Shown here: in pieces, positions 1-64,000 of the stretch
Numbering within the stretch: position 1 is the stretch's first letter
Layout: each line of letters starts with the position of its first letter
Assembly (NCBI GenBank): GCA_030835405.1
Contig: JAURPG010000106.1
Coordinates: 6,067-70,066 of the forward strand
Reading direction: 5' to 3'
Length of the DNA stretch: 64,000 bases
From: Gammaproteobacteria bacterium
Lineage (GTDB): Bacteria; Pseudomonadota; Gammaproteobacteria; Eutrophobiales; Eutrophobiaceae
The notes under the pieces: generated by a model
What the model saw: only the letters and a program-made list of their open reading frames with translations
Databases searched by the model: none
What the model was told of the DNA's origin: nothing
Program-made: the position numbers and the translations under genes

Positions 1-2
1 AT

Positions 3-1241
3 GAACCGGCCGAATCCACCAATATCCCGGTAGGGCCCGATGGCAAAAAGATCGGCCTGTTCTTTCTTCATGGTGGGTCCGGCGATTTCAAATCCATGCA
101 CAAACAGGCCGGGTTGATTGCCGGAAAGCTGGGTTACAAGGTAGTGAGTATGAGTTATCCAGGGCGTCATGCATTTCATACCCCCGGCAGAGACTGGCCA
201 GGCCGTAATGTGACAGCCTATGATTATCATAAGTATTCTCTCGAAGTTCGTACCCCTATCTGGTTGCGTGGAGAACATATTACGCCGGACCAGTATGATG
301 TCATTAAGGATCACAGCCAGCGCCCGCGTTATGGCATTCGTACGCTCGCCCGCGCTAAACCTGGTACGACTTTCTACTATCGCATGGCCGGCTGGCCCAT
401 GGCCTTTGAGAAGGCGGGCATCACTGCCATGTTGAAGCACTTTCCCGAAGATGAGTACACCATATATGTTCATGGCCATTCTACCGGCGGCCCCTTCGTC
501 AATATACTCTCGCAAAGGGTGCCAAACGTCGCTGGCATACTCGCACTCGAGAGTTCCCCATTCGGATATATCTCTCGTGCTCGTTCAGCCTGGGGTGGTC
601 AGTTGGGAAAAATTGACGGCTTTAGCCAGGTTACCGACGAAGAGATACGTCTTGAATCCAGGGCGGACCCATTTGATGAACTCTATTTGCGCAGCTGGCG
701 TGATAGCGCACGTTACGCTGGCCCGGAATTACTGGGGCAGGAAGGCCCGGCAGCGCTAATGCGTCTACCCATGATTATGGAAGATATTCTGGATAACTGG
801 GGTGATGTGCAGAAGCGTGCCTCATTCAAGGCCGAATATATAATACATCATGGAATCCAGGACTCACTTACCGATGCCGCCATGGTAACTGCAAAACGGC
901 TGGAGCTTAACAAGGTCGATACCGCCAAACTGGTCGAGCATTACATCGGTTTGACCCGTGAACTTTCTGGGGCTGGTGTGAAGCCAGTACCACCTGTCAT
1001 GTTTCAGATCTCAGCACATAGCCGGGACCATAGTCGTGACGTGTATGAGGAGGTAATTGTGCCCATGTATAAGGCGATGGAGCCAGCACCCAGAACCTCT
1101 CTCACGCAGTTTCATGTGGGTACCCATGGATATATGAATGGGGAGGTAGTTGAGGGCTATAATGTTGGCTTCGGACCAGCCGTATTCCAGCAGTGGCATG
1201 ATGCTATTATGGGTGGCTGGTTTGAGTTTGACTCAAATTAG
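3..1241 (+). CDS. alpha/beta-fold hydrolase, 5' end lies outside the window
   Basis: The reading frame is open from nt 3 (EPAESTNIPVGPDGKKIGLFFLHGGSGDF...), upstream of the ATG the ORF track picked at 96. It has the HGG oxyanion motif and a GHSTGG nucleophile elbow (GxSxG). It ends with TAG at 1239-1241. Confidence 0.6.
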   Translation, partial: EPAESTNIPVGPDGKKIGLFFLHGGSGDFKSMHKQAGLIAGKLGYKVVSMSYPGRHAFHTPGRDWPGRNVTAYDYHKYSLEVRTPIWLRGEHITPDQYDVIKDHSQRPRYGIRTLARAKPGTTFYYRMAGWPMAFEKAGITAMLKHFPEDEYTIYVHGHSTGGPFVNILSQRVPNVAGILALESSPFGYISRARSAWGGQLGKIDGFSQVTDEEIRLESRADPFDELYLRSWRDSARYAGPELLGQEGPAALMRLPMIMEDILDNWGDVQKRASFKAEYIIHHGIQDSLTDAAMVTAKRLELNKVDTAKLVEHYIGLTRELSGAGVKPVPPVMFQISAHSRDHSRDVYEEVIVPMYKAMEPAPRTSLTQFHVGTHGYMNGEVVEGYNVGFGPAVFQQWHDAIMGGWFEFDSN

Positions 1242-1336
1242 GCTGGTTCAGACATGAACCCAGGGTAGATTATTCCCCCGCCTGGAAACCCTACGGCCAC
1301 CGCCAGACATCGTGCCCACGGTGGAGCAGAAGAAGG

Positions 1337-1990
1337 TTACTGAACAGGGACAGGATGAACCAGATTCTCTCCCTGGTGACGAGGATTGTTCACCTGGGTG
1401 CTGACAGGCCATGCTTCTATCTCACCTGCGTAAGGTTTTAGGAATCTATCACCACCATCGGTTAACCAGGCGTCATAATCATCAGGCGAAATAATCACAG
1501 GCATACGGCCATGGATGTCTGCGGTGGCCGGGGTGGACTCGGTGGTGATGATGGCGCAGCTTTGCAGCGTCCCGTTCGGATTGTCCCAGGCATCCCATAT
1601 CCCGGCAAAGGAAAACAGTTCCTGGTCCTTGAGTTTTATAAAATAGGGTTGCTTGTGATTGTTCACCTTTTTCCATTCATAGTAACCATTCGCCGGGATC
1701 AGACAGCGGCGTTTTTTTATTGAGTCACGAAAGAAGGGCTTTTTGAATATGCTGTCTGCCCGGGCGTTGATAGGTTTTAATTTGGTGTCCCTGGCCCAGT
1801 AGGGGACCAGACCCCAGTGCAGGTTGGCCAGTTCGCGATTCTGTCCCTGTCGGATCGCCGGTATTTCATTTGAAGGGGTGATGTTATAACTGGTTTTAAA
1901 ATCCGGGGCGTCTTCCAGGGCATAGTGCGCCAGGACCTTGTTCTTGTCGTTCCAGAAGGCAAAACGTCCACACATATCATAATCATACAA
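1337..1990 (-). CDS. yedK: SOS response-associated peptidase (SRAP/YedK family), an abasic-site DNA-protein crosslinking protein
   Basis: The N-terminus is MCGRFA, with the catalytic Cys2 directly after Met. Its 217 aa length is typical of SRAP domain proteins. Confidence 0.75.
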   Translation of the reverse strand: MYDYDMCGRFAFWNDKNKVLAHYALEDAPDFKTSYNITPSNEIPAIRQGQNRELANLHWGLVPYWARDTKLKPINARADSIFKKPFFRDSIKKRRCLIPANGYYEWKKVNNHKQPYFIKLKDQELFSFAGIWDAWDNPNGTLQSCAIITTESTPATADIHGRMPVIISPDDYDAWLTDGGDRFLKPYAGEIEAWPVSTQVNNPRHQGENLVHPVPVQ

Positions 1991-2010
1991 CGTACAATTT
2001 AAATGTCATT

Positions 2011-2154
2011 ATGGAAGCGTCTAATAAGCATACTATTCGTATTGTATCCGGTGGTCAGACGGGGGTTGATCGCGCTGCGCTGGATGCGTTGGACCGATAT
2101 ATGCCAATACATGAGCTTTTAAAAAAGGCGGGTAATTCTGGAATTCCGATCTGA
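2011..2154 (+). pseudogene. Truncated N-terminal remnant (47 codons) of a SLOG/YpsA-like (putative molybdenum-carrier, PF12694-like) gene at the left edge of the AT-rich island
   Basis: It translates as MEASNKHTIRIVSGGQTGVDRAALDALDRYMPIHELLKKAGNSGIPI*. The I-SGGQTGVDRAALDA signature normally opens a protein of about 150-180 aa, and here it stops after 47 codons where the base composition drops sharply. Confidence 0.4.
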
Positions 2155-2321
2155 TATACGAGATCATACTAAACAGACTAAATCCATATATAAATCTATT
2201 TCGAATCCTGAATGAATCCTTGTCCGAAATATATATACCAGGTGTCCGTATGATTATTAATTGAAGATCAAACATCACATGAATTTCTGGTAGATAATAC
2301 AGTTTCAATATTTTCAGTTTT

Positions 2322-3107
2322 ATGAAAATTCGTCCTCAATATGTTAAACAGTCAAATCCGTTACAGTTATCTGTAATACAATTTACTGATACACATATAC
2401 ATTCTGGTTCAAAGACACTTTTGCATGGTATAGATAGTTCAGAAACCCTCAAGTCGATAGTTAGACATATCAATGAACTTGAGACGCCGGACGTAATCTT
2501 GCTTACTGGTGACCTTGTGGAAATACCGGATGAAGAATCATACCTTAAGTTGAGGGCAATACTTACAGAACTCAAAGCCCCGGTCTTTTGTTTACCAGGA
2601 AACCATGATTGCCCTGCGCTTATGTATAGATTGATGAATTATGAAAATATCAAAACTGATAAATTAATAAGGGGGGAGGACTGGCAACTAATACTCCTTA
2701 ATTCAATGATGCCCGGAGAAATGTATGGGTACTTGGATAAAGCAGAAACAGTATTTCTTGAAAAAGCAATTCAGGATTTCAATGATGGGTATTCGTTAGT
2801 TGCATTACATCATCATCCTGTAAAAGTTAACAGTCCCTGGATGGATACTATGGTTCTTGAGAACGCAGATAATTTTTTTCAGATACTTGAGTCAGGCCAT
2901 AATGTAAAAATAGTAATATGTGGACATATCCATAATGAATTGGAACTGTGCATAAATGATATCCTGATACTGGGAACACCTTCGACGAATGTTCAATATA
3001 TACTCGATTCGCAACAACCCGGGTACAATACTAAACTCCCGGCATACAGGAAGATAACACTTGGCGCATCAGGATTAATTGATTCAAACATTACCTGGAT
3101 TGGTTGA
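2322..3107 (+). CDS. Calcineurin-like metallophosphoesterase (CpdA/Icc class III phosphodiesterase-like)
   Basis: The metallophosphoesterase motifs are present in order: DTH, GDLVE, GNHD, HHHP and GHIHN. Confidence 0.7.
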   Translation: MKIRPQYVKQSNPLQLSVIQFTDTHIHSGSKTLLHGIDSSETLKSIVRHINELETPDVILLTGDLVEIPDEESYLKLRAILTELKAPVFCLPGNHDCPALMYRLMNYENIKTDKLIRGEDWQLILLNSMMPGEMYGYLDKAETVFLEKAIQDFNDGYSLVALHHHPVKVNSPWMDTMVLENADNFFQILESGHNVKIVICGHIHNELELCINDILILGTPSTNVQYILDSQQPGYNTKLPAYRKITLGASGLIDSNITWIG

Positions 3108-3124
3108 TTCATTTATTAATAGTT

Positions 3125-3825
3125 TTAAATATTGTAGTTATATTTATTTACTGCATCTCTTAACTCACTATACAGCGCATTGTCTTGCAAGTTTTTCCAA
3201 GTCACGCTGTCATCCCCGCTTTTGTCGCCATGTGTATTAAAGTCCTTTGGATGTTGCGCGAGTGCAGAATCTATTTTGGCCCAGGAAGCTTTAAATCCGA
3301 CTATATCAAGTATATTGGCAAGTAGATTACGGTCCAGGTCCTCAATTCTGTAGCGAAAGTAGTTTAGATGTTTCTGACGTTCTGCCTGCTCTGTAATAAG
3401 GTTCCAGTAAATCCAGTATTTTATTGATTTCTCAAACGGTGACCCGGGATTGATATCAGGGCAGTGTTGTAAAGCAAATGCGAGTGTGCGGACTACCCGC
3501 TCACGTTCAAAAAACCTGATTCTGAGCTTTGACCGGACGACTTCTAATGGATCACGTATCTGGTGAAAAACTATCGTCCCGGGGGGAACATATGGGAGAT
3601 ATGGTGCAGCTAACCATGATGATTCCCCCAATTTTGAAATACAGGAATACGCTCCGGGTATACAATTTCCTTTGCCTTTAGGAAAGTTGTTAATGTGTCA
3701 TCCGTTTTCAGGTTCCTTAAATTATAAAAACTTTCTTCGCCACAGGTGCATCCAAGTAAACCTAACAACGTAGCCATATACTGGGTTCCCGATCTACCAC
3801 AACCAGTAATGATAAATTGTTTCAA
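3125..3825 (-). pseudogene. Sulfotransferase split by a frameshift into two ORFs (3610-3825 N-terminal part, 3125-3631 C-terminal part)
   Basis: The N-terminal piece carries the PAPS 5'-phosphosulfate-binding loop (ITGCGRSGTQY). The C-terminal piece carries the 3'-phosphate-binding RDP-x5-S region (IRDPLEVVRSKL). The two pieces are in different frames and overlap at a C5/G5 homopolymer (3625-3629). Confidence 0.55.
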
Positions 3826-4976
3826 TTGGGCCTTCCTGTAACAATTGAATTTATGGCTAATATGAATCTTTCAGCAATTAGATCAAAACTCAGATTTCTA
3901 TCATAATAATCACGAATGGCATGGGAGTATTCTCCGTATTTTTCAGTGGGGATATCCAGTACCCTCTGTGATAATTCATCTGAATTACTAATATCAAATA
4001 ATGTACCAAACTGATTATTGCCAGTCAGGTACTGGAACGAAGGTATTTTTGTAACAACAGGTATAACCCCACATGCCATTGCTTCCACAAGGGAGTTTCC
4101 ACCATATTCAGTATGACTCGCCTGTAAAAAGAAATCTGCGCTGTTATAAAAATTTTCCATTTCATCAAAATCCATGGGGCCCAGTAAGTGCACGGCATTT
4201 CCAAGCTTGTCAGATTTCTGTAAAAAATCATTGACGGTATCAATCAGTTCATTGGTTTGATGGACCCAGTACAGTCGTGCACCAGGTCTCATCTGTAAAA
4301 TATTTTCAAATCCCATGAGTAAGGTTAAAGGATCTTTGACCGGATGAAGCCGGCTTGTAGCCACGCATATGGGATCCCCGGACATTCCGGTTCTGGCCCG
4401 CGCTTCTGCACGATCCAATCTACTGAAGAAACTTGATGTTTCCGGGCAAATTGATACACGAGTTGTTGGTGAAATTAAATTTGCCTCTTCCCATATTGCT
4501 TTTCTTTCAGGTGCATTGATAAGCAATACCGATATTTTTTCCATAGCCTGTTTTTGCAGGCTGCGATAATCATAGTCAGCTGCGGGGTTACTTCCATGAA
4601 AAGAAGCAGATAATATTATTGATCTTGAATTACAAACTTCGGCTACTGTTAATATATCGGCGGGTAATATACCAAAAATATGAATTATGTCAGGATTGAA
4701 TTCATTAATGACCCTGGTTAATGATTCAGGACTGATATGTTTTGACATTAAATTTTCAATGCCACCCGTAAATGGCCTGGATTCAATCGTACGAAGATGG
4801 CCAGAAGTAAAACTGAAAACCTTCTCACTGGAGTAACCCTGGACCCAGATTGCCTCATTTGATTTTTTTACCAAGGCTTTGGTGAATTCTCTGGGATGAA
4901 AATATTGTTTTACCAGGACATCCAGGGAACCAAAATTCCCATCAAAAATCGGGTTCAAAAGGATTATTTTCAACAT
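3822..4976 (-). CDS. Glycosyltransferase family 4 (GT-B fold, group 1)
   Basis: The C-terminal region has the GT4 sugar-donor-binding motif EYGGNSLVEAMACGVIPVVT (E-x7-E). Size is 384 aa. Confidence 0.75.
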   Translation of the reverse strand: MLKIILLNPIFDGNFGSLDVLVKQYFHPREFTKALVKKSNEAIWVQGYSSEKVFSFTSGHLRTIESRPFTGGIENLMSKHISPESLTRVINEFNPDIIHIFGILPADILTVAEVCNSRSIILSASFHGSNPAADYDYRSLQKQAMEKISVLLINAPERKAIWEEANLISPTTRVSICPETSSFFSRLDRAEARARTGMSGDPICVATSRLHPVKDPLTLLMGFENILQMRPGARLYWVHQTNELIDTVNDFLQKSDKLGNAVHLLGPMDFDEMENFYNSADFFLQASHTEYGGNSLVEAMACGVIPVVTKIPSFQYLTGNNQFGTLFDISNSDELSQRVLDIPTEKYGEYSHAIRDYYDRNLSFDLIAERFILAINSIVTGRPN

Positions 4977-5164
4977 ATTAATATTATATAAATTATATGC
5001 CAGTTAATTAACTTACGGCGAACATTTCGGTTAACCGGGAAACGCATACACTACATTCGATAATAATAACATCTTATACTAAGGCAATTATGAAATTCCG
5101 TTACTGTCCCGGATAAACTGTTGCCCTATGGGGCCGTTTTTCAAGGATTGCTTAATTGTGCCTT

Positions 5165-5947
5165 TTAATCAACACATCCATTTTCAATAGATGACAGGCA
5201 TTTGTTATATGTTGCCACCGCTTCATTCAACAGGTGTGACGGAATATCAATTTTAACGCGGTCCTCTACCTTGAGAATTTTTCCTGATTTAATCCTGTTC
5301 GATGGGTCTCCACGATAACCGGTATATCTATATAATTTGTACGTAGTCGATAATGAATGTTTCAGGTTGAGAAATTTCTGCAATCTTTCGAGTGTGACGG
5401 AAGATTCTTCAATCAAGTCCTCGTATTTTATTAATATGGAATTATCTGGAAGAGAAACGCCTTTAGCAATTTGTTCAATATTATTTATTCGACTAATATA
5501 GTATCGTGTTCCGCGTTCAACCGGCCAATTACCATATATAGGTTCAAACGTATTGACTATGCTGGATATTGTTTCTTCGGGTCTTCTCAGCAGAAATATT
5601 CTTTTTAATCCCGGATAATTTAGCACGTCGATATTCGGTGTCATTTTTTCATGATTGATCTGGTCAATAATTATTTTTCCATGGCTGAGAATTATTCTTT
5701 GCTGTTTGCAAATATCCAGGGCCAGGGTATTAAGATCCTCGATATCGTGGTAAGTTTTATTTCTTTCGCCACCTGCAATTATTTCTGGATGACTTGCCAG
5801 TAAATGCAGTAATAAAGTAGAACCAGAGCGCATGTGCCCAAGGATAAATGCGTACTTTTCCTGGCATTGCAGCCGGTTAATATACACGACCAGTTGCTTC
5901 TGGAAATCTGAATACCATTTTATTAATCTCGATTCTTCTCTGTCCAT
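5165..5947 (-). CDS. PAPS-dependent sulfotransferase
   Basis: It has the ILGHMRSGSTLL P-loop-like 5'-PSB motif near the N-terminus and is 260 aa. Confidence 0.65.
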   Translation of the reverse strand: MDREESRLIKWYSDFQKQLVVYINRLQCQEKYAFILGHMRSGSTLLLHLLASHPEIIAGGERNKTYHDIEDLNTLALDICKQQRIILSHGKIIIDQINHEKMTPNIDVLNYPGLKRIFLLRRPEETISSIVNTFEPIYGNWPVERGTRYYISRINNIEQIAKGVSLPDNSILIKYEDLIEESSVTLERLQKFLNLKHSLSTTYKLYRYTGYRGDPSNRIKSGKILKVEDRVKIDIPSHLLNEAVATYNKCLSSIENGCVD

Positions 5948-6092
5948 GTTGTTATTCCGATGCAGGCTATTACCTCTATAAAAAAGAACCAGTTAGAATT
6001 ATTGCTGTAAACTCAATCATAAACAAATAATCAATTTATGTTGAATTATTCAATTGCTGTGACACCATAATTTTAGAAACTGAATATCAAAT

Positions 6093-7271
6093 ATGTCACT
6101 GGTTATAAAAAATGTAATGTTACCAGATTGTGATCTGGCGAATGCTTTCTGTTTATCAACGAATTCTAATTCAGTCTGTTTCCGGAGCGCTGACAGTTTC
6201 GGGAAAAATGATGATGTTCTTGATCTTGATGAAGGCATGATCGCATTTCCGGGTATTATTAATTCTCATGATCACCTTGATTTTAATGATTTCCCATTGC
6301 TTCAGACCAGGATTTACGATGACTATATCGACTGGGCAAAAGACATTCATGAAAATGATAATTTCAAATATCAGATCGCCAGTTCAAAAAAAATTCCTTA
6401 TGAGAATAAAATGTTAACTGGATTAATCAAAAATCTCGTTTGCGGGATTACAACAGTAGTCAATCATGGAATAAAATCCAATACCAGGTATGAAGGAATA
6501 GAAATCCACGATCACTGTAGAATTTTACACTCAGATAAATATGAAACATGGCTGCCGATTAAAATTAATATCCCGTTTAATACCGCACCGGTAACAATAC
6601 ATATAGGTGAAGGCAAGACGGGCAGAGTAAGGCAGGAGATTGGCAGGGTACTGAAGTATAATCTGTTAAATAAAAAAATTATCGGAATACATGGAATAAC
6701 AATGGACTGTGGACAGGCAAAAAAAATCACTGCGCTGGTATGGTGTCCAGAATCGAATATTCAGCTGTATGGAAGGACAGCTTCGGTCGGGGAACTTGGC
6801 AGGTATACATCAATACTATTTGGAACGGATTCGACACTTACAGCTGACTGGAATATATGGAAACACATCAGGACCGCGAGAAATCTGGCGTATTTAGGCG
6901 ACGAGGAATTATTTTATACCTTGAACAGTAACCCGGCCAGGATATGGGGTAAATCATCAGCAGAATGCTTGACTGGTATGCAGGTGCCTGATGTGGTGTT
7001 TGCAAGGCGTAGAAAAAAGGATTACTGGGACAGTTTTTACATGACAGATCCCGAAGTAATTATGCTTGTATTTAAAAATGGCAAACCGGTTTTAATTGAT
7101 CAATCCATTTTCAAAATTTTGCAAAAAAAAATGCCAGAGTATGCAAAGTGGGGAATGATCAGGGTCCAGGATTCAATAAAATATATTCCATCCAGCCTGC
7201 TCAGGCAGTTTCAAAATGGTTATATATTCAAACAGATGCCGGTCGAAATTTTAAACACAAGTATTAACTAA
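6093..7271 (+). CDS. Metal-dependent amidohydrolase (chlorohydrolase/cytosine-deaminase-like superfamily)
   Basis: GIINSHDHLDFN carries the HxH metal-binding motif at the first beta-strand, with further His and Asp residues downstream. Size is 392 aa. Confidence 0.6.
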   Translation: MSLVIKNVMLPDCDLANAFCLSTNSNSVCFRSADSFGKNDDVLDLDEGMIAFPGIINSHDHLDFNDFPLLQTRIYDDYIDWAKDIHENDNFKYQIASSKKIPYENKMLTGLIKNLVCGITTVVNHGIKSNTRYEGIEIHDHCRILHSDKYETWLPIKINIPFNTAPVTIHIGEGKTGRVRQEIGRVLKYNLLNKKIIGIHGITMDCGQAKKITALVWCPESNIQLYGRTASVGELGRYTSILFGTDSTLTADWNIWKHIRTARNLAYLGDEELFYTLNSNPARIWGKSSAECLTGMQVPDVVFARRRKKDYWDSFYMTDPEVIMLVFKNGKPVLIDQSIFKILQKKMPEYAKWGMIRVQDSIKYIPSSLLRQFQNGYIFKQMPVEILNTSIN

Positions 7272-7325
7272 CACGATATATTATTAGTCCACGCCTCATT
7301 ACAAAAAACAGGGACAGAAATCAGC

Positions 7326-8321
7326 ATGCCGGCAAATATGACAGCAGAAGATATTCTTGGATATCAGGGGAACCTGGATCATGAGAGAATTTACCCACTC
7401 CTGGGAGTGACTGTTAAAATTCGAAGTAACGATGTAAAGATAATTAAAAATGCCGATATTGCCCTGGGACACTGGAATAACGCTGGTAATGATTTCGATG
7501 TAGACAATTCAAACTTGTGTCTGGACATCATTTTACAGGAAGAAGCGGAAATTAATTCATCAGGGGAAGAACATTTATTTATTCACAGGTATCGCGATGA
7601 TATATACCTAGCAAATTGTGATAAAAATATACTCGTGGCATTTAGAAATGCAGGCAAGGGACTGGCTTATGTAACTGAAGGTTTGGTTAATGATATTCAG
7701 GGGTTTAACTGGTTTGTCGTTGAGGCATTGTCATTATTTCTCGTGACATATCGACGTCGTGTACCCGTTCATGCGTCAGCTGTAACGAATGGTAAACTGG
7801 CTGTTGCTTTTATGGGGAAAAGCGGTGCTGGTAAATCAAGTTTGGCCTATGTTTTTATGAAGCATGGGTTCGACCTTCTTGCTGAAGATGTGATCTATTT
7901 TGGGATGGAAGACGATTTTAGAATATGGGGAAACTCCACAAAAATCCATTTACTACCAGATGCAATAAAGCTGTTTCCAGAATTATCAAACTGTGTCCCT
8001 GTAAAAAGGCCAAACGGAAAAATTAAAATACAAGTACCGGTAAATGACGTCGGTAAGATAAAACCAGTTCATTGTGTAAAAAATATTGATATCTGCCTGC
8101 TAAAACCGGACCGTAACAGCAGGGACAGCCGGATTGAACCTATTACACCAGATTACCTCAGGGACTATCTATTGTCCTCATTGGAACCGGGTTTTAATAT
8201 TGAACTGGATAGTTTAATGATATCCATGGAAAAGTTACTAAAGCAAAGACTGTACCTTTTAACGGTAGGAAGCGATATTGATGCGGTTCCTGATCTTGTT
8301 TCGGAAATCCAGGATATATAA
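7326..8321 (+). CDS. HPr kinase (HprK) C-terminal-domain-like P-loop protein, the type of predicted peptide/small-molecule kinase found in RiPP and lasso-peptide clusters
   Basis: HASAVTNGKLAVAFMGKSGAGKSSLAYVFMKHGFDLLAEDVIYF contains a Walker A (GxSGxGKS) followed by the L-x-x-DD element typical of the HprK C-terminal domain. The N-terminal half is unrelated to HprK. Confidence 0.6.
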   Translation: MPANMTAEDILGYQGNLDHERIYPLLGVTVKIRSNDVKIIKNADIALGHWNNAGNDFDVDNSNLCLDIILQEEAEINSSGEEHLFIHRYRDDIYLANCDKNILVAFRNAGKGLAYVTEGLVNDIQGFNWFVVEALSLFLVTYRRRVPVHASAVTNGKLAVAFMGKSGAGKSSLAYVFMKHGFDLLAEDVIYFGMEDDFRIWGNSTKIHLLPDAIKLFPELSNCVPVKRPNGKIKIQVPVNDVGKIKPVHCVKNIDICLLKPDRNSRDSRIEPITPDYLRDYLLSSLEPGFNIELDSLMISMEKLLKQRLYLLTVGSDIDAVPDLVSEIQDI

Positions 8322-8420
8322 TACGATAAGCATGTAACTGTTTTATCAAAAAAAGATGAATGAAACATAAAAGTCACGTTTACGAGATGAGTTCTATAAA
8401 TATGAATATGGAGATTTTCA

Positions 8421-9854
8421 GTGGTTGACATACTCCTCGCCCATGCTTTTTATATTACCAATGATACTAAACAGCGTGAAGAAAAGTTTCGCCCATATCC
8501 GCCGCTAGCAACCTTGTATGCTGCAAGTATTTTGAGAGACTCCGGGTATGAAGTCGCACTGTATGATGCGACTCTTGAGCAAAATGAGGATTCATTTCAG
8601 GAAATTTTCAATGATGTTAACCCTCGTTTATTGATTATCTATGAGGACAATTTCAATTTTTTGAGCAAGATGTGCCTGACACATGTAAGGGAAGCCACGT
8701 TACGAATGGCAAAGACCGGAAAAGATGCAGGTACCTCGGTAATTGTATGTAGTTCAGATGCCAGTGATGACCCATCAACCTACCTGGCTTGTGGAGTAGA
8801 TTATGTCATCCTTGGAGAGGGTGATGTAACAGTTAAGGAACTATCAGATAATTTATTGCAACAGTCTTCAATGGACATTGGCACGATTCCCGGTATCGCT
8901 TATATCAATGGAGACAGGGACATTTCCCAGTCACCCAGGCGTATGAACCTTAGAGACCTTGACAGCATTCCTTTTCCTGCCAGAGACCTGGTTGATATTG
9001 AGAATTATAGAGACGCATGGGAAAGCGTACATGGTTATTTTAGCATGAGTATGGTTACCACCCGGGGATGTCCATATGCCTGTACCTGGTGTGCCAAACC
9101 TATCTGGGGAAAAAGCTATGCAGTCAGGTCACCCGAAAATGTTGCCGAAGAACAGGCGTTGTTGAAACAGCATTGTTCACCTGATCATATTTGGTTCATG
9201 GACGATATATTTGGACTTAAACCAGGCTGGATTGAAAGGTATTCACTGGAGGTAAATGCAAGGGAAGCAAATATCCCGTTTATGATACAGACGCGGGCAG
9301 ATTTAATGAATCCCGAAGTCGTTAAAAGCCTTGCCGATGCCAATTGTGAAGAAGTGTGGCTCGGGGCTGAAAGCGGTAGTCAATCGGTCCTTGATTCAAT
9401 GAAAAAGGGTATAACCGTAGAGCAGATTCATGAAGCCCGGCGGTTACTGGGTAATGAGGGTATCAGGACATGTTTTTTTATCCAGTTCGGTTATCCTGGG
9501 GAGACGCTGGAGGACATCAGCTTAACCGTGGACCTGGTACGATCCGCTTTACCAGACAACATAGGCGTCAGCGTAAGTTACCCCCTGCCGGGTACCGAAT
9601 TCCATGAACTTGTTATGAATGAGATTAATGAAAAAACCCACTGGAATGAAAGCAATGATCTTGAAATTATGTTTGAAGGCGCATATGATTCGAGCTATTA
9701 CCGTAAGCTTGGAAAATTCCTGCACCGTGATCTAGATGCCCGCCTGGGTATAAGCAATGAAGATTTGAATGTTTTGCAGTGTGAATGGGAACAGCTTGTT
9801 GATTCAGCACGGAATTATGAAGCCACTGCTTCAGAAACCAGTAATACTGTTTAA
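8421..9854 (+). CDS. B12-binding domain radical SAM enzyme (class B rSAM; probable methyltransferase or other carbon-centred modifier)
   Basis: The N-terminus is a Rossmann-like cobalamin-binding region (ILLAHAF...PPLATLYAASILRDSGYEVALYDA). The rSAM cluster is RGCPYACTWC (CxxxCxxC). The annotated start is GTG. The gene sits in an operon-like array with the next four genes. Confidence 0.8.
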   Translation: MVDILLAHAFYITNDTKQREEKFRPYPPLATLYAASILRDSGYEVALYDATLEQNEDSFQEIFNDVNPRLLIIYEDNFNFLSKMCLTHVREATLRMAKTGKDAGTSVIVCSSDASDDPSTYLACGVDYVILGEGDVTVKELSDNLLQQSSMDIGTIPGIAYINGDRDISQSPRRMNLRDLDSIPFPARDLVDIENYRDAWESVHGYFSMSMVTTRGCPYACTWCAKPIWGKSYAVRSPENVAEEQALLKQHCSPDHIWFMDDIFGLKPGWIERYSLEVNAREANIPFMIQTRADLMNPEVVKSLADANCEEVWLGAESGSQSVLDSMKKGITVEQIHEARRLLGNEGIRTCFFIQFGYPGETLEDISLTVDLVRSALPDNIGVSVSYPLPGTEFHELVMNEINEKTHWNESNDLEIMFEGAYDSSYYRKLGKFLHRDLDARLGISNEDLNVLQCEWEQLVDSARNYEATASETSNTV

Positions 9855-9870
9855 ACACGAGTGAGTATTC

Positions 9871-11277
9871 ATGCCTGACTTAATCCTGACACACGGTTAT
9901 TTCCTGTGTGAAGACCCAAAAGAACAGGAAATTATGAAACCATATGCCCCTCTGGGCCTGATGTATTTGTCTGCATATCTAAAGGGCAAAGGATTTAATG
10001 TCGAAATTTTTGATTCGATGTTTTCAAATCGAGAAACGCTGGAAGAATTTCTCAGAAATAATGCCAATGGTGTCCTTGGCATATATACAAATTTAATTAC
10101 CCGGTCGAGCGTACTCAATATTATTTCAATGGCAAAAAAACATGGATTTCAAGTCATTCTTGGCGGCCCTGAATCTGCAAACTATCCGCAAGAATATCTG
10201 AATCATGGTGCCGACGTGATTGTCCTGGGAGAAGGAGAACAGACCCTGGAAAAACTATTACCTGCCATTCAGAATCCCGGTTCGGCAGGCCTTCAGGCTG
10301 TTGATGGTATCGTTTTTAAAGATAAATCTGGTAACCTGATCACTACTAATCCGAGAATATCACCCAATGATCTTGCTATTTACCCCTGGCCCGACAGGGA
10401 ATCCATAGATATAAGGAAATATCTGCAGGTCTGGCGTGATCATCATGGGCTTGGCAGTATCAGTATGATTACTGCAAGGGGCTGTCCCTATCGTTGCACA
10501 TGGTGTTCCCATGCAGTTTACGGCTACAGCCATCGACGGCGTAAGCCGGCCGATTGTGCCAGTGAGCTTGACTACATCATGAATGAATATTCTCCGGATC
10601 AGATATGGTATGCGGACGATGTATTTACCATAAGCCATCCATGGTTATATGAGTATTCAGCCCAGTTAAAAAACAGGGGATTGAAAGTGCCGTTTGAAAC
10701 AATTTCCCGCGCAGACAGGCTAATGAAACCGGAAGTTTTGGACACGCTTGTAGAGATGGGTTGTGATCGAATCTGGATTGGCTCGGAGAGCGGCAGTCAA
10801 AAAATACTCGATGCAATGCAACGTGATGTGACAGTGGAGCAGATTCAGTGGGCCTCACATGAGCTGAAAAAAAGGGGGATAAAAGTCGGTATGTTTCTTA
10901 TGTGGGGTTACGGGAATGAAACACTTGAGGATATTGAAAAAACAGTGGAACACGTAAAAATTTCTGACCCGGATGTTTTTTTTACTACAATTGCCTATCC
11001 TATTAAAAATACGCCTTTTTATAACGAGTTCAGTGACAGCATAACAATGTCCGGAGATTGGGCTTCGGGTACGGATAGGGATTATAAAATATCAAATCAA
11101 CGGGGCCCTGAATATTATAAGGCTGCTGACATTCTGCTGTTTAATTCTGTTGAGGCTTCCCGTAATCAATATAGCGACCACAAAGAAAGTTTAATACATA
11201 AAAAACTTGCAGATGATGCAAGGTTATACTTACAGGAATATGAACGAAAGCACATCATCAATAAGACAGGTATTTAA
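9871..11277 (+). CDS. B12-binding domain radical SAM enzyme, a tandem paralogue of the upstream gene
   Basis: The architecture is the same: PYAPLGLMYLSAYLKGKGFNVEIFD followed by RGCPYRCTWC (CxxxCxxC). Blocks such as SPDQIWYADDVF match SPDHIWFMDDIF in the upstream paralogue. The gap to the upstream gene is 16 nt. Confidence 0.8.
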   Translation: MPDLILTHGYFLCEDPKEQEIMKPYAPLGLMYLSAYLKGKGFNVEIFDSMFSNRETLEEFLRNNANGVLGIYTNLITRSSVLNIISMAKKHGFQVILGGPESANYPQEYLNHGADVIVLGEGEQTLEKLLPAIQNPGSAGLQAVDGIVFKDKSGNLITTNPRISPNDLAIYPWPDRESIDIRKYLQVWRDHHGLGSISMITARGCPYRCTWCSHAVYGYSHRRRKPADCASELDYIMNEYSPDQIWYADDVFTISHPWLYEYSAQLKNRGLKVPFETISRADRLMKPEVLDTLVEMGCDRIWIGSESGSQKILDAMQRDVTVEQIQWASHELKKRGIKVGMFLMWGYGNETLEDIEKTVEHVKISDPDVFFTTIAYPIKNTPFYNEFSDSITMSGDWASGTDRDYKISNQRGPEYYKAADILLFNSVEASRNQYSDHKESLIHKKLADDARLYLQEYERKHIINKTGI

Positions 11278-12034
11278 TCAGCTTGCTGCACATTACGATA
11301 CGATATTTACAAATACCGATATTGGCAGGATGCTTCGACAACGTACACATGACCTGCTTAATGGAATGTTTACTCCGGGGCAAACAGTTCTTGTTCTAAA
11401 TTGTGGCACCGGTGAAGATGTTATTCACCTGGCCAGGCAGGGCATAAATGTTTTAGCATCGGATAACTCGGAAGAAATGATCAAGTTTGCAAAAATTAAA
11501 GTGAATCAAGCCGGTTTAAATCATATGGTTGAATTCAGGCAGATAAATTTTGATAAACTTGATTACAGCCTTTCCTCTGGAGAAACGTTTGACGGGATAA
11601 TATCTAATTTTGGTGGAATAAATTGCTCCTCAGACATATCGCAGGTAGTAAAAAATATTGCAGATTATCTGCGGCCGGGTGGCAAGCTCTACCTTTGTAT
11701 AATGGGGCAGTTCGTACCATGGGAGTGGTTATACCTGGGGGTAAGAGGGAAGTATAAGAGGATTTATCATAGATTCAGAGGTAGCTGTATATGGAGAGGA
11801 CAGGAAATAAAGTATTATTCCCCGGCTGAAATCGAGACGTATTTGTCGATACATTATCGATCTACTCAATGTAGTGGGCTTGGGTTTCTCATTCCTCCCA
11901 GTTATGCAGGAAAATTGTTCTCAAAATTCCCCCGTGTTTTTTATTTTTTGAACTGGGTTGAGAAACATTTAGAAACTTTTTTCCCAATTCCTTTGCTTAG
12001 TGATCACTTTGTTTTTAAATCAATAAGAAAGTGA
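11240..12034 (+). CDS. Class I SAM-dependent methyltransferase
   Basis: SAM motif I is VLVLNCGTGEDV, and a post-I acidic residue is present. The ORF is open from 11207, but the Met at 11240 avoids most of the overlap with the upstream gene. The stop overlaps the next start (ATGA). Confidence 0.7.
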   Translation: MNESTSSIRQVFNQLAAHYDTIFTNTDIGRMLRQRTHDLLNGMFTPGQTVLVLNCGTGEDVIHLARQGINVLASDNSEEMIKFAKIKVNQAGLNHMVEFRQINFDKLDYSLSSGETFDGIISNFGGINCSSDISQVVKNIADYLRPGGKLYLCIMGQFVPWEWLYLGVRGKYKRIYHRFRGSCIWRGQEIKYYSPAEIETYLSIHYRSTQCSGLGFLIPPSYAGKLFSKFPRVFYFLNWVEKHLETFFPIPLLSDHFVFKSIRK

Positions 12035-12954
12035 AACATTCCCGCGATTGGCAAGGAATATGTCCTGTCTGTAAATCAGAAATAGGAACCCTGACATGGC
12101 CGGGAAAGAATATTGATTGTGGTGATTGTCTGGAATCATTTAAATCAATAGAGGGGATTTATCAGCTTATACAACCAGGGCGTCTCAATGCCTATAAGCA
12201 GTTTCTGGACGATTATACCAGCATAAGAATTGCAGAAGGCCGGGGTGATCATGGCCATGATTACTATTGCCGACTGCCAGAGCCCACTGTGTCGGACCCA
12301 TTATCATGGCAATGGAAAATCAGAAGTAAGAGCTTCAAAACCCTGGTATCTGTACTGGATCTGGAATCTACCAGGCAACGCAGAATCCTTGATCTGGGTG
12401 CCGGAGTGGGGTGGTTGTGTCATCGTGTGGCATCATTGGGGCATTACCCCATAGCAATTGATATCAACATGGATGAAATGGATGGACTCAGGGCAGGAAG
12501 GTTTTATGACAGGAGCTGGCCCTGCATACAGGCTGAATTCGATAACTTGCCCATCCAGAATGAACAGGCAGATTTGGCCATATTCAATGCGAGCTTACAC
12601 TACAGCACAGACTATTACGGTACTCTGAAAGAAGCACTAAGGGTCCTGAGGGGGGATGGGCAGTTAGTGATAATCGATTCACCAATATACAGACGGCCCG
12701 ACAGTGGTATCAATATGAAGTTACAACGACACGAATTTTTTAATAAGGTATACGGTTTTAGATCTGACAGTATTGACAGTATTGAATTCCTGACCTGGGG
12801 AATGCTTGAAGAGTTGGAGAAAAAACTCGAAGTAAAATGGAGGATAATCAGGCCATGGTATGGATTACGATGGGCTATGCGCCCGCTGACATATGCAGTT
12901 AAAGAATCGCGCGAAGCATCAACATTTGCAATTTTAATGGGAACCCGGGCCTGA
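12031..12954 (+). CDS. Methyltransferase with an N-terminal 4-Cys zinc-ribbon (Trm112-like) domain
   Basis: The N-terminus has CPVC...CGDC. Downstream lies SAM motif I, ILDLGAGVGW. The gene is translationally coupled on both sides. Confidence 0.6.
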   Translation: MKHSRDWQGICPVCKSEIGTLTWPGKNIDCGDCLESFKSIEGIYQLIQPGRLNAYKQFLDDYTSIRIAEGRGDHGHDYYCRLPEPTVSDPLSWQWKIRSKSFKTLVSVLDLESTRQRRILDLGAGVGWLCHRVASLGHYPIAIDINMDEMDGLRAGRFYDRSWPCIQAEFDNLPIQNEQADLAIFNASLHYSTDYYGTLKEALRVLRGDGQLVIIDSPIYRRPDSGINMKLQRHEFFNKVYGFRSDSIDSIEFLTWGMLEELEKKLEVKWRIIRPWYGLRWAMRPLTYAVKESREASTFAILMGTRA

Positions 12955-13961
12955 TGAATAAATTGACATCCTTGCCTGCAAACGACGATATGGTTAAACA
13001 ACTACCAATCATGGTTTTAATGCTTAAATCAGATTGCAACTGTCGCTGCACGATGTGTGATATCTGGAAAGGAAATTCCAGCGAGTCACTGGAATATGAT
13101 GGTGTTAAGGATCTGGTGAAGCAACTTCAATCTCTAGATACACATGAGATTGTACTCAGTGGCGGCGAGCCATTGATGCACAGGGAAATCGAGTCGGTTT
13201 GCAGGTTATTGTCGACAATGAATTTCAGAGTCACCCTGATTACTACAGGATTGTTACTCAAACGTCATGCGCAATGGATTAGTAAATATATCGATCAAAT
13301 ATACATCAGTCTTGATGGACCAGAAAAAGTACATAATTCTATCAGGAACATTCCAGGTGCTTATGTAAAAATTAAAAAAGGTGTGGAAGCAGTCCGGCAT
13401 TACAGACCGGACATTAATATTGGAGCACGTTGTACCATACAAAAACAAAATTACAGGTATATCGGTGATACTGTCGATGCAGCCAGGGAGTTGGGTATGA
13501 ACACCATCAGTTTCCTGGCAGCAGATGTCAAGGCTGAAGTTTTTGGCAGGACCAGTGACTGGAAAGATAACGGGATTGCCCTGACCGGTACAGAGCTTTC
13601 TGAGCTTGAAGATATTCTTCAGCAATTTTTCATAAATTATAAAAATGATTTTGATTCAGGATTTATAGTTGAAGATAGAAATAAATTACAGACAAAACTA
13701 CTAGATTATTATCACGCCCTCAGTACGGACAGGAATTTCCCCGGGGTGGATTGTAACGCACCATGGGTTTCAGCAGTCGTAGAAACAAACGGAAAAGTAA
13801 GGCCCTGTTTTTTTCATAAACCCTATGATGAAGCTCTGGATAATAAATCCGTCAATGAGATCATTAATTCTGATACGGCAAAAAAATGGAGAAAAGAACT
13901 GGACGTCAAAACCAACGATATCTGTCGAAGCTGTGTTTGTTCGCTTTCGTATGGCGTATGA
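12954..13961 (+). CDS. Radical SAM enzyme with a C-terminal SPASM/twitch-like Cys cluster
   Basis: The rSAM cluster is CNCRCTMC (C-x3-C-x2-C). The C-terminal region has additional cysteines (C...C...CRSCVC) compatible with auxiliary Fe-S cluster ligation. Confidence 0.7.
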   Translation: MNKLTSLPANDDMVKQLPIMVLMLKSDCNCRCTMCDIWKGNSSESLEYDGVKDLVKQLQSLDTHEIVLSGGEPLMHREIESVCRLLSTMNFRVTLITTGLLLKRHAQWISKYIDQIYISLDGPEKVHNSIRNIPGAYVKIKKGVEAVRHYRPDINIGARCTIQKQNYRYIGDTVDAARELGMNTISFLAADVKAEVFGRTSDWKDNGIALTGTELSELEDILQQFFINYKNDFDSGFIVEDRNKLQTKLLDYYHALSTDRNFPGVDCNAPWVSAVVETNGKVRPCFFHKPYDEALDNKSVNEIINSDTAKKWRKELDVKTNDICRSCVCSLSYGV

Positions 13962-14039
13962 GCACACAAAATATTGTGCGGTTATTCGTCTGTAGAACGT
14001 GTCCGATAATTATAGCCTGCAACGATCAGTATTAAGTAT

Positions 14040-15230
14040 TTGTATTATTATTCATTAATCATATTGAGTCAGTTAGATTTGAGTCCGTCACTGAACATCG
14101 TTTTTATCACCCCGGGAGGTGTGGACAGGAGTGGCCGTGAAAGGGTCATACCACACTTTTTATGGCTGCTTGAAAAGCTCTCGTTAAATCATAATGTAAA
14201 AGTGATAAGTTTATTTCAGTATGATTCTGCCTGTGAATATTCACTTAACGGCATACAGATTTCTGTTCCCGGGAAGATACGGCAAGACTGGAAAACTGAT
14301 AAGGAACCCGGGACAGTATTGAATGATTTGTACGAAGCATGTATCGCATACCTGGATCCTGCTGAACCGGTTGACATTGTCCATGGCTTGTGGGGATTTC
14401 AGGCCGGTTGGATTGCCACCAGAATTGCATCTTCGTTAAAGATTCCTTCTGTAGTGAGTTTGATGGGAGCCGAGTTTGTATCTTTTCCGGACATCAAATA
14501 TGGTGGGCAGTACTGGGAACATCAACGGTTGACATTAAATGATACTTTAAAAAATGCCACTGCATTAACTGTTGCAAGTCACTTTATGCAAGATATGGCT
14601 TCCGCATACAGTATAGAAACTGATTACATACCTTTTGGCGTACATGAGTCCTGCTTTCAGGACAACGGGGCACTGGATATTCCAACCTGGCGACTCCTGA
14701 CTGTTGCGAGTATAAATAGAATAAAGGATTTTTTTACCTTGATTGAGGCCTTCAGGATAGTTGTTGATGAAATCAATGATGTTCAACTGGATATTATTGG
14801 TGAAGATGTCATGGATGAGGAAATACAGGCGTTATCTGACAGATTATGTCTGACTAATCATGTTAACTTTCATGGATTCCTGCCAAATGACGAGATACGG
14901 AAATATTTCCAGAGGGCACATCTGTATGTGGTTACCTCGATAAACGAAACCGGACCAATAGCCATGCTGGAAGCTGCGGCTTGTAAAGTAGCAACTGTGG
15001 GAACCAAAGTTGGATATGTATCTGACTGGGACGGTAAACGCTCACTGGCTGTGGAGTCCCAGAGCCCTGGTAAGCTTGCAGTGCAGATAATCTATCTGAT
15101 AAAGCACGAACCAGTCCGAAAAAATCTCGGTATGGCCGCATATAAATGGGTTCGGGAGTATGATGTAAACTGGACTTCTAACAGACTAACTAAACTTTAT
15201 CTTGACCTGATAAATAATCATATGGATTAA
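14040..15230 (+). CDS. Glycosyltransferase family 4 (group 1); the true start is probably downstream of the annotated ATG
   Basis: The C-terminal region has ETGPIAMLEAAACKVATVGT, the E-x7-E GT4 signature. The first 15 or so codons (MYYYSLIILSQLDL...) look non-coding. A TTG near IVFITPGG is a plausible alternative start. Confidence 0.65.
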   Translation: MYYYSLIILSQLDLSPSLNIVFITPGGVDRSGRERVIPHFLWLLEKLSLNHNVKVISLFQYDSACEYSLNGIQISVPGKIRQDWKTDKEPGTVLNDLYEACIAYLDPAEPVDIVHGLWGFQAGWIATRIASSLKIPSVVSLMGAEFVSFPDIKYGGQYWEHQRLTLNDTLKNATALTVASHFMQDMASAYSIETDYIPFGVHESCFQDNGALDIPTWRLLTVASINRIKDFFTLIEAFRIVVDEINDVQLDIIGEDVMDEEIQALSDRLCLTNHVNFHGFLPNDEIRKYFQRAHLYVVTSINETGPIAMLEAAACKVATVGTKVGYVSDWDGKRSLAVESQSPGKLAVQIIYLIKHEPVRKNLGMAAYKWVREYDVNWTSNRLTKLYLDLINNHMD

Positions 15231-15313
15231 ACTGGGTGTCACATAGTATTCAAGCAGTGGTAACAGTTCATTACCTTATTTTTCACAAATATATTTAAAA
15301 CGTTTAATCAGGC

Positions 15314-15338
15314 AGGGAGAATGGGACCCTCTCCCTTT
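15314..15338 (+). terminator. Candidate intrinsic terminator hairpin downstream of the GT4 gene
   Basis: A 7-bp stem agggaga/tctccct with a 9-nt loop is followed by TTTAT. Confidence 0.3.
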
Positions 15339-15526
15339 ATGTGAACCCGGAATTGCTTTGCATTTTAGATAGCACTTACTCGTAACAGGGACTAAAAGCA
15401 AGATGGAAAAACTGATTTTTAGAGGTCTTTAGCGGGATAATCCCTGTCTGTTTCAATGGTAATTAACTATATCTATGATATACAATGATTTACACTCAAT
15501 TGGCATTATGAATCGGGATAGCTAAT

Positions 15527-16462
15527 TTGAAAACACATAATATTCTTGTCCTTTTGACTGCTTGTGCAATATTGTCCTTGTTCTTGCCAGATGTCGCCTA
15601 TGCCCAGGCAACGCAGAATCAGGCAGGCACATATATCGGCACCCAGGTTTGTTCGTCCTGCCACAATGACCTTTCAGATCACTGGTCCCATACAGTGCAT
15701 TCAAAGATTTTCATGAATAACCCGGGAAATGAAATTGAGCGCCGGGGCTGTGAATCATGCCATGGCCCCGGCTCAGAGCATATAATAGATCCAACGGCGG
15801 TGGATAAAATAATCAGGTTTTCCCAAAATGCACCAAGCCCAACCGGGGAACAGAATCGATCATGTCTCCAGTGTCATGCCGGCGGAAATCGAATCCACTG
15901 GTCAAGCTCAATACACGAAAGTAATGATTTGGCCTGCGCTGATTGTCATAACCCGATGGCAAACTTCTCCTCTGTTAATCTACTGGTGCAAAACAATATT
16001 AATGAGACCTGTTTCATGTGTCACAAGGAACAACGTAGCCAGTTTAACAGGCGATCACATATGCCGTTGAATGAAGGTAAAATGTCATGCACTGACTGCC
16101 ATAACCCCCATGGCAGTAATACGGATAGCCTGCTGAAAACTGATAATGTGAATCAGACCTGTTTTCAATGCCATGCGGAAAAAAGAGGTCCTTTCCTCTT
16201 TGAACATGCCCCGGTAACCGATAATTGCCTGAACTGCCATGAACCCCATGGTTCGAACCATGAAAAATTACTGCTTACAGCCCGCCCAATGTTATGTCAG
16301 CAGTGCCACACATCCATCGGGCATATGAATGACCTGTTTACATCAGGAAATCTTGCAACGGGTAGTCGCCCGGACATACGCCTAATTGGGAGAAGTTGCC
16401 AGAATTGTCATACGCAGATCCATGGATCCAACCATCCGGCAGGATCAAAATTCCAACGGTAG
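15527..16462 (+). CDS. Periplasmic decaheme c-type cytochrome of the MtrA/MtoA/PioA family
   Basis: Ten CxxCH haem-binding motifs are spread over 311 aa (CSSCH, CESCH, CLQCH, CADCH, CFMCH, CTDCH, CFQCH, CLNCH, CQQCH, CQNCH). A signal peptide is present. The apparent start codon is TTG. Confidence 0.8.
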   Translation: MKTHNILVLLTACAILSLFLPDVAYAQATQNQAGTYIGTQVCSSCHNDLSDHWSHTVHSKIFMNNPGNEIERRGCESCHGPGSEHIIDPTAVDKIIRFSQNAPSPTGEQNRSCLQCHAGGNRIHWSSSIHESNDLACADCHNPMANFSSVNLLVQNNINETCFMCHKEQRSQFNRRSHMPLNEGKMSCTDCHNPHGSNTDSLLKTDNVNQTCFQCHAEKRGPFLFEHAPVTDNCLNCHEPHGSNHEKLLLTARPMLCQQCHTSIGHMNDLFTSGNLATGSRPDIRLIGRSCQNCHTQIHGSNHPAGSKFQR

Positions 16463-16483
16463 TATCCATATCAAATTCATCAG

Positions 16484-18973
16484 ATGAAAATTAACGTCCA
16501 TATATGTAAATTTCCCATTCATGCATTGATATGTATTATTTTAACACCCGGGTTACTTCAATCTGCTGAGTTACCGGAAAGATCAAATCATCTCAATTCC
16601 GGGGTATCTTCGAAAGGGAGCCTGGTGGCAAAGAGTGACTTTAACAAGTTCCAGGAAAGATTAAGAACTCCCGGTGGTTTTCTGATACCCGATGCCCCTG
16701 AACAGCAGTCCTTAAAATCTGTCTCTGACAGTGAGTGGTTATATTCACTATCTATTAATGCCGGGTACATTAATGCTTCCGGTAATGAAAATTCTGCCCA
16801 GTTTAAAGAATACGGGGACTGGGATAATGGACTCGTTTTGAAACGATTTTCAGGTGTACTTGAAAATCCCGGGACTGCCCACTACTTCAAGTTAGGCGGT
16901 GGGAGTTTGGGCAGAAACGATCAGTTTTTGAATTTTTCTTCCGGTAAATATGGAAAATATAATTTTTCCCTGGCGTTTGATGCTACGCCTCATGATTTTG
17001 CAAATAATGCCCAGGTGCTTTGGGATGGCGCAGGAAGCAATATCCTTACATTGCCAGACGGCCTCGTCCCCGGAAACAGTACGGCAGCAGATGTCACTAT
17101 GGCGCTTCAGGTGATTGATGGTTCTGATATAAAACTTGAAAGGGACAAGCTCAGTGTTGCTTTTGACGTCGATTATCTACCAACTCTGAATTTCCATGCT
17201 GAGGGTTCTGTCGAATGGCGGGATGGTGGCAGGCCTATTGGTGGAGGATTTTCCTATCCTGGTTCCGGCCAGGTCACTGAAATAATTGAGGCGATAGATT
17301 ACACGACCTATGAAATCAATTTAGGTCTCGCATACAGCGGTACAGGCAGGCAGCTGAATTTTTCGTATACGGGATCCCTGTTCGTAAATAATTACAGCGC
17401 CCTGACGTGGGAAAATCCAGGCGTTTCACCGTTTACGGCATATGCACCGCGAAGGGGCCGTTATGCGCTTGCACCTGACAACGAGTTTCATAATTTTAGA
17501 GGTGATTTTGTAACCAAATTACCATTCTGGAATAGTAGGTTAACTGTAGTGTCATCGTATTCTATTTCAAGCCAGAATGATCTATTGATTCCTCCAACAA
17601 TCAGCTCTGGAACGATTACAAGCGGGCCCAGTACCATTAATCTCAATCTTTGGAATACGGTTGAGGCACTTTCCACAGACAGGGCCAATGCAGAAATAAG
17701 AAATTTGAATTTACAGTCAAGAATTATTTTAAACCCTGTCAGGAAAATAAGGTTAAGGGGCGAAGTAAAATATACTGATAGGGACAACAGGACAGATTAT
17801 ACAGCATTAAATCCACTTACCGGGGAGTATGGATATATTGTAATGGATGGTGGCCTGGATGCATTAGCACCATCCCTGACAGGTATTTATAATCCTTTAC
17901 GTCCGGGAAGCCGGGTCAGGTTTAAAAATATTCCTTTTGACAAAGACACATTCCTGATTACTGCAGGGGTGGATTACCTGGTGACCAATAAACTGAAGAT
18001 GGGTTTGAGATATTATCGGGACCATCAGGATTATCGTCACAGGGAAGTGGATAAACTAATCGAGGACAGAATTAAGCTTAACCTTGTTTATCGGGACCGT
18101 AAAATAGGCACGCTCAGGACGTCATATGAATACCGTGACAGGGATAGTGATGGTTATAATTTTAACCCGTACGAGGAATTCTATACTTCGTCGTTACCTG
18201 CTTATATACCTCGCCTTGCAGATGGCGATGATCCTCATACGTTGAGTGATTTGCGGAAGTATGACGTCGCAAGCAGAAAGAAACATACATTAAAAGGCAA
18301 ATACAATTCTATCATTGTTGAAAATCTTGATCTTACACTAACCGGTCAATATTCAGATGAAAATTTTGATGCACAGTATGGATTAAGGGAAAAAGATTCA
18401 TTATCTGCAAACCTGGATTTGAACGTATATATGGGTTTAAATAAAAGTATATATGCTTATTACTCATTTCAATCCAGCAAAAGTTATTATGCAAATATAA
18501 ATAATGCAGGCGGGGCATTTTCTGATCCATTTGCCGGTGGACCCCGGTATCCTCTGGATCGTGCGTGGACTGGAAGTGCGAGGGAAAAAAACAATAGCAT
18601 TGGGGCAGGGATTAATTTTGGTGTTGACGATGTATTAATTAATCTGAGTTATACGTACATCAGGTCCAGGTCCAGGTTTCAATATAATTTTAATTCAACT
18701 GCAGCTTTTAATAATACATTAACCGAACAGGAAGTTGGCACCGGGTTTCCCGACCAGATATTCAGCAATCATCACCTGCAATCAAACATAACGTGGTCGG
18801 TTCGAGAAAATACAAAACTGAATTTTCTCTACAGGTATGAGACTGAAAAAGTAAGTGATTTTCATTACCAGGGGATAACAAATTCTATTGTTGATGACTC
18901 AATTCTGTTGCTTGCCTTGCCGGAAAATTTTAATAGTCATGTGGTAGGGTTATTTATTGAGAACAATTTTTGA
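16484..18973 (+). CDS. Outer-membrane beta-barrel porin of the MtrB/MtoB/PioB family, sheath for the decaheme cytochrome
   Basis: It is 829 aa and lies 21 nt downstream of the decaheme gene. It has a signal peptide, the alternating hydrophobic/aromatic composition of beta-barrels rich in Y/N/G/S/T, and a C-terminal ...IENNF ending in an aromatic residue as outer-membrane proteins typically do. Confidence 0.65.
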   Translation: MKINVHICKFPIHALICIILTPGLLQSAELPERSNHLNSGVSSKGSLVAKSDFNKFQERLRTPGGFLIPDAPEQQSLKSVSDSEWLYSLSINAGYINASGNENSAQFKEYGDWDNGLVLKRFSGVLENPGTAHYFKLGGGSLGRNDQFLNFSSGKYGKYNFSLAFDATPHDFANNAQVLWDGAGSNILTLPDGLVPGNSTAADVTMALQVIDGSDIKLERDKLSVAFDVDYLPTLNFHAEGSVEWRDGGRPIGGGFSYPGSGQVTEIIEAIDYTTYEINLGLAYSGTGRQLNFSYTGSLFVNNYSALTWENPGVSPFTAYAPRRGRYALAPDNEFHNFRGDFVTKLPFWNSRLTVVSSYSISSQNDLLIPPTISSGTITSGPSTINLNLWNTVEALSTDRANAEIRNLNLQSRIILNPVRKIRLRGEVKYTDRDNRTDYTALNPLTGEYGYIVMDGGLDALAPSLTGIYNPLRPGSRVRFKNIPFDKDTFLITAGVDYLVTNKLKMGLRYYRDHQDYRHREVDKLIEDRIKLNLVYRDRKIGTLRTSYEYRDRDSDGYNFNPYEEFYTSSLPAYIPRLADGDDPHTLSDLRKYDVASRKKHTLKGKYNSIIVENLDLTLTGQYSDENFDAQYGLREKDSLSANLDLNVYMGLNKSIYAYYSFQSSKSYYANINNAGGAFSDPFAGGPRYPLDRAWTGSAREKNNSIGAGINFGVDDVLINLSYTYIRSRSRFQYNFNSTAAFNNTLTEQEVGTGFPDQIFSNHHLQSNITWSVRENTKLNFLYRYETEKVSDFHYQGITNSIVDDSILLLALPENFNSHVVGLFIENNF

Positions 18974-18997
18974 ACTAATTTGAAATTATTATAATAA

Positions 18998-19927
18998 ATG
19001 GGCAAGAAAAATTTTTTATCCGTAATCGTTATATGTTACAACATGATCCGGGAGGCCCCTCGAACGGTCTATTCATTATCGAAAAAATATCAGAAAAGAA
19101 TAAGACTGGAAGATTATGAAATTATCGTCATAGATAATAACTCTAGCGAACTGCTTAACAAGGAAGAAATAGAAGGAATTGGTCCCAATATTACCTATTA
19201 TTACCATGAATCCGGATCTGCCTCGCCCGTGAGTTCAATTAATTTTGGTATAGGGAAGTCCAAAGGTGAATATGTCGGCATCTTGATCGACGGGGCCCGT
19301 ATCGTAAGTCCAATGGTCCTTAACTGGGCGTTATATTCGCTGTAGACTCTTTATAATCCGTTTGTATCAACATTGAGCTGGTATTTGGGTGAAGATCAAT
19401 AGTTTATATCTGTTCCAAAAGGCTATTCCAGGGAATATGAAGATCAACTACTGGATGAAATTGACTGGAGATCCAATGGTTACAAGTTATTCTCCATATC
19501 AACATTTGCAGGCTCATCGAAGCCGGGTTTTTTTTAGTCAATTTCAGAAAGCAATGGTGTATTTTTAAGTAAAAATTTATATGAACGTGTTGGTAGATAT
19601 GATCCCGAATTTGATCTGCCAGGCGGCGGTCTATGCAACCTGGATTTTTATAAACGGGCCGTCGAATTCCCGGAAGTGACTCATGTAATATTATTGGGAG
19701 AAGGGACATTTCACCAGCACCACTATGGTATCACCATGAGCAGTCGTTCAATTGATGTCATAAACTTGCTCGACAAGTACCATGATCAATATAAGGAAAT
19801 AAGGAAAAGTGAATTTACCAGCCCAAAAACTAATCCGGTTTTTGTTGGAAATATTCCAGATAGTGTATTGCCATTTATTCAGGAATCTATTGTCAATGCT
19901 ACCGATAACAATCCTACTTGTGAATAA
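18998..19927 (+). pseudogene. Family 2 glycosyltransferase: one continuous 310-codon frame interrupted by three in-frame TAG codons (19343-19345, 19400-19402, 19535-19537)
   Basis: The N-terminus (SVIVICYNMIREAP...EIIVIDNNSS) and C-terminus (LYERVGRYDPEFDLPGGGLCNLDFYKRA) are GT2-like. ORFs 18998-19345 and 19676-19927 are in the same frame. The stretches between them translate cleanly with no frameshift, and the only interruptions are three TAG codons. Confidence 0.6.
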
Positions 19928-19957
19928 AGTTTTAGTTAGTCGAGATATTTTATTCTG

Positions 19958-21181
19958 ATGAATGATAATACATATGCAAGCAATAATGGTGAACTTGTTC
20001 TACTTTCTACCCGCCAACATATGGGCCGGGAAACGGCGGAAAAAATCAGTCTGTTATTTAAAACAGAACTGGACTGGAAAAAAATAGTTTCAATTGCAAA
20101 AAGAAACAAAGTCGTTCACCTGGTAGATAAAACCATGACCGAACACTTTGACGGCATGGTTGATTCAGAAGATTTGCAGGCACTTACTGATGAATCGCAG
20201 GTGCATTTTAAAAGTAATGAGGATAGTCTTGATTTGTTATTGGATATCAAGACACTGTTGTTGTCTGAAAGCATCCCCGTCATTTTCTTTAAGGGTATTA
20301 TCTTTGCCCATGTGTATAACAAGGACTATAAATTTCGAACACAGGGCGATATTGACATACTGGTCAGACCGGAAGATTTCCTGAAAGCAAGGGATATACT
20401 AGTAAGAAATGGTTTTGAGTCTGTTTATTTCGGTCATGCTGAAGTGTCAACTGTCCAGGCACAACTGGGCAGGAGCGACAGGCGAGCCAGCGTTGACTTG
20501 CACTATGGGGTCACCCCCCAGTACCAGCAGACCAATATGGATGAGGCATTAAGCGGAAGTAAATTTGACAAAAAATACCGTAATAAAATCGTCAAAAACC
20601 GTACCTACTGGTTTTGTCAATTTCAAACTGAAGAAATCTGGAAACGCAAAATCCAGATTGAGATAGAAGGCGAAACCATTACCACGCTGTCCCACGAAGA
20701 TACGCTCCTGGTGGCTGTCATTCATGCGGCAAAAGAAAACTGGAGATCGATGAGCAGAATAAGTGATATCACTGCGATTATAGAAACAAGCGGAAACCTG
20801 AACTGGGAAATTATCTATGAAACGGTAAGTGGATTGGGCTTTTTAAAAAAGTTTTATCTCGGTATCAGGTTAGCAAACGAGATGTATGATGTTGAATTGC
20901 CTGTAAATGTAATCAGGATGATGAATAAACATGGTTCAAAGTATCTCGCCAGACAGATTATCTTTAGACTGACCCTGGATAACTTTACTGTTGATATGGA
21001 AGAATTCAGGCGAATCGTTGCAATTATGACGATGGATTCAATCACAGATTTTTTCAGGTACCTGCAATATGTATTCAATACTCCGGCGGGTCCAACCGGC
21101 AAGGAGATAACCCAGGGAAATTTCCTGGGCTTTTTAAAGGTATTATCCGGTCAATATATACGGAAATTTCTATCCCGCTAA
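19958..21181 (+). CDS. Nucleotidyltransferase-family protein (uncharacterised NTP_transf_5-like type), as found beside HprK-like kinases and sulfotransferases in RiPP clusters
   Basis: It has the QGDIDILVRPEDF acidic motif characteristic of this nucleotidyltransferase fold. Size is 407 aa. Confidence 0.5.
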   Translation: MNDNTYASNNGELVLLSTRQHMGRETAEKISLLFKTELDWKKIVSIAKRNKVVHLVDKTMTEHFDGMVDSEDLQALTDESQVHFKSNEDSLDLLLDIKTLLLSESIPVIFFKGIIFAHVYNKDYKFRTQGDIDILVRPEDFLKARDILVRNGFESVYFGHAEVSTVQAQLGRSDRRASVDLHYGVTPQYQQTNMDEALSGSKFDKKYRNKIVKNRTYWFCQFQTEEIWKRKIQIEIEGETITTLSHEDTLLVAVIHAAKENWRSMSRISDITAIIETSGNLNWEIIYETVSGLGFLKKFYLGIRLANEMYDVELPVNVIRMMNKHGSKYLARQIIFRLTLDNFTVDMEEFRRIVAIMTMDSITDFFRYLQYVFNTPAGPTGKEITQGNFLGFLKVLSGQYIRKFLSR

Positions 21182-21333
21182 CCCCATCTATCTGGCAATA
21201 ATACCTTCAATACGACAAAAAGTTATGTAACTAACTGATTTCAATATAATTTGCCGGATTATGCATAAGGTTTTATACTCGGGTATATATGGTGCAGCTG
21301 TCACTATCAGGAAATCCAGGAGACACTTATCCA

Positions 21334-23760
21334 ATGCAAATGGTCATTCGGTTATTTATTTTATTTTTTCTCACATTTAGCGTTGTATGTAATTCACAAG
21401 ACAGAAATAGTGATCAGGCTGGAGATTTCGTAAGGTATGAAACCCTCGTCAGCCAGTATTGCGTAACCTGTCATAACGATACCTTACGCACAGCAGGGTT
21501 TTCACTTCAGCAGGCAGATCTCACCAATATGGGTGAATATGCCGAGACCTGGGAAAAAGTCCTGCGTAAGGTCAAGGTCAAGACCATGCCTCCATCAGGT
21601 ATGCCGCGGCCAGATGATGCTACTTATAAGGCCTTTGCTGATTTTCTCACCACCAGCCTTGATAGGCATGCTTTAGATAATCCAAGGCCAGGTGTTGCGG
21701 CAATTCGTCGCCTGAACCGTACCGAGTACTTCAACGCAATTCGTGACCTGCTGGCGGTTGAAATCAATGACAGTACTATCCTGCCCGCCGATGACACCAT
21801 GTACGGGTTTGACAATGTGGGAGCGGTTCTAACTTTATCACCCATGTTGACGGAGCAGTATATAACCGCAGCACGGAAAATCCGTTACCAGGCCCTGGGC
21901 CATCCGGATATGCCACCGGAGTTTTTTACCTACAATGCCCCAAGGTATTTAATGCAGGAAGACTGGGTCAGTGATGACCTGCCGTTTGGTTCACGGGGTG
22001 GGATGTCAATACAACATCATTTTCCCATGGATGGGGAATATGTCCTGCAGATCCGGTTACAAAAAAATTCCAGGGATTATATTCGTGGGTTGGTGCATAT
22101 TCCTCATGAAATAGATATCCGCCTGGATGACAAGCAAATCGCAAGGCTTTCAGTCGGTGGCGAAAAGTTTGGAAAATCATCGGGGATGTTTTCCTCCAGT
22201 GCCCAGGGGCACCCTGATCAGGAACAATATGAAAGATACAGTGATGAAGCATTGGAAGTTCGTTTCAATGCAAAGGCCGGCACAAGAAAAGTCTCCGTTG
22301 CATTTCTGAAGAAACTGGCCTTGCCTGAAGAGCCTTCATACAGCCAGATGTCTATCATTGATTATGCCCAGCTCAAGGCCGGAGTCCCCGGTATAGGCAC
22401 CATCAGGATAGGTGGTCCTTATAATTCCACGGTCTCAACGGAATCTGAGACGCATAAGAAGATATATGTCTGTACCCCCAGAAATGACAGGGACACAAAC
22501 TGCGCAGAAAAGATTATCTCCAACCTCGGCAGACTGGCTTATCGCCGGACGTTAACCCGTCTGGAGCTGGATGGGCTCATGGAATTTTTTCAGCAGGGCC
22601 AAAGGGCCGGCGGGTTTGACGAGGGCATTGGTCTTGCCATGGAAAGGATCCTGGCCGGGCCAAAATTCCTGTTTATCATCGAGCAGGCACCCGAAGAGGT
22701 CAATGAAGGTGATATCTTTGCTATCTCTGACCTGGAACTGGCGACCCGGTTGTCCTTGTTCCTGTGGAGCACCATGCCGGATGATGAATTGCTGAGCGTG
22801 GCGGAGTCCGGGCAACTGCGTAAATCACAAGTCCTCAAACAGCAAATTCTGCGCATGCTTGGCGACCCCCGTTCACGGACCTTGGTAAATAACTTCGCAG
22901 CGCAATGGCTGACGCTTGGCAGGCTGAATGCCTCTGCACCTAATGGCGAGATATTCCCTTATTTTGACGATAATCTGAGGCAGGCCTACCGTACGGAAAC
23001 GGAGATGTTTTTTGATTACGTATTTCGAAACGACAGGCCACTACTGGAATTGCTTGATGCAGATTACACCTTTGTAAACGAAAGGTTGGCAAAGCATTAT
23101 GGTATTCCTGATGTGTTTGGCAATCATTTTAGAATGGTGGAGTTAACAGATGGTACCCGTGGGGGCTTGCTGGGACAGGGCAGTATCCTGACGGTGACGT
23201 CCTATGGGAATCGAACCGCACCTACCATACGCGGTAAATGGATCCTGGAAAACATACTGGGGGCACCACCGCCACCGCCACCAGCCAATGTCCCGGGGCT
23301 GCTGGATAAGAATGACGAAGGGAAGGTGCTGAATATGCGCCAGCAAATGGAACAGCACCGGGCAAATCCCGTGTGTGCCAGTTGCCACAAGGTCATGGAT
23401 CCCCTGGGTTTTGCGCTGGAAAATTACGATGCCATTGGTAAATGGCGTACCATAGATGCCGCTTCCAAAGAACCGATTGATGCCTCCGGGGCGTTGCCCG
23501 ATGGCACGCCATTTATTGGCTTGGCAGGCCTTAAGGAAGTATTAATGGAGAAGCGCCAGTATGATTTTATCATGACCGCCATTGAAAGAATGCTAACTTA
23601 CTCGCTTGGAAGGGGAATAGATCACCGGGATGCCCCCGCCATGCGCGAAATTATGAGACAGGCAGAACCGGACAATTATCGATTATCTTCTATAATTATG
23701 GCAATCATTGAGAGTATGCCATTTCAGATGAGGAGGGCACCTAGCCATGATGATATTTAA
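21334..23760 (+). CDS. Large secreted DUF1592/DUF1595/DUF1587/DUF1588-type protein with an N-terminal c-type haem (PSCyt-like) domain
   Basis: There is a signal peptide (MQMVIRLFILFFLTFSVVC), then CVTCHND (CxxCH) and a second CASCH. The roughly 800 aa length and the immediately following DUF1552 partner fit this Planctomycete-type pair. Confidence 0.6.
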   Translation: MQMVIRLFILFFLTFSVVCNSQDRNSDQAGDFVRYETLVSQYCVTCHNDTLRTAGFSLQQADLTNMGEYAETWEKVLRKVKVKTMPPSGMPRPDDATYKAFADFLTTSLDRHALDNPRPGVAAIRRLNRTEYFNAIRDLLAVEINDSTILPADDTMYGFDNVGAVLTLSPMLTEQYITAARKIRYQALGHPDMPPEFFTYNAPRYLMQEDWVSDDLPFGSRGGMSIQHHFPMDGEYVLQIRLQKNSRDYIRGLVHIPHEIDIRLDDKQIARLSVGGEKFGKSSGMFSSSAQGHPDQEQYERYSDEALEVRFNAKAGTRKVSVAFLKKLALPEEPSYSQMSIIDYAQLKAGVPGIGTIRIGGPYNSTVSTESETHKKIYVCTPRNDRDTNCAEKIISNLGRLAYRRTLTRLELDGLMEFFQQGQRAGGFDEGIGLAMERILAGPKFLFIIEQAPEEVNEGDIFAISDLELATRLSLFLWSTMPDDELLSVAESGQLRKSQVLKQQILRMLGDPRSRTLVNNFAAQWLTLGRLNASAPNGEIFPYFDDNLRQAYRTETEMFFDYVFRNDRPLLELLDADYTFVNERLAKHYGIPDVFGNHFRMVELTDGTRGGLLGQGSILTVTSYGNRTAPTIRGKWILENILGAPPPPPPANVPGLLDKNDEGKVLNMRQQMEQHRANPVCASCHKVMDPLGFALENYDAIGKWRTIDAASKEPIDASGALPDGTPFIGLAGLKEVLMEKRQYDFIMTAIERMLTYSLGRGIDHRDAPAMREIMRQAEPDNYRLSSIIMAIIESMPFQMRRAPSHDDI

Positions 23761-25090
23761 AAAATCCATTCCACGCAGAACGTTCCTACGCGGGGCCGGC
23801 GCAAGCATTGCCTTGCCAGTACTTGACGCCATGTTTCCGGCACTGGCTTCAACAAAGGCAGCAATGGAGGTCCCCAGACGGTTTTCCATTGTTTATATCC
23901 CCAATGGGGTCAACATGGCCCATTGGACGCCAAAGCAAACCGGTAAATCATTCGAGATCACACGTGCTATCAAACCATTGGCCAGTTACCAGGACAAGAT
24001 GCTGATGTTGACTGGTCTCAGTAATACACCAGGTGATGCATTACCAGGTGAAGGTGAAACCGCACCCCATGAACGGGCGGGCGGGGTTTTTCTTACCGGA
24101 GTCCATCCCTTAAATGAAGGTCGCACAGGCGTATCTATTGACCAGATCATTGCCCGGGAACTGGGCAAAAAGACCCAGTTGGCCTCCCTGGAAATGGGGC
24201 TGCATACCAAGGATGTGATTGGAAATTGTGAAAAAGGCTGGAGCTGCGCCTATTTGAGTACGCTTTCCTGGCGAACGCCAACCACCCCGATGCCTATGGA
24301 ATACCGTCCCCGTGCTGTTTTCGAACGGCTTTTTGGTGGCAGTAGTAGTACTGACAGGGGCGCACGCATGGAGCGCATAAACAAGGAAAAAAGTATCCTT
24401 GATGATATTACCCGTGAGGCCCGGCAAATGATGAATTCATATGGGCCAAACGACAAGGCCAGATTAACTGAATACCTGGACGGGATGCGTGACGTTGAAC
24501 GACGGATTCAATTGGCAGAACAACAATCTTCCCGTGAATTGCCAACGATGGAACGTCCATCAGGGGTACCTAATGATTTTGTCGATCACCTGAAATTGAT
24601 GTTTGACCTTCAGGTCCTGGCATTCCAGACAGACATGACCCGCATGATTACCTTCATGACGGCACCGGAACAGAATAACCGCACTTATGGGCAGATCGGC
24701 GTGCCCGATGTACACCATTCTGTTTCCCATCACCGGGATGATCCCTCTAACCTGGAAAAATTAGCCAGGATCGATGAGTACCATTCCCAACTGTTCAGCT
24801 ATTACCTGGACAAGTTGCATAATACCCAAGATGTTGACGGATCTTTACTGGACAATATGATCGTTATGTATGGCGCGGGAATGAGTGATGGTAATCAACA
24901 CCTGCTACATAATCTGCCTATCATGCTGGTAGGGGGTGGTTCCGGACAACTTAAAGGCGGCCGGCACATCAAGTACAAGTTAGATACACCCATGTCGAAT
25001 TTATATCTTTCCATTCTGGACAAGCTGGATATCCCGCTTGAGAAGTTTGGAGACTCCACGGGTAAATTAAATCTTGCGGCAACGGCATAA
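23747..25090 (+). CDS. DUF1552 family protein with a Tat signal
   Basis: The N-terminus is IPRRTFLRGAGASIALPVLDAMFP, the canonical DUF1552 start with a twin-arginine motif. It overlaps the upstream gene by 14 nt. Confidence 0.7.
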   Translation: MMIFKKSIPRRTFLRGAGASIALPVLDAMFPALASTKAAMEVPRRFSIVYIPNGVNMAHWTPKQTGKSFEITRAIKPLASYQDKMLMLTGLSNTPGDALPGEGETAPHERAGGVFLTGVHPLNEGRTGVSIDQIIARELGKKTQLASLEMGLHTKDVIGNCEKGWSCAYLSTLSWRTPTTPMPMEYRPRAVFERLFGGSSSTDRGARMERINKEKSILDDITREARQMMNSYGPNDKARLTEYLDGMRDVERRIQLAEQQSSRELPTMERPSGVPNDFVDHLKLMFDLQVLAFQTDMTRMITFMTAPEQNNRTYGQIGVPDVHHSVSHHRDDPSNLEKLARIDEYHSQLFSYYLDKLHNTQDVDGSLLDNMIVMYGAGMSDGNQHLLHNLPIMLVGGGSGQLKGGRHIKYKLDTPMSNLYLSILDKLDIPLEKFGDSTGKLNLAATA

Positions 25091-25117
25091 CTGGGCTGCA
25101 TAGTTAAGGAGTTTGCA

Positions 25118-26677
25118 TTGAAACAGGAATTTATTAATGGGTTATTTAGACTCGTTCTTATTTCACTTCTGGTATTTTCAAGCCATGTATCAGCAGGCAC
25201 GTCGCTGGTCGAGTCTGCCAAACTCAATGACCTGGCAAGTGTAAAGGCCTTACTGACAAACGGTGTGGATGCAAACTCGAGCAATGCTGATGGTTCGACG
25301 GCGCTGCATTGGGCGGTATTACGTAATAACGACGAGATGGTCGATAGCCTGATTTCGGCCGGGGCCAATCCGAACCCAGCCAACGAATACGGCGCTACAC
25401 CGCTCTGGCTGGCCTGCAACAATAAAAGTGATGAAATGATCCAGCGGTTACTGGATGCCGGTGCCGATCCCAATGCATCCATGTGGTCTGGCGAATCACC
25501 GTTAATGAAATGTTCCCTGACAGGTGCAACCAATGCGGTCGCGGCACTACTGAAGGCAGGTGCCTATGTTGATGCAGTCGAATCCGTCCAGGGGCAGTCC
25601 GCATTGATGTGGGCGGCAGCTAAAGGACATTCGGATGTTGTCAGATTACTGATTGATAATGGTGCAGATATCTCTGTAAAAACCATTGCGACAGCCGACA
25701 AGCTGCCGCATTCCTGTAATACGTGTGAATGGAAAAAATCCAGTGGTGGATTTACGCCATTACTATTTGCTGCAAGGTCTGGGGATATTGCAACCATCCG
25801 TTTATTCATGGAGGCCGGTGCCGATCCCAATGAATCAACGCTTGAACATGGTAATTCTCTGGTTATTGCGGCGGCAGGCGGGCATTACGATTTAGCCCTG
25901 TTCCTGTTACAAATGGGGGCCGACCCTGATTCAAGTGACGATACCGGGTTGACAGCACTGCATCATGCCGTGGGCGGTGGACTGGCATTATTAAATGGTG
26001 TCATATATGACGGTGTGTACCGGATCCAACCAGAAAATGATCTGGAGCTTGCCAGGGCATTGCTTGATGCTGGTGCCAACGTCAATGCACAAATCAGGCA
26101 GGATCATTTACTGGGGCCGGACGGGACGCCTTTCAGCATGACAGGGGCAACACCCTTACTTCTGGCCGCGACATCGGCTGATGTTGATATGATTGGTTTA
26201 CTGAAAAAATATGGCGCAGACCCGAGTTTGAGTGCCAAAGGCAATGTGACACCGCTGATGGCCTCTGCCCAGGCCGCCTGTACCGGTACCTGCGCCTACC
26301 AGGAGGGTGGTAATGTCGCCAATACGGAGGCGGTGCAACAAGCATACCGTGCGACAAAGGCTATTTATGAAATGGGTGGTATAGATATTGATGCCACCAA
26401 TAATACAGGTAGAACGGCGTTGCATATCGCGGCTTTTACCGGTTCGGACATCGTCGTCCAGTATCTGGCTGAGAAGGGTGCCGATGTAAACCGCAAAGAT
26501 AATCGTGGTGAAACGCCCTGGACCATGGCATCAGGAATGACAACCAATATTGGTAGCCGGGGGTTATATGGCCACCATGACAGTACTGCAGAGTTACTAT
26601 TAAAGCTTGGCGCCAAGGTCATTACCATGGAGCAACTGGAAGAAGACACCCCGCCATATGCTGGTGCCGGCCTTTAA
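25118..26677 (+). CDS. Secreted ankyrin-repeat protein
   Basis: A signal peptide is followed by multiple ANK repeats (GSTALHWAVLRNNDEMVDSLISAGANPN, GATPLWLACNN..., GQSALMWAAAKGHSDVVRLLIDNGADI, and others). Confidence 0.8.
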   Translation: MKQEFINGLFRLVLISLLVFSSHVSAGTSLVESAKLNDLASVKALLTNGVDANSSNADGSTALHWAVLRNNDEMVDSLISAGANPNPANEYGATPLWLACNNKSDEMIQRLLDAGADPNASMWSGESPLMKCSLTGATNAVAALLKAGAYVDAVESVQGQSALMWAAAKGHSDVVRLLIDNGADISVKTIATADKLPHSCNTCEWKKSSGGFTPLLFAARSGDIATIRLFMEAGADPNESTLEHGNSLVIAAAGGHYDLALFLLQMGADPDSSDDTGLTALHHAVGGGLALLNGVIYDGVYRIQPENDLELARALLDAGANVNAQIRQDHLLGPDGTPFSMTGATPLLLAATSADVDMIGLLKKYGADPSLSAKGNVTPLMASAQAACTGTCAYQEGGNVANTEAVQQAYRATKAIYEMGGIDIDATNNTGRTALHIAAFTGSDIVVQYLAEKGADVNRKDNRGETPWTMASGMTTNIGSRGLYGHHDSTAELLLKLGAKVITMEQLEEDTPPYAGAGL

Positions 26678-26942
26678 AATTAATTTACTTTTTTTTCTTC
26701 TACTGTCTACTGCGGTCATTCCGGTTGCCAGCCAGATAACTGATAACGCCCAGCAGGCCAAAGTCAAATCCAGACAGCTTGCTCCCGCCCAGTATGAGGT
26801 CACCTGTTTTGAATCTGCTGAATATTGTGCTGAGGAATTCAAACGCTTATGTCCAGGTGGACACAGGGTTGGTGGCTATTTCAGGAATCAGTTTGACCAT
26901 GGCCAGATTACAGCGGTGATTACCTGTCAGGAAAACAATTGA
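26658..26942 (+). CDS. Small secreted four-cysteine protein
   Basis: The frame is open from 26607. A Sec-type signal peptide runs from the Met at 26658 (MLVPAFKINLLFFLLLSTAVIPVASQ). The mature region of about 69 aa has four Cys (C-x6-C-x7-C-x28-C). Confidence 0.45.
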   Translation: MLVPAFKINLLFFLLLSTAVIPVASQITDNAQQAKVKSRQLAPAQYEVTCFESAEYCAEEFKRLCPGGHRVGGYFRNQFDHGQITAVITCQENN

Positions 26943-27031
26943 TTACATTAAATGCAGTTTTTTATCTGGTAATAATCACTTCACAAACCCCGGTGAAAGT
27001 TGTTAACTGTACTCAATAATTAATTGTCCTT

Positions 27032-28072
27032 TTGATCATGGAACATCAAATCAATAAAAATCCAGGTATACAGGTGCTCAATGCCATTGCCGCATTTATT
27101 ATTGTCGTGGCGGGGATGAAGGCTGCCTCTTCAATTGTCGTGCCATTTTTGCTTGCCATCTTCATTTCCATTCTTGCAGCATCCCCCATGTTATGGTTGC
27201 AGAACAGGGGTTGGCCACTTTGGGCAGCGTTAACCACGATCATCACGGCAGTCATAGCAATAATGACTTTGTTGGTCTTGTTGCTGGGTACTACGCTGGA
27301 TGATTTTACCCGCGAACTTCCCAACTACCAGTCCCGGTTACGGGAGATAGTTGCGGGTGTTGTCGATTGGGCAGAGGGTCGCGGCCTGGACGTTTCAGCA
27401 GAACGGGTCAGGGAAGTTTTTGACCCGGCACGGGCAATTGGTATCGTTAATAATATCCTCGGCGGGGTGACCAACCTGTTGGGGAATGCGTTTCTTATTC
27501 TGTTTACGATTATTTTTATGTTGGTAGAGGCCGCCAGTTTCCCGCGTAAAATTGTCAGGATTACCGGGGGTAAAATCTCAAGCACCTACAATGAAATTTT
27601 ATTGAAAATACGTAAATACATTGCTGTTAAGACCCTGATCAGCGCGGCTACTGGCCTATGTATCGGCATCCTCACCTACCTGATGGGTGTAGATTTTCCA
27701 ATACTGTGGGGAATTATTGGATTTCTTCTCAACTATGTTCCTACTATTGGTTCAATCATTGCATCGGTGCCGGCCTGCCTGATCGCATTGGTACAACTGG
27801 GTATCTGGCCAACACTGTTTACTGCCATGGGATATTTTGCAATCAATACCGTATTTGGAAACCTGATTGAGCCAAAGGTCATGGGTAAGGCCATGGGACT
27901 TTCAACCCTGGTGGTGTTTTTATCGTTGGTATTCTGGGGTTGGGTGCTGGGTCCCATAGGTATGTTACTGTCAGTCCCATTAACAATGGTGGCGAAGATT
28001 GCCCTGGAACAGAACCCACAGACCATGCCCATTGCTATTCTGCTCGATGCTGATAAACCAGTGGATAATTAA
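27032..28072 (+). CDS. AI-2E family transporter (PerM/UPF0118-like permease)
   Basis: It is a polytopic membrane protein of 346 aa with the conserved LVVFLSLVFWGWVLGPIGMLLSVPLT block typical of AI-2E proteins. Confidence 0.7.
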   Translation: MIMEHQINKNPGIQVLNAIAAFIIVVAGMKAASSIVVPFLLAIFISILAASPMLWLQNRGWPLWAALTTIITAVIAIMTLLVLLLGTTLDDFTRELPNYQSRLREIVAGVVDWAEGRGLDVSAERVREVFDPARAIGIVNNILGGVTNLLGNAFLILFTIIFMLVEAASFPRKIVRITGGKISSTYNEILLKIRKYIAVKTLISAATGLCIGILTYLMGVDFPILWGIIGFLLNYVPTIGSIIASVPACLIALVQLGIWPTLFTAMGYFAINTVFGNLIEPKVMGKAMGLSTLVVFLSLVFWGWVLGPIGMLLSVPLTMVAKIALEQNPQTMPIAILLDADKPVDN

Positions 28073-28133
28073 TAGTCACTATGTAACAAAAATAAATTTC
28101 CATAGAATCAAGTAAAAAGCATGTGGGAAATTA

Positions 28134-28454
28134 ATGAGTGGAAATTTAACTGCCTGGATTGGTATTTTGGTCGGTTGGCCATTTGTGATTGTTGGGATGA
28201 TCCTGTCAATCCTTGCAATTATTAAAACCGCGCCACGGACATTTTTTTTAGCCGCCATTTTCTTTTTGCCGATGAGTTTTTATCTGTCGGGTTCCAATTC
28301 CTGGATGGGAAAATCTGCAATGCTGATATTGCCAGTGACCTTGTTATGCTGGTACACGTTAAACAAGGGTTTTATTAAAACCACCATCATGCTTATTTCA
28401 TCAATACTTATCTATTATTCCTATATCGGTTATGTAGTTGTATTGTCCTCTTAA
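28134..28454 (+). CDS. Small hypothetical membrane protein
   Basis: It is 106 aa with three predicted TM segments and nothing else recognisable. Confidence 0.4.
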   Translation: MSGNLTAWIGILVGWPFVIVGMILSILAIIKTAPRTFFLAAIFFLPMSFYLSGSNSWMGKSAMLILPVTLLCWYTLNKGFIKTTIMLISSILIYYSYIGYVVVLSS

Positions 28455-28478
28455 AATACAACAATACTTTGTTGTATT
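28455..28478 (+). terminator. Perfect 10-bp palindrome (aatacaacaa-tact-ttgttgtatt) overlapping the stop of the small membrane-protein gene
   Basis: This is a direct reverse-complement match. It could be a terminator or an operator. Confidence 0.3.
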
Positions 28479-28590
28479 CGTAGCATTTCTAACAAATTCT
28501 CCTCTCATTGGATGTTATGACTAATAAAAATCAGTAAATTTGTTTATCATGGATTAAATACATAGAGTACATTTCCAGGGGAGGTCTGTT

Positions 28591-30120
28591 ATGAGTGTCG
28601 GTCGTCGTGACTTTTTAAAGTTGGTGGCCGGAGTAGGTGCCACGCAATCAATTTCATTAGTATCAACTCCCAGTTTATTTGCCCAGTCATTGCCCGCTGA
28701 GATTACCGCCATGACTGCTTCACAGTTATCTATTGCGATTAGATCCAGGCAGGTGAGTTGTGTGGAAGTTATGCAAGCCTATCTCGATAGAATTCATAAA
28801 ATAAACCCTGTCTATAATGTTATTGTCAGCATGGTAGAAGATGATTTGCTCATCGAGCAGGCGAGATTTGCAGACCAGGCGTTGAGTAAGGAAGAATACT
28901 GGGGCTGGATGCATGGTATGCCCCATGCGGTGAAAGACCTGGCCAATGCCCGGGGGCTTGAGACCAGTTATGGATCACCTTTATTTGCCGGCACGATTGC
29001 AGAAAATGATGATATTCATGTCTCGCGCATCCGTGGTCAGGGGGCCATCTTTATTGGTAAGACCAATGTCCCGGAATTCGGGCTGGGGTCTCAGTCCTAT
29101 AATACTGTTCATGGAACAACAAAAAATGCCTATAACCCTGCACTGACCTCCGGTGGAAGCAGTGGTGGTGCTGCATCTGGCATGGCATTACAGGTACTAC
29201 CCACCGCAGATGGAAGTGACATGATGGGTTCCCTTAGAAATCCAGCAGGATTTAATAATGTGGTGGGTTTCAGACCCAGCCAGGGTCGAGTACCAGCAAC
29301 ACCCAGTGATCTCTTTTATCATCAATTATCAGTCAATGGCCCCATGGGCCGGAATGTGGAAGATACCATCCGGTTGTTAAATACCATTGCCGGTTTCGAT
29401 GCAAGATCGCCATTAAGTCTCAAGGATACTATTCCGGATTATGAATCCTTCAGAAAGTCACATTTTCTTGATTATCGAATTGGCTGGATGGGTAATTATG
29501 AAGGATACCTGGCAACTGAACCTGGTGTGATTGATATATGTGAACGGGCATTAGCGCGACTGGATCAGTTTGGAGTCATTGTAGAAAATTGTCAGCCGGA
29601 ATATGACATGGCCAGGCTCTGGCAGACATGGCTCACTTTCAGGCACTGGTCACAGACAGGACGGCAGGCGCAGTACCATGATCCACAAATAAAAAGGCAG
29701 TTTAAACCGGAACTGGTCTGGGAGATTGAAGGGAGTTTTGATATTTCAGGTGAGCGACTTTCCAGGGCCGCGGTAGACCGTGCTGACTGGTATCGGGCAT
29801 TGCATAAATTGTTCCAGAAATACGATATCCTGGCACTACCCAGTGCACAGGTCTTTCCATTCGATGCAGATATTCATTGGCCGAAAGCCATTAATGGCAG
29901 GACCATGGACACTTACCATCGTTGGATGGAGGTGGTGATTGGAGGTACATTGGCCGGATTGCCAGTGGTCAGCTTGCCAGCTGGTTTTAATAACGAAGGC
30001 AAGCCAATGGGGATCCAGTTTATCGGCAGGATGGGCAAGGACCAAGAGGTCCTGGAGTTTGCCATGGCCTATGATGTAGTAACTGATTACTTACAGGTAC
30101 GGCCTGATATTCAGGCCTAA
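28591..30120 (+). CDS. Amidase-signature family amidase with a Tat signal peptide
   Basis: The twin-arginine motif is MSVGRRDFLKLVAGVGA. The amidase signature GGSSGGAAS is present, as is the catalytic Ser/Lys context. Size is 509 aa. Confidence 0.8.
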   Translation: MSVGRRDFLKLVAGVGATQSISLVSTPSLFAQSLPAEITAMTASQLSIAIRSRQVSCVEVMQAYLDRIHKINPVYNVIVSMVEDDLLIEQARFADQALSKEEYWGWMHGMPHAVKDLANARGLETSYGSPLFAGTIAENDDIHVSRIRGQGAIFIGKTNVPEFGLGSQSYNTVHGTTKNAYNPALTSGGSSGGAASGMALQVLPTADGSDMMGSLRNPAGFNNVVGFRPSQGRVPATPSDLFYHQLSVNGPMGRNVEDTIRLLNTIAGFDARSPLSLKDTIPDYESFRKSHFLDYRIGWMGNYEGYLATEPGVIDICERALARLDQFGVIVENCQPEYDMARLWQTWLTFRHWSQTGRQAQYHDPQIKRQFKPELVWEIEGSFDISGERLSRAAVDRADWYRALHKLFQKYDILALPSAQVFPFDADIHWPKAINGRTMDTYHRWMEVVIGGTLAGLPVVSLPAGFNNEGKPMGIQFIGRMGKDQEVLEFAMAYDVVTDYLQVRPDIQA

Positions 30121-30150
30121 AGAATTATACTCAGGATATGAATAGTCAGA

Positions 30151-31044
30151 ATGGGTGAGCATATCCCTCAACTTCCTGTTCTGGGTATTGGGGCCAGTCT
30201 GAGCTTATCGGCAAAGCCGGACCCGGTATCCCTTGTCAACAAAAAACACGGTCCCAGTTTTGTTGAGTATGCAGGATTGGCCGATGTTGATCAGGTGATC
30301 GATGAAGTCACCCGCATTAGGAAAACTGGCAAGCCGGTACTTTTTCATCCGTCATATATTAATTTTTGTGGTTCCTACCCAAATTCTGAGCACTGGCTCA
30401 AGGCAACTGCCCGGCATATCGAACAGGTGGGGTCACCCTGGTTTGCCCAGGACTGTGCCTATTGTTTCTGGGAAGAGGGTCATGGATATTCCAGTCAGTT
30501 TGGCTATTTTATTCCACCCATTCTGAACAAAGCCTCACTCGCCCGGGCCATTGACCGGGTCAAGGAGGTGCAGGACCTGGTGCCGGTAACCGTGGCAATA
30601 GAGCCGCCGCCAGTTTCATTCGTGTTGGGTTCAATCCCGGTATTTTCATTTTTTGGCGAGATTGCAGATGCTGCAGACTGCGCATTATTGCTGGATATGG
30701 GGCACCTGGTTTCCTATGAGATGGCAAGCGGAATAGCCGTAACGGATTCACTTTCAGAGCTGCCAGTAGAGAGGGTAATAGAAGTCCACGTAGCCGGTGG
30801 TCGAATCAAACAGGGTGAATCCGGCCCCATCTATGTGGATGCCCATGAATGTCAGATCCAGCAGGTAACCTGGGAGATGCTGGACAGGATGCTTCCTCAC
30901 CTGCCTAATGTGAAAGCAGTATGTTTTGAGTGTGAAGGGGTGGATGAAAAAACAGTCATGTCCACTTTGAAACGCATCCGCAACCAGGTCAGGGCCAGTA
31001 GTAGTAATGCGGCATTAATATCCATACTGGATCAAATGCAATGA
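30151..31044 (+). CDS. DUF692 / multinuclear non-haem iron-dependent oxidative enzyme (MNIO; MbnB/HvfB/BufB family)
   Basis: It has a TIM-barrel-like pattern with blocks that align to UPF0276/DUF692 proteins I recall: WFAQDCAYCF, VTVAIEPPPVSF, CALLLDMGHL, EVHVAGG...YVDAHE and CFECEGVDE. Size is 297 aa. Confidence 0.7.
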   Translation: MGEHIPQLPVLGIGASLSLSAKPDPVSLVNKKHGPSFVEYAGLADVDQVIDEVTRIRKTGKPVLFHPSYINFCGSYPNSEHWLKATARHIEQVGSPWFAQDCAYCFWEEGHGYSSQFGYFIPPILNKASLARAIDRVKEVQDLVPVTVAIEPPPVSFVLGSIPVFSFFGEIADAADCALLLDMGHLVSYEMASGIAVTDSLSELPVERVIEVHVAGGRIKQGESGPIYVDAHECQIQQVTWEMLDRMLPHLPNVKAVCFECEGVDEKTVMSTLKRIRNQVRASSSNAALISILDQMQ

Positions 31045-31958
31045 GTTTTGCTGAACAGGAAAGGGCGTTATTTGATCTGTTATTCGATGGGCGCGTCAGG
31101 GACAGGTTTTCTCAGGATTCAAATGCAGCCCTTGCTGAATATGACCTTGATGAAGATGAACGACAGGATTTTTCAGTATTGCGTCAAGATGCGCTTGAAG
31201 TTGATGCCTGTATCCGGGTTAACCTGGTGATGTCCCAATTGTGTCGTTCATATCCTATTAGTTTCAGTATCCTGTCATCAATAAACAATGGTATTGAACT
31301 GTTAAAAAGTCTAGTCGATGTGACCACCATGCGTTCACCTCATGTCGATAGGCCTGTGGTTTATGGTAAACGCCTGGGTAATGAGTTGGTGCAGTGTGCA
31401 TTTAATTCAAATAAAGAAAAACAATTATTATCAGCTATATTACAACTGGAACTGGGTATGGCATGGACCGCATCCAGTTTAAAACGAGTCGTGATTGAAA
31501 GGGGTGAGCAAGCAGATACGGACTCCGGCTTAGTGGATGACTGGGCAGACAGGCCGGTTACCCTGGCGGAATTTGTGACCGCCGGGTTGTTGCCATTGTC
31601 TTATAAAAAGATCAAACGGCGTCTTTGCCCGGTATCTGATAATGAATTATGGCGGTCCCTGACACGTACACCTACATCTTCATCAACATTAAAATCACTG
31701 CTTTCAAGAGATGATCCAAGGTTGTTGGTCTCAAGGGCAAAGATTGAGCATATGTCATTCTGCGAGCCCACCGTATCCCATCAGACGACCGAATTAAGTG
31801 AAGGTTTTGCCCCACTGTTCCAGCATGTCAATGGCAAAGTGAGCGTGAATGCATTGCTGGCTAATTTAAAACAGTCAGGTGCAGACGATAGTCTGCTCAA
31901 AAGTGTTAAATCCGGATTCGAGCAGCTATTAACCAATGGTATGTTACTGACTACTTGA
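31041..31958 (+). CDS. DUF2063-like partner protein (HvfC/BufC-like), translationally coupled to the MNIO gene
   Basis: ATGA overlaps the MNIO stop. The N-terminus MSFAEQERALFDLLFD... matches the pattern of DUF2063 partners of DUF692. Size is 305 aa. Confidence 0.5.
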   Translation: MSFAEQERALFDLLFDGRVRDRFSQDSNAALAEYDLDEDERQDFSVLRQDALEVDACIRVNLVMSQLCRSYPISFSILSSINNGIELLKSLVDVTTMRSPHVDRPVVYGKRLGNELVQCAFNSNKEKQLLSAILQLELGMAWTASSLKRVVIERGEQADTDSGLVDDWADRPVTLAEFVTAGLLPLSYKKIKRRLCPVSDNELWRSLTRTPTSSSTLKSLLSRDDPRLLVSRAKIEHMSFCEPTVSHQTTELSEGFAPLFQHVNGKVSVNALLANLKQSGADDSLLKSVKSGFEQLLTNGMLLTT

Positions 31959-31969
31959 TGATATAAATA

Positions 31970-32056
31970 TGGTGCCGGGAAAGGGAATCGAACCCCCACT
32001 CAGTTGCCTGAACCGGATTTTGAATCCGGCGCGTCTACCAGTTCCGCCACCCCGGC
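31970..32056 (-). tRNA. leuX: tRNA-Leu(CAA), class II tRNA with a long variable arm
   Basis: The reverse complement reads GCCGGGGTGGCGGAACTGGTAGACGCGCCGGATTCAAAATCCGGTTCAGGCAACTGAGTGGGGGTTCGATTCCCTTTCCCGGCACCA. The anticodon stem-loop is CCGGA-TTCAAAA-TCCGG with anticodon CAA. GTTCGATTC is the T-loop, and there is a 3' CCA. Confidence 0.9.
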
Positions 32057-32153
32057 AATGTAACAGGATGAAAGCCCGCCAAGTATAAGAAAAGTCGAGC
32101 CAGTATTAAACCTTTATCCGTACCCTTGTTTTAGAATCTGATAAGATTTTGTC

Positions 32154-33173
32154 ATGAAACGCAGTGAATTTTACTTTGATCTACCCCAGGAGTTGATTGC
32201 CCAGCATCCCCTGGAACGTCGCGAGGACAGCCGGTTATTGTATATTTCCCGGAAATCTAACGAACTGAAGGACAGTCAATTCCGACAACTAGCTGATTTA
32301 CTGGAACCTGGTGATTTACTGGTATTTAATGATAGTAAGGTAATTCCGGCACGGCTATATGGTCATAAGGACAGTGGTGGAAAGGTGGAAATCCTTATTG
32401 AACGTATCCTTGACAATAAATCTGTATTGGCCCAGGTCAGGGCCAGTAAGTCACCAGGTAAAGGGACAAGCATATACCTGGATAATAAAAATAATTTTGT
32501 TGTCACGGGTAGATCTGGAGAATTCTTTCAACTTCAGGTCGAGGAAGGCAGTGATATTATTTCGCTACTGGAAAAGTTTGGCCATATCCCCCTGCCTCCT
32601 TATATTAAACGTGAAGATGCCTCAGAGGATAAAGATCGTTATCAGACAATATATGCCAGCAATCCCGGTGCCGTGGCGGCACCAACGGCCGGTCTGCACT
32701 TTTCCAGGGAGATATTTCAGCAATTAAAAAAAAATAATATCAACACAGGATATATAACACTGCATGTAGGGGCGGGGACATTTCAGCCTGTCAGATGTGA
32801 TGATATAAAAGACCACAAAATGCACAGGGAGTGGTTTTCAGTCAGTGATGAATTAGTCCAACTTGTTGAAGACACCCGGCAGCAGGGCGGCAGGGTCATT
32901 GCTGTGGGAACCACTGTGGTCAGAACCCTGGAGTCTGCCGCTCGTGATGGAAAGTTGATTCCAGGGACAGGAGACACAGATATCTTTATATACCCGGGAT
33001 ATAGTTTTCAATTAATCGATGGACTGGTGACAAATTTTCATCTTCCAGAATCGACCTTACTCATGTTGATCAGTGCCTTTGCAGGTAAAAACATGATAAT
33101 GAAAGCCTATGAGCATGCCATTTTCGAGAAATATCGATTTTTTAGTTATGGGGATGCGATGTTAATACTGTGA
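32154..33173 (+). CDS. queA: S-adenosylmethionine:tRNA ribosyltransferase-isomerase
   Basis: The N-terminus is MKRSEFYFDLPQELIAQHPLERREDSRLL. Its length and its position upstream of tgt fit queA. Confidence 0.9.
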   Translation: MKRSEFYFDLPQELIAQHPLERREDSRLLYISRKSNELKDSQFRQLADLLEPGDLLVFNDSKVIPARLYGHKDSGGKVEILIERILDNKSVLAQVRASKSPGKGTSIYLDNKNNFVVTGRSGEFFQLQVEEGSDIISLLEKFGHIPLPPYIKREDASEDKDRYQTIYASNPGAVAAPTAGLHFSREIFQQLKKNNINTGYITLHVGAGTFQPVRCDDIKDHKMHREWFSVSDELVQLVEDTRQQGGRVIAVGTTVVRTLESAARDGKLIPGTGDTDIFIYPGYSFQLIDGLVTNFHLPESTLLMLISAFAGKNMIMKAYEHAIFEKYRFFSYGDAMLIL

Positions 33174-33225
33174 GGGGTGAAAAGTAAGGAGTACAATTTA
33201 ATCCATAAAACCATGTTAGGAGTAG

Positions 33226-34347
<1,122 letters not shown>

Positions 34348-34512
34348 TGGTGATTTTTCTACTCCACTGAGAGAGTCCGTCCGTAACTGGCCGGATTTTC
34401 ATGAATCGTGGCAAAAAAGTCATTATTTTAAGGTGTAAGGTCCTTAAAAGTAGGCACAAAATCATTAGTCTATGGCATAATGCCGGGTTTTATAGCCAAG
34501 AGAAGGTCTTGA

Positions 34513-34845
34513 ATGGTCGATTTTTTTATTACCAATGCCTATGCACAGGCAGCGTCCCCGCAGCAAGGTGGTGGGTCATTTTTAGTCATGATGGTCATTT
34601 TTTTTGTGATCTTCTATTTTATGTTGATGCGTCCGCAAATGAAGCAGGCCAAGGAGCATAAAAAGCTAATTGACAATTTAAGCAAGGGTGATGAGGTTGT
34701 AATCAGTGGCGGTTTGCTGGGGAGAATCACTCTGATCGATGAAAATTTTATTGTTCTTGAAATTGCATCACAAACGGAAGTGAAGATACAGAAACAGTCA
34801 GTTACTTCTTTGTTGCCCAAAGGGACAATAAAAGAAATTAAATAA
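34513..34845 (+). CDS. yajC: Preprotein translocase subunit YajC
   Basis: The central block LMRPQMKQAKEHKKLIDNLSKGDEVVISGGLLGRI resembles E. coli YajC. It lies upstream of secDF. Confidence 0.85.
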   Translation: MVDFFITNAYAQAASPQQGGGSFLVMMVIFFVIFYFMLMRPQMKQAKEHKKLIDNLSKGDEVVISGGLLGRITLIDENFIVLEIASQTEVKIQKQSVTSLLPKGTIKEIK

Positions 34846-34867
34846 TGCAGTAAAGGGTTTCTTTGAA

Positions 34868-36721
34868 ATGAATCGTTATCCACTCTGGAAATATATCTTA
34901 ATCTCTATTATTACAGGTTTGGCGGTACTATATGCCTTGCCTAACATTTACGGAAAGGATCCTGCCGTACAAATTTCCTCGTCTCGAGGCCAGGTGACAG
35001 AGCTCACTCAATTTGAAGTGGAGGCTGCACTTGAAGATGCAGGAATTGAGTATGCTGAAATTGAATATGGCCTGAACACCATGATCATCCGGTTCAGTGA
35101 TGAAGACGTACAGCTGAGGGCAAGGGATGCCATACGAGCTGCGTTGAATAATACTTATGTGGTTGCGTTGAATCTGGCGGCGGCTACCCCGGATTGGTTG
35201 GATTCGCTGGGTGGCGAGCCAATGTTTCTTGGTCTGGATCTTAGAGGTGGAGTCAATTTTCTGCTTGAAGTGGACATGGATGCCGCGATTACAAAAGCAC
35301 AAGAGCGCTATGTCTCTGATCTTCGAACCCTACTCAGAGACGAAGGTATTAGGTATAGAACGATCAATCTTAATGATGATGGTGTGTTAATCAGGTTTCG
35401 TGATACCGAATCCAGAACACAGGCAATCCCGATAATTGAAAATAATTACCTGGAACTCAGTGTCTCGGAAATAAATAACAATTCGGAAGATTTTGCCTTA
35501 CTGGTATCTATTAGCGATGCCTCAGTTAGTGAAACCCGGGTTAATGCCTTACAGCAGAATATTATTACTTTGAGAAAACGCGTTAATGAGTTGGGTGTAG
35601 CCGAACCTGTCATTCAGCAACAGGGGCAGGACAGGATCGTTGTACAACTTCCGGGTGTACAGGATACGGCGCGTGCCAAGGAAATCCTCGGGGCAACGGC
35701 AACACTGGAATTCCGTATGGTGGATATGGAAAATGATGTGCAGGCAGCATTAGAGGGACGTGTTCCGCCTTCTTCCAGACTTTACTATACGCGTGATGGC
35801 ATACCATTATTAATCAAAAGGCAAATCATGCTGACCGGTGAATATATCATCGGGGCAGCCTCAGGGATTGATGCATTATCCGGCGGTCCGAATGTCTCCA
35901 TAACACTTGATGGTCGTGGTGAACGTATATTTCGCCAGGCTACTGCAGATGAAGTCGGTAAGAATATGGCTATTATTTTTATCGAAAACAAGACTGAAAC
36001 AGTAGAAGAAAATGGTGAACTGGTCAGGAAAACCGAAGTCGTTGAAGAGGTAATCAGTAATGCCACGATTCTTGAACAACTGGGTAAACGGTTTCAGATC
36101 ACTGGTCTGGATTCACCCCAGGAAGCCCGCAACCTGGCGTTATTATTGCGTGCCGGTGCGCTGGCCGCCCCGGTTCAGATCGTAGAAGAGCGCACGGTTG
36201 GGCCCAGCCTGGGGCAGGAAAACATCAACCAGGGATTTCAATCAGTAATGATTGGATTTTTGCTGGTTTTGGTATTTATGTTCGTTTATTACAAGGTATT
36301 TGGTATAGCCGCGAATATAGCATTGACATTGAACCTGGTGTTGATTGTCTCCTTGCTGTCCCTTTTGCAGGCCACTCTGACATTACCTGGTATTGCAGGT
36401 ATCGTATTAACTGTGGGTATGGCAGTGGATGCGAATGTGCTTATTTATGAAAGGATACGCGAGGAACTGAGAAACGGTAATTCACCCCATGCCAGTATCC
36501 ATGCCGGTTATGAAAAGGCCTTCTCAACCATCGCAGACGCAAACATTACCACCTTTATTGCCGCCCTGGTTTTATTTAGCTTCGGGACTGGCCCGATAAA
36601 AGGTTTTGCCGTTACCCTGTGTTTGGGAATTGCATGTTCAATGTTTACTGCCATCATGGTAACCAGGGCGATTGTTAACCTGATTTACGGTGGTAAACGA
36701 CTTAAATCACTGGCGATATAA
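34868..36721 (+). CDS. secD: Protein translocase subunit SecD
   Basis: It is 617 aa with a large periplasmic domain and C-terminal TM bundle motifs, followed directly by secF. Confidence 0.9.
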   Translation: MNRYPLWKYILISIITGLAVLYALPNIYGKDPAVQISSSRGQVTELTQFEVEAALEDAGIEYAEIEYGLNTMIIRFSDEDVQLRARDAIRAALNNTYVVALNLAAATPDWLDSLGGEPMFLGLDLRGGVNFLLEVDMDAAITKAQERYVSDLRTLLRDEGIRYRTINLNDDGVLIRFRDTESRTQAIPIIENNYLELSVSEINNNSEDFALLVSISDASVSETRVNALQQNIITLRKRVNELGVAEPVIQQQGQDRIVVQLPGVQDTARAKEILGATATLEFRMVDMENDVQAALEGRVPPSSRLYYTRDGIPLLIKRQIMLTGEYIIGAASGIDALSGGPNVSITLDGRGERIFRQATADEVGKNMAIIFIENKTETVEENGELVRKTEVVEEVISNATILEQLGKRFQITGLDSPQEARNLALLLRAGALAAPVQIVEERTVGPSLGQENINQGFQSVMIGFLLVLVFMFVYYKVFGIAANIALTLNLVLIVSLLSLLQATLTLPGIAGIVLTVGMAVDANVLIYERIREELRNGNSPHASIHAGYEKAFSTIADANITTFIAALVLFSFGTGPIKGFAVTLCLGIACSMFTAIMVTRAIVNLIYGGKRLKSLAI

Positions 36722-36723
36722 CT

Positions 36724-37659
36724 ATGGATTTATTTAATAAAGAATCACACATTAACTTCCTTGGTCATCAAAAAATTGCGGCGATTTTTTCCGCGGTATT
36801 GATATTGACTTCCATAGCGATAACTTTCATTAACGGACTTAATTTTGGTGTGGACTTTACCGGGGGAACCATCGTCGAGCTCAGGTACGAAAACCCCGTC
36901 AATCTGCAGGAGGTCAGGAGTGTCCTGAATAATTCCGAATTTGCAGGTGCCATCGTGCAAAACTATGGCTCAGCAAATGAGGTTTTAATCAGATTGGCCC
37001 CGATTGATGAATTGAACAGTTCACAGATCAGTACCGAGGTAACCAGGTTACTCAGTCAATCTGGGAGCAATGTGGAACTCAGACGGGTTGAATTTGTAGG
37101 TGCGCAGGTAGGTGAAGAATTGACTGAAAGTGGTGGTCTCGCCATGTTGTTTGCCCTGTTTGGTATCCTGGTGTATGTTGCAATTCGTTTCCAGACCCGG
37201 TTTTCGCTTGGAGCAATTGCTGCCCTAGTTCATGATATTATTATCACTATAGGATTTTTTGCCATCACACAGGTAGATTTCGACTTAAGCGTATTGGCCG
37301 CAATCCTCGCCGTGATAGGTTACTCACTAAACGATACTATTGTTGTGTTTGACCGTATCAGGGAAAACTTTAAGCGCCTTAGAAATTCAACGCCATTTGA
37401 GGTATGTAATACTTCCATAAATCAGACTATGAGCCGCACCATAATCACCGGCTTGACGACTCTGCTGGTTCTCTTTGCATTATTTTTCCTCGGCGGGGAA
37501 ACCATCCATGGATTTGCTATAGCGCTGATTGTGGGTGTCATTGTGGGCACTTACTCATCTATCTATGTGGCCAGTCCCGTTACCCTGGCATTGGGTATTT
37601 CCAGGCAGGACCTGATGCCGGTGGAGAAAGAAGGTGAGGAATTACCCGAACGCCCCTGA
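36724..37659 (+). CDS. secF: Protein translocase subunit SecF
   Basis: It is 311 aa with the SecF TM pattern and lies 2 nt after secD. Confidence 0.9.
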   Translation: MDLFNKESHINFLGHQKIAAIFSAVLILTSIAITFINGLNFGVDFTGGTIVELRYENPVNLQEVRSVLNNSEFAGAIVQNYGSANEVLIRLAPIDELNSSQISTEVTRLLSQSGSNVELRRVEFVGAQVGEELTESGGLAMLFALFGILVYVAIRFQTRFSLGAIAALVHDIIITIGFFAITQVDFDLSVLAAILAVIGYSLNDTIVVFDRIRENFKRLRNSTPFEVCNTSINQTMSRTIITGLTTLLVLFALFFLGGETIHGFAIALIVGVIVGTYSSIYVASPVTLALGISRQDLMPVEKEGEELPERP

Positions 37660-37724
37660 TAAGACGGTTTTAGCTATAACCAGGAATATTCCAGCCAACA
37701 TCACTGCACGCGAGGCCGACTGTC

Positions 37725-38888
37725 ATGCGTATTGTGGCGGATGATGCCATACCTTTTATCTCCCGGGTATTTGATCCTGCCCATCAACTGACACTTCTCA
37801 ATCACCGCGAGATCACAAGGGAAAGCCTTAAACATACCGATATACTCATCGTTCGTTCAGTGACACGTGTGGATGAGGCACTTTTGGATGGGACAGATGT
37901 GAAGATCGTTGCCACAGCAACCAGTGGCATTGATCATGTTGAGCAAACCTATCTACAGTCTGCAGGTATCACTTTAATCAATACCCCCGGTTGTAATGCA
38001 CGTTCAGTGGCGGAGTATGTATTAAGTAGTATTTACGTATTAGGGAGAAAAAATATAATCGATCCTACTGATATTACAGTGGGAATTATCGGTTGTGGCC
38101 ATGTCGGGACTTGTGTTGCTTCGCTGCTGGCTGCCACTGGTTGTAGATACATGCTTTACGATCCACCACTTCAAGCCGCCGGAGATGACCGTGAATATGC
38201 ATCATTAGAAGAGATCCAGGCCGCAGATATAATCACTTTACATGTTCCATTGGATATGGAAGGTCCGCATCCTACTTACCGTTTAGTTGATGAACATTTT
38301 TTATCAGCAGTGAAGACAAATGCTGTCATTATTAATTCATCCAGGGGTGGTGTCATTGATGAACTTGCCCTGCTTGATCATCTTAATACAGACAAACTTG
38401 CTAGTGTGGTACTGGATGTTTGGGAAAACGAACCCCAAATCAATCAGGCCCTGTTATCGAAAACTATCATTTCCACCCCGCATATTGCCGGATATAGTCT
38501 TGATGCAAAGTACCAGGGTGTCAGGCAAGTATCCGAAAAAATTTATAAACTGTATCCGGCGGATAATACCATTCCGTCCCCTGATATTGCCCTGCCTATG
38601 GCGGATCGCTACCTTACTGTGACAGACGCCATGGATGATAATGAAGTGATACAATTCGCTGTATTATCTGGTTATGATGTCAGTAAAGATTCTGATAGAT
38701 TTAAACAGGTAAGTAACGGTCAGGAAGATTATTCTGGTAAAAAATTTGCTGACTTCAGAAAGAATTATCCGGTGCGAAGGGAATTTACCAACTTTACTGT
38801 ATGCCTGCCACCGTCCAGAAAAATGTGTAGACTTCAACTTGAAGGCCTTGGGTTCAAGGTCACGCTGCAGGAAAATAATATTTCATGA
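37725..38888 (+). CDS. pdxB: Erythronate-4-phosphate dehydrogenase
   Basis: It resembles E. coli PdxB along its length (VVLDVWENEP, HIAGYSLDAK, FADFRKNYPVRREF). It belongs to the D-2-hydroxyacid dehydrogenase family with a PdxB-specific C-terminal domain. Confidence 0.75.
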   Translation: MRIVADDAIPFISRVFDPAHQLTLLNHREITRESLKHTDILIVRSVTRVDEALLDGTDVKIVATATSGIDHVEQTYLQSAGITLINTPGCNARSVAEYVLSSIYVLGRKNIIDPTDITVGIIGCGHVGTCVASLLAATGCRYMLYDPPLQAAGDDREYASLEEIQAADIITLHVPLDMEGPHPTYRLVDEHFLSAVKTNAVIINSSRGGVIDELALLDHLNTDKLASVVLDVWENEPQINQALLSKTIISTPHIAGYSLDAKYQGVRQVSEKIYKLYPADNTIPSPDIALPMADRYLTVTDAMDDNEVIQFAVLSGYDVSKDSDRFKQVSNGQEDYSGKKFADFRKNYPVRREFTNFTVCLPPSRKMCRLQLEGLGFKVTLQENNIS

Positions 38889-39502
38889 CAAAGATGAAAC
38901 TAGGTTTTCTCGCCTCACATAGAGGATCAAATATGCAAAGTATCATCGATGCCTGTAATGCCGGGAAGATCGATGCAATACCTGCGGTTGTAATCAGTAA
39001 TAATGGTGATTCAGGGGCATTGGACAGGGCAACGACTGAACAAATTCCTGCTTATCATCTAAGTAGTAAACAATATCCCGATCCTGAAGATCTGGACCGA
39101 TCTATTCGTGATGCCTTATTAAAGCATGGTGTTGATATCGTGGTGTTGGCGGGGTATATGAAGAAAATTGGCAAACAAACAATCAAGTCATTTGAGGGTC
39201 GAATTCTGAATATTCATCCTGCCCTGTTACCCAAATATGGTGGGCAGGGTATGTATGGTAATAATGTCCATAATGCTGTACTTGAATCCGGCGATAAGGA
39301 AACCGGCGTAACGATTCATGTGGTGACAGATAATTATGATCAAGGGCCAATATTGGCACAACAAACTTTGCCGGTGATGGAGGGTGATACGGTTGAGTCA
39401 CTGGCGAGGAGAGTCCTGGTTGTCGAACACCAGTTATACGTAGATACAATCCATCGAATCGTTGAAGGTGATATCAAACTTACGGATTTACCAGGTAGAT
39501 AA
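38885..39502 (+). CDS. purN: Phosphoribosylglycinamide formyltransferase
   Basis: The protein begins KLGFLASHRGSNMQSIIDA and has the formyltransferase core NIHPALLPKYGG. Size is 205 aa. Confidence 0.85.
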   Translation: MTKMKLGFLASHRGSNMQSIIDACNAGKIDAIPAVVISNNGDSGALDRATTEQIPAYHLSSKQYPDPEDLDRSIRDALLKHGVDIVVLAGYMKKIGKQTIKSFEGRILNIHPALLPKYGGQGMYGNNVHNAVLESGDKETGVTIHVVTDNYDQGPILAQQTLPVMEGDTVESLARRVLVVEHQLYVDTIHRIVEGDIKLTDLPGR

Positions 39503-39506
39503 TTAT

Positions 39507-41984
39507 ATGTTTTCATTGGTTACAAAGTTGTATGACCGCCTTGTCCTAAAAAAACCAGGGTTTGTATTAGTCCTGGTGGCGATCATCAGTATTGGTGCCG
39601 GTTATTATACCCAGGACTTCAAGCTAGATGCCTCCGCGGATTCATTATTATTGGAAGGGGATGAAGGGTTACGTATCTTTCGCGAAACCAGTGAAACGTT
39701 TGGCACTCAGGATTTTCTCTTTGTCACTTTTGTCCCTGAGCAAGATATCTTTTCAGATGAATCCCTGGAAGTGATTAAAAAATTAAAAGCTGATTTTAGT
39801 AACTTGCCACTGGTTGATTCAGTTGTCTCCATTATTGATGTACCGCTGGTGCAAAATGCAGGGAGCAAACTTTCAGATGTGGCCAGTAATTATAAAACTC
39901 TGGTGGAAGATGATGTGGACAGGGATGCCGCGAGACAGGAACTTTTAGAGAGCCCTATATACAGTAATTTGATTATCAGTGACGATGCCAGGATGACTGC
40001 ATTGCAGTTAAACCTGAAAACAAATACCGGATATCTGGATGCCCAAAAACAAAGAAATAGTCTGCTTATTAAGCGCTCACAACAGGGTTTGACTACAGTT
40101 GAGCAACAGGAACTGGAGCAGGTATTGGAAAACTACGAGAATGCCAAGGCAGATTTTGATACCGCAAACCATGAAAACATAATCAAGATCAGGGAAATCA
40201 TGAAAGACTATCAACAGTATGGCGAAATTCATCTAGGTGGATTGACCATGATAGCTGATGACATGATCCGGTTTATAAAAAAGGATTTGATAGTTTTTGG
40301 AATTGGCGTATTCAGTTTTTTAATTATTATGTTGTCTATCATTTTCAGAGGTATCAGGTGGGTCGTTCTTCCACTGGCCAGCTGCATTATTGCCGGATTG
40401 ATTATGATTGGGCTGTTAGGTTTTATTGGTTGGCAGATAACAGTTATCTCGTCCAACTTTATCTCCCTGATGCTGATATTGACCATGTCTATGAATGTAC
40501 ATTTGATTGTACGTTACCGACAATTGAGTCGAGACAAACCTGGTCTCGGGCAGCATGAGCTGGTGTCTGAAACAACCCGGTGTATGGTATGGCCGTGTCT
40601 GTATACGGCCCTGACAACGATGATTGGGTTCGGTTCTCTGGTGGTGAGTGAAATAAAGCCTGTCATTGATTTTGGGTGGATGATGGTACTTGGGTTACTG
40701 GTCACTTTTCTAACATCATTTTTATTCTTACCCAGCGTACTGGTAATGCTGAAAAAGGCGAATATTCCTGATGGCGAGAAGGAACAAACGCCATATACCG
40801 CAATATTATCCAATTATACAGAGAAGCATGGGTTGTTGATTCTTGTTATTACACTTGTCCTGGCCATGGTCAGTATGGTTGGGATCACCCGGTTGAGGGT
40901 GGAGAATAGTTTTATAAATTATTTCAGCGACAGCACTGAAATATACCAGGGACTGGAGCAGATAGATCAACGTCTCGGTGGGACTACACCTCTGGACGTC
41001 ATTATTACCTTCGACCCTATTAAGGAATATGGTGAACAGACAGACGATGAATTTGATGAGTTTGATGATCTGTTTGGTGAATTTGAAGCCGACCCTGCCG
41101 ATGCCTGGTTTACCTCATATAAAATGGATCGAATCAAGGATATACATGACTATATGGACGGTCTATATGCAGTAGGGAAAGTGCTTTCCCTGGCATCGGT
41201 TGTAAGGCTGGCAGAAAGTCTCAATGAGGGAGAGGAGTTTGATGCCTTTGAGCTGGCGGTCATTTATAAAAGGATCAGTCCGGAATTAAAGCAGAGCATA
41301 ATCGATCCCTATATTTCCATAGATGATAACCAGGCGAGGATTTCTACCCGCATACAGGATTCCTTGCCGGACCTGAGACGAAATGACCTGATAAATCAGG
41401 TTAAAAATGACTTGCGTGGCCGATTTGGACTGGAAGATGATGAATTTGAATTAACCGGACTCCTGGTGTTATACAACAATATGTTGCAAAGCCTGTTTAA
41501 ATCACAAATCTTGACCCTTGGTGTGGTCATGGCCGGCATTGCACTCATGCTGTGCGTATTATTTCGGTCAGTTTCTCTAGCCATCATCGGGATTATTCCC
41601 AATATTCTGGCGGCTTCAATTATTTTGGGAATCATGGGGCTATTTAATATCCCTCTGGACATGATGACCATTACCATTGCAGCCATTACCATCGGAATTG
41701 CAGTAGATAACAGTATCCATTATATATACCGGTTCAGGGAAGAATTGCCAAAGCATGAAAATAACTATTTGGCGACTATGCATTATTGTCATGCAAATAT
41801 CGGTAAGGCGGTTTTTTATACCGCCACCACCATCATTGTAGGGTTCTCGATACTGATATTTTCTAATTTCATCCCGACCATATACTTCGGTCTACTGACC
41901 GCATTGGCGATGTTCATCGCGCTTTTGGCGGCCCTGACCTTACTACCCAGGTTAATAATATTATTCAGGCCTTTTAAAGAGTAA
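39507..41984 (+). CDS. MMPL/RND-superfamily exporter (HpnN-like lipid transporter architecture)
   Basis: It has two repeated halves. Each has one TM segment, a large periplasmic loop, then a 5-TM bundle (for example LIVFGIGVFSFLIIMLSIIFRGIRW... and LTLGVVMAGIALMLCVLFRSVSLAIIG...). About 825 aa from the Met at 39507. Confidence 0.65.
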   Translation: MFSLVTKLYDRLVLKKPGFVLVLVAIISIGAGYYTQDFKLDASADSLLLEGDEGLRIFRETSETFGTQDFLFVTFVPEQDIFSDESLEVIKKLKADFSNLPLVDSVVSIIDVPLVQNAGSKLSDVASNYKTLVEDDVDRDAARQELLESPIYSNLIISDDARMTALQLNLKTNTGYLDAQKQRNSLLIKRSQQGLTTVEQQELEQVLENYENAKADFDTANHENIIKIREIMKDYQQYGEIHLGGLTMIADDMIRFIKKDLIVFGIGVFSFLIIMLSIIFRGIRWVVLPLASCIIAGLIMIGLLGFIGWQITVISSNFISLMLILTMSMNVHLIVRYRQLSRDKPGLGQHELVSETTRCMVWPCLYTALTTMIGFGSLVVSEIKPVIDFGWMMVLGLLVTFLTSFLFLPSVLVMLKKANIPDGEKEQTPYTAILSNYTEKHGLLILVITLVLAMVSMVGITRLRVENSFINYFSDSTEIYQGLEQIDQRLGGTTPLDVIITFDPIKEYGEQTDDEFDEFDDLFGEFEADPADAWFTSYKMDRIKDIHDYMDGLYAVGKVLSLASVVRLAESLNEGEEFDAFELAVIYKRISPELKQSIIDPYISIDDNQARISTRIQDSLPDLRRNDLINQVKNDLRGRFGLEDDEFELTGLLVLYNNMLQSLFKSQILTLGVVMAGIALMLCVLFRSVSLAIIGIIPNILAASIILGIMGLFNIPLDMMTITIAAITIGIAVDNSIHYIYRFREELPKHENNYLATMHYCHANIGKAVFYTATTIIVGFSILIFSNFIPTIYFGLLTALAMFIALLAALTLLPRLIILFRPFKE

Positions 41985-42178
41985 TTTATCTTTTCCTTTC
42001 CAAATCAATAAGATATATTCTGCTTTTGAGTTTGATATACTGTCATTAAAACTTTTAGGAAATTTTAAACTCAGAAAAGTGTAACTGAATAGCCTATTCA
42101 GACGTTATATTTCAAAGTTGTGGTAACCCGCGGCGACATTTTTAAGAAATAATAATATAACAACTTACTAACCAGGAG

Positions 42179-42805
42179 ATGGTAATGAAACGCCATGTAG
42201 TAGTGTCATCAATTCTTGTCACTGCAATATTCTTTTTTTCACAACTTGTATACGGACAATCTGGGACAGCTGTGGATCTGGTGAAATCAACTACTATTGA
42301 GGTGGTTGACCGAATCAAAACTGATCGTGACAAAATTGAATCTGACCCGGACTATATTTTTCTATTGATGGACCAGCTTGTGGTACCGCATTTCGATTTT
42401 CAAACTATGTCAAGGGCGGTACTTGGTGCCGCATGGCGAAGTGCCTCATCTGAACAGCAAACTGCATTTTTAAATGAATTTAAGGAACTTTTGATTGGTA
42501 CCTATGCTACAAACCTGACAGAATATTCTGATAACCAGATTGTATTTCATCCAGATGAGACCAGACCTGATTCACGTTTTGTGCTGGTCAGAACTGAAGT
42601 TAAGGGGGCCGTAAATAATAATCCACTGCCTATTGATTATCGTATGCACCATGTTAATGGAAAGTGGATGGTTGTTGACGTTGCTGTAGATAAGGTCAGT
42701 CTGGTATCTACATACAGGGGGTCATTCAGGTCAGAAATAAATAATGATGGCCTGGATTCGTTGATTGCAAAACTGGCAGAAAAGAATAACAGAACCCCGT
42801 TGTAA
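42179..42805 (+). CDS. MlaC/Ttg2D-family periplasmic lipid-binding protein (HpnM-like)
   Basis: A signal peptide is present. The block PHFDFQTMSRAVLGAAWRSASSEQQTAFLNEFKELLIGTYATNLTEY matches the MlaC core. It sits immediately upstream of ibaG-murA, as mlaC does in enterobacteria and pseudomonads. Confidence 0.7.
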   Translation: MVMKRHVVVSSILVTAIFFFSQLVYGQSGTAVDLVKSTTIEVVDRIKTDRDKIESDPDYIFLLMDQLVVPHFDFQTMSRAVLGAAWRSASSEQQTAFLNEFKELLIGTYATNLTEYSDNQIVFHPDETRPDSRFVLVRTEVKGAVNNNPLPIDYRMHHVNGKWMVVDVAVDKVSLVSTYRGSFRSEINNDGLDSLIAKLAEKNNRTPL

Positions 42806-42936
42806 GAAATATTCAGTTTTTTCTGGTACTTTTCAGAATTTCCTTCATCTAGAAATTATCCGTCCGGCATTTTCCGGACAGAATCATTTGTCAATTAGGA
42901 GTATAATATTTCCGATAGTGTTACCAGGAGACCACG

Positions 42937-44462
<1,526 letters not shown>

Positions 44463-44499
44463 GTTTAAAATTTAAAGTTAATTGTAAGCAGGTGTAACC

Positions 44500-45126
44500 G
44501 TGTTGAATAGTTTAACAATCGCAATTTCAAAAGGACGGATTCTCGATGAGACATTACCGTTGCTTGAGAAAATTGGTATCGTCCCCGATGAAGACCCGGA
44601 TAAATCAAGAAAATTAATACTGGGCACCAATCAGTCAAATGTTAAGTTGATCATTATCAGGGCAACAGATGTACCAACTTATGTGGAATATGGTGGGGCG
44701 GATGTCGGGATCGCCGGCAAGGATGTATTGCTTGAACACGATAGTAGTGAATTATATGAACCATTGGATCTTGGAATTGCAAAGTGCCGATTAATGCTTG
44801 CAGAGCCGGTGCAAAAAAAGTCAGGTAACGGAAGATTAAGAATTGCTACTAAATACACAACCGCTGCAAGGCAATACTTTACGAATCAGGGTGTTCAGGT
44901 TGAGATTATCAAATTATACGGTTCTATGGAGCTTGCTCCGGTTTTAGGGTTGGCTGATAAGATCGTAGATCTGGTTGATACCGGGAATACCCTGAAGGCC
45001 AACGGGTTGAAGGCGACAGAGACAATTTATCATATTAGCTCCAGACTTGTGGTAAACAAAGCAGCCATGAAATTAAAACGTGAGCAAATAAAAAAATTAA
45101 TTACCGCTCTAGAGAAAGTAATTTAA
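44500..45126 (+). CDS. hisG: ATP phosphoribosyltransferase, short form
   Basis: It is 208 aa and lacks the C-terminal regulatory domain of long-form HisG. It lies upstream of hisD. Confidence 0.85.
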
Positions 45127-45128
45127 AA

Positions 45129-46433
45129 ATGATTTCAATTAGAAGAATTAGTGAATCAGATGCATGTTTCTCAGATTCGTTGAGGAAGATATCTACGGTA
45201 ATGGCTCAAAATGATCCAGAGCTGACGAAAACTGTTTTCGAAATTGTCTCAGACGTTAGGGATCGGGGAGATGATGCCCTGATTGAATATACCAACAGGT
45301 TTGACCACAGAAATATAACAATTGATGCCATCGAGGTTCCAAAGCAACTATGGGATGAAAGTAAAACGAAGGTGTCTGGAGAATTTGTTGATGCATTAGA
45401 GTATGCCGCATCGAGAATCACAAGCTATGCTGAGCATCAGAAAGCAGAGTCATGGATGTATCAGGATAGTGAAGGTATTGAATTGGGACAGCAGATTACA
45501 CCGGTTGAAAAGGCCGGTATCTACGTCCCGGGAGGTAAGGCCGCTTATCCATCTTCAGTATTAATGAACTGCATTCCTGCACGGGTTGCCGCGGTGGATG
45601 AGGTGATCATGGTTGTTCCTGCACCAGAAGATAATCTAAATCCGATTGTACTGGCAGCTGCATCTATTGCTGGTGTGGATAGGGTCTTCAGTATTGGTGG
45701 GGCCCAGGCAATTGCGGCACTGGCCTATGGAACCCAATCGGTTCCTCAGGTTGACAAAATCGTCGGTCCAGGCAATCGCTATGTCGCTGAAGCTAAACGA
45801 ATTGTCTATGGTACTGTTGGAATAGATATGATTGCCGGCCCCTCTGAAGTATTAATTGTTTCAGACGGCAGCTGTAATCCGGACTGGGTTGCAATGGATA
45901 TGTTTGCCCAGGCAGAACACGACGAAGATGCAAGATCCATACTGGTCAGTACCGATGAGAATTTTATAGATCAGGTGTACGAGAGTATAAATAAGTTACT
46001 GCCTGAAATGGAACGTAGGGACTTTATCCAGCGAGCACTGGAAAACCATGGGGCATTGATTTCGGTTTCATCTATAGAGTCGGCCGTGAGGATAATCAAT
46101 CAAATTGCCCCAGAGCATCTTGAACTTGCGCTGGAGCAGCCGGAATCAATATTGCCTCAAATTAGAAGCGCAGGTGCCATCTTTTTGGGCCCTTATACTT
46201 CAGAATCCCTTGGAGATTATTGTGCTGGACCAAACCATGTCCTGCCCACGGCCCGTTCCGCACGATTCTCATCACCATTGGGTGTGTATGATTTTCAAAA
46301 ACGCACTTCGATAATTAAGTGTACCCAGGAATCTGCCGGGCATCTGGCTAAGACAGCGTCAACGCTCGCACGTGGAGAAGGATTAACTGCCCATGCCAGA
46401 TCCGCTGAAATGCGGATATTGGATGAAAGCTGA
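45129..46433 (+). CDS. hisD: Histidinol dehydrogenase
   Basis: It is 434 aa with the conserved HisD blocks (GPGNRYVAEAKR, AQAEHDEDA). Confidence 0.9.
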   Translation: MISIRRISESDACFSDSLRKISTVMAQNDPELTKTVFEIVSDVRDRGDDALIEYTNRFDHRNITIDAIEVPKQLWDESKTKVSGEFVDALEYAASRITSYAEHQKAESWMYQDSEGIELGQQITPVEKAGIYVPGGKAAYPSSVLMNCIPARVAAVDEVIMVVPAPEDNLNPIVLAAASIAGVDRVFSIGGAQAIAALAYGTQSVPQVDKIVGPGNRYVAEAKRIVYGTVGIDMIAGPSEVLIVSDGSCNPDWVAMDMFAQAEHDEDARSILVSTDENFIDQVYESINKLLPEMERRDFIQRALENHGALISVSSIESAVRIINQIAPEHLELALEQPESILPQIRSAGAIFLGPYTSESLGDYCAGPNHVLPTARSARFSSPLGVYDFQKRTSIIKCTQESAGHLAKTASTLARGEGLTAHARSAEMRILDES

Positions 46434-46435
46434 TA

Positions 46436-47581
46436 TTAGCGAACAATTTTGGGTCTTTGTCTTACTTCTGCTGTTAGAAATATCCGGTCCCAGTCCCGTA
46501 TGATATCCAGGTTGATGATTTCTCCCGGTTTGTATACGGAAATTACCTGTACCGCCTGTTGAGAATCCACTAAAGCATTCCCATTGACTTCGATAATGAT
46601 GTCGCCCGGCATCACACCGGCATCTGCAGCAGGACTGCCATTAAATACTGCGGTAACAAATATACCTGAAGCATTCAGACCTAATGCCTCAGAGATGTCC
46701 GCCGGTACCGGTTGTGGAACGATTCCCAACCAGCCTCTTTCCACAAAGCCTTTGCTTAACAGTTGTTGCATTACGTCGATGGCCTGATCCATAGGGATGG
46801 CAAATCCAATACCCTGAGATCCCCCGGTATTTGAGACAATGGCGGTATTTATTCCCACCAGTTCACCCCTGGCGTTTATTAGTGCTCCCCCTGAATTACC
46901 GGGATTAATCGCGGCATCGGTCTGAATAAAGTCTTCTATCAGATTAATTCCTACGCTATTGCGACGGGTCGCACTGACGATCCCCTGGGTGACGGTCTGC
47001 CCAAAGTTATAGGGGTTGCCGATTGCCATGACAACATCACCTACTTTGAGCGCATCTGAATTACCAATTGGAGCGACGGGAAGGTTTTTTAGATCAATAT
47101 GTAGGACTGCAAGGTCTGTTTCAGAATCTATTCCAACAACTTTTGCTGTTGTCTGACGTCCATCATACAAAGTAACCTGAATATCATTTGCCTCAGTAAT
47201 AACATGGGCGTTGGTAAGCAGGTAGCCGGAGTCGTTTAGAATTACACCCGATCCCAGGTTGTTATTGATTTCCTGATCTTTAGGAATATCACCAAAAAAA
47301 CGTCTGAAAAGCGGGTCTTGAAATAATGGATTTGACTGCTCTGTTCTTAGCTGCCTGGCATAGACATTAACGACAGCGGGAGCAGCCAGGGAAATGGCAT
47401 CATGATATGAGAAAATTTCTACGGGATTTTTTTCCTCTATCGCGATATTATCTACATGTTTATCCGGAGATATGATGAATTTATCCGGGAAAGTAATAAG
47501 CAGAATAAATGCAATTGCCAGTCCGCAAATGCCAAACTGGGTCAGGAATTTTAATCCATCAATGAGCTGATTTGGTTTCAT
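46436..47581 (-). CDS. Membrane-anchored HtrA-family serine protease with one PDZ domain (AlgW/DegS type)
   Basis: It has an N-terminal TM anchor, a trypsin-like core (catalytic Ser in GNSGGAL) and a single C-terminal PDZ domain. Its position next to hisD matches algW in pseudomonads. Confidence 0.8.
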   Translation of the reverse strand: MKPNQLIDGLKFLTQFGICGLAIAFILLITFPDKFIISPDKHVDNIAIEEKNPVEIFSYHDAISLAAPAVVNVYARQLRTEQSNPLFQDPLFRRFFGDIPKDQEINNNLGSGVILNDSGYLLTNAHVITEANDIQVTLYDGRQTTAKVVGIDSETDLAVLHIDLKNLPVAPIGNSDALKVGDVVMAIGNPYNFGQTVTQGIVSATRRNSVGINLIEDFIQTDAAINPGNSGGALINARGELVGINTAIVSNTGGSQGIGFAIPMDQAIDVMQQLLSKGFVERGWLGIVPQPVPADISEALGLNASGIFVTAVFNGSPAADAGVMPGDIIIEVNGNALVDSQQAVQVISVYKPGEIINLDIIRDWDRIFLTAEVRQRPKIVR

Positions 47582-47744
47582 AGATTGGACAATTATCGCT
47601 CAATTTAGCCGGTGCTTGCCACTACACGATAAAATTGCAGTTGCGATGGGTAGATTTTGCCTTAGATGCTTATACATGCCCAGTAACGTGGTATAATTCC
47701 GATGATTATACCCACCAACCAAACTGTTTGGGGAAAACAAGAAA

Positions 47745-48347
47745 ATGAGTGCAGATGGTATAGATATTAATCGCAGACGGTTCCTGACTACGACGGCGTC
47801 TGTTGCTGGCGGTGCAGGCGCAGTTGCGACAAGTCTTCCTTTTATAGCCACCATGACGCCCAGTGCCAAAACCAGAGCAATTGGAGCGCCAGTTGAAGTT
47901 GAAATTGGAGATTTGCAACCGGGACAACTCAGGATTGCACAATGGCAGGGCAAGCCTGTTTGGATATTAAGACGGTCGGATTCGTCCCTGGGGACAATTG
48001 CCGAGCAGGATGATGTGGTTGCAGATCCTGAGTCAGAACGTGAGCAACAGCCTGATTACGCAAAAAATGAATATCGATCGATAAAACCTGAATATTTAAT
48101 CGTATTGGGTCTTTGTACCCATTTAGGTTGCTCCCCCACCTATGTTAGCCGGGACCAAGCTAGCAATCATAACCTGGGCAGTGAATGGAAGGGGGGCTTC
48201 TTCTGCCCGTGCCACGGGAGTCGATTTGACCTGGCGGGAAGGGTATACAGCGGTGTTCCTGCGCCAACAAACCTGGTTGTCCCACCACACATGTATCTAA
48301 GTGATACGAGGGTATTAATTGGTGACGATTCGGGAGTGGCCTCATGA
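47745..48347 (+). CDS. petA: Ubiquinol-cytochrome c reductase iron-sulfur (Rieske) subunit
   Basis: It has a Tat-like N-terminus (RRRFLTT) and the Rieske boxes CTHLGC and CPCHGS. Confidence 0.9.
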   Translation: MSADGIDINRRRFLTTTASVAGGAGAVATSLPFIATMTPSAKTRAIGAPVEVEIGDLQPGQLRIAQWQGKPVWILRRSDSSLGTIAEQDDVVADPESEREQQPDYAKNEYRSIKPEYLIVLGLCTHLGCSPTYVSRDQASNHNLGSEWKGGFFCPCHGSRFDLAGRVYSGVPAPTNLVVPPHMYLSDTRVLIGDDSGVAS

Positions 48348-49567
48348 TTAAATATATACTTGCACTGAGAGACTGGATCGATGCGAGGTTTCCGCTTATG
48401 GAGGAGTGGAATAAACATGTAGGTCAGTATTATGCCCCCAAAAACTTTAATTTCTGGTATTACTTTGGTGTACTGAGTATGCTTGTACTGGTCATTCAGA
48501 TAGTTACTGGTATCTGGCTGACCATGAATTATAAGCCCGCCGCAGACCTTGCATTTTCATCCGTGGAATACATTATGCGGGATGTTGAATGGGGTTGGTG
48601 GATACGATATATGCATTCCACCGGTGCCAGCGCATTTTTTATCGTTGTATACCTGCATATGTACCGGGCAATGCTATACGGTTCATATAAAAAACCCAGA
48701 GAATTAGTCTGGTTAATCGGGATGTTGATCTATTTTACCTTAATGGGCGAAGCGTTTTTTGGATACCTGCTTCCCTGGGGCCAGATGTCTTATTGGGGGG
48801 CACAGGTCATCATCTCTCTGTTTGGTGCCCTACCTATCATTGGTGATGATCTGTCGTTATGGATAAGGGGCGACTTTGTGGTCTCCGATGTGACTTTAAA
48901 CCGATTCTTTGCATTACATGTTATTGCCCTGCCTCTGGTACTTTGTGGCCTGGTAGTTGCCCATATACTTGCCTTGCATGAAGTTGGTTCAAATAATCCG
49001 GACGGAATTGAAATTAAGGAACATAAAGATGAAAACGGTATTCCGTTAGATGGTATCCCCTTTCACCCTTATTATACTGTTAAAGATACCGTCGGAGTTG
49101 TTATCTTTATGATTTTATTTGTCTCTGTAGTATTTTTCTGGCCAGAGATGAACGGCTATTTTCTGGAACATGCAAACTTTGTCCCTGCAGATCCATTAAA
49201 GACCCCTGAGCACATCGCACCAGTCTGGTACTTCACACCTTTTTATGCCATTTTGCGGGCGGTTCCTGACCAGCTAGGGGGAGTCATCGCCATGGGCCTA
49301 GCTACTGTATTGTTTTGTTTTTTGCCATGGTTAGACCGTAGCAAGGTAAAGTCAATCCGTTACCGCGGAACAAAGTACAAACTTGCATTGACAGCATTTA
49401 CCATCAGTTTTGTGGCTTTGGGTTGGCTAGGGATGCAGCCAGCGACCCCGTTTTTCACTATGCTGGCCAGGGGATTTTCAGTCATCTATTTTCTGTTTTT
49501 CCTTTTAATGCCTTTTTATACAAGTACTGATAACGATAAACCTGTGCCTGACAGGGTGAGAGTCTGA
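48344..49567 (+). CDS. petB: Cytochrome b of the bc1 complex
   Basis: It is 407 aa and polytopic with conserved haem-ligand His context. Its start overlaps the petA stop. Confidence 0.9.
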   Translation: MIKYILALRDWIDARFPLMEEWNKHVGQYYAPKNFNFWYYFGVLSMLVLVIQIVTGIWLTMNYKPAADLAFSSVEYIMRDVEWGWWIRYMHSTGASAFFIVVYLHMYRAMLYGSYKKPRELVWLIGMLIYFTLMGEAFFGYLLPWGQMSYWGAQVIISLFGALPIIGDDLSLWIRGDFVVSDVTLNRFFALHVIALPLVLCGLVVAHILALHEVGSNNPDGIEIKEHKDENGIPLDGIPFHPYYTVKDTVGVVIFMILFVSVVFFWPEMNGYFLEHANFVPADPLKTPEHIAPVWYFTPFYAILRAVPDQLGGVIAMGLATVLFCFLPWLDRSKVKSIRYRGTKYKLALTAFTISFVALGWLGMQPATPFFTMLARGFSVIYFLFFLLMPFYTSTDNDKPVPDRVRV

Positions 49568-49569
49568 CC

Positions 49570-50322
49570 ATGCGTATTTATATATTATTGACAGTCCTTT
49601 TATTTAATTCTGGTTGGTTGTTTGCAGCTGAAGGTGAGATGCTATATGAATTTTCACCGGATCTTACTGATCAGCAAGCATTGCAGCGAGGCGCCAGGAC
49701 GTTTGTTAATTATTGCCAGACCTGTCACTCTGCATCATATATGCGTTATAACCGCATGGGAGAGGATCTGGGAATCCCTGACGATGTATTGCTTGAAAAT
49801 TTTATGTTTGGTACGGATAAGGTCGGAGATACCATGGAAATTGCCATGTCTGCCGAGGACGGCGAGAAGTATTTTGGTATTGCACCACCCGACCTGTCTG
49901 TTACTGCAAGAGCGAGGGGGGCGGAGTGGCTTTATAATTACCTGATGACCTTTTATCTGGATCCTGCCAAACCGACCGGGGTAAATAACCTGGTGTTCAG
50001 GGATGTTGCTATGCCTCATGTCCTGTGGGAATTGCAGGGCTGGCAGTCAGCCGTCTACCATGAGGAAACAGGGGAGGATGGGGAGCTTGTCAGGACAATA
50101 GACCATCTCGAGATAACTTCAGAGCCAGCTAGTAAACCTCAAGCTTATCAGGGAGAAAGTTACGAGCAAACGGTAAGTGATCTTGTGAATTTTATGGTTT
50201 ACCTTGGAGAACCTATACAATTAAAACGTAAGTCGTATGGTGTCTGGGTTATTCTCTACCTGGTATTTTTACTGGTAATCGTCTACTTCCTTAAAAAGGA
50301 ATATTGGAAAGACGTATACTAG
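49570..50322 (+). CDS. petC: Cytochrome c1
   Basis: It has a signal peptide, one CQTCHS haem motif and a C-terminal TM anchor. Confidence 0.85.
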   Translation: MRIYILLTVLLFNSGWLFAAEGEMLYEFSPDLTDQQALQRGARTFVNYCQTCHSASYMRYNRMGEDLGIPDDVLLENFMFGTDKVGDTMEIAMSAEDGEKYFGIAPPDLSVTARARGAEWLYNYLMTFYLDPAKPTGVNNLVFRDVAMPHVLWELQGWQSAVYHEETGEDGELVRTIDHLEITSEPASKPQAYQGESYEQTVSDLVNFMVYLGEPIQLKRKSYGVWVILYLVFLLVIVYFLKKEYWKDVY

Positions 50323-50368
50323 TAACGATACCTTCATATAATAATTAAATCGTCTTAGGAGAATCATA

Positions 50369-50995
50369 ATGACGAGTGTGGCAAATAGACGCTCAGTCAT
50401 GGTCTTGTATTCTGATACTACTAGTCCAATCGGGCATGCAGTCAGGATCGTCCTGGCTGAAAAGGATATAAATGTAGAAATTAATTATGTCACTGGTAAT
50501 AATCTGCCGGAGGAAGTGTCAGAAATTAATCCATATAATACGGCATTAACATTGATAGACCGAGACCTGGTCCTTTATGATGGTCAGATCATGATGGAAT
50601 ATCTTGATGAAAGATTTCCTCACCCACCATTAATGCCGGTTGACCCGGTTGCTCGGGCCAGTAACCGTCAATTGCGATACCGCGTAATACAGGATCTATA
50701 TAGCTGCGTTGATGAATTAGATAGTGATAATGAGCTCACTGTTGCAAATGCAAAAAAGAACCTGAAAGATCATCTAACAGCAATATCTGCGGTATTCTCA
50801 CAGAAACCCTATTTTATGTCTGAGGAATATACCCTGGTTGATTGTTGTATGGCACCATTATTATGGAGGCTGGATAATTACGGCATCAAGCTACCTGCAT
50901 CTGCAAAACCCTTGATGAACTATGCAGATAGTTTGTTTGAACGTGAGCCGTTCAAACTAAGTTTATCCGAACATGAACAGGAAATAAGAACCTGA
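50369..50995 (+). CDS. sspA: Stringent starvation protein A (GST-like)
   Basis: ANRRSVMVLYSDTTSPIGHAVRIVLAEK matches the E. coli SspA N-terminus. Confidence 0.9.
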   Translation: MTSVANRRSVMVLYSDTTSPIGHAVRIVLAEKDINVEINYVTGNNLPEEVSEINPYNTALTLIDRDLVLYDGQIMMEYLDERFPHPPLMPVDPVARASNRQLRYRVIQDLYSCVDELDSDNELTVANAKKNLKDHLTAISAVFSQKPYFMSEEYTLVDCCMAPLLWRLDNYGIKLPASAKPLMNYADSLFEREPFKLSLSEHEQEIRT

Positions 50996-51003
50996 CAGTT
51001 GAT

Positions 51004-51384
51004 ATGAATTCAAACCGTCCATACCTGTTACGCGCGTTAAATGAATGGATCGTTGATAATGATATGACGCCGCATTTGTTAATTGATGCTGACTATCCTG
51101 GAACCAGTGTTCCACAAGAATTTATTCAAGATGGCAAGATTGTTTTAAATATTTCCCTGACAGCAGTAACAAACCTGTTGATTGATAATGAAAGCGTCTC
51201 TTTTTCTGCCCGTTTTGCCGGGGTATCGACTCATATCTATTTACCAGTTGGCGCCGTTACAGCGATATATGCTAAGGAAAATGGCCACGGCATGATATTT
51301 CCTGAAGACAACCAGGAAAGTATAGAGCAAGAGGTCAAGACACCACCTCCAGATAAAAGGCCTGAATTAAAAATAGTCAAATAG
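51004..51384 (+). CDS. sspB: ClpXP adaptor SspB
   Basis: The protein begins RPYLLRALNEWIVDNDMTPHLL and the gene lies downstream of sspA. Confidence 0.9.
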   Translation: MNSNRPYLLRALNEWIVDNDMTPHLLIDADYPGTSVPQEFIQDGKIVLNISLTAVTNLLIDNESVSFSARFAGVSTHIYLPVGAVTAIYAKENGHGMIFPEDNQESIEQEVKTPPPDKRPELKIVK

Positions 51385-51406
51385 ATTGCCTTTTCACTTC
51401 AGATAA

Positions 51407-51431
51407 CGTTAATTGAAACTTCTAATTAACG
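51407..51431. terminator. Hairpin between the convergent sspB and dolP genes, a putative bidirectional terminator
   Basis: The stem is cgttaatt / aattaacg (8 bp) with a 9-nt loop. Confidence 0.35.
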
Positions 51432-51440
51432 GTTAATATT

Positions 51441-52019
51441 TTAATCTGTGTATTGAAACAATCTGACAACTTTTTGTACCCCTCCGGTCGTTCGCGCAAT
51501 TTCAGTAGCTGCATCCGCCTTGGCACGGGAAAGTAACCCCATCAGGTAAACCACACCTTTTTCAGTTACGACCTTTGTATTTAGTGCAGAGGCTGCCTTG
51601 TCTGCCACCAGCTTTGCCTTTACCTTGGACGTAATGACTGAATCACTACTGCGTGACATAAATGAACTTGGCGCAGCAATGGTTATTTCATTATGTACGC
51701 TGGAAACTTTTTCAATGTTTCTGACAATATCAATGATTTTATCTCGCATGGCTTCTGTCGGTGCTTCGCCAGTTACCAGTACGACCGTATTAAAACTGGT
51801 GAAATTGACATGCGTACTTTGTCTGAGTTCCCTGTCTGAAAAAATGGCTTCAGAGGCTTTTAGTTCAATCGCTTGATCCTCAATAACAGTCCCTGTGGTC
51901 CTTTTATCTGAGGCAACGGATGCCCCGGCAGCAACACCTGTTACGGCAACGGCTGCACAACCATTTAGGAACACAATAGATAGGATAAGTATGTATGTCA
52001 TTACCCTGGATTTCAGCAT
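51441..52019 (-). CDS. dolP: Dual BON-domain outer-membrane lipoprotein (DolP/YraP)
   Basis: It has the lipobox LNGC and two BON-like repeats. Its conserved position is after diaA. Confidence 0.8.
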   Translation of the reverse strand: MLKSRVMTYILILSIVFLNGCAAVAVTGVAAGASVASDKRTTGTVIEDQAIELKASEAIFSDRELRQSTHVNFTSFNTVVLVTGEAPTEAMRDKIIDIVRNIEKVSSVHNEITIAAPSSFMSRSSDSVITSKVKAKLVADKAASALNTKVVTEKGVVYLMGLLSRAKADAATEIARTTGGVQKVVRLFQYTD

Positions 52020-52023
52020 AGAT

Positions 52024-52617
<594 letters not shown>

Positions 52618-52628
52618 TTATTTTCTAT

Positions 52629-53054
52629 TCAGTCTTCATTGAAGGCATTTTGATACCAGCCAATGTCAGGGTTATCCAGTAGTCCAGTGATAGTAATAAT
52701 ATCAAATCTATAAGAATCAACGTCAATTTTTGATTTTTGTATATAATACTTAGAACAATTAATGATTTTATTGACTTTTTTATGATCAATGGATTCCAAA
52801 GGTGTTAAAAATTTTTTGTTTTTTCTATACCTGACTTCCACAAACATAGTACATCGCTCGTCATGCATAATCAGATCGATCTCACCATATTTCGATCTGA
52901 AATTTCGTTTAATAAACCTTAAACCTTTATGGTTGAGAAATTTTATTGCGGTATCTTCTGCCGCAGCACCAACTGATGTGCTGCTTGCTACTTTCGTCAA
53001 GGTGTGGATCCGGACGTTAAGGGGACTGGTTTGCCATTTTCGAATCTTGCCCAA
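52629..53054 (-). CDS. yraN: YraN/UPF0102 family endonuclease-like protein
   Basis: GEIDLIM and FVEVRYR are characteristic blocks. The annotated start overlaps the lpoA 3' end, so the true start may lie further in. Confidence 0.75.
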   Translation of the reverse strand: MGKIRKWQTSPLNVRIHTLTKVASSTSVGAAAEDTAIKFLNHKGLRFIKRNFRSKYGEIDLIMHDERCTMFVEVRYRKNKKFLTPLESIDHKKVNKIINCSKYYIQKSKIDVDSYRFDIITITGLLDNPDIGWYQNAFNED

Positions 53055-54853
53055 TTGAGGTTGCGCCTGAGTTTACCGTCTTCAGACATAAAAAGCTCTC
53101 CGGTCTCCCCCTGGTACTTATTGTTGGCTTTTAACATTAAATCACCTATACGTGATACTAACCTGAAAGCATCAATACCAAAGGCATAATATCTTGGAAA
53201 TATTGAGCTATCTGAATTCCAGTTATATTGAATTTGAGAAGCCAGGCTTGTTTCATTTTCATTTTCATTTTCTTGTAATAGCCAGGGTATATCGACAAAT
53301 TCAACACCGTTTAAATCGTTATCTATTTGCGGGTTTGTATTGCCAGTGTAGACAGCAGATGTGGTAAAGATTGGAATTCCTTCCGCCCTGAAAAACCTCA
53401 AGTGAGGAACGATTTGTCTGGCAGTGAGATTGGTTGCCACGACGAAAATAAATTCGGCATCCTCTCTTAGCCTGTTATTAAAGAGGATATTTCTGCTTAG
53501 CTTTTGCCTTAAATTTTGAAAACGTTGTTCACTGCTGTCGATATTTAACAGCTGTTTAATAGGAGTTACGAAATCTGATGTTCCTGGATTATATTCAATT
53601 TTTTCCAGTACTTTCCCTCCCATATTTGTCCATTCCTCTTTAAACGCATTAAAAACTCTGGTCCCAAAATCATCATTTGACGTGACTACCAACGCCCTAT
53701 TAAATCCTTCAAAAATACCTCTTTGGGCAACCTGTCTGGCTTCGTCTTCAGGAGGCAAACCAAATTGAACCAGGTTATGTAATGGTACGATTTCGTCAGT
53801 CTTATGAGATGTTTCTGGTATTTCGACCTGATTTAGCGCAAGTGTTCTTACTGGAATGGATGACATCTCTGATAGTTTTCTAACTGCATTCTTGTCAAGC
53901 GGGCCGACGATAAAACCCGCACCATCAGAAACGGCCTGATTGTAAATATCTATAATGTCACTATTATCTGTATTATAAATTTTAACAACTGGTCTGTAGT
54001 TATTTTCATTGAACCAGGCAGTAAGGAATCCATCTCGAATCCTCTCAGAATACCTTTCATAAATTCCTGTCAAGGGCAATAACAATGCTATCTGACCAGG
54101 TCTGGAGTCTATATTTTCACTGATTTTGAGTAGTTCAGAAATTAATTCTGAATTTGCCGGGTGTGCCGGGTTTAATTGTGTCCATATATTTAAGGTTTGT
54201 TTAAATTCATTAGTCCGGGTGATTAATGATTTTGTAATATTGGTCAATTCAACCCAGGCAATGAGATGCTCTTCAGACATTTCCTCATCAGCACTAGTGT
54301 TTTCCAGGTTTTCGGTAATCAGATAGGTCCAGATCTTTTGTGTATGTTCAGCATTAAGGCCTGATTGCATCAAAGTATTATCAAGAATGATTAACTCTTT
54401 TGCGGCATTAAACTTTTGGTCTAATTTTTCATACGCGGCTGCCCGGGTCTCATAATATAGATTGATAAAATTGGGGGGAACTGCTTCCTGGTTAAGGCCC
54501 TGGGAAACCGATAAGGCAGTTTGAGGATTGCCAATTTCAATTTCAACTTTTGCCATCAATATTTTAAAGAGGATACTTTCATTTGAGGGAGATACCGTTG
54601 CCAGGGTCCTGGAGGCTTTATCGTAATCATGGGCATTGATGAATGAATGTGCAGCTTTTAACATGTATCTGGTTGAATCTTCAGGATAACGATTTGATAG
54701 TGTTAAATATTCCTGTCCTGCTAACTGGAATTGCCCAGACTGAAATAAAGTCATTGCCTTTTGATCGGGCGTAGCGGTGACCTCTGGTTGCACAGTAGTG
54801 GTTTCACAGCCATATATCATGGTTGTAAGCAGTATTATTATGAGGATTCGCAT
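52997..54853 (-). CDS. lpoA: Penicillin-binding protein activator LpoA
   Basis: It has a lipoprotein signal (MRILIIILLTTMIYGC), N-terminal TPR-like repeats and a C-terminal periplasmic-binding-protein-like domain. It is divergent from rsmI. Confidence 0.8.
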   Translation of the reverse strand: MRILIIILLTTMIYGCETTTVQPEVTATPDQKAMTLFQSGQFQLAGQEYLTLSNRYPEDSTRYMLKAAHSFINAHDYDKASRTLATVSPSNESILFKILMAKVEIEIGNPQTALSVSQGLNQEAVPPNFINLYYETRAAAYEKLDQKFNAAKELIILDNTLMQSGLNAEHTQKIWTYLITENLENTSADEEMSEEHLIAWVELTNITKSLITRTNEFKQTLNIWTQLNPAHPANSELISELLKISENIDSRPGQIALLLPLTGIYERYSERIRDGFLTAWFNENNYRPVVKIYNTDNSDIIDIYNQAVSDGAGFIVGPLDKNAVRKLSEMSSIPVRTLALNQVEIPETSHKTDEIVPLHNLVQFGLPPEDEARQVAQRGIFEGFNRALVVTSNDDFGTRVFNAFKEEWTNMGGKVLEKIEYNPGTSDFVTPIKQLLNIDSSEQRFQNLRQKLSRNILFNNRLREDAEFIFVVATNLTARQIVPHLRFFRAEGIPIFTTSAVYTGNTNPQIDNDLNGVEFVDIPWLLQENENENETSLASQIQYNWNSDSSIFPRYYAFGIDAFRLVSRIGDLMLKANNKYQGETGELFMSEDGKLRRNLNWARFENGKPVPLTSGSTP

Positions 54854-54913
54854 AACTGTATCTTGTCTATATACTGTTTTTTTCCTGACCAGACTAACCA
54901 TGTGGAGTAAGAC

Positions 54914-55765
54914 GTGTCAAATTCAGCAGGTATTTTATATATTATTGCTACACCAATAGGAAATCTTAATGACATCAGCTCCAGGGCATTAACTATCCTT
55001 AATGAGGTGAAGTATATTGCTGCAGAAGACACCAGGCAAAGTAAAAAATTACTTAACCATTATGGTATTAAAACCAGGTTAACTTCACACCATAAATATA
55101 ATGAGCGCAAAAGTGAGCAGACACTGTTTAAGTCTTTGCAATCGGGTAATGATATCGCATTAATCAGTGATGCCGGGACCCCGTTGGTGTGTGACCCAGG
55201 GGCAGGAATCGTGGGTTTATGCCATAAATCCGGGATTAAAGTAGTTCCAATACCTGGCCCTTCAGCATTAATAGCTGCATTATCCATCTCAGGCTTTGCA
55301 TCTGACAGGTTTATTTTTGAGGGTTTTTTACCTGAAAAAAAATCACTTCGTAGGAAATTGCTCATTAATTTGATTAATGAATCACGGACCATGGCTTTTT
55401 TTGAAACCCCCCATCGGATAATGGGTTCACTGGATGATGTGATTGATATTTTCTCTGTAGACAGGCAACTTTTTATTGCCAGGGAGTTGACAAAAAAATT
55501 CGAAACCACTTATAGCGGCTCAGCAGGCGATATCAGGTCCAGATTAAATGCAGATATTGACCAGCAAAAAGGTGAATTTGTTATCCTCATACAAGGCGTT
55601 GAAAAACCTAAACCAGCGGGTGAATTAAACCGTGATAAATTACTCGCGTCATTGTTGCGGGAATTGCCCTTGAATAAGGCCTCGGGTATCGTTGCCGAAG
55701 TCACCGGGGAAAGCAAAAACAGTCTGTATAAATTGGGTCTAGAGTTACAGAAAAAAAAACCATGA
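54914..55765 (+). CDS. rsmI: 16S rRNA (cytidine1402-2'-O)-methyltransferase
   Basis: The N-terminus is LYIIATPIGNLNDISSRALTIL, a tetrapyrrole-methylase fold. Size is 283 aa. Confidence 0.9.
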   Translation: MSNSAGILYIIATPIGNLNDISSRALTILNEVKYIAAEDTRQSKKLLNHYGIKTRLTSHHKYNERKSEQTLFKSLQSGNDIALISDAGTPLVCDPGAGIVGLCHKSGIKVVPIPGPSALIAALSISGFASDRFIFEGFLPEKKSLRRKLLINLINESRTMAFFETPHRIMGSLDDVIDIFSVDRQLFIARELTKKFETTYSGSAGDIRSRLNADIDQQKGEFVILIQGVEKPKPAGELNRDKLLASLLRELPLNKASGIVAEVTGESKNSLYKLGLELQKKKP

Positions 55766-55826
55766 ATCGTGATGTCTGATGAATAAAATAAGCTTGTATA
55801 AGAGGGATTTTTGCGATTACTATGCA

Positions 55827-56162
55827 GGGGAGTCAGCCAGGCAATCGCCCTTTTTATAGAGGGAGGAAAGTCCGGGCTCCACAGGGCAAGACGCCAGGTA
55901 ACTCCTGGGCGGCGTGAGCCGATGGAAAGTGCCACAGAAAATATACCGCCTGTTGAGGGTAAGGGTGAAATGGTGTGGTAAGAGCACACCGCGTATCTGG
56001 TAACAGATATGGCAGGGTAAACCCCGTCTGGAGCAAGGCCAAATAGGGGAACGTAGGTGCGCCCACACCGTTCCCGGGTAGGCCGCTGGAGGTGTACGGT
56101 GACGTACATCCAAGATAAATGATTGTCCAAGACAGAACCCGGCTTATCGGCTGACTCACTAT
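55827..56162 (+). ncRNA. rnpB: RNase P RNA, bacterial type A
   Basis: It has the universally conserved GGAGGAAAGTCCGGGCTCCACAGGGCA (P4/CR-I) and GGTAAGAGCGCACC-like block (GGTAAGAGCACACC). P1 pairs gagtcagcc (55830-55838) with ggctgactc (56149-56157). The 3' end is followed by a T-run (attttttgatattttt). Confidence 0.9.
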
Positions 56163-56376
56163 TTTTTGATATTTTTGGGGATTGACCAGCATTATTATGT
56201 CCCCAAAATGTCAGATTTGCCTAAAATTAGTGTATTACATTAATAAAGTTCTACAATTTATTGAAATAAAAGAACTTATTTTTATATTTTCCTTTCAAAT
56301 GGCGATATTTCCAAGTTTCGTCTCATAAGTATCTGTAAATAAAGGCAGATTTCCGTCAGAAAATAGCAAGATTCAC

Positions 56377-56440
56377 TTGACACAATCCTTGTTGACTCCC
56401 TATGATTTCTCATGGTGGGGAATAGTGGTGAAAAGTGGTT
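56377..56440 (+). promoter_or_regulatory. Putative mraZ promoter (TTGACA-N18-TATGAT) followed by three direct GTGG(G/T) repeats at exact 10-bp spacing (56415, 56425, 56435), an MraZ-box-like operator
   Basis: TTGACA lies at 56377-56382 and TATGAT at 56401-56406. The repeats are in the order GTGGGG, GTGGTG, GTGGTT, separated by GAATA or GAAAA. Confidence 0.45.
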
Positions 56441-56464
56441 TTTTATAAATAAAACAGGGGTTTT

Positions 56465-56926
56465 GTGGTGTTCAGAGGTTCCGGCACAGTCAGTATAGAT
56501 AATAAGGGCAGATTAGCCGTGCCAAGCCGTTTTCGAGAGCGGTTATCGGCAATTTCTGGCGGTTGTCTTGTGCAGACCTTAAACCCACTGGATCGTTCAT
56601 TGTGGCTTTACCCCCTTAATGAGTGGGAAATCATCGAAACTAAACTGGCCACTCTCTCTGATTTTGATAAGCAGAGCCGGCGTGCGAAACAAATGATGCG
56701 AGGCTATGCAACTGATTGCCAGCTGGATTCACAGGGACGAATCCTGCTGTCTGTAGAGCTTAGAGAATACGCGAGTATCAAAAAACATGCTGTCATTCTC
56801 GGGCAGGGTAATAAGTTTGAAGTTTGGGATCAGGCGGCATGGATTGAACAAAGAGATCAGTGGCTTGAACAAGTTGGGGATGAAAACAGTGAACCGTCTG
56901 ATGCACTTAAACCATTATCTCTTTAA
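56465..56926 (+). CDS. mraZ: Transcriptional regulator MraZ
   Basis: It has a GTG start. (M)VFRGSGTVSIDNKGRLAVPSRFRE matches the E. coli MraZ N-terminus. Confidence 0.9.
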   Translation: MVFRGSGTVSIDNKGRLAVPSRFRERLSAISGGCLVQTLNPLDRSLWLYPLNEWEIIETKLATLSDFDKQSRRAKQMMRGYATDCQLDSQGRILLSVELREYASIKKHAVILGQGNKFEVWDQAAWIEQRDQWLEQVGDENSEPSDALKPLSL

Positions 56927-56947
56927 GCATAGAAATATTTTATTAAC

Positions 56948-57892
56948 TTGATGAAGGCCGATGAATACGAACATGCACCTGTACTCGTCAATGAAGTTGA
57001 ACAAGGTCTTAATATTCAAGCTGATGGTATTTATGTTGATTGCACATTCGGCAGAGGCGGGCATAGTAAAGTCATTCTCAGGAACTTAAATGACAAGGGC
57101 AAATTATTTGTTTTTGATCGAGACCCGGAGGCAATTCAGGTTGCCAATCAGTTGGCGACCCATGATTCCAGGGTCAAGGCTTTTCATTCTGCGTTTTCAG
57201 GGATTTTCGAAAATCTCGAAAGTGAAAAAGTCGTTGGACTGGTTAATGGTATTTTATTTGATCTTGGCGTTTCATCCCCCCAAATTGATGACCCACAAAG
57301 GGGATTTAGTTTTTCGATATCGGGAGAGCTCGATATGAGAATGGACCCAACATCAGGCTTGTCTGCCAGAGATTGGCTCAATCAGTCTGAAGAATCAGAG
57401 ATTTCAAATGTCCTTAGACAGTTTGGCGAAGAGAAATTTTCAAGGCGAATTGCCAGAGCCATAGTAGAACATCGAAAAATTAAACCGATTTTAACAACTT
57501 TGGAGTTGGCAGAAATTATATCTGATGCAGTTCCCTATGTAGATAAACACAAACACCCTGCTACCAGAACATTTCAGGCAATACGGATTTTAATAAACGA
57601 TGAGCTTGAAGAATTAAAAGTTGGACTGAGTGAGGCATATAAGTTGCTGGCAGTTCATGGACGTCTTGCTGTCATCAGCTTCCATTCTCTGGAAGACAGG
57701 ATCGTAAAAAGGTTTATCAGACAGTTATCAAAAAATGATCCTTATCCTCAAGACTTGCCAGTAAAAGCAGACCAGATAAAGCCGGAATTGAAACAGATAG
57801 GTAAATTAATCAGGCCACCCGATCGCGAATGTGAAATTAATCCCAGAGCACGAAGTGCAAGACTGAGGATAGCTGAGAAAATGGCAACATGA
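56948..57892 (+). CDS. rsmH: 16S rRNA m4C1402 methyltransferase RsmH (MraW)
   Basis: It has HAPVLVNEV...DGIYVDCTFGRGGHS and is 314 aa. Confidence 0.9.
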   Translation: MMKADEYEHAPVLVNEVEQGLNIQADGIYVDCTFGRGGHSKVILRNLNDKGKLFVFDRDPEAIQVANQLATHDSRVKAFHSAFSGIFENLESEKVVGLVNGILFDLGVSSPQIDDPQRGFSFSISGELDMRMDPTSGLSARDWLNQSEESEISNVLRQFGEEKFSRRIARAIVEHRKIKPILTTLELAEIISDAVPYVDKHKHPATRTFQAIRILINDELEELKVGLSEAYKLLAVHGRLAVISFHSLEDRIVKRFIRQLSKNDPYPQDLPVKADQIKPELKQIGKLIRPPDRECEINPRARSARLRIAEKMAT

Positions 57893-58152
57893 AATTAGCA
57901 GTCCCAACAATTTTGTTTGTGCTTGTTTTTATATCAGCAATTTTGATCGTTATGACACAGCATAATTATCGTAAGACGTTTATGGAAATTCAGAAACTGG
58001 AGACAGTTAAAAATGACTTAAATGAAGAATGGGGAAAGTTACAACTGGAACAAAGCACCTGGGCAACCGATGACAGGATTGAAAGATTGGCCAGGGAAAA
58101 ACTTAATATGGAATCGCCGGCCATAGAATCAATTGTATTGATTGCAAAATGA
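57889..58152 (+). CDS. ftsL: Cell division protein FtsL
   Basis: It is an 87-aa bitopic protein with a leucine-zipper-like periplasmic part, located between rsmH and ftsI. Confidence 0.8.
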   Translation: MKLAVPTILFVLVFISAILIVMTQHNYRKTFMEIQKLETVKNDLNEEWGKLQLEQSTWATDDRIERLAREKLNMESPAIESIVLIAK

Positions 58153-59876
58153 AGAAGAAACAGAACAAGTCCGTTTACCCGTTTCGAAGAAAGTTCATAC
58201 TGCTTTCATTTGCGGCATTTTCTGCATTACTTGTTTGGCGTGCCGTATACTTGCATGTGATTAATAAAGACTTTCTTCAGGACCATGGTGATGCCAGATC
58301 GGTGCGCGTTGTTTCAATCCCTGCCCACCGTGGAATGATCACCGACAGGAATAATGAACCTTTAGCGATTAGTACCCCCGTGGATTCAATATGGGCGATC
58401 CCGAGACAGGTACTGGAGTACCCTGAACAATTACCCAAGCTGGCAAACCTGCTGGATATATCTTCAGACCAGTTATATGAGATGCTCAGTGATCGTATTG
58501 ACAGGGAGTTTGTTTATCTCAAGCGTCATATTTCTCCTAACCTGGCAAAACAGGTTTCTGATCTTGAGATCTATGGCATTAATCTGCAGCAGGAGTTCAA
58601 GCGCTATTATCCTTCGGGTGAAATTACTGCACACCTGGTCGGTTTTACCAATGTAGATGACACCGGTCAGGAAGGCCTGGAGTTGGCGTATGACCACTGG
58701 TTGCAGGGTAAAGCAGGTAAAAAAAGGGTTCTAAAAGACAGGCTTGGGAGGTCAGTCAGGGATATTGAGAGTATAGAGAAACCTTCTCCAGGAAAAGATC
58801 TGGTTCTGAGTATTGATAGGCGGGTCCAGTACCTTGCATACAGGGAGTTAGCTGCCGCCGTAGAGTTTTACCAGGCAAAAAGTGGTTCTTTGGTTGTAAT
58901 CGATCCTGTTAATGGAGAGGTAGTAGCACTGGTAGCTCAACCATCCTATAACCCAAATAATCGTGCAGGTTTAAAGAGTGAAAATTTTAGAAATCGAGCT
59001 ATCACAGACGTATTTGAACCAGGTTCGACACTTAAACCGTTTACTATCGCTGCTGGTTTGGAATCCGGTTTATATGAGAAAGATACTCTTATCCAAACCA
59101 GTCCTGGTTACTTGCGAATCAGCAATCATGTCATCAGTGACATGTCTAATTATGGCATCCTAGATCTAACAGGAATCATTCAAAAATCCAGTAATGTCGG
59201 TTCTGGAAAAATTGGCCTCGCCATTGGACCGGAGGCACTATGGGCAACCTTGCGGTCTGTCGGATTTGGTGAACAAACCGGGACTGGGTTCCCAGGAGAA
59301 TCGCATGGACTGTTGTCCAGTTATACAAACTGGACTGAACTTGACCTGGCTTCAATCGCCTTTGGGCATGGAATGGCAGTCACTACATTACAACTGGCAC
59401 AGGCATATAGTGTTATTGCATCCGATGGAATTTTGCGGCCATTGTCTTTTCTCAAGGTAGGAGACGAAGCGATACCTGGTCAACGGGTCATGTCATCGGA
59501 GATCGCAACAACTTTGCGTGGCATGCTGGAGACTGTCGTTCAACCCGGTGGTACAGGTCAACGTGCAAATATTCCATTTTACAGAGTGGCCGGAAAAACC
59601 GGTACAGCACATAAATCCTCCAGTGAGGGTTATGCAGAAGATAAATATTTATCATTGTTTACCGGGTTTGCACCAGCAACGAATCCCAGGCTGGTGATGG
59701 CAGTAATCATTGATGAGCCCCAAAGTGGCGAACACTATGGTGGGCAGGTTGCTGCACCGGTATTTTCCAAGGTGATTCAAGGGGCGCTTAGGATTCTGGA
59801 TATCCCGCCAGATGATTTGCCTGAACTGAATACCAACGATCAGTCTGTTTCAAAACAGGCAGGAACTACAGGATAG
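58149..59876 (+). CDS. ftsI: Peptidoglycan D,D-transpeptidase FtsI (PBP3)
   Basis: It is 575 aa with an N-terminal TM segment and the transpeptidase motifs STLKP, SSN and KTGT. Confidence 0.9.
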   Translation: MKKKQNKSVYPFRRKFILLSFAAFSALLVWRAVYLHVINKDFLQDHGDARSVRVVSIPAHRGMITDRNNEPLAISTPVDSIWAIPRQVLEYPEQLPKLANLLDISSDQLYEMLSDRIDREFVYLKRHISPNLAKQVSDLEIYGINLQQEFKRYYPSGEITAHLVGFTNVDDTGQEGLELAYDHWLQGKAGKKRVLKDRLGRSVRDIESIEKPSPGKDLVLSIDRRVQYLAYRELAAAVEFYQAKSGSLVVIDPVNGEVVALVAQPSYNPNNRAGLKSENFRNRAITDVFEPGSTLKPFTIAAGLESGLYEKDTLIQTSPGYLRISNHVISDMSNYGILDLTGIIQKSSNVGSGKIGLAIGPEALWATLRSVGFGEQTGTGFPGESHGLLSSYTNWTELDLASIAFGHGMAVTTLQLAQAYSVIASDGILRPLSFLKVGDEAIPGQRVMSSEIATTLRGMLETVVQPGGTGQRANIPFYRVAGKTGTAHKSSSEGYAEDKYLSLFTGFAPATNPRLVMAVIIDEPQSGEHYGGQVAAPVFSKVIQGALRILDIPPDDLPELNTNDQSVSKQAGTTG

Positions 59877-61399
59877 TGGAAATGATGGCTGCCTATTCGA
59901 CAACAGATAAGATGGAACTAAGAGATTTGCTCGATGGTATTTTACCGGCAGATGATATTGTCGATGCCTACATTACGACACTTGAGTTGGATAGTCGAAA
60001 GGTTAAATCCGGGAGCTTGTTTTTTGGAATAAATGGTTCAGTCGTCAATGGTCGGGATTATATCGATGATGCAATCGGTAAATGTGCTGAGGCAGTTATT
60101 TTTGAAGGCAATACTTATCAGTTTAAATTAATTAAAAATATTCCTGTATATGAAGTATCTGATGTTAGAGACGTTATAGGAAAAATTGCGGCCCGATTTT
60201 ACGGTCATCCTACAGCAAAAATAAATTTGACAGGTGTGACCGGGACAAATGGTAAGACATCAGTCGTTTATTTTTTGAATCAGGCGCTTTCTCAGCTTTC
60301 AAATAAATCGGTAGGCTCAATCGGTACATTAGGTAGCGGCACTGGGAAGATACTCAAGCCATTGGTAAATACAACCCCTGATATTCTGATGCTCAATGAA
60401 TTATTTTCTGAATTTTGTCACCAGGATATTGAACAGGTTGTAATGGAAGTTTCATCGCATGCACTGGATCAGGCCAGGGTGAATAATATTGAGTTTGATA
60501 CGGCTGTGTTCACCAACCTTAGCCATGACCATCTGGATTATCATCAGGACATTGATGCATATGGTGATGCTAAGCGGAAACTGTTTTTTCTCCCGTCAAT
60601 TAAAAATGCAGTCATAAATATAGGTGATAGTTTTGGCGCTGGTATTGTCACTGAGCTGCCCAAAAACATAAATATAATCAGATATAAAATTATTGAGACA
60701 GCATCAGAATTTTCTCCAAATGAGGTTGAGTTGGTTGCAATAATCACTCATAAAGATATTTATTCAGTCAGCATGGAGATATCCAGCATCTGGGGCAAAG
60801 GCCAACTAACGGTCAAGCTGGTCGGTGACTATAACGCCGCAAATATCTTGGCATGTATTGGGGTGTTATGCGCGATGAACTATCCGTTGTCAGATATTTT
60901 GTCCGTCCTTTCAGATGTAAAAGCGGTGCCGGGCAGAATGGAATTATTTTGTGCGCCCACATCTCCAAAAGTTTTTATCGATTATTCCCACACACCTGAT
61001 GCGCTTGAAAAGGCCCTTCAAACATTACGCAAGCTGGGAAACAAGAAGCTGGTGTGCATATTTGGTTGTGGCGGGAACCGTGATAGAGAGAAACGACCAT
61101 TAATGGGACAGGTTGCTGAAAAATATTGTAATGAAATTATTCTGACAAATGATAACCCCAGAAATGAGGCTGCAGAGAATATTATTTCAGACATTCAATC
61201 AGGGATGTCAGGAAGTGTCCCATGCCATGTTGAACTGGACAGGGCGGTTGCTATCCAGACAGCAATCGATGACTGCAATACCGATGATTTTATTCTGGTT
61301 GCAGGCAAGGGACATGAAACCTTTCAGGAAATTAAAGGTAAGAAGACCCCATTTAACGATCGACAATTGGTAATTAACTTACTGGAGTCGCTGTGGTGA
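59876..61399 (+). CDS. murE: UDP-N-acetylmuramoyl-L-alanyl-D-glutamate--2,6-diaminopimelate ligase
   Basis: It has the Mur ligase P-loop GVTGTNGKTS and is 507 aa. Confidence 0.9.
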   Translation: MEMMAAYSTTDKMELRDLLDGILPADDIVDAYITTLELDSRKVKSGSLFFGINGSVVNGRDYIDDAIGKCAEAVIFEGNTYQFKLIKNIPVYEVSDVRDVIGKIAARFYGHPTAKINLTGVTGTNGKTSVVYFLNQALSQLSNKSVGSIGTLGSGTGKILKPLVNTTPDILMLNELFSEFCHQDIEQVVMEVSSHALDQARVNNIEFDTAVFTNLSHDHLDYHQDIDAYGDAKRKLFFLPSIKNAVINIGDSFGAGIVTELPKNINIIRYKIIETASEFSPNEVELVAIITHKDIYSVSMEISSIWGKGQLTVKLVGDYNAANILACIGVLCAMNYPLSDILSVLSDVKAVPGRMELFCAPTSPKVFIDYSHTPDALEKALQTLRKLGNKKLVCIFGCGGNRDREKRPLMGQVAEKYCNEIILTNDNPRNEAAENIISDIQSGMSGSVPCHVELDRAVAIQTAIDDCNTDDFILVAGKGHETFQEIKGKKTPFNDRQLVINLLESLW

Positions 61400-62751
61400 T
61401 ATCCATGTCATTATCAACAGCAGCTAGTTTTATTGATGGGACCTTATCAGGTCTAGATACCACATTTAATGGTGTCAGTATTGACTCACGTTCAATACTT
61501 GGCAGTAACCTTTTCTTTGCAATTCAAGGCGATCGCTTTGATGGTCATACATTTATACCCTCTGTATATGACCAGGGAGCTGCCGGTGCGGTCGTGGAAA
61601 ACCGTTTCGAAAATATCTCAATACCGCAAATTGAAGTAAAAAATACGGTACAGGCAATGGCAGATCTGGCAGGTAAATGGAGAAGCCAGTTCGATATTCC
61701 AGTTATCGCCATTACTGGTAGTAATGGCAAAACTACCGTAAAAGAAATGGTTGGATCAATACTTGATATCAATGCCGGTGTGTTGGTGACAAGAGGTAAT
61801 TTGAATAATCATCTTGGTGTGCCACTGACATTATTTGAACTGGATGATGACCATAAATATGCAGTGATTGAAATGGGGGCCAACCATGCTGGTGATATAG
61901 CAGGTCTTTGTGATATCGCCCTGCCCACAGTTGCTGTGATTACCCAATGTGCCCCCGCGCACCTGGAAGGTTTTAAGACTGAACAGGGGGTTGCCCAGGC
62001 AAAATCCGAAATATTTTCCGGCTTAAGTTCAAATGGCACAGCGATCATTAATGCAGATGACAAGTATGCAAACTTGTGGACACAAACAGCCGCAGGATTA
62101 GAAAGACTGTATTTTGGAATTGAAAAACGTGCGGATATCAGCGCAACAAATATCCACTTTAGTAGTAAGACGGCTGAAACATCTTTTGATATTCAGTTTC
62201 CGGATGCTGTCATCTCCATAACATTTTCGATGATGGGCTCACATAATATCCTTAATTCTCTCGCTGCTGCAGCCTGTTGTTACGCTATGGGTATACCAGT
62301 TTCTCAAATTAAAAAAGGTCTGGAAAAAGTCGAGAGTATCCCGGGACGAATGGAACGGCTGACAGGTATTTGCGATTCAACAATATTCAATGATACCTAT
62401 AACGCAAATCCATCCTCAGTTGAAGCTGGTCTGAAGGTGCTTGCTGAAATTCACGGTCCCAGATGGATGATATTTGGCGATATGGGAGAGTTAGGTGAGC
62501 AAGCAGAAGAATTTCATAAACTGATGGGCAAACTTGCCAGGAAATACGGAATTGAGAGATTGTTTACGGTGGGTGAATTAAGTCAGTTTAGTCATGACGA
62601 ATTCGGAAATGGCGGTGAACATTTTGATTCAACCGGGGAGCTTCTCGAAAAGGTAATTAATGAGTTATCGGGTGATATAACCGTACTTGTTAAAGGATCT
62701 AGATTCATGAAGCTGGAGCAGATTGTGGCAGGCTTGAGGAAGGGAGACTAG
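61393..62751 (+). CDS. murF: UDP-N-acetylmuramoyl-tripeptide--D-alanyl-D-alanine ligase
   Basis: It has the P-loop ITGSNGKTT and is 452 aa. It overlaps murE by 7 nt. Confidence 0.9.
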
Positions 62752-62753
62752 TT

Positions 62754-63836
62754 ATGTTGCTTTGGCTATCAGAATATCTAGTCCAATATTACAGTGGGTT
62801 TAATGTCTTTTTATATATCACCTTACGTACCATACTCGGTGCATTAACGTCATTATTTATTGCTCTGGTTATTGGGCCGGTACTAATCCGATATCTCAGT
62901 CGCTACAAGGTTGAACAGACCGTGAGAGATGACGGCCCTAAAACTCACTTGTTGAAATCTGGCACGCCAACTATGGGCGGTCTTTTGATAATTATCTCGA
63001 TTGCATTTAGTACATTGTGTTGGGCCGATCTTTCAAATAGATATGTAGTGATAGTTTGTCTGGTAACGCTGGCATTTGCCCTGATTGGTTATATTGATGA
63101 TTATAAGAAAGTAGTTAGACAGGACCCCAAAGGACTGTCAGCAAAATGGAAATATATTTTTCAATCCATAACTGGTTTCGGCGCAGCCATAGTTTTGTAT
63201 AGCACAGCAGTCAACCCCGTTGAAACACAATTGATTCTGCCGTTTATAAAAATTATCACTATTGACATGGGCTGGATGTTCATCGTTTTTACCTATTTTG
63301 TCATTGTGGGGTCAAGTAATGCGGTAAACCTGACAGATGGATTAGATGGTCTGGCAATCCTTCCAACGGTAATGGTGGCATCTGGTCTGGCAATATTTGC
63401 TTATGCCTCAGGTAATGTTCAATTTTCTGATTATCTGGGTATCCCCTATGTGCCAGGTGTCGGTGAAGTCTGCGTCTTTTTGGGTGCCCTGGTGGGCGCG
63501 GGACTGGGCTTTTTATGGTTTAACACATATCCGGCACAGGTATTTATGGGAGACATTGGTGCCCTGGCGCTAGGGGCTGCATTGGGAATTGTGGCGGTGG
63601 TAGTCAGACAGGAGATTGTACTGTTTATCATGGGCGGTGTGTTTGTAATTGAAACCGTATCTGTAATCCTTCAAGTCACTTCCTTTAAGTTAACAGGTAA
63701 AAGAATATTCAGGATGGCGCCGCTACATCACCATTATGAATTGAAAGGATGGCCGGAACCCAGGGTAATAGTCAGATTCTGGATTATTACCTTTATCTTA
63801 GTCCTTGTTGGATTATCAAGTTTAAAAATCCGGTAA
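62754..63836 (+). CDS. mraY: Phospho-N-acetylmuramoyl-pentapeptide transferase
   Basis: It is a 360-aa polytopic protein with the conserved [13 protein letters not shown] block. Confidence 0.95.
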
Positions 63837-63841
63837 GGCAA

Positions 63842-64000
63842 ATGTTAAGTGCAATAAGTGTTTCAGATAGAGAACAGATGCAGAAAATTCAAAAACAATT
63901 TGATGCCATAGTTGTAGGACTGGGTATAACGGGGATGTCCTTAATCCGTCACCTTTCCAATAAGGTGACAAGATTGGCCGTTGTCGATACCAGGAATGAC
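63842..64000 (+). CDS. murD: UDP-N-acetylmuramoylalanine--D-glutamate ligase, N-terminal 53 codons only (truncated by the window end)
   Basis: It translates as MLSAISVSDREQMQKIQKQFDAIVVGLGITGMSLIRHL..., a Rossmann GLGxTG motif. It lies directly after mraY. Confidence 0.8.
   Translation, partial: MLSAISVSDREQMQKIQKQFDAIVVGLGITGMSLIRHLSNKVTRLAVVDTRND

Follow-up and report, generated by a model that had tools for sequence, protein, structure and literature searches.

Two Anciently Diverged B12-Type Radical SAM Proteins Encoded Side by Side in a Conserved Methyltransferase Cassette

Two adjacent genes, rSAM_A and rSAM_B, were analysed within a 64-kb stretch of gammaproteobacterial DNA, referred to here as the window. 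Judged from their sequences, the encoded proteins are intact, and each belongs to its own subfamily of the cobalamin-type (class B) radical SAM group; both subfamilies are ancient and have been conserved separately. The cassette that holds them, together with methyltransferases, is kept in at least six bacterial phyla. We give a probability of about 0.45 to the reading that the two proteins would perform two separate radical tailoring steps, probably C-methylations, in the making of one multiply methylated product, possibly a glycoconjugate.

Two Intact Radical SAM Genes

rSAM_A (positions 8421..9854, + strand) has a GTG start and encodes a class-B-type radical SAM protein of 477 aa with the triad C217-x3-C221-x2-C224. 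Its paralogue rSAM_B (9871..11277, + strand) begins 16 nt downstream with an ATG start and encodes 468 aa with the triad C205-x3-C209-x2-C212. Both proteins have the two features of class B radical SAM proteins in the same order, an N-terminal Rossmann domain of the B12-binding type and then a radical SAM core with CxxxCxxC. The Pfam Radical_SAM model scored 79 bits in rSAM_A and 73 bits in rSAM_B. The Pfam B12-binding model PF02310 scored 56.9 bits in rSAM_B and was marginal in rSAM_A (32.8 bits against a cutoff of 32.1); a match to this domain was unrecorded for some rSAM_A orthologues. The AlphaFold2 models (pLDDT 82.7 for rSAM_A and 86.8 for rSAM_B) contained the N-terminal Rossmann domain, a five-stranded alpha/beta fold, joined to a partial TIM barrel in both proteins. 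The original prediction, two neighbouring proteins with a common domain order and conserved blocks, agrees with these data. The open reading frames are real, and all three motif pairs that it quoted were found in rSAM_A and rSAM_B, respectively: RGCPYACTWC and RGCPYRCTWC, SPDHIWFMDDIF and SPDQIWYADDVF, and WLGAESGSQSVLDSMKKGITVEQI and WIGSESGSQKILDAMQRDVTVEQI.

Loss of the Cys triad or of the B12-binding domain from one copy had been named beforehand as the sign of a degenerate gene, and both copies keep both. The marginal Pfam B12 score of rSAM_A is the point in favour of a degenerate, non-functional duplicate, against which stand full-length open reading frames, complete triads in both proteins and confident AlphaFold2 models for both. 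The triad was kept in 68 of 68 A-type and 31 of 31 B-type orthologues examined. The A family has 115 invariant columns, including the A-specific segment E75-R90, with a mean column identity of 67% across phyla; the B family has more than 100 invariant columns and a mean of 74%. The alignments indicate strong purifying selection on each family across phyla. Degeneration of one copy is contradicted by the triad and conservation data; it was rejected, its probability being close to nil.

We know of no sequence motif diagnostic of cobalamin binding, and no cobalamin synthesis or uptake genes were found within the 64-kb window. AprD4 and ArsL carry related domains yet bind no cobalamin (PMC12931638), which, with the marginal rSAM_A score, is a counterpoint to cobalamin use.

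Age and Separability of the Pair

By BLASTP, rSAM_A and rSAM_B align end to end over 468 columns with 32% identity and 53% positives (E = 4e-92), a similarity well above what chance would give and one that bears out the earlier statement that they have diverged substantially. A and B form reciprocally monophyletic orthologue groups with deep clades, and identity was 56–57% within either group and 32% between them. Each copy is closer to its orthologues in other phyla (50–68%) than to its partner. Among the matches listed, rSAM_A orthologues were 47–65% identical in at least six phyla and rSAM_B orthologues 56–68% identical across phyla. Both families span Gammaproteobacteria, Chloroflexota, Acidobacteriota, Planctomycetota and Armatimonadota, and the A-B gene order recurs in Gammaproteobacteria, Anaerolineae, Acidobacteriota, Planctomycetota and Armatimonadota. 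No in-register repeat between the two genes was found at the DNA level. Recent tandem duplication and gene conversion were rejected on the lack of such a repeat and on the deep A and B clades. The comparisons indicate that the two genes are paralogues from an ancient duplication and not from a recent or local tandem one. Of the earlier description as tandem duplicated, adjacency and paralogy stand; a local, recent duplication does not, given the reciprocal monophyly, the A-B order across phyla and the missing DNA repeat.

rSAM_B was present in 35 of 68 A-anchored loci and rSAM_A in 15 of 25 B-anchored loci. In roughly half of the related loci, one of the two is found without the other, always with a methyltransferase alongside. 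Because each occurs without the other this often, A and B would be independent tailoring modules rather than subunits of one enzyme, and an obligate A-B complex was rejected for the same reason. The suggestion that such a pair acts iteratively was not borne out; the two are separable and form neither an obligate nor an iterative pair.

Each family search scored at least about 8,000 proteins, essentially all with E ≤ 1e-10, a set that includes other B12-type radical SAM proteins; by this measure both families are large. The best matches listed were 50–68% identical to the window proteins, came from soil, wastewater, freshwater and marine bacteria, mostly uncultured, and bore no functional name. 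No description of either family was found in the literature searched on B12 radical SAM enzymes.

The Cassette around the Pair

The pair lies in a same-strand block in the order amidohydrolase–HPr-kinase-like–rSAM_A–rSAM_B–MT1–MT2–SPASM radical SAM–GT4, with intergenic distances of −62 to +99 nt. The cassette is operon-like and tightly packed. A scan of positions 5000–21500 for promoters and terminators gave sites no more numerous than in shuffled sequence.

The first gene of the block (6093..7271, + strand) encodes a divergent amidohydrolase-superfamily protein with an HxH motif, which had no Pfam match and weak matches to NCBIfam TRZ/ATZ and chlorohydrolase models. A representative of its family matched Amidohydro_1 (E = 4e-16), with nucleobase, 5'-deoxyadenosine and guanine deaminases as the closest enzymes, and the gene was found in 15 of 83 A-anchored loci. 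Directly upstream of rSAM_A lies a gene for an HPr-kinase-like P-loop protein with the motif GKSGAGKSS (7326..8321, + strand). It matched Pfam Hpr_kinase_C weakly and under the cutoff (25.5 bits) and NCBIfam HprK-related kinases A and B with E = 1e-5 to 1e-6, and its PDB matches were marginal. This gene is co-located in 19 of the 83 A-anchored loci, those of Acidimicrobiia and Chloroflexota among them.

Two methyltransferases had been said to follow the pair, and Pfam identified both as class I SAM-dependent enzymes. MT1 (11216..12034, + strand; Methyltransf_25/31/11) is UbiE/CpaM-like and overlaps the 3' end of rSAM_B by about 60 nt, its start at 11216 being taken from gene calls on identical contigs. 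No other gene accompanies A and B as constantly: orthologues of MT1 were found in 51 of 83 A-anchored and in most B-anchored loci. MT2 (12031..12954, + strand; Methyltransf_11/25) overlaps MT1 by 4 nt, carries an N-terminal CxxC...CxxC zinc-ribbon-like segment and occurs in 21 of 83 A-anchored loci. It is overlapped by 1 nt by the gene for a SPASM-domain radical SAM enzyme of 335 aa (12954..13961, + strand; Pfam Radical_SAM, Fer4_12 and SPASM), found in 14 of 83 A-anchored loci. The best NCBIfam match of this enzyme was the PTO1314 family (98 bits against a cutoff of 306), and its best PDB match was the cytosylglucuronate decarboxylase BlsE (E = 1.7e-10). The last gene of the block encodes a GT4 glycosyltransferase (14040..15230, + strand; Pfam Glycos_transf_1, 92.9 bits), relatives of which occur in 24 of 83 A-anchored loci.

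Recurrence across Phyla

The core that recurs in many phyla consists of A and/or B with MT1; MT2, the SPASM enzyme and further B12-type radical SAM genes may or may not accompany it. A census of 131 neighbouring open reading frames in 23 diverse loci counted 24 class I methyltransferases, 13 extra radical SAM genes (11 with a B12 domain), 6 GT4, 5 GT2, 2 Wzx and 2 Wzy genes. Class I methyltransferases, followed by B12-type radical SAM genes, were the commonest neighbours, and this fits the known pattern of pathways for multiply methylated products. Several class-B radical SAM enzymes together with class I methyltransferases are typical of the gentamicin, polytheonamide, bottromycin and bacteriochlorophyll c pathways.

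Genes expected of a glycan locus were found in the window (two GT4 genes, one disrupted GT2 gene and sulfotransferases) and in other phyla (GT4, GT2, Wzx, Wzy and PIG-L genes). Chloroflexota loci carried a PIG-L deacetylase, GT4, Wzy_C and membrane GT2 proteins. Glycosyltransferases are over-represented around the cassette yet missing from many loci, and A and B are therefore tied to a glycan by association only.

No substrate-defining enzyme belongs to the invariant core. The substrate may therefore be a common cell component, and A and B could act at two positions along an alkyl or polyprenyl chain of a membrane lipid, in the manner of GrsA/GrsB, HpnP/HpnR or the GMGT methylase. Both families are frequent in Acidobacteriota and Chloroflexota, and TIGR04072, the model for 'lipid biosynthesis B12-binding/radical SAM' proteins, matched both A and B at about 100 bits. 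The exact scores, 98–105 bits against a cutoff of 360, and those for HpnR, 80–84 against 650, lie far under the cutoffs. There is precedent in the GDGT ring synthases GrsA and GrsB, paralogues that each act at a different carbon of one lipid substrate (PMC13459092). Like A and B, these are an ancient B12-domain radical SAM pair of separable occurrence, the likeness of GrsA/GrsB, HpnP and Gmm to A and B being by description only. However, GrsA and GrsB are archaeal lipid cyclases, and lipid-synthesis genes were found neither in the 64-kb window nor in the neighbour census, where the neighbours are glycosyltransferases, sulfotransferases and Wzx/Wzy proteins. A lipid substrate is accordingly quite improbable.

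A peptide or protein substrate was also considered. Under this reading, side chains of a ribosomal peptide or a large protein would be C-methylated, or changed in some other way, by A and B; cross-links would come from the SPASM enzyme, and the HPr-kinase-like protein would phosphorylate a serine. SPASM enzymes, HprK-related kinases and NTP_transf_5 proteins recur in peptide-maturation contexts, and the HPr-kinase-like protein matched NCBIfam HprK_rel_A and HprK_rel_B. A protein glutamine methyltransferase of the HemK2/MTQ2 type scored above its cutoff in the cassette of locus L084, and proteins of 1,940–1,954 aa with no Pfam match adjoin the cassette in loci L003 and L086. The closest curated and solved relative of rSAM_A, the glutamine C-methyltransferase MgmA/QCMT of methyl-coenzyme M reductase (MCR), acts on a protein (PMC11796369). 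Nevertheless, no small open reading frame conserved across phyla was found beside the cassette: when 2,012 small intergenic open reading frames from all loci were clustered, antisense shadows and one lineage-restricted 71-aa membrane protein were all that recurred. The intergenic regions of the 64-kb window held no plausible precursor, and profile matches revealed no PqqD/RRE, protease or lasso cyclase genes. rSAM_A resembles MgmA only weakly (117 bits; cutoff 360), no more than it resembles non-peptide enzymes. A peptide or protein substrate is distinctly unlikely, although a precursor may be encoded at a distance or unlinked to the cassette.

Comparison with Characterised Enzymes

Neither protein reached the curated NCBIfam cutoff for MgmA, HpnJ, HpnR, BchE, PhpK, BzaD, AprD4, ApyD, KedN5, TsrM-type, ArsL, the TIGR04072 lipid model, TIGR04295 or TIGR04013. 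Besides MgmA, rSAM_A scored 116 bits for HpnJ and 98 bits for TIGR04013, against cutoffs of 578 and 251, respectively; rSAM_B scored 131, 131 and 105 bits for PhpK, BchE and TIGR04072, against 600, 481 and 360. The top Foldseek matches were TsrM, AprD4 and MgmA for the rSAM_A model and TsrM, OxsB, MgmA and AprD4 for the rSAM_B model. The best structural matches of both models (TsrM, MgmA, OxsB, CysS, TokK and AprD4) had TM scores of 0.6–0.72, and TsrM, OxsB, MgmA, TokK and CysS were matched as cobalamin-bound structures. Assignment to a curated family was rejected, all NCBIfam, PDB sequence and Foldseek matches being remote.

MgmA (TIGR04014; PDB 9CCB) is of the same size as rSAM_A, shares the Rossmann B12 domain and radical SAM core, and was its best NCBIfam and PDB sequence match and one of its top three structural matches. 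It differs in its approximately 20% identity and in being an archaeal enzyme with a protein substrate, whereas no target protein or peptide is evident at the rSAM_A locus. HpnJ (TIGR03471) for rSAM_A, and PhpK (TIGR04479) and BchE (TIGR02026) for rSAM_B, were among the best curated families, but the scores lie four- to five-fold under the cutoffs, and no hopanoid, bacteriochlorophyll or phosphonate genes were found in the 64-kb window. HpnJ works alongside a glycosyltransferase and a deacetylase.

The apramycin 1,2-diol dehydratase AprD4 (PDB 6FD2) resembles A and B in length and fold (TM 0.69–0.74), and its substrate, an aminoglycoside sugar, would suit their glycosyltransferase-rich context. 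However, it does not bind cobalamin, nor is it a methylase (PMC12931638), its identity to A and B is 16–19%, and it scored 87 and 50 bits against an NCBIfam cutoff of 500. The nearest curated families include non-methylases (HpnJ, BchE and AprD4) at scores similar to those of methylases, a counterpoint to reading A and B as methylases. One or both could instead carry out a radical rearrangement, dehydration or cyclisation of an amino-sugar, cyclitol or nucleoside-like molecule, as AprD4, HpnJ, OxsB and BchE do, leaving methylation to the class I enzymes. Both proteins have AprD4 among their top matches in structure and in sequence, the HpnJ and BchE scores are on a par with those of the best methylase families, and BlsE, the closest relative of the SPASM enzyme, acts on a nucleoside sugar. 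The set of GT4, PIG-L/amidohydrolase and SPASM or twitch-type radical SAM genes recalls the logic of aminoglycoside and hopanoid-cyclitol pathways. All of these similarities are nonetheless remote (16–21% identity, far under family cutoffs), and the cassette lacks an aminotransferase, cyclitol synthase or other scaffold enzyme. We regard non-methylase chemistry as unlikely.

In the gentamicin (GenK/GenD1 and GenN), polytheonamide (PoyB/PoyC and PoyE) and carbapenem (ThnK/L/P and TokK) pathways, at least two paralogous class-B enzymes are encoded per cluster together with class I methyltransferases, as here; GenK, GenD1, PoyC and Fom3 were compared by description only, and TokK matched both models structurally (TM about 0.6). 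Each class-B enzyme works at its own position in the polytheonamide and carbapenem pathways, and the same holds for gentamicin (PMC4340712). Those pathways belong to lineage-restricted secondary metabolism with obvious scaffold genes, whereas the present cassette spans at least six phyla at 50–68% identity and has no scaffold gene. The RiPP C-methyltransferase model TIGR03975 gave only 51–64 bits with rSAM_A and rSAM_B, against a cutoff of 282.

Proposed Function

Most characterised class-B radical SAM enzymes are methylases. In the two-step tailoring reading that we prefer, A and B would each use a [4Fe-4S] cluster and SAM to generate a 5'-deoxyadenosyl radical and abstract hydrogen from an unactivated carbon. 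Each would then most probably transfer a methyl group from methylcobalamin, a step deduced solely from the family tendency and the co-located methyltransferases. A and B would target different positions on the same or a closely related substrate, and with O- or N-methyl groups supplied by the class I methyltransferases, the product would be multiply methylated. More tentatively, the substrate might be the sugar part of a cell-envelope or secreted glycoconjugate, which the flanking GT4/GT2 glycosyltransferases and sulfotransferases might build and decorate. The deaminase-type amidohydrolase might clear the inhibitory by-products 5'-deoxyadenosine or S-adenosylhomocysteine, or might act on the substrate; the closeness of its family to nucleobase and 5'-deoxyadenosine deaminases is consistent with such a role.

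A bolder proposal, which we consider rather unlikely, is that the cassette encodes a phylum-spanning pathway in which as many as four B12-type radical SAM enzymes, joined by a SPASM enzyme and several class I methyltransferases, would place several C-methyl groups on an assembled cell-envelope glycan or glycolipid, A and B being position-specific sugar C-methylases. To our knowledge, no C-methylation of that kind has been described on bacterial surface polysaccharides. In a less likely variant, A and B would be alkyl-chain methylases acting on membrane-spanning lipids of Acidobacteriota or Chloroflexota.

Cobalamin-type radical SAM enzymes perform some of the hardest known C-H functionalisations, and most subfamilies lack an assignment. 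Conserved and built with separable A and B modules, the cassette offers enzyme discovery a well-defined target, and it would mean one more cobalamin-dependent trait in many environmental lineages. At present it is an ordinary kind of tailoring cluster with uncharacterised members and is no surprise.

Flanking Genes of the Window

The divergent arm of the island encodes a second GT4 glycosyltransferase (3822..4976, − strand; Pfam Glycos_transf_1, 60.6 bits), which has weak BshA-like matches and is syntenic in the relatives L001, L004 and L136. A sulfotransferase gene divergent to the cassette (5165..5947, − strand; Pfam Sulfotransfer_3 and Sulfotransfer_1) is likewise syntenic in relatives. In the closest relatives, the gene immediately upstream of the cassette encodes an NDP-sugar epimerase/dehydratase.

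The GT2 gene adjoining the island has three in-frame stop codons in this genome, a point against the glycan reading. Genome-wide recoding of TAG was rejected as an explanation because TAG ends five other long open reading frames, including housekeeping genes, and TAG read-through was seen in no other gene.

At the far end of the low-GC island, an NTP_transf_5 family nucleotidyltransferase is encoded (19958..21181, + strand; Pfam PF14907, 142 bits). A gene of this family also adjoins the cassette in locus L005, and its membership in the cassette is uncertain. The remaining genes of the window are housekeeping genes (SecDF, QueA/Tgt, MurA, HisGD, the bc1 complex, FtsI and MurEF).

Radical SAM genes and their cassette

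The two B12-type radical SAM genes, rSAM_A (8421-9854, 477 aa) and rSAM_B (9871-11277, 468 aa), were located on the + strand with an intergenic gap of 16 nt. Pfam Radical_SAM was matched with 79 and 73 bits and the B12-binding domain with 32.8 (just over the cutoff of 32.1) and 56.9 bits by rSAM_A and rSAM_B, respectively, and the proteins were 32% identical end to end (E = 4e-92). All shared motifs quoted in the original prediction were found, including the cluster-binding CxxxCxxC. Both the Cys triad and the B12 domain were retained in rSAM_A and in rSAM_B, and neither is a degenerate copy in these respects. The two class I SAM methyltransferase genes noted downstream were also present: MT1 (11216-12034, +; start from gene calls on identical contigs) and MT2 (12031-12954, +).

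The same-strand (+) block began with an amidohydrolase-like protein (6093-7271), had an HPr-kinase-like P-loop protein (7326-8321) just before rSAM_A, and continued after MT2 with a SPASM radical SAM enzyme (12954-13961) to a terminal GT4 glycosyltransferase (14040-15230). A divergent arm on the - strand carried a sulfotransferase (5165-5947), a second GT4 (3822-4976) and a sulfotransferase remnant (3125-3631). GC content was 0.38-0.44 across about 2000-21000, versus about 0.50-0.52 in both flanks. The closest related loci of other genomes, L001, L004 and L136, showed full synteny plus an NDP-sugar epimerase/dehydratase gene. No cobalamin synthesis or uptake genes were found within the 64-kb window.

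Relation to characterised enzymes

Neither protein reached the cutoff of any NCBIfam family. The scores (bits/cutoff) were 117/360 for MgmA, 116/578 for HpnJ and 99/481 for BchE with rSAM_A, and 131/600 for PhpK, 131/481 for BchE and 107/578 for HpnJ with rSAM_B; both gave 80-84/650 for HpnR and 51-64/282 for the RiPP C-methyltransferase model. By sequence, the nearest solved structures of both were AprD4 and 9CCB, which is MgmA/QCMT (PMC11796369, PMC12931638). Confident AlphaFold2 models (pLDDT 82.7 for rSAM_A and 86.8 for rSAM_B) consisted of a five-stranded Rossmann domain and a radical SAM barrel, and the top Foldseek ranks of both were TsrM, AprD4, MgmA, OxsB, CysS and TokK (TM 0.6-0.74, 14-21% identity). 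Both proteins are class-B-type by architecture. They appear to fit no characterised subfamily among the NCBIfam families and solved structures compared. We infer that A and B may use cobalamin, and put it no more firmly since AprD4 and ArsL have related domains yet bind no cobalamin (PMC12931638). An A-specific segment of the Rossmann domain was invariant in the A family (E75, D76, F78, F80, L81, K83, M84, C85, L86 and R90), and this argues for function, without indicating which one. The A/B cassette is an uncharacterised example of a well-known kind, the multi-enzyme class-B radical SAM tailoring clusters.

Age and separability of the pair

Database searches showed that A and B each belong to a large family, with orthologues 47-65% and 56-68% identical, respectively. 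Both families were found in Gammaproteobacteria, Chloroflexota, Acidobacteriota, Planctomycetota and Armatimonadota, and A orthologues additionally in Actinomycetota, Bacteroidota, Calditrichota and Myxococcota. In a neighbour-joining distance tree of 116 sequences, built without support values and including 66 A and 29 B sequences, A and B were reciprocally monophyletic, as were C4 and C9, two further B12-type radical SAM groups from the same loci. Identity was 56-57% inside A or inside B and 32% between them. The original prediction of a tandem duplication does not hold as a local event, given the deep A and B clades, the lack of any in-register DNA similarity between rSAM_A and rSAM_B, and the recurrence of the A-then-B order in distant phyla, often with an overlap or a tiny gap. 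The duplication is ancient.

A B orthologue was present in 35 of the 68 A-anchored loci with sufficient downstream sequence (directly adjacent in 26), and A in 15 of the 25 B-anchored metagenome loci with sufficient upstream sequence (adjacent in 12). A and MT1 occurred without B in Acidimicrobiia and some Anaerolineae, B and MT1 without A in several loci, and the order A-MT1-B was seen in some. Because each was found without the other in many loci, A and B would be independent, frequently combined enzymes and no obligate pair. The prediction was right in what it observed, and its general idea is reasonable and only partly supported; the local origin has to be given up, and the two genes are separable modules of a cassette that recurs across phyla.

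Neighbours and possible substrate

ORFs of the related loci were assigned by simply taking the longest frame. Over 83 loci, the neighbours of A were MT1 (51), B (39), GT4 (24), MT2 (21), HprK-like (19), amidohydrolase (15) and SPASM (14). When 131 ORFs next to the cassette in 23 diverse loci were classified with Pfam, they included 24 class I methyltransferases, 13 additional radical SAM proteins (11 with a B12 domain), six GT4, five GT2, three ABC transporters, two Wzx and two Wzy. Chloroflexota loci also had a Wzy_C, a membrane GT2, PIG-L and a 314-aa protein of no assigned family.

Substrate-suggestive neighbours were limited to glycosyltransferases, Wzx/Wzy proteins, PIG-L, sulfotransferases and the NDP-sugar epimerase. 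Glycosyltransferases typically make up about 1-2% of genes, whereas together with Wzx/Wzy they were about 11% of the neighbours, which favours a glycoconjugate as the putative substrate. Many related loci had no glycan-type neighbour genes, and the invariant cassette core contained no scaffold enzyme. A and B could instead act on a peptide or protein, as MgmA, a relative of A, has a protein substrate, peptide maturation often involves HprK-like and SPASM proteins, and one related cassette had a HemK2/MTQ2-type methyltransferase that scored over its cutoff. However, this reading is weakened because no conserved small ORF that could encode a precursor was found in the related loci or in the intergenic regions of the window, nor were genes for RiPP recognition or proteases. 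Neither the window nor the neighbour census contained lipid genes. The amidohydrolase family was nearest to nucleobase, 5'-deoxyadenosine and guanine deaminases and not to sugar deacetylases; the enzyme may plausibly dispose of 5'-deoxyadenosine or SAH.

C4 (~520 aa) and C9 (~475 aa), which are distinct families, were present in the cassettes of L084 (14895-21524), L003 (14650-18311), L086 (14719-21494) and L005 (6193-8859); B12-type radical SAM genes in one locus can therefore number as many as four. The hosts were Anaerolineae, two large genomes (7.7 and 8.8 Mb) and one gammaproteobacterial MAG. The HemK2/MTQ2-type methyltransferase above the NCBIfam cutoff was that of L084, and L003 and L086 had its Pfam domain set at the matching position. 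A conserved 71-aa protein (MSKKVAVW...GDPTPRKQK) with apparently two membrane-spanning segments lay just before the A-B pair, some 350-650 nt 5' of the rSAM_A orthologue, in L007, L008, L012, L015, L079 and L084, and was limited to Amarolinea-like Anaerolineae.

Other genes of the island and window

A GT2 glycosyltransferase gene (18998-19927, +) formed one continuous frame with no frameshift and three in-frame TAG codons (19343-19345, 19400-19402 and 19535-19537). Each TAG was opposite a Gln codon (CAG or CAA) of the L001 orthologue, whose protein was 73% identical, and all three were repeated in the identical sequence of four other independent assemblies. The pattern is odd, with every stop a TAG and every one at a Gln position. 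TAG is an ordinary stop for other genes of the window, no suppressor tRNA was found in the window, and the gene is probably a pseudogene. The sulfotransferase remnant, a 168-aa ORF without a Pfam match, resembled the C-terminal part of a sulfotransferase-like gene, and the frame upstream of it, to 3820, contained TAG, TAA and TGA stops. Together, the remnant and the disrupted GT2 gene suggest gene decay within the island.

Inside the low-GC glycan-like island, the segment 15527-18973 (+) encoded an MtrA-like multihaem cytochrome with several CXXCH pairs together with an outer-membrane porin of the MtrB/PioB type (342 bits). The two make up a porin-cytochrome module, a kind that serves iron oxidation or electron transfer to the cell exterior. 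In relatives, too, this pair adjoined the radical SAM cassette, on the same side in L001, L004 and L136 and on the opposite side, inverted, in L005 and L133.

Further downstream, an amidase whose N-terminus was twin-arginine-like (28591-30120, +) was followed by an MbnB/TglH/ChrH-family (DUF692) protein (30151-31044, +) and an overlapping gene for its 305-aa partner with no clear domain (31041-31958, +). The MbnB/TglH/ChrH family takes part in peptide modification in other systems; no obvious small precursor-like ORF was seen around 28591-31958. At 21289-26677 (+), where GC rose to about 0.50, an 823-aa protein of the 'planctomycete cytochrome' type (DUF1592/DUF1588/DUF1585) was paired with a DUF1552 protein (447 aa), and a secreted 519-aa ankyrin-repeat protein came after them.

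Follow-up and report, generated by a model that had tools for sequence, protein, structure and literature searches.

The closest described counterparts of the locus discussed here pair a multihaem cytochrome with a porin of the outer membrane. MtoAB, accompanied by CymA and MtoD, is known from neutrophilic Fe(II) oxidisers such as Sideroxydans lithotrophicus ES-1, and Rhodopseudomonas palustris TIE-1 employs PioABC, in which PioA carries a long, processed N-terminal extension. In Shewanella the pair is part of MtrCAB, and a CXXC motif plays a role in MtrB of the metal-reducing Gammaproteobacteria. This N-terminal motif of Shewanella-type MtrB is mentioned in PMC12175506. In DmsEFAB of Shewanella oneidensis, an MtrAB-type module feeds an extracellular DMSO/iodate reductase. 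The porin-cytochrome (Pcc) system of Geobacter, OmbB-OmaB-OmcB, combines an octahaem periplasmic and a dodecahaem outer cytochrome (PMC4245776, PMC5566968).

MtrAB/MtoAB/PioAB homologues are also frequent, as "orphan" conduits, among Proteobacteria without known iron oxidation or reduction. Herein, we describe a pair from a gammaproteobacterial contig, of which the whole stretch analysed (the window) measures 64 kb. Positions 15527-18973 almost certainly encode a true MtrAB-type conduit, and on balance we lean towards the view that this MtoAB/PioAB-style conduit serves an uncharacterised biosynthetic pathway as its conserved accessory.

The decahaem cytochrome and its porin

An earlier note on this DNA had proposed a decahaem ORF with a signal peptide, closely followed by a barrel ORF, and both descriptions hold (Table 1). 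CxxCH occurs precisely ten times in the cytochrome, at residues 42, 75, 113, 137, 162, 188, 212, 234, 257, and 291, and CxxxCH or CxxCK variants are absent from its 311 residues. By inspection, its N-terminus (MKTHNILVLLTACAILSLFLPDVAYA, followed by Q) looks like a Sec-type signal peptide, in which Lys in the n-region precedes a hydrophobic core and an AYA/Q cleavage site, and which would direct the protein to the periplasm. The TTG start suspected earlier turns out to be the sole possible one; it is forced because the frame opens only 5 codons upstream, at 15512, and offers no ATG or GTG ahead of the signal peptide. The orthologues start with ATG or GTG.

The family assignment of the cytochrome is equally clear, with ten motifs being typical of these proteins of ~300-350 aa. 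TIGR03508, the NCBI-curated DmsE/MtrA decahaem family, scores 264.5 bits (cut-off 192.2), and MtrA of Shewanella baltica (PDB 6R2Q_A) matches with E=1.3e-65 and a core identity of 43%. The ten non-motif (distal) His are invariant across a 16-member alignment of the clade; eight of them align to His of the S. baltica protein, one is a single residue off, and one lies beyond the aligned fragment. Ten CxxCH motifs in 311 residues, together with HMM scores over curated cut-offs, are far beyond chance. The identical MtrA protein is present in two other assemblies.

The barrel gene starts 21 nt past the cytochrome stop and its product ends in ...IENNF, thus with an aromatic terminal residue. Both PF11854 (E=9.1e-102, 342 bits, cut-off 23) and the MtrB/PioB family TIGR03509 (257.7, cut-off 240.05) match, and so does the sequence of 6R2Q_B (E=1.3e-18). 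The AlphaFold (AF2) model of the barrel (pLDDT 76.7, pTM 0.74) shows 26 long strands, and the PDB fold that it matches best is again 6R2Q_B (E=8.4e-39, TMt 0.88). A CXXC motif is absent, the sole Cys being at positions 8 and 17, both in the signal peptide.

The note had itself weighed whether the larger protein could be an unrelated outer-membrane barrel (TonB-dependent or alginate-export) or the cytochrome an NrfB-type nitrite-reductase subunit. Some distant resemblances point that way, namely weak secondary NrfB-like matches of the cytochrome (PF22678, E=1e-11; PDB 2OZY, E=6e-9) and the TonB-dependent receptors that rank after 6R2Q_B among the fold matches of the barrel. The models of NrfB, a pentahaem subunit of ~190 aa, however, stay far below their cut-offs (NF008659, 43.6 against 184; TIGR03146, 35 against 166.6), whereas TIGR03508 passes. 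Likewise, neither Pfam nor NCBIfam gave a match of the barrel to a plug domain, a TonB-dependent receptor, or an alginate-export (AlgE) protein, and the receptors, which combine a plug with a 22-strand barrel, reach a TM of ~0.4 compared with 0.88 for MtrB. This alternative is already refuted.

The lack of an adjacent MtrC/OmcA or CymA/MtoD, remarked upon earlier, extends to the entire 64-kb window, in which no MtrC/OmcA-, CymA/NapC-, or MtoD-like gene was found, nor a periplasmic carrier of the MtoD/PioC kind or an inner-membrane quinol oxidoreductase (CymA/MtoC). No other ORF in the window has more than two CxxCH motifs that could mark an extracellular decahaem lipoprotein, and only two others, a DUF1592-family protein and the cytochrome c1 of petABC, have any. 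Nor does the window show a setting of genes for anaerobic metal respiration.

Table 1. Genes of the window that are discussed in the text, in order of position
Feature	Position	Strand	Characteristics
Sulfotransferase, possibly island member	5165..5947	-	Pfam Sulfotransfer_3/1
Amidohydrolase-like protein, conserved biosynthetic set	6093..7271	+	392 aa; weak amidohydrolase and TRZ/ATZ matches
HprK-like P-loop protein	7326..8321	+	331 aa; Hpr_kinase_C E=1e-5; HprK_rel_A/B below cut-off
B12-binding radical-SAM enzyme a	8421..9854	+	477 aa; PF02310, PF04055
B12-binding radical-SAM enzyme b	9871..11277	+	468 aa; PF02310, PF04055
Class I SAM methyltransferase a, UbiE-like	11207..12034	+	Listed TTG start; orthologue 264 aa
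Class I SAM methyltransferase b	12031..12954	+	
Radical-SAM/SPASM enzyme	12954..13961	+	335 aa; PF04055, PF13186
GT4 glycosyltransferase	14040..15230	+	Directly upstream of MtrA, 296 nt gap
MtrA/MtoA/PioA/DmsE-family periplasmic decahaem c-type cytochrome	15527..16462	+	311 aa; TTG start; Sec-type signal peptide; ten CxxCH
MtrB/MtoB/PioB-family outer-membrane beta-barrel sheath	16484..18973	+	829 aa; C-terminal Phe; mature part without Cys
GT2 glycosyltransferase	18998..19915	+	24 nt past MtrB; one frame with three in-frame TAG
NTP_transf_5 uncharacterised nucleotidyltransferase	19958..21181	+	PF14907, E=3e-41
DUF1592-family protein	21289..23760		2 CxxCH motifs
Cytochrome c1 of petABC	49570..50322		1 CxxCH motif; ~29 kb from MtrAB

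The biosynthetic island and its recurrence beside MtrAB

As was stated earlier, the pair sits between glycosyltransferase genes (GT4 and GT2) in an island of radical-SAM and tailoring enzymes, the same block holding three radical-SAM genes and two methyltransferases. Of the radical-SAM enzymes, B12-binding enzyme a reaches no curated family, enzyme b has weak matches to its nearest solved relatives (9CCB, CysS, AprD4, and OxsB), and the SPASM enzyme scores 98 bits with its best curated family (PTO1314, cut-off 306), its nearest solved structure being BlsE (E=2e-10). The true start of methyltransferase a is probably later than the listed TTG, as the ORF overlaps the preceding gene by 71 nt.

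One correction to the earlier note concerns the GT2 gene, which has three in-frame TAG codons here (19343, 19400, and 19535), in all three places where the orthologues encode Gln (CAG, CAA, and CAA, respectively). The frame can otherwise be aligned to the intact orthologue in locus L003 with 70% identity over 305 aa and without a frameshift. The gap between MtrB and GT2 contains no terminator-like site.

Many of these genes return near MtrAB relatives elsewhere. Homologues of the amidohydrolase-like protein adjoin MtrAB in L003, L010, L094, L097-L099, L102, L103, and L106, and those of the HprK-like protein occur in the linked loci L003, L009, L012, and L109, while B12-radical-SAM enzyme a is kept in linked loci. 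The GT4 gene is retained in L003, L012, and L103, a GT2 gene follows MtrB in L003, L005, and L010 as well, and L003, L010, L109, and, weakly, L093 have an NTP_transf_5 homologue soon after MtrB (with or without GT2). The L109 cluster also holds a sulfotransferase of the same Pfam families, to which tblastn gave no sequence match from that of the window.

The recurring cluster comprises two B12-radical-SAM enzymes, the SPASM enzyme, methyltransferases, and the amidohydrolase-like protein, with or without the HprK-like protein, NTP_transf_5, and glycosyltransferases. It adjoins MtrAB relatives in 11 of the 15 informative loci (non-redundant and with at least 4 kb of flank), and in eight of the 12 that were picked blind to their neighbours, in a sample that is small and consists of related loci that are not phylogenetically independent. 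The closest strictly island-type homologue is found 42-5845 bp from MtrAB in the linked loci, which span at least eight gene orders, a GC content of 0.40-0.67, and MtrB identities down to 35%, and include a cultured Nitrospirillum (L106). Relatives whose MtrA is 75-81% identical have the identical gene order, and the same families return in other orders and orientations in L009, L010, L012, L109, L103 (where the pair is embedded mid-cluster), L097/L099, L098, and Nitrospirillum. The cluster is not nearby in the four remaining informative loci, i.e., L011, L105 (Nitrosococcus halophilus), L096, and L100.

The MtrA clade is distributed over Gamma- and Alphaproteobacteria, with 58-82% identity among its members and 38-45% to S. 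baltica MtrA, and each of the three sub-branches in the MtrA tree, which does not include MtoA, contains linked loci. Compared with L003, the island proteins and MtrA/B are 54-75% identical and the flanking DUF1592 and DUF1552 proteins 84-92%; the divergence of MtrAB thus follows that of the island rather than that of the flank. Using the SPASM enzyme as an anchor, at least 581 related loci were found in GTDB species genomes, and in 79 of 80 such loci, in many other phyla that include monoderm-type ones, the biosynthetic core occurs without MtrAB, so the pathway itself needs no conduit. In a neighbour-joining (NJ) tree of the SPASM enzymes, which is weak, linked clusters fall at three separate places, suggesting that the two were joined more than once or have long been retained together. 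A link between MtrAB and a radical-SAM cluster was not found described in the literature searched.

A possible role for the pair

The earlier note had left open whether the conduit is a hitch-hiker or functionally linked to the island. The comparative loci favour a conserved association over chance hitch-hiking, while its mechanism is something we infer. Judging from gene neighbourhood, the conduit is probably coupled functionally to the cluster, and it is read as an accessory of the pathway because the clade usually keeps it beside this one gene set. Ten bis-His c-haems would be chained in the periplasmic cytochrome and threaded through the 26-strand porin, and electrons would pass between a putative periplasmic partner and the cell surface via this predicted conduit, in one direction or the other. 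As no outer MtrC-type cytochrome is present, MtrA would have to contact the substrate itself, its surface-exposed end meeting it directly as proposed for MtoAB and PioAB. With cytoplasmic biosynthetic enzymes and a periplasmic MtrA, any link would have to run via an exported product. Most likely, the conduit would swap electrons with the exported or surface-bound product of the pathway or power an extracytoplasmic redox step on it.

On the other hand, the pair may be a stand-alone conduit of the MtoAB/PioAB type, used to oxidise Fe(II), to reduce Fe(III) or electrodes, or to acquire iron, whose adjacency to the cluster is an old, inherited, and locally shuffled accident without shared function. 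Clusters of mtoAB(D) without inner-membrane partners are indeed known, for instance in Thiomonas (He et al. 2017, PMC5566968), some members of the clade do without the cluster, and the cluster is widespread without MtrAB. Moreover, MtrAB lies on the strand opposite to the cluster in most arrangements, which implies separate transcription units, and in Nitrospirillum a cytochrome c2-type gene overlaps the MtrA start, making an ordinary respiratory connection plausible. Against this, the adjacency has survived the rearrangements and differences in GC content listed above, whereas neutral gene order is seldom still seen once proteins are down to 35-40% identity, or between Alpha- and Gammaproteobacteria; the embedded pair of L103 and the scattered positions of linked clusters in the (weak) SPASM tree likewise speak for a link. 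We therefore regard the stand-alone account as possible but rather unlikely. Far less probable still is that the island is decaying in this genome and the conduit an unused remnant. Because of its three stops in GT2, just past MtrB, the island is perhaps partly decayed here, but MtrA, MtrB, and every other island ORF are full length, the ten haem motifs and ten distal His are all intact, and the MtrA protein recurs unchanged in two further assemblies. As GT2 has no frameshift and is well conserved, its stops may be recent or artefacts.

Returning to the conduit as a pathway accessory, a more specific version can be put forward tentatively. The MtrAB clade could act in the outer membrane as the redox partner dedicated to a widespread, uncharacterised B12-radical-SAM/SPASM/methyltransferase/glycosyltransferase pathway, whose product would either occupy the outer end of the wire, in place of MtrC or flavins, or need extracytoplasmic redox chemistry by the conduit. 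Such a product may be an exported or surface-anchored molecule that is redox-active or metal-binding. If true, this would amount to a new kind of extracellular electron transfer (EET), in which a porin-cytochrome and its small-molecule or glycoconjugate partner are encoded side by side. In any case, a conserved genomic partnership with a specific cluster offers a concrete hypothesis for orphan conduits, with Nitrospirillum as a cultured handle, and would connect extracytoplasmic redox chemistry with a widespread, unnamed radical-SAM/B12 cluster that occurs in phyla of soil and sediment. An electron shuttle or metal chelator as product would bear on extracellular electron transfer, iron cycling, and bioelectrochemistry.

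Comparison with described conduits

The locus shares with MtoAB the order of a decahaem gene followed by an MtrB/PioB-family porin gene, the lack of an extracellular multihaem cytochrome, the protein sizes (~310-330 and 830 aa), and the families TIGR03508 and TIGR03509 (He et al. 2017, PMC5566968). It differs in that mtoD, cymA, and mtoC are absent from the 64-kb window and the neighbours are biosynthetic enzymes. PioABC is similarly a two-component conduit without an outer cytochrome, but the window's MtrA is short and a PioC HiPIP gene is lacking. Closer to PioA in this respect are the alphaproteobacterial-type clade members (L097-L099 and L106), with an MtrA of 412-450 aa and an N-terminal extension, and in Nitrospirillum the cytochrome c2-type gene takes the position of PioC.

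With MtrCAB of Shewanella (6R2Q), the pair has in common the aligned haem motifs and distal His of the MtrA core as well as the 26-stranded MtrB fold, yet it has neither MtrC nor OmcA and its MtrB is without the N-terminal CXXC. The Pcc system of Geobacter follows the same principle of a cytochrome in a porin across the outer membrane but is not homologous. A precedent is DmsEFAB, in which an MtrAB-type module is reserved for a partner that is not a cytochrome and whose genes are adjacent (PMC9732548). The window's cytochrome belongs to the NCBI family named after DmsE; its neighbours, however, are cytoplasmic radical-SAM, methyltransferase, and glycosyltransferase enzymes instead of an exported molybdoenzyme, which would make a product, rather than a protein, the partner here.

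Identity of the two conduit genes

What the earlier note observed is confirmed, and its reading of the pair as an MtrAB-type conduit is supported, since the two findings it named as able to overturn it (a cytochrome grouping with NrfB or an unrelated barrel) both turn out in its favor. The cytochrome, MtrA, scores 264.5 bits against TIGR03508, the DmsE/MtrA decahaem family (NCBI curated cut-off 192.2). Its closest solved relative is 6R2Q_A, the MtrA chain of the Shewanella baltica Mtr complex (E=1.3e-65), with 43% identity across the core. The count of ten CxxCH motifs was recovered, and the ten distal histidines that ten bis-His haems need are matched by exactly ten invariant non-CxxCH histidines in an alignment of 16 MtrA relatives; 8 of these histidines line up with a histidine in S. 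baltica MtrA. An NrfB identity is ruled out, with NrfB models reaching 35-44 bits vs cut-offs of 167-184. The TTG start suspected before also holds: the frame opens five codons upstream and offers neither ATG nor GTG ahead of the signal peptide, which forces TTG, whereas MtrA orthologues start with ATG or GTG. Identical copies of the proteins also occur in the NCBI MAG GCA_040265195.1.

The barrel, MtrB, has the length, spacing, and terminal Phe first described for it. It scores 257.7 against TIGR03509 (MtrB/PioB; curated cut-off 240.05), matches PF11854 (E=9e-102), and finds 6R2Q_B, the MtrB chain of the same complex, by sequence (E=1.3e-18). An AlphaFold model made with 21 homologues (pLDDT 76.7, pTM 0.74) contains 26 long strands, and its top solved fold is again 6R2Q_B (E=8e-39, TM 0.88). 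A TonB-dependent receptor is ruled out (fold TM only about 0.4 vs 0.88 for 6R2Q_B), and so is an alginate-export barrel, by the family matches and the 6R2Q_B fold. By homology and modeling, the pair forms a ten-haem wire within a 26-strand sheath that crosses the outer membrane.

Mature MtrB has zero cysteines and hence lacks the N-terminal CXXC motif of Shewanella MtrB (PMC12175506). The only other CxxCH-bearing ORFs in the window encode a DUF1592-family protein (two motifs) and the cytochrome c1 of petABC; CxxCH counts and Pfam thus yield no MtrC/OmcA-, CymA/NapC-, or MtoD-like gene in the whole 64 kb, where only the adjacent genes had been remarked upon before. Because the outer cytochrome and the CXXC are both absent, the pair is Mto/Pio-like and not Shewanella-like, which agrees with the MtoAB/PioAB style first proposed.

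The island and its surroundings

As had been noted, the pair lies between glycosyltransferase genes of an island rich in rSAM enzymes (see the table). A gap of 296 nt precedes MtrA, and MtrA, MtrB, and GT2 (possibly with NTP_transf_5) may form one transcript, as only 24 nt without a terminator-like site separate MtrB from GT2. Promoter and terminator scans gave matches not above shuffled expectation. No riboswitch or other RNA element was found in the island; the RNA genes of the window, RNase P RNA and one tRNA, lie outside it.

Features of the window and of related loci in other genomes (L-numbers)
Locus	Feature	Position	Strand	Description
Window	B12-rSAM gene	9871-11277
Window	Methyltransferase a	11207-12034		Listed TTG start overlaps the B12-rSAM gene by 71 nt
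Window	SPASM gene	12954-13961		Anchor of the reverse test
Window	Upstream flank of MtrA			GT4; before it amidohydrolase-like, HprK-like, two B12-binding rSAM, two SAM methyltransferases, rSAM/SPASM
Window	Decahaem cytochrome MtrA	15527-16462	+	311 aa, exactly ten CxxCH
Window	MtrB/PioB-family barrel MtrB	16484-18973	+	829 aa, C-terminus ...ENNF, 21 nt after MtrA
Window	Downstream flank of MtrB			GT2, then NTP_transf_5
Window	GT2	18998-19915		One continuous frame; in-frame TAG at 19343, 19400, 19535
Window	DUF1592 and DUF1552 genes	21289-25090		Directly past the island
Window	Ankyrin-repeat protein	25118-26677		519 aa, after the DUF1552 gene
Window	Amidase, DUF692 gene, partner	28591-31958		In this order; partner of 305 aa without Pfam match
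Window	DUF692 gene	30151-31044		MbnB/TglH/ChrH family
Window	tRNA-Leu(CAA)	31970-32056	-	Just past the DUF692 pair
L009	MtrAB neighborhood			Minus strand: MT, MT, B12-rSAM, HprK-like; then DUF6687, SPASM; then MT, B12-rSAM; then MtrAB
L010	MtrAB neighborhood			MtrAB, GT2, NTP_transf_5, MT, amidohydrolase-like; then minus strand: SPASM, MT, MT, rSAM
L012, Gammaproteobacteria bacterium RIFCSPLOWO2_02_FULL_56_15	MtrAB neighborhood			MtrA divergent from an MT + B12-rSAM pair and from an HprK-to-GT4 block
L097, L098, L099, L102	MtrAB neighborhood			Downstream: amidohydrolase-like gene and B12-rSAM/MT block
L103	MtrAB neighborhood			GT4, amidohydrolase-like, GT4, SPASM, GT4; MtrAB mid-cluster; MT, B12-rSAM, MT, two B12-rSAM, ABC exporter
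L106, cultured Nitrospirillum	MtrAB neighborhood			Cytochrome c2-type, MtrA, MtrB; then MT, DUF218, amidohydrolase-like, MT, SPASM, B12-rSAM, MT, B12-rSAM
L106	Cytochrome c2-type monohaem gene	9585-10004		Overlaps the MtrA start
L109	MtrAB neighborhood			Two B12-rSAM, two HprK-like, sulfotransferase, MT, flavin reductase, B12-rSAM, MT; MtrAB; NTP_transf_5
L056, Terriglobales/Acidobacteriota	Dihaem class-I cytochrome c	11859-12797		Adjoins the SPASM gene
L077, Terriglobales/Acidobacteriota	Dihaem class-I cytochrome c	11838-12671		Adjoins the SPASM gene
MT, methyltransferase.

Two island genes call for comment. GT2 is 70% identical to an intact orthologue, and its TAG codons align, without a frameshift, with Gln codons (CAG, CAA, CAA) in relatives. 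A genome-wide recoding of TAG is excluded, as TAG normally ends 6 of the 44 long ORFs of the window; recent pseudogenization, an error of the assembly, or local read-through could be responsible. The true start of methyltransferase a probably lies later than listed, given that its orthologue counts 264 aa vs 275 aa in the window.

The GC content is 0.52 at positions 1-2000, 0.38-0.44 across the island (2001-21000), and ~0.50 at 22-26 kb. On its left side, the island carries genes that are missing from the closely related locus L003 (SRAP peptidase, metallophosphoesterase, GT4, and sulfotransferase); the amidohydrolase-like gene of L003 comes after an epimerase/dehydratase gene. Past the island, the 823 aa "planctomycete cytochrome" protein (DUF1592/1588/1587/1585/1595, two CxxCH) is encoded with a DUF1552 (HXXSHH) partner. 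Both share 84-92% identity with the relatives, against 54-68% for the island proteins. Farther on, a DUF692 gene adjoins a partner gene, a pairing typical of peptide-modifying (RiPP-like) systems. Elsewhere the window has the content of an ordinary chromosome (queA-tgt-secDF, murA, hisD, a DegS-like protease, petABC, lpoA, RNase P RNA, and mraW-ftsI-murEF-mraY), in an order that suggests a gammaproteobacterium.

The island enzymes all fall short of the curated NCBIfam cut-offs, and their solved relatives (BlsE, CteB, MoaA, CysS, AprD4, and OxsB) are weak and generic. No RiPP precursor was found: the intergenic gaps of the window are short, and small ORFs near the cluster in L006, L009, L010, and L108 share no mutual similarity. 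For this reason we lean, weakly, to a non-peptide substrate.

Recurrence of the conduit beside the biosynthetic core

The gene order of the window recurs in L003, L005-L008, and L092, with MtrA 75-81% identical, and remoter MtrAB pairs still adjoin the same families in other arrangements. Of the 15 non-redundant loci flanked by 4 kb or more, 11 have island-type genes near MtrAB (8/12 among those picked blind to their neighbors), the nearest at a distance of 42-5845 bp. Across this set, MtrB identity to the window falls to 35% and locus GC spans 0.40 to 0.67. In an NJ tree, a single clade unites all these MtrA proteins relative to a fragment of S. baltica MtrA, taken from the PDB alignment as the sole outside reference, and linked loci are present in each of the clade's three sub-branches. 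Between the window and L003, MtrA, MtrB, and the island proteins are 54-75% identical, whereas the adjacent DUF1592 and DUF1552 proteins reach 84-92%; the divergence of MtrAB thus tracks that of the island rather than that of the flank.

For the reverse test, anchored on the SPASM gene, the best 80 were taken out of 581 or more related loci across GTDB species genomes. Gemmatimonadota, Chloroflexota, Bacteroidota, Acidobacteriota, and Planctomycetota are among the phyla represented, and most of the 80 loci keep B12-rSAM and methyltransferase neighbors. As MtrAB occurs in only one of them (L012), the core is widespread and does not require the conduit. The conduit of this clade, unlike the core, usually goes along with its counterpart. 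In agreement with this, a weak NJ tree of the SPASM proteins places the MtrAB-linked clusters at three separate positions. A plasmid search with the Nitrospirillum MtrB gave no match.

The earlier note had left open whether the conduit is a hitch-hiker or functionally linked to the island. Gene neighborhoods seldom outlast such divergence and rearrangement without selection, from which we infer that the conduit probably serves the same process as the biosynthetic cluster. The main rival is that the adjacency was inherited with no function in common. It draws on four unlinked members of the MtrA clade (L011, L096, L100, and L105 from Nitrosococcus halophilus Nc4), on the many clusters without a conduit, and on the frequent placement of MtrAB on the strand opposite to the cluster. 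The comparative loci favor a functional link, and we regard mere inheritance as rather unlikely, though far from negligible.

Possible function and relation to known systems

With MtrC absent, the outer haem would contact its substrate without an intermediary, in the way proposed for MtoAB and PioAB. In the simplest form of a shared process, electrons would be exchanged between the conduit and an exported or surface-bound product of the cluster; alternatively, the conduit might oxidise or reduce that product outside the cytoplasm.

Five hints agree with extracytoplasmic redox chemistry, although they prove nothing. An ABC exporter lies within the L103 cluster and a flavin reductase within that of L109. 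In Nitrospirillum, the c2-type protein (best PDB matches R. palustris and R. rubrum c2, E about 1e-26) points to a high-potential chain and so to the uptake (Pio/Mto-like) direction there. L107 (GCA_011087615.1, Gammaproteobacteria) has the same cluster without MtrAB and carries two SCO1/SenC genes and a small cytochrome c, together with a Cytochrom_D1-like beta-propeller and two large proteins (1215 and 710 aa) without a Pfam match, possibly a further set of accessories for extracytoplasmic redox chemistry. The fifth hint is the dihaem cytochromes of two Acidobacteria; with a 7-haem TPR protein in L073, they are the scattered cases in which the cluster of another phylum adjoins a multihaem cytochrome, a pattern that is suggestive but not systematic.

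As to known systems, the pair shows every testable defining feature of the MtrA/DmsE and MtrB/PioB families and is a further member of them. It does not belong to the three-component MtrCAB type, as both MtrC and the CXXC motif are missing. The mtoAB-cymA-mtoD and pioABC operons are defined by carrier and quinol-oxidoreductase genes, and the pair has neither. The Nitrospirillum MtrA is extended at its N-terminus by about 100 aa, as in PioA, and this genus is among those with pio/mto homologues in the 2023 mSystems SSN study (PMC10654088). Neither that study nor the comparative papers of Baker et al. 2022 (PMC8805035) and He et al. 2017 (PMC5566968) contain an rSAM or glycosyltransferase neighborhood of MtrAB/MtoAB, and a full-text literature search of incomplete coverage found no mention of one. 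The conserved coupling to an uncharacterised rSAM/B12 cluster is therefore, as far as found and provisionally, an undescribed variant.

This linkage bears on the role of orphan MtoAB-like conduits; its gene-context evidence is broad, and a cultured organism makes it testable. Conceptually, the nearest precedent is DmsEFAB, where an MtrAB-type module serves an adjacently encoded non-cytochrome partner (PMC9732548); unlike in DmsEFAB, the neighbors of the present pair are cytoplasmic biosynthetic enzymes.

Follow-up and report, generated by a model that had tools for sequence, protein, structure and literature searches.

Three in-frame amber codons in a GT2 glycosyltransferase gene of an uncultured gammaproteobacterium: a probable young nonsense pseudogene

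Introduction

The window analysed here, a stretch of 64,000 nucleotides from a host described as an uncultured marine-type gammaproteobacterium, contains a gene for a family 2 glycosyltransferase (GT2) whose reading frame is interrupted three times, on each occasion by the amber codon TAG. How such a gene should be read is the question raised by this locus: the interruptions may be the marks of recent decay, they may be errors of sequencing or assembly, or they may be translated. A first-pass annotation, made from the letters of the sequence, had offered all three readings and regarded the combination of same-type stops and no indels as unusual. Here, the interrupted frame is compared with intact orthologues and with further assemblies of the same species, and is considered together with the genetic code of the host, the erosion of the gene and the frequency with which such a pattern would arise by chance.

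Results

A glycosyltransferase frame with three internal TAG codons

The frame between positions 18998 and 19927 (+ strand) comprises 309 codons and closes with TAA at 19925-19927. Translation of this frame shows exactly three internal stops, all of them TAG, located at 19343-19345 (codon 116), 19400-19402 (codon 135) and 19535-19537 (codon 180), all on the + strand. Two open reading frames, 18998-19345 and 19676-19927, had been annotated as lying in a single frame with no frameshift between them, and the TAG codons at 19343, 19400 and 19535 as the only interruptions; the coordinates match on both counts. The conceptual protein is collinear from end to end with GT2 proteins of ~300 aa, and no frameshift was found within 18998-19927. 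A hidden indel between the two flanking segments had been named as the result that would overturn this description. When aligned against the 305-aa intact orthologue, the segments were collinear over 99% of the sequence with no internal gaps and no hidden indel, the four gap columns representing extra C-terminal residues.

Residues 8-96 matched the PF00535 profile (39.2 bits; cutoff 23.3), which assigns the gene to the GT2 glycosyltransferases of the GT-A fold, and a homologue search gave 250 matches, the best of which (P0001) was 70% identical across 99% of the query. The N-terminal ~100 residues form the nucleotide-sugar binding half that is shared with characterised members of GT-A family 2 (PF00535/PF10111; PglI, GalT1 and chondroitin synthase), and they match the PDB chains 6p61, 5hea, 2z86 and 9jma. 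The C-terminal ~200 residues differ from those of the characterised GT-A members and contain a G209-G210-G211 triplet and a G234-E235...F238-H239-Q240.H242.G244 block. Neither an NCBIfam equivalog nor a solved structure was matched by this C-terminal part, which belongs to an uncharacterised GT-A subfamily. An alignment of 35 sequences (A1) had 36 invariant columns, including D98-G99-A100-R101, G209-G211 and E235/H239/Q240/H242; the protein of the window is itself one of the aligned sequences, and its retention of all 36 columns is consequently true by definition. An active GT2 would have an uninterrupted frame, and the three in-frame TAG codons depart from this.

The gene lies in a conserved cluster and the sister species has glutamine at all three sites

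The GT2 frame is bordered by two intact genes on the + strand. An MtrB/PioB-type outer-membrane porin (16484-18973; PF11854, E = 9e-102) lies 24 nt upstream and was used as a synteny anchor, and an NTP_transf_5 nucleotidyltransferase (19958-21181; PF14907, E = 3e-41) lies 30 nt downstream. The sister species has both genes in this order, and the conserved cluster consists of GT1, an MtrA-like decahaem cytochrome, the MtrB/PioB porin, GT2 and NTP_transf_5. The locus of the best homologue is syntenic (radical SAM, GT1, MtrA-like cytochrome, MtrB/PioB and GT2). Contigs of the sister species (L001, L012-L016 and L018-L020) carry GT1-MtrA-MtrB-GT2-NTP_transf_5-PSD-DUF1552 with an intact GT2 of 304 or 305 aa, and in the longer of the sister-species contigs, which were reached via the downstream DUF1552 gene, the order continues past DUF1552 into Ank and onward.

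Alignment with the intact orthologue had been proposed as the means of establishing which residues sit at the interrupted positions, and it identified glutamine at all three in the sister species, encoded by CAG at the first site and by CAA at the second and the third (the third in the context TTTTTTCAA). The ancestral codon at position 116 is CAG. Codon 135 is Gln in 33/33 outgroups, all of them distant homologues, while codons 116 and 180 are variable across the GT2 family. As the sister or outgroup residue is Gln, each TAG is a single C>T step from CAG. At the third site the C>T change also lengthened a run of seven T residues to eight, so that 19528-19535 (+ strand) now reads TTTTTTTT.

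Amino acid identity to the sister species was 70% for GT2, 56% for NTP_transf_5, 59% for GT1, 65% for MtrB and 77% for MtrA. The glycan and Mtr island is thus 56-77% identical to that of the sister species, compared with 85-92% for the genes just beyond it, and this stronger divergence suggests fast-evolving surface functions. The contigs that carry the homologues P0133 and P0135 represent one sister species and are ~100% identical to each other; the TAG codons can therefore not be dated on a deeper tree. A porin-anchored search of genome and metagenome contigs gave distant relatives only (39% and 33% identity) and no intermediates, and an exact look-up with the NTP_transf_5 neighbour returned no record.

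The same stops are present in other assemblies of the species

Where genome coverage is low, internal stops often stem from errors of assembly, and +1 insertions in homopolymers are the usual long-read error (PMC11017572). An exact look-up with the 115 N-terminal residues up to the first TAG found records of this fragment in NCBI, JGI, ENA and Logan. Eight other contigs of the species were retrieved from these sources (GCA_040265195.1, ERZ27296361, ERZ27296340, SRR26991299, SRR25455802 and the JGI data sets 3300021964, 3300021958 and 3300044723); they derive from other samples and at least five sequencing efforts, with different assemblers, pipelines and repositories (NCBI, ENA, Logan and JGI). 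Over 18900-20000 these contigs were 99.6-100% identical to the window and TAG was present at every covered site: in 8/8 at the first, 6/6 at the second and 6/6 at the third. A second MAG of the species was 99.83-100% identical to the window over ~18 kb. No intact version of more than 70% identity was detected among 5.8 billion protein clusters, and no haplotype with one or two of the TAG codons was found among the protein clusters and the eight contigs.

The stops are real and do not represent an artefact, and the broken state of GT2 appears to be fixed in a nearly clonal population. The persistence of the TAG codons in such a population is therefore uninformative on selection either way. A falsely broken GT2 does occur in this data set: in the sister-species contig L021 the gene is 'broken' by two +1 insertions in A-homopolymers, an error of a different type from the TAG substitutions of the window.

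TAG serves as a normal stop codon elsewhere in the window

The 53 open reading frames of at least 150 aa in the window end with TAA in 27 cases, TGA in 21 and TAG in five. The five include ftsI (58149-59876) and murF (61393-62751), both identified through Pfam and the dcw-cluster annotation of the same-species contig L022, and mtrA (15527-16462), identified through the L022 annotation and Pfam; two further ORFs also end in TAG. Beyond the mtrA terminator there are 836 stop-free in-frame codons with no back-up stop. The mtrB gene is in frame with mtrA with no stop between the two, and efficient amber suppression would therefore fuse MtrA to MtrB. No in-frame TAG occurs in the other 50 long ORFs, whose 18,898 codons include 409 CAG and 262 CAA. 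It had been stated that TAG ends other genes in the window, for example the ORF ending at 1241, and that wholesale reassignment is unlikely; both statements are borne out by these counts.

A search for tRNA(CUA), which had been recommended, detected none in the 64-kb window, where the only tRNA is Leu(CAA), or in 12 other loci, which contained no tRNA. An Rfam scan together with a promoter and terminator scan around GT2 gave nothing above chance, and no viral relative of GT2 was found in IMG/VR. A phage with TAG read as Gln was considered as the donor of the TAG-containing stretch and rejected, since the middle segment and its flanks resemble the sister species equally and IMG/VR contains no viral relative. 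These data show a standard code in use, and the TAG feature is specific to one gene and looks mutational.

Limited erosion with possible signs of relaxed constraint

Five replacements in the window lineage fell in columns conserved at 80% or more (A80S, H129Y, G200R, G243Y and T247M), compared with one in the sister species, which was conservative (Y31F); this excess of five to one is not significant alone. The changes include Tyr129 (TAT, 19382-19384, + strand), a coding-strand C>T missense change where His is present in 97% of outgroups and the sister species has CAT; Arg200 (AGA, 19595-19597, + strand), where Gly is found in 33/33 outgroups; Tyr243 (TAT, 19724-19726, + strand), within the conserved FHQxHGG motif, where Gly is found in 82% of outgroups; and Met247 (ATG, 19736-19738, + strand), a polymorphic C>T change where Thr is found in 85% of outgroups. 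H129Y, G200R, G243Y and T247M may by themselves have left the enzyme inactive. In columns conserved at 90% or more, deviations numbered 6/64 in the window and 3/65 in the sister species. Scored against an HMM of 119 homologues with TAG read as Q, the window protein reached 415.9 bits, the allele of contig L005 419.8 and the sister protein 431.

Contig L005 keeps the ancestral ACG (Thr247) and carries all three TAG codons. T247M therefore arose after the stops, and Met247 is now the majority allele. The T8 homopolymer at 19528-19535 (+ strand) has one T fewer in the same-species contig L011, giving a -1 frameshift on a TAG background. This was the sole indel against roughly 30 kb of same-species alignment, the contigs L004, L005, L006, L008, L010, L022, L024 and L025 being free of gaps over this length. 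Taken together, these changes suggest relaxed constraint, with decay continuing after the stops.

The overall extent of erosion is small. With P0002 taken as the outgroup, a relative-rate test counted 18 window-specific and 23 sister-specific replacements, showing no overall acceleration. Directional nucleotide differences were 30:49 in GT2 and 369:517 in the neighbouring genes (P = 0.55), and there is accordingly no C>T or AT shift. This low erosion, seen in identity, rate, composition and HMM score, indicates that the inactivation is recent. Synonymous and nonsynonymous population SNPs stood at ~12:10 in the flanking genes and 2:1 in GT2, numbers too few to give a pN/pS comparison any power. 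SNP patterns common to several contigs hint at some recombination.

Neutral decay would seldom yield a triple-amber pattern

Under general substitution spectra nonsense changes make up 3.5-5.3% of substitutions in GT2, and neutral-decay models give ~57-86 substitutions before three nonsense changes are expected. In these models the probability that all three are TAG is 0.03-0.10, that all three are CAG>TAG 0.0004-0.04, and that no indel has occurred by 57-86 substitutions 0.0002-0.06. The probability of at least three nonsense changes given 5-10 missense changes is ~0.01-0.15, depending on the spectrum. When C>T changes only are modelled, stops arise from 10/96 nonsynonymous C sites (10.4%; six CAG, three CAA and one CGA), and the probability of at least three nonsense changes is 0.04-0.15 for 5-10 missense changes, with a probability of 0.17 that all three fall at CAG.

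The observed changes have such a bias. Among the polarised replacements of the window lineage 6/10 are coding-strand C>T (P52L, Q116*, H129Y, Q135*, Q180* and T247M), and 3/6 of the ancestral CAG codons of GT2 are now TAG. GC skew of the + strand, which holds nearly all genes, is positive throughout the window, and the coding strand is thus the G-rich strand and probably the leading strand. A G-rich strand of positive skew is prone to cytosine deamination. At the third site, the T7 to T8 context may allow polymerase slippage to yield a substitution of this kind.

Two more specific mutational sources were considered. A local burst of C>T hypermutation or deaminase activity is rejected, directional differences from the sister species being alike in GT2 and its neighbours. 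A CAG-specific hot spot of the 5-methylcytosine type is unsupported: in the aligned genes nearby no context is less C/T-variable than CAG, which is over-represented as a trinucleotide in the window, but selection is a confounding factor here.

It had been argued that indels and stops of all three kinds normally occur together in random decay. In 151 bacterial pseudogenes, 696 indels are reported (PMC6054270). The argument is fair and makes the present pattern uncommon, but it loses most of its force given the C>T bias and the ratio of six CAG to three CAA codons. The triple-amber pattern is uncommon, of the order of 1e-2 to 1e-3, yet it is not extraordinary, and an occasional case should turn up in a genome scan, which passes over a large number of pseudogenes.

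Discussion

The interrupted GT2 gene is very likely a young nonsense pseudogene of an uncharacterised GT-A/GT2 glycosyltransferase. It has a syntenic intact orthologue, its stops are real and TAG ends other genes of the genome. Three separate coding-strand C>T transitions on the branch to this species would have converted CAG (Gln) to TAG at codons 116, 135 and 180, and strand-biased cytosine deamination is the probable mutational cause. Translation by the standard code would end at codon 116 and leave a fragment of 115 residues, in which the nucleotide-binding half would be kept and the C-terminal two thirds lost, including the GGG and FHQxHGG motifs. Without these C-terminal motifs the enzyme would be lost, and as judged from the sequence no full-length protein would be made. 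That all three stops are TAG is accounted for by the dominance of C>T among recent changes and by CAG being the main Gln codon. The first-pass suggestion of recent decay by C>T at CAG agrees with these data, all three TAG codons falling at Gln positions of the syntenic orthologue and other changes of the lineage also being coding-strand C>T. Counting against a pseudogene, the gene is cleaner than simple neutral decay would leave it, with no acceleration, no AT shift and no fixed indel.

This cleanness is also what a selected loss of the enzyme would explain, for example if a change in the glycan allowed escape from phage or grazers. Several nonsense alleles would then have risen in a soft sweep and been merged by recombination or, in a variant of the same idea, extra stops would have been favoured because a single UAG is leaky. 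The share of nonsense changes among the lesions is above the prediction of neutral decay and the gene is otherwise well preserved; the island is more diverged from the sister species than the genes beyond it, and the SNP patterns of the contigs suggest that some recombination has taken place. Were several alleles merged in this way, haplotypes with one or two TAG codons might be expected, and the searches recovered none. A second or third stop adds almost nothing to the loss of function, and the numbers fit chance under a C>T-biased spectrum. We consider selected loss, with its variant, unlikely.

Loss of function would not have occurred at all if a tRNA-Gln(CUA), host-encoded or borne by a phage using code 15, inserted Gln at the TAG codons, with GT2 functional and expressed conditionally; full-length GT2 might, for example, be made during infection for remodelling of the surface glycan. 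A read-through peptide across codon 116, 135 or 180 would be, for example, ...ALYSLQTLYNPF.... Such decoding is consistent with the position of all three TAG codons exactly where the orthologue has Gln, a residue that every outgroup shares at the middle site, with the absence of frameshifts and the retention of the 36 invariant columns (by definition, the window protein having been included in the alignment), with the lack of rate acceleration and compositional drift, and with the improbability of the pattern under naive neutral decay. Phages that read TAG as Gln and carry suppressor tRNAs are, moreover, documented (bioRxiv 10.1101/2021.08.26.457843; PMC9523058). Against this, the sister orthologue has ordinary CAG and CAA codons, in-frame TAG is confined to GT2 among ~19,000 codons, and all carriers of the TAG codons are at least 99.6% identical, which is not the pattern of a conserved read-through. 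The gene has also continued to change on the TAG background: the conserved Thr247 has been lost in what is now the majority allele, a frameshift variant exists, and there are radical changes at H129, G200 and G243. No tRNA(CUA) was detected in the window or the 12 other loci, no phage copy of GT2 was found in IMG/VR, and efficient read-through would join MtrA and MtrB in a fusion. Programmed read-through by a suppressor tRNA or by pyrrolysine insertion, as allowed for by the first-pass annotation, is thus unsupported, in-frame TAG being restricted to GT2 and the orthologue using ordinary Gln codons, and decoding as Gln is in our judgement very improbable. More improbable still is the specific proposal that the TAG codons act as a translational lock, by which GT2 would be made only with a Gln-inserting suppressor tRNA, for example from a phage, and would serve as a sensor or effector of glycan remodelling. 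Were it true, conditional suppression would be important, as a suppressor tRNA would then control a gene of the host; to our knowledge there is no precedent for a host gene gated by amber suppression.

Pyrrolysine at TAG, or reassignment of TAG throughout the genome, is effectively excluded and has almost no probability, its sole support being that the interrupting codon is always TAG, while the interrupted gene is a glycosyltransferase with TAG at Gln positions, unlike the methylamine methyltransferases and their Pyl sites, TAG ends ftsI, murF, mtrA and two other ORFs, in-frame TAG is absent from the other genes of the window, and the long ORFs of the window, of which all but about two dozen were scanned, are largely assigned to other gene families. 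An artefact of sequencing or assembly that conceals an intact gene is likewise effectively refuted and of negligible probability: internal stops are frequent errors in low-coverage assemblies (PMC11017572) and L021 is an example of a false break, but the error in L021 is of another type and the identical three TAG codons are found in nine assemblies (the window and the eight further contigs) from different samples, pipelines and repositories.

Read as a young nonsense pseudogene, the locus documents that a conserved glycan-modification and MtrAB cluster has recently lost one of its glycosyltransferases, the sister species retaining the gene. It also offers a lesson for annotation: in-frame stops are real when they are repeated across metagenome assemblies made independently, unlike homopolymer frameshifts of the L021 type, and a run of identical stops need not signal recoding once codon usage and strand-biased C>T change are taken into account.

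Among known systems, the crAss-like, Lak and other code-15 phages resemble this locus in having in-frame TAG where homologues have Gln. In these phages TAG is read as Gln with suppressor tRNAs and is enriched in late genes, and this concentration in a subset of genes is a further likeness to the single-gene TAG seen here (bioRxiv 10.1101/2021.08.26.457843; PMC9523058). Unlike the genes of these phages, the GT2 of the window is chromosomal, has a conserved bacterial gene neighbourhood around it and is the only gene affected, and TAG is the working terminator of essential genes nearby. With regard to mutation, the classical amber spectrum of E. coli lacI shows CAG>TAG hot spots caused by cytosine deamination at 5-methylcytosine. 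The GT2 events share with these the C>T change at the first base of CAG and all lie on the same strand, but the three sites (ctgCAGac, caaCAGtt and tttCAGtc) have no common methylation-type motif. The closest likeness is to bacterial nonsense pseudogenes, with which the locus shares an intact syntenic orthologue, stops that remove conserved domains, a standard code, possible signs of relaxed constraint and segregating lesions; these pseudogenes usually carry indels (PMC6054270), whereas GT2 has three stops of the same type at Gln codons, no fixed indel and little erosion. Inactivation by premature stop codons is a well-known phenomenon, of which the GT2 locus represents an ordinary though unusually tidy example.

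Gene content and divergence of the GT2 neighbourhood

The family 2 glycosyltransferase gene (GT2) was located within a large modification-type cluster (window 3822-21181). In order, this cluster encodes a GT1 glycosyltransferase, a sulfotransferase, an HprK-related kinase, two B12-binding radical SAM enzymes, two methyltransferases, a radical SAM/SPASM enzyme and a further GT1, followed by an MtrA/MtrB electron-conduit pair, GT2 and NTP_transf_5 (NTP5). It is odd to find an MtrAB module of metal-respiration type surrounded by tailoring genes of a glycan or RiPP-like kind; the same combination was found in the sister species.

Divergence from the sister species was uneven when window 14040-28072 was compared with its contig L013. 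Amino acid identity was 56-70% for GT1, MtrB, GT2 and NTP5, whereas the adjoining PSD (DUF1592-type) and DUF1552 genes exhibited 85-92%. This difference suggests either much faster evolution of the glycan/Mtr island or its exchange.

The MtrA-like decahaem cytochrome and MtrB/PioB porin genes (window 15527-18973) share one reading frame; mtrA terminates with TAG (16460-16462) and mtrB starts at 16484, after a linker of seven codons containing no stop. In the sister species (L013 1774-5217) mtrA also ends with TAG and mtrB follows in the same frame, with a stop-free linker of nine codons. Amber read-through at the mtrA TAG would yield an MtrA-MtrB fusion protein; the layout common to both species may be an inherited coincidence.

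Contig anomalies and the window start

GT2 in sister-species contig L021 (2204-3120; ENA ERZ10646555 contig_15902) appears broken into ORFs of 55, 44 and 223 amino acids. The split is an assembly error rather than a second pseudogene, since it was caused by two +1 insertions in A-homopolymers that set L021 apart from otherwise identical contigs. Positions 1-19 of the Logan contig L007, aligned with window 17669-17687, contained 15 mismatches in 19 bases while the remainder was nearly identical, which suggests junk sequence or chimeric joining at this contig end.

The GC content was 51.5% at window 1-2000, compared with 38-43% over the next 20 kb. The partial ORF at 96-1241 matched a 498-amino-acid protein from the second MAG of the species (L024 7424-8920), which had no Pfam matches.

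A putative peptide modification gene pair

A gene pair was located at window 30151-31958 (orthologues at 17268-19075 of sister-species contig L012). Just downstream of it, a tRNA-Leu(CAA) gene occupies 31970-32056 on the minus strand. The orthologue of the first gene is annotated as MbnB_TglH_ChrH (PF05114, DUF692 family), and the second gene encodes a 305-amino-acid partner. Together the two genes appear to form the signature of a peptide modification system, methanobactin-like or TglH-like in type.

Follow-up and report, generated by a model that had tools for sequence, protein, structure and literature searches.

The enzymology of the MNIO (DUF692/UPF0276) oxidases has progressed almost wholly through substrates encoded by neighbouring genes. 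The cluster of the Pseudomonas syringae 3-thiaglutamate (pearlin) enzymes TglHI (8hci, 8hi7) includes a scaffold peptide, TglA, and a PEARL, the aminoacyl-tRNA-dependent ligase TglB. In the aminopyruvatide system of Burkholderia, ApyHI is composed of an MNIO and a type 2 RRE partner and modifies a non-Cys residue of a signal-less peptide; its neighbours are the ApyA precursor, a B12-rSAM, a methyltransferase and a P450. The BufBC, HvfBC and MmrBC pairs (bufferins, H. influenzae HvfA and bulbicupramide, respectively) have a Sec-signal Cys-rich precursor immediately upstream, a Pfam DUF2063 partner and canonical metal ligands, and the bufferin/Hvf systems often have DoxX nearby. MbnBC, of the methanobactin pathway, is accompanied by MbnA and transport genes. 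According to a recent survey, the characterised MNIOs all act on peptides or proteins; bona fide DUF2063 partners accompany precursors that have a signal peptide, and signal-less precursors come with 'PME-type 2' partners, defined as resembling NGO1945/TglI structurally while lacking the DUF2063 signature (Antoine et al., 2025, PMC12452194). The same survey reports bufferin precursor genes unlinked to MNIO genes, as well as many minor MNIO groups having no identifiable precursor.

The locus studied here lies in a 64-kb window, by which we mean the whole stretch of DNA analysed. The oxidase gene (30151..31044, plus strand) encodes a 297-aa protein devoid of signal peptide. Residues 53-260 match PF05114 (MbnB_TglH_ChrH) with an E-value of 1.5e-23 and 83.9 bits (gathering cut-off, 25 bits), so that the assignment to the DUF692/UPF0276 MNIO superfamily made in the original prediction holds. 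Using phmmer, TglH and 3bww were retrieved with E-values of 2.4e-8 and 6.5e-7. A Foldseek search with an AF2 model (pLDDT 85.9) gave TglH as the top match (E 4e-14), together with 3bww and MbnB (E 4e-14 to 2e-11; TM 0.67-0.78), and endonuclease IV and sugar epimerases ranked below these. The modelled fold is a xylose-isomerase-like TIM barrel nearest to the solved MNIOs. At the level of functional subfamilies, the scores were far under the NCBIfam equivalog cut-offs of BufB, HvfB, ApyH, ChrH and MbnB. ApyH ranked first (96.6 bits versus a cut-off of 400), BufB second (71.2 versus 310) and HvfB third (58.9 versus 360); MbnB scored 35.8 versus 325.

The predicted metal site departs from the canonical one. 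In TglH, the iron ligands are H71, H107, E151, D184, H216 and E258, with D184, N187, D229 and H231 at Fe3 (PMC10880893). The corresponding residues of the 297-aa protein are H66, D101, E151, D182, H185, H213, D230, H232 and E260. Seven of these nine positions are identical in the two proteins. The second Fe1 histidine (H107) is replaced by D101 and the Fe3 asparagine (N187) by H185. In an alignment of 37 homologues the nine positions are all invariant, the two replacements included, among 113 invariant columns. The two exchanged ligands covary among relatives, the set HDEDHHDHE being counted 65 times against 32 for the canonical HHEDNHDHE. Besides, TglH Asn73, the proposed orienter of the substrate Cys, falls at Ser68 when positioned by motif register, not by alignment with TglH. 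Because the site is unlike the canonical one, the chemistry may differ from the Cys-to-thiooxazole/oxazolone reactions of the bufferin, Hvf and Mbn enzymes. The changed ligand set could signal another metal or another class of substrate.

The partner gene (31041..31958, plus strand) starts within the end of the oxidase gene. The ATGA overlap (31041..31044, caaATGcaATGAgtt), already pointed out in the original prediction and read directly from the sequence, implies translational coupling. In the 305-aa partner, a flexible loop (155-171) connects an N-terminal helical DUF2063/TglI-like domain (residues ~1-155) to a C-terminal RRE-type winged-helix domain (~172-305). The latter has a complete RRE fold and contains the most conserved stretch of the protein, ELSEGFAPLFQHVNG. 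The earlier description of this partner as DUF2063-like is correct for the fold only, since PF09836 (DUF2063) did not match it, even at E<=10. The NCBIfam partner models gave no match at the same threshold either, a profile of the partner family found zero matches among PDB sequences, and none of the 120 homologues listed is recorded with a Pfam domain. Encoded directly 3' of the MNIO, with a fold related to NGO1945 (3dee) and TglI (8hi7), the protein therefore belongs with 'PME-type 2' rather than with 'PME-type 1' (DUF2063 partner, PF09836), as these types are described in the survey (Antoine et al., 2025, PMC12452194).

Association of the two genes is strict. The partner is found directly 3' of the MNIO in 79 of 82 loci, that is, in every locus allowing a judgement. 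In the nearest outgroups, which show 41-43% identity, an MNIO and a partner are fused into one chain of 611-646 aa, the C-terminal half of which aligns with the partner profile (hhalign probability 97%, E 3e-11); a metagenome scan with the partner domain of the fusions returned one locus only. Gene order, these fusions and the analogy with TglHI and MbnBC suggest that the two proteins form a complex.

The pair was found in about 77 species-level genomes (at least 77). Both ORFs are intact, and no frameshift of the pair was seen in relatives. Identities to the clade in which the pair adjoins tgt amount to 64-71% for the MNIO, 65-68% for Tgt, 55-58% for QueA and 53-60% for YajC; in conservation, the MNIO roughly equals Tgt. 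The surroundings, read over 8 kb on either side of each homologue, vary by clade and include tgt, 5-oxoprolinase, alcohol dehydrogenase, HemC, UDG and acetoacetyl-CoA synthetase genes. An all-against-all clustering of 8,255 ORFs (>=30 aa) from 78 loci revealed no third gene family around the pair beyond lineage synteny: the recurrent clusters corresponded either to such synteny (tgt, queA, yajC, secDF) or to common families (acyl-CoA synthetases, SDRs). About a third of the gaps flanking the pair are too short for a gene, 21 of 62 upstream and 23 of 64 downstream being at most 100 nt long.

In the window, the gene preceding the pair on the same strand (28591-30120) encodes a 509-aa amidase (PF01425, 277 bits; NCBIfam PRK07486, 689 bits) with an N-terminal RRDFLK twin-arginine motif, and is separated from the MNIO start by 30 nt, in agreement with the initial description of a Tat-signal amidase at this place. 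A weak sigma-70-like site (CTGATA-16-TATACT, 30104..30131, plus strand) extends across the stop codon of the amidase gene into the 30-nt gap. This site, which a consensus scan did not find enriched over shuffled sequences, might serve as a promoter of the pair itself. The tgt clade has a conserved TTGATG-N17-TAGAAC element in the corresponding position, immediately ahead of the MNIO start. On the other side, a tRNA-Leu(CAA) gene (31970-32056, minus strand) lies 11 nt past the partner stop codon, as originally noted. The accompanying proposal that the pair belongs to a block acquired at this tRNA finds no support. No integrase occurs among the flanking genes tested, the 26-mer of the tRNA 3' end occurs once only in the window, and the entire gene order is common to the closest relative (L006). 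Moreover, tRNA-Leu-queA is conserved in L006, L007, L009, L011 and L024, and tRNA-Leu(CAA)-queA-tgt is kept in related lineages whatever the position of the pair. The tRNA-Leu/queA/tgt setting is an ancestral synteny and no island.

A precursor was searched for in the 64-kb window and around the pair in the related loci. In agreement with the original prediction, the gap between amidase and MNIO contains no precursor-like ORF, and no canonical precursor stands directly upstream, where the amidase is found instead. None was detected in the intergenic parts of the window either. Two out-of-frame ORFs overlapping the amidase 3' end (29780-29938 and 29939-30079) were considered as hidden precursors and discarded, as they carry stop codons in the closest relatives L006 and/or L007. 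A 111-aa four-Cys secreted protein (26607-26942), considered as a precursor, and a 106-aa membrane protein (28134-28454), considered as DoxX, were also rejected: they have no family match, are conserved in the window's own lineage only and are two or three genes distant from the pair. Among the small ORFs (>=22 aa) situated up to 1.5 kb from the pair in all loci, none was seen to recur, motifs being judged by eye. Genes for DoxX, sigma/anti-sigma factors or precursors are absent from the window and from all 77 loci. In the tgt clade, the tgt-to-MNIO and partner-to-yajC intergenic regions contain promoter-like elements only, and Rfam yielded tRNAs only, with no riboswitch or RNA leader. The outgroup fusions have heterogeneous contexts in which no precursor was found beside them. 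Single, non-recurrent cases were a Cys-rich lipoprotein 3' of the fusion in L083, an ACP-like gene in L089 and, in the pair's own clade, a Met/His/Cys-rich lipoprotein in L062 and a small cytochrome c in L029. Since no gene for a modified peptide is found beside the pair, its target is likely to be encoded elsewhere. Thus, among the possibilities raised originally, that of an orphan pair acting in trans fits best.

Altogether, it seems probable that the pair is a conserved cytoplasmic MNIO-partner enzyme whose substrate is encoded in trans, and that it is neither a bufferin/Hvf system nor an amidase maturase. Within such an enzyme, the MNIO would be the O2-activating multi-iron TIM-barrel half of a cytoplasmic heteromer, to which we ascribe an oxidase activity by deduction. 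The RRE-type domain of the partner, of TglI/DUF2063 fold, would present a peptide or protein substrate to the MNIO. Because no substrate was found, we infer its nature and its location in trans from the MNIO family and the RRE fold; the pair would then act on a peptide or protein whose gene lies at another place in the genome. As to the amidase, the tRNA and queA-tgt, these would be neighbours of the pair and not components. What sets the pair apart from the MNIO systems characterised so far is that it forms a conserved module of two genes, complete in itself, with no substrate gene alongside.

The known systems provide the nearest points of comparison. Sequence identity to TglHI is low, the MNIO sharing 17-19% and the partner 10%, and neither a scaffold peptide nor a PEARL is found near the pair. 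ApyHI supplies the best-scoring NCBIfam model, yet the score is far under the equivalog cut-off, the pair lacks the neighbours of ApyHI listed above, and no radical-SAM or methyltransferase family appears among the recurrent or adjacent neighbours examined. MbnA and the transport genes of MbnBC are likewise missing. With BufBC, HvfBC and MmrBC, the pair shares the MNIO-then-partner order and the two-domain DUF2063-like plus RRE fold; it has none of their other characteristics. The original prediction had likened the pair to the Cys-modifying systems of the Hvf/bufferin type. As one of these, it would convert Cys residues of an unlinked Sec-exported DUF2282, BUF_6/12Cys or EGKCG precursor to thiooxazoles for copper handling. 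The second and third ranks of BufB and HvfB, as well as the unlinked bufferin precursor genes mentioned above, are compatible with this idea. However, the two scores are far below their cut-offs, and the partner does not carry the DUF2063 signature that accompanies signal-peptide precursors. At Fe1, the iron to which the thiolate of the substrate Cys is bound in MbnB, Asp replaces one of the two His ligands, and the loci are devoid of DoxX, sigma/anti-sigma and precursor genes. Such a function is thus quite improbable. The amidase had also been considered, as a protein matured or modified by the pair in the cytoplasm before export, or as a member of a common pathway. Tat substrates fold in the cytoplasm, the amidase gene and the pair are only 30 nt apart on the same strand, and in L024 the pair is followed at ~0.5 kb by the gene of a 50%-identical amidase. 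Nevertheless, over the 77 loci, this proximity is limited to the window, L006 and L007 (a single clade) and to L024 with its other arrangement. The amidase is missing at the other ~70 loci, and the pair retains 60-87% identity with or without it. Adding the promoter-like site that separates the amidase from the pair, a link between them is very unlikely. A role in tRNA/queuosine metabolism or Sec translocation, suggested by the queA-tgt-yajC-secDF locus, is likewise very unlikely. In 14-16 loci the pair does have tgt on one side and yajC on the other; in the window clade tRNA-Leu-queA lies immediately downstream of it, L024 has queA-tgt in its vicinity, and in L073, L074 and L075 it is closely preceded by tRNA genes. 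Yet the tgt-yajC arrangement represents a single monophyletic clade in which the pair and yajC each keep their own promoter-like element, and about 40 other loci are without such neighbours.

Two further explanations take the missing precursor at face value. A decaying RiPP cluster remnant, having lost its precursor, can scarcely be reconciled with ORFs kept intact in 77 species, with the 113 invariant MNIO columns that include all ligand positions, and with strict pairing complemented by fused forms. Alternatively, the enzyme may oxidise a non-peptide small molecule, the RRE-like domain, which could be vestigial, being structural only. The lack of any precursor near the pair, its housekeeping-level conservation, a fold common to sugar epimerases and endonuclease IV and the changed ligand set speak for this; the peptide or protein substrates of all characterised MNIOs (Antoine et al., 2025, PMC12452194) and the complete RRE fold of the partner, whose most conserved stretch is in that domain, speak against it, and we regard it as unlikely. 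Returning to an enzyme acting in trans on a peptide or protein, a more specific version can be tentatively put forward. The pair and its fused relatives might constitute a housekeeping-type protein-modifying enzyme, in which a variant-site MNIO oxidises a conserved cellular protein encoded elsewhere, possibly at a non-Cys residue, rather than a natural-product maturase. This would explain the absence of a precursor, the Tgt-level conservation and the residence among core genes.

The usual shortcut from a neighbouring gene to the substrate fails for this clade of at least 77 species, with its single-chain fusions as sister groups and its systematically different metal site. The substrate, if found, would point either to a RiPP with genome-dispersed genes or to an extension of MNIO chemistry to ordinary cellular proteins. 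Fluviicoccus keumensis DSM 105135 and Agitococcus lubricus DSM 5822 are cultured carriers, which makes the question testable. In the accessible parts of the survey by Antoine et al. (2025, PMC12452194), neither genus was found in the supplements, nor was the clade found named there, and stand-alone pairs or precursor-less MNIO-partner fusions were not found in the main text. In annotation, a bufferin/Hvf cluster label should be avoided for 'DUF692 + hypothetical protein' at loci of this kind. A self-modified C-terminus of the partner was also considered and discarded, as the C-terminal residues are not conserved. Finally, Cys241 of the partner, within an SxCEP motif, is invariant in the partner family and missing from the fusions.

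The pair comprises an MNIO gene (30151-31044, 297 aa) and a partner gene (31041-31958, 305 aa), both on the plus strand in a listing of mechanically called ORFs and joined by an ATGA overlap read from the sequence (caaATGcaATGAgtt). Thirty nucleotides separate the MNIO start from the stop of a 509-aa amidase gene in the same direction (28591-30120). The amidase scores 277 bits against PF01425 and 689 against the NCBIfam PRK07486 subfamily (cut-off 465), and its N-terminus, MSVGRRDFLK, carries a textbook twin-arginine motif. One tRNA-Leu(CAA) gene (ARAGORN and Rfam) occupies 31970-32056 of the minus strand, 11 nt past the partner stop, with queA, tgt, yajC, secD and secF downstream. The coordinates and gene description of the original prediction are thus right. 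Public records name the window proteins only "DUF692 family protein" or leave them nameless.

The assignment of the 297-aa protein to the MNIO/DUF692 family is confirmed by its match to PF05114 (83.9 bits, gathering score 25). Its AF2 model (pLDDT 85.9) is closest to TglH, to 3bww, a DUF692 protein of H. somnus, and to MbnB; endonuclease IV and the sugar epimerases rank next, as expected in the TIM-barrel superfamily of MNIOs. The protein is outside all named subfamilies tested: it scores 96.6 bits against the ApyH model (cut-off 400), 71.2 against BufB (310), 58.9 against HvfB (360), 36.7 against ChrH (600) and 35.8 against MbnB (325). A loop at residues 106-122 (window 30256-30516), WEEGxGYSSQxGYFIPP, is strongly conserved yet modelled with pLDDT 44-58. 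It is an insertion relative to TglH, directly after the strand bearing D101, and may be a mobile active-site lid.

In TglH, Fe1 and Fe2 are bound by H71, H107, E151, D184, H216 and E258, and Fe3 by D184, N187, D229 and H231 (PMC10880893). Phmmer alignments to TglH and 3bww place H66, D101, E151, D182, H185, H213, D230, H232 and E260 of the window MNIO at these positions, all nine invariant among 37 aligned homologues. The canonical residue is kept at seven positions; at the other two, Asp replaces His107 and His replaces Asn187 (TglH numbering). The two swaps covary among the best 150 cluster representatives of MNIO-related proteins (P0241-P0390): of the about 120 that could be aligned, 65 carry the window-type signature H-D-E-D-H-H-D-H-E and 32 the canonical H-H-E-D-N-H-D-H-E. 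Many carriers of the former are single-chain proteins of 470-650 aa. Since the site 1 iron of MbnB, ligated by two histidines, is where the thiolate of the substrate cysteine binds (bioRxiv 10.64898/2026.07.17.739211), the systematic swap there hints at a different chemistry.

The partner matches no Pfam or NCBIfam model; its sole Pfam trace is a sub-threshold LigA match (residues 15-42), and its family profile has no match among PDB sequences. The proposed match to DUF2063, the absence of which had been named in advance as refuting the original prediction, fails by sequence, PF09836 giving no match even at E≤10, but the protein is structurally DUF2063/TglI-like. It is exactly the "PME-type 2" partner of Antoine et al., described as having a DUF2063/TglI-like structure and an RRE domain without a Pfam signature (PMC12452194). 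An exhaustive search of representatives showed that the nearest relatives beyond the clade include proteins of 611-646 aa (41-43% identity) whose N-terminal half is an MNIO and whose C-terminal half matches the partner profile (hhalign probability 97%, E 3e-11). These natural fusions favour a physical complex of MNIO and partner, by analogy with TglHI and MbnBC.

Scanning one genome for each species gave 77 distinct loci with the MNIO at 53-87% identity, almost all of them gammaproteobacterial. The closest is from Ca. Eutrophobius brisbanensis (87%); others are from Fluviicoccus, Agitococcus and further Moraxellaceae, "Thiotrichaceae" UBA groups and Pseudomonadales MAGs. Six loci carry the label Polyangiales, Myxococcaceae, Planctomycetota or Deltaproteobacteria (L040, L050, L054, L069, L010, L077). 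Their proteins are 53-69% identical to gammaproteobacterial ones, and the labels could reflect mis-binning, mislabelling or horizontal transfer. In 79 of 82 loci the partner is the next gene after the MNIO; contig ends interrupt the remaining three. Within 8 kb on either side, the surrounding genes otherwise vary from locus to locus, immediate neighbours including Tgt, 5-oxoprolinase, zinc alcohol dehydrogenase, HemC, acetoacetyl-CoA synthetase, a family-4 uracil-DNA glycosylase and a TfoX-like protein.

The original prediction that no precursor adjoins the pair is borne out by the window and by related loci. The search covered peptides of at least about 20 aa within 8 kb on either side in each relative and in the 64 kb of the window. 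The gap to the next ORF of at least 120 aa is at most 100 nt upstream in 21 of 62 cases and downstream in 23 of 64, and there is therefore no space for a gene there. Clustering of all ORFs of at least 30 aa from 78 loci gave no extra family except lineage synteny; none of the intergenic ORFs of at least 22 aa lying up to 1.5 kb from the pair was recurrent, and the intergenic parts of the window held no precursor-like ORF. Of the two ORFs within the amidase 3' end, neither is intact in both L006 and L007, the closest relatives of the window locus. The fusions lie among unrelated genes with no evident precursor, as do two remoter relatives of 477-560 aa. Small neighbours of the pair or fused enzyme include a 113-aa acidic Cys-rich lipoprotein (L083, 2452-2793), an ACP-like protein (L089, 3101-3406; PF00550, 23.8 bits), a 96-aa Met/His/Cys-rich lipoprotein (L062, 9930-10220) and a small CxxCH cytochrome (L029, 460-750). 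Each is an isolated case that occurs in one locus only.

The best-supported reading, which agrees with the orphan acting in trans considered originally, is that of a cytoplasmic MNIO-partner enzyme whose substrate is encoded in trans; the pair would be conserved as an autonomous module of two genes, or of one when fused. The substrate may be a conserved cellular protein, and a small molecule, though less likely than the best-supported reading, may also serve. The architecture resembles that of TglHI and ApyHI, but the pair belongs to neither, nor to the bufferin/Hvf systems to which it had been likened, because the defining features of all these systems that were tested, namely equivalog scores, precursor and accessory genes, were lacking in the regions searched. 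Also less likely as substrate is a bufferin precursor encoded at another genomic site. In the survey by Antoine et al., Sec-signal bufferin-type precursors accompany bona fide DUF2063 partners and type 2 partners accompany signal-peptide-less precursors; many minor MNIO groups have no identifiable precursor, and assigning groups without small ORFs is called hazardous (PMC12452194). Searches of its text and supplement turned up neither the window clade nor stand-alone pairs lacking a precursor, nor fusions of MNIO and partner. In Microbulbifer, the obligately conserved cluster differs from the window pair in being a canonical EGKCG-precursor/MNIO/DUF2063 operon (PMC12538549).

Maturation of the amidase, suggested by its adjacency, is less likely: the amidase gene is upstream of the pair only in the window clade (the window locus, L006 and L007), while L024 has an amidase of 50% identity on the downstream side. 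A link to tRNA or Sec function is likewise less probable. The tgt-yajC arrangement forms a single monophyletic clade in a neighbour-joining tree; in the window clade and L024 the pair also lies near queA-tgt, though arranged differently, and interspersed clades lack this proximity. It looks like inherited synteny with no functional link. Decay to a remnant is less likely too; between the window and the queA-tgt-MNIO-partner-yajC clade, MNIO identity (64-71%) is close to that of Tgt (65-68%), and the oxidase is thus constrained like a core tRNA-modification enzyme. Corresponding values are 55-58% for QueA, 53-60% for YajC and 49-53% for the partner. Nor is there support for the pair being part of an acquired block at the tRNA, as had been thought probable: an antisense tRNA-Leu(CAA) immediately before queA is kept in L006, L007, L009, L011 and L024 independently of the place of the pair, the 3' end of the tRNA is not repeated in the window, no integrase occurs among the flanking genes tested, and GC is about 0.44-0.51 over the pair and about 0.44 in the flanking queA-tgt region.

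In L007, a 3.3-kb insert encoding two polytopic membrane proteins separates partner and tRNA, and the MNIO of L073, L074 and L075 is closely preceded by two tRNA genes. The tgt-to-MNIO spacer of ten loci (L009, L011, L015, L017, L018, L026, L041, L042, L049, L078) contains a conserved promoter-like TTGATG-N17-TAGAAC ending some 12 nt upstream of the MNIO ATG. With this spacing and no obvious Shine-Dalgarno motif after it, the mRNA may therefore be nearly leaderless. Elsewhere in the window, an MtrA-like multihaem cytochrome with paired CXXCH motifs followed by an MtrB/PioB-type outer-membrane porin (15527-18973) is a predicted extracellular-electron-transfer module of the porin-cytochrome kind. 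At 21289-25090, a DUF1592/DUF1588-family protein that includes a cytochrome c domain is paired with a DUF1552 (HXXSHH) protein. They are followed at 25118-26942 by a 519-aa signal-peptide ankyrin-repeat protein, overlapped by a 111-aa four-Cys secreted protein; these two are conserved in L006 and L007 only.
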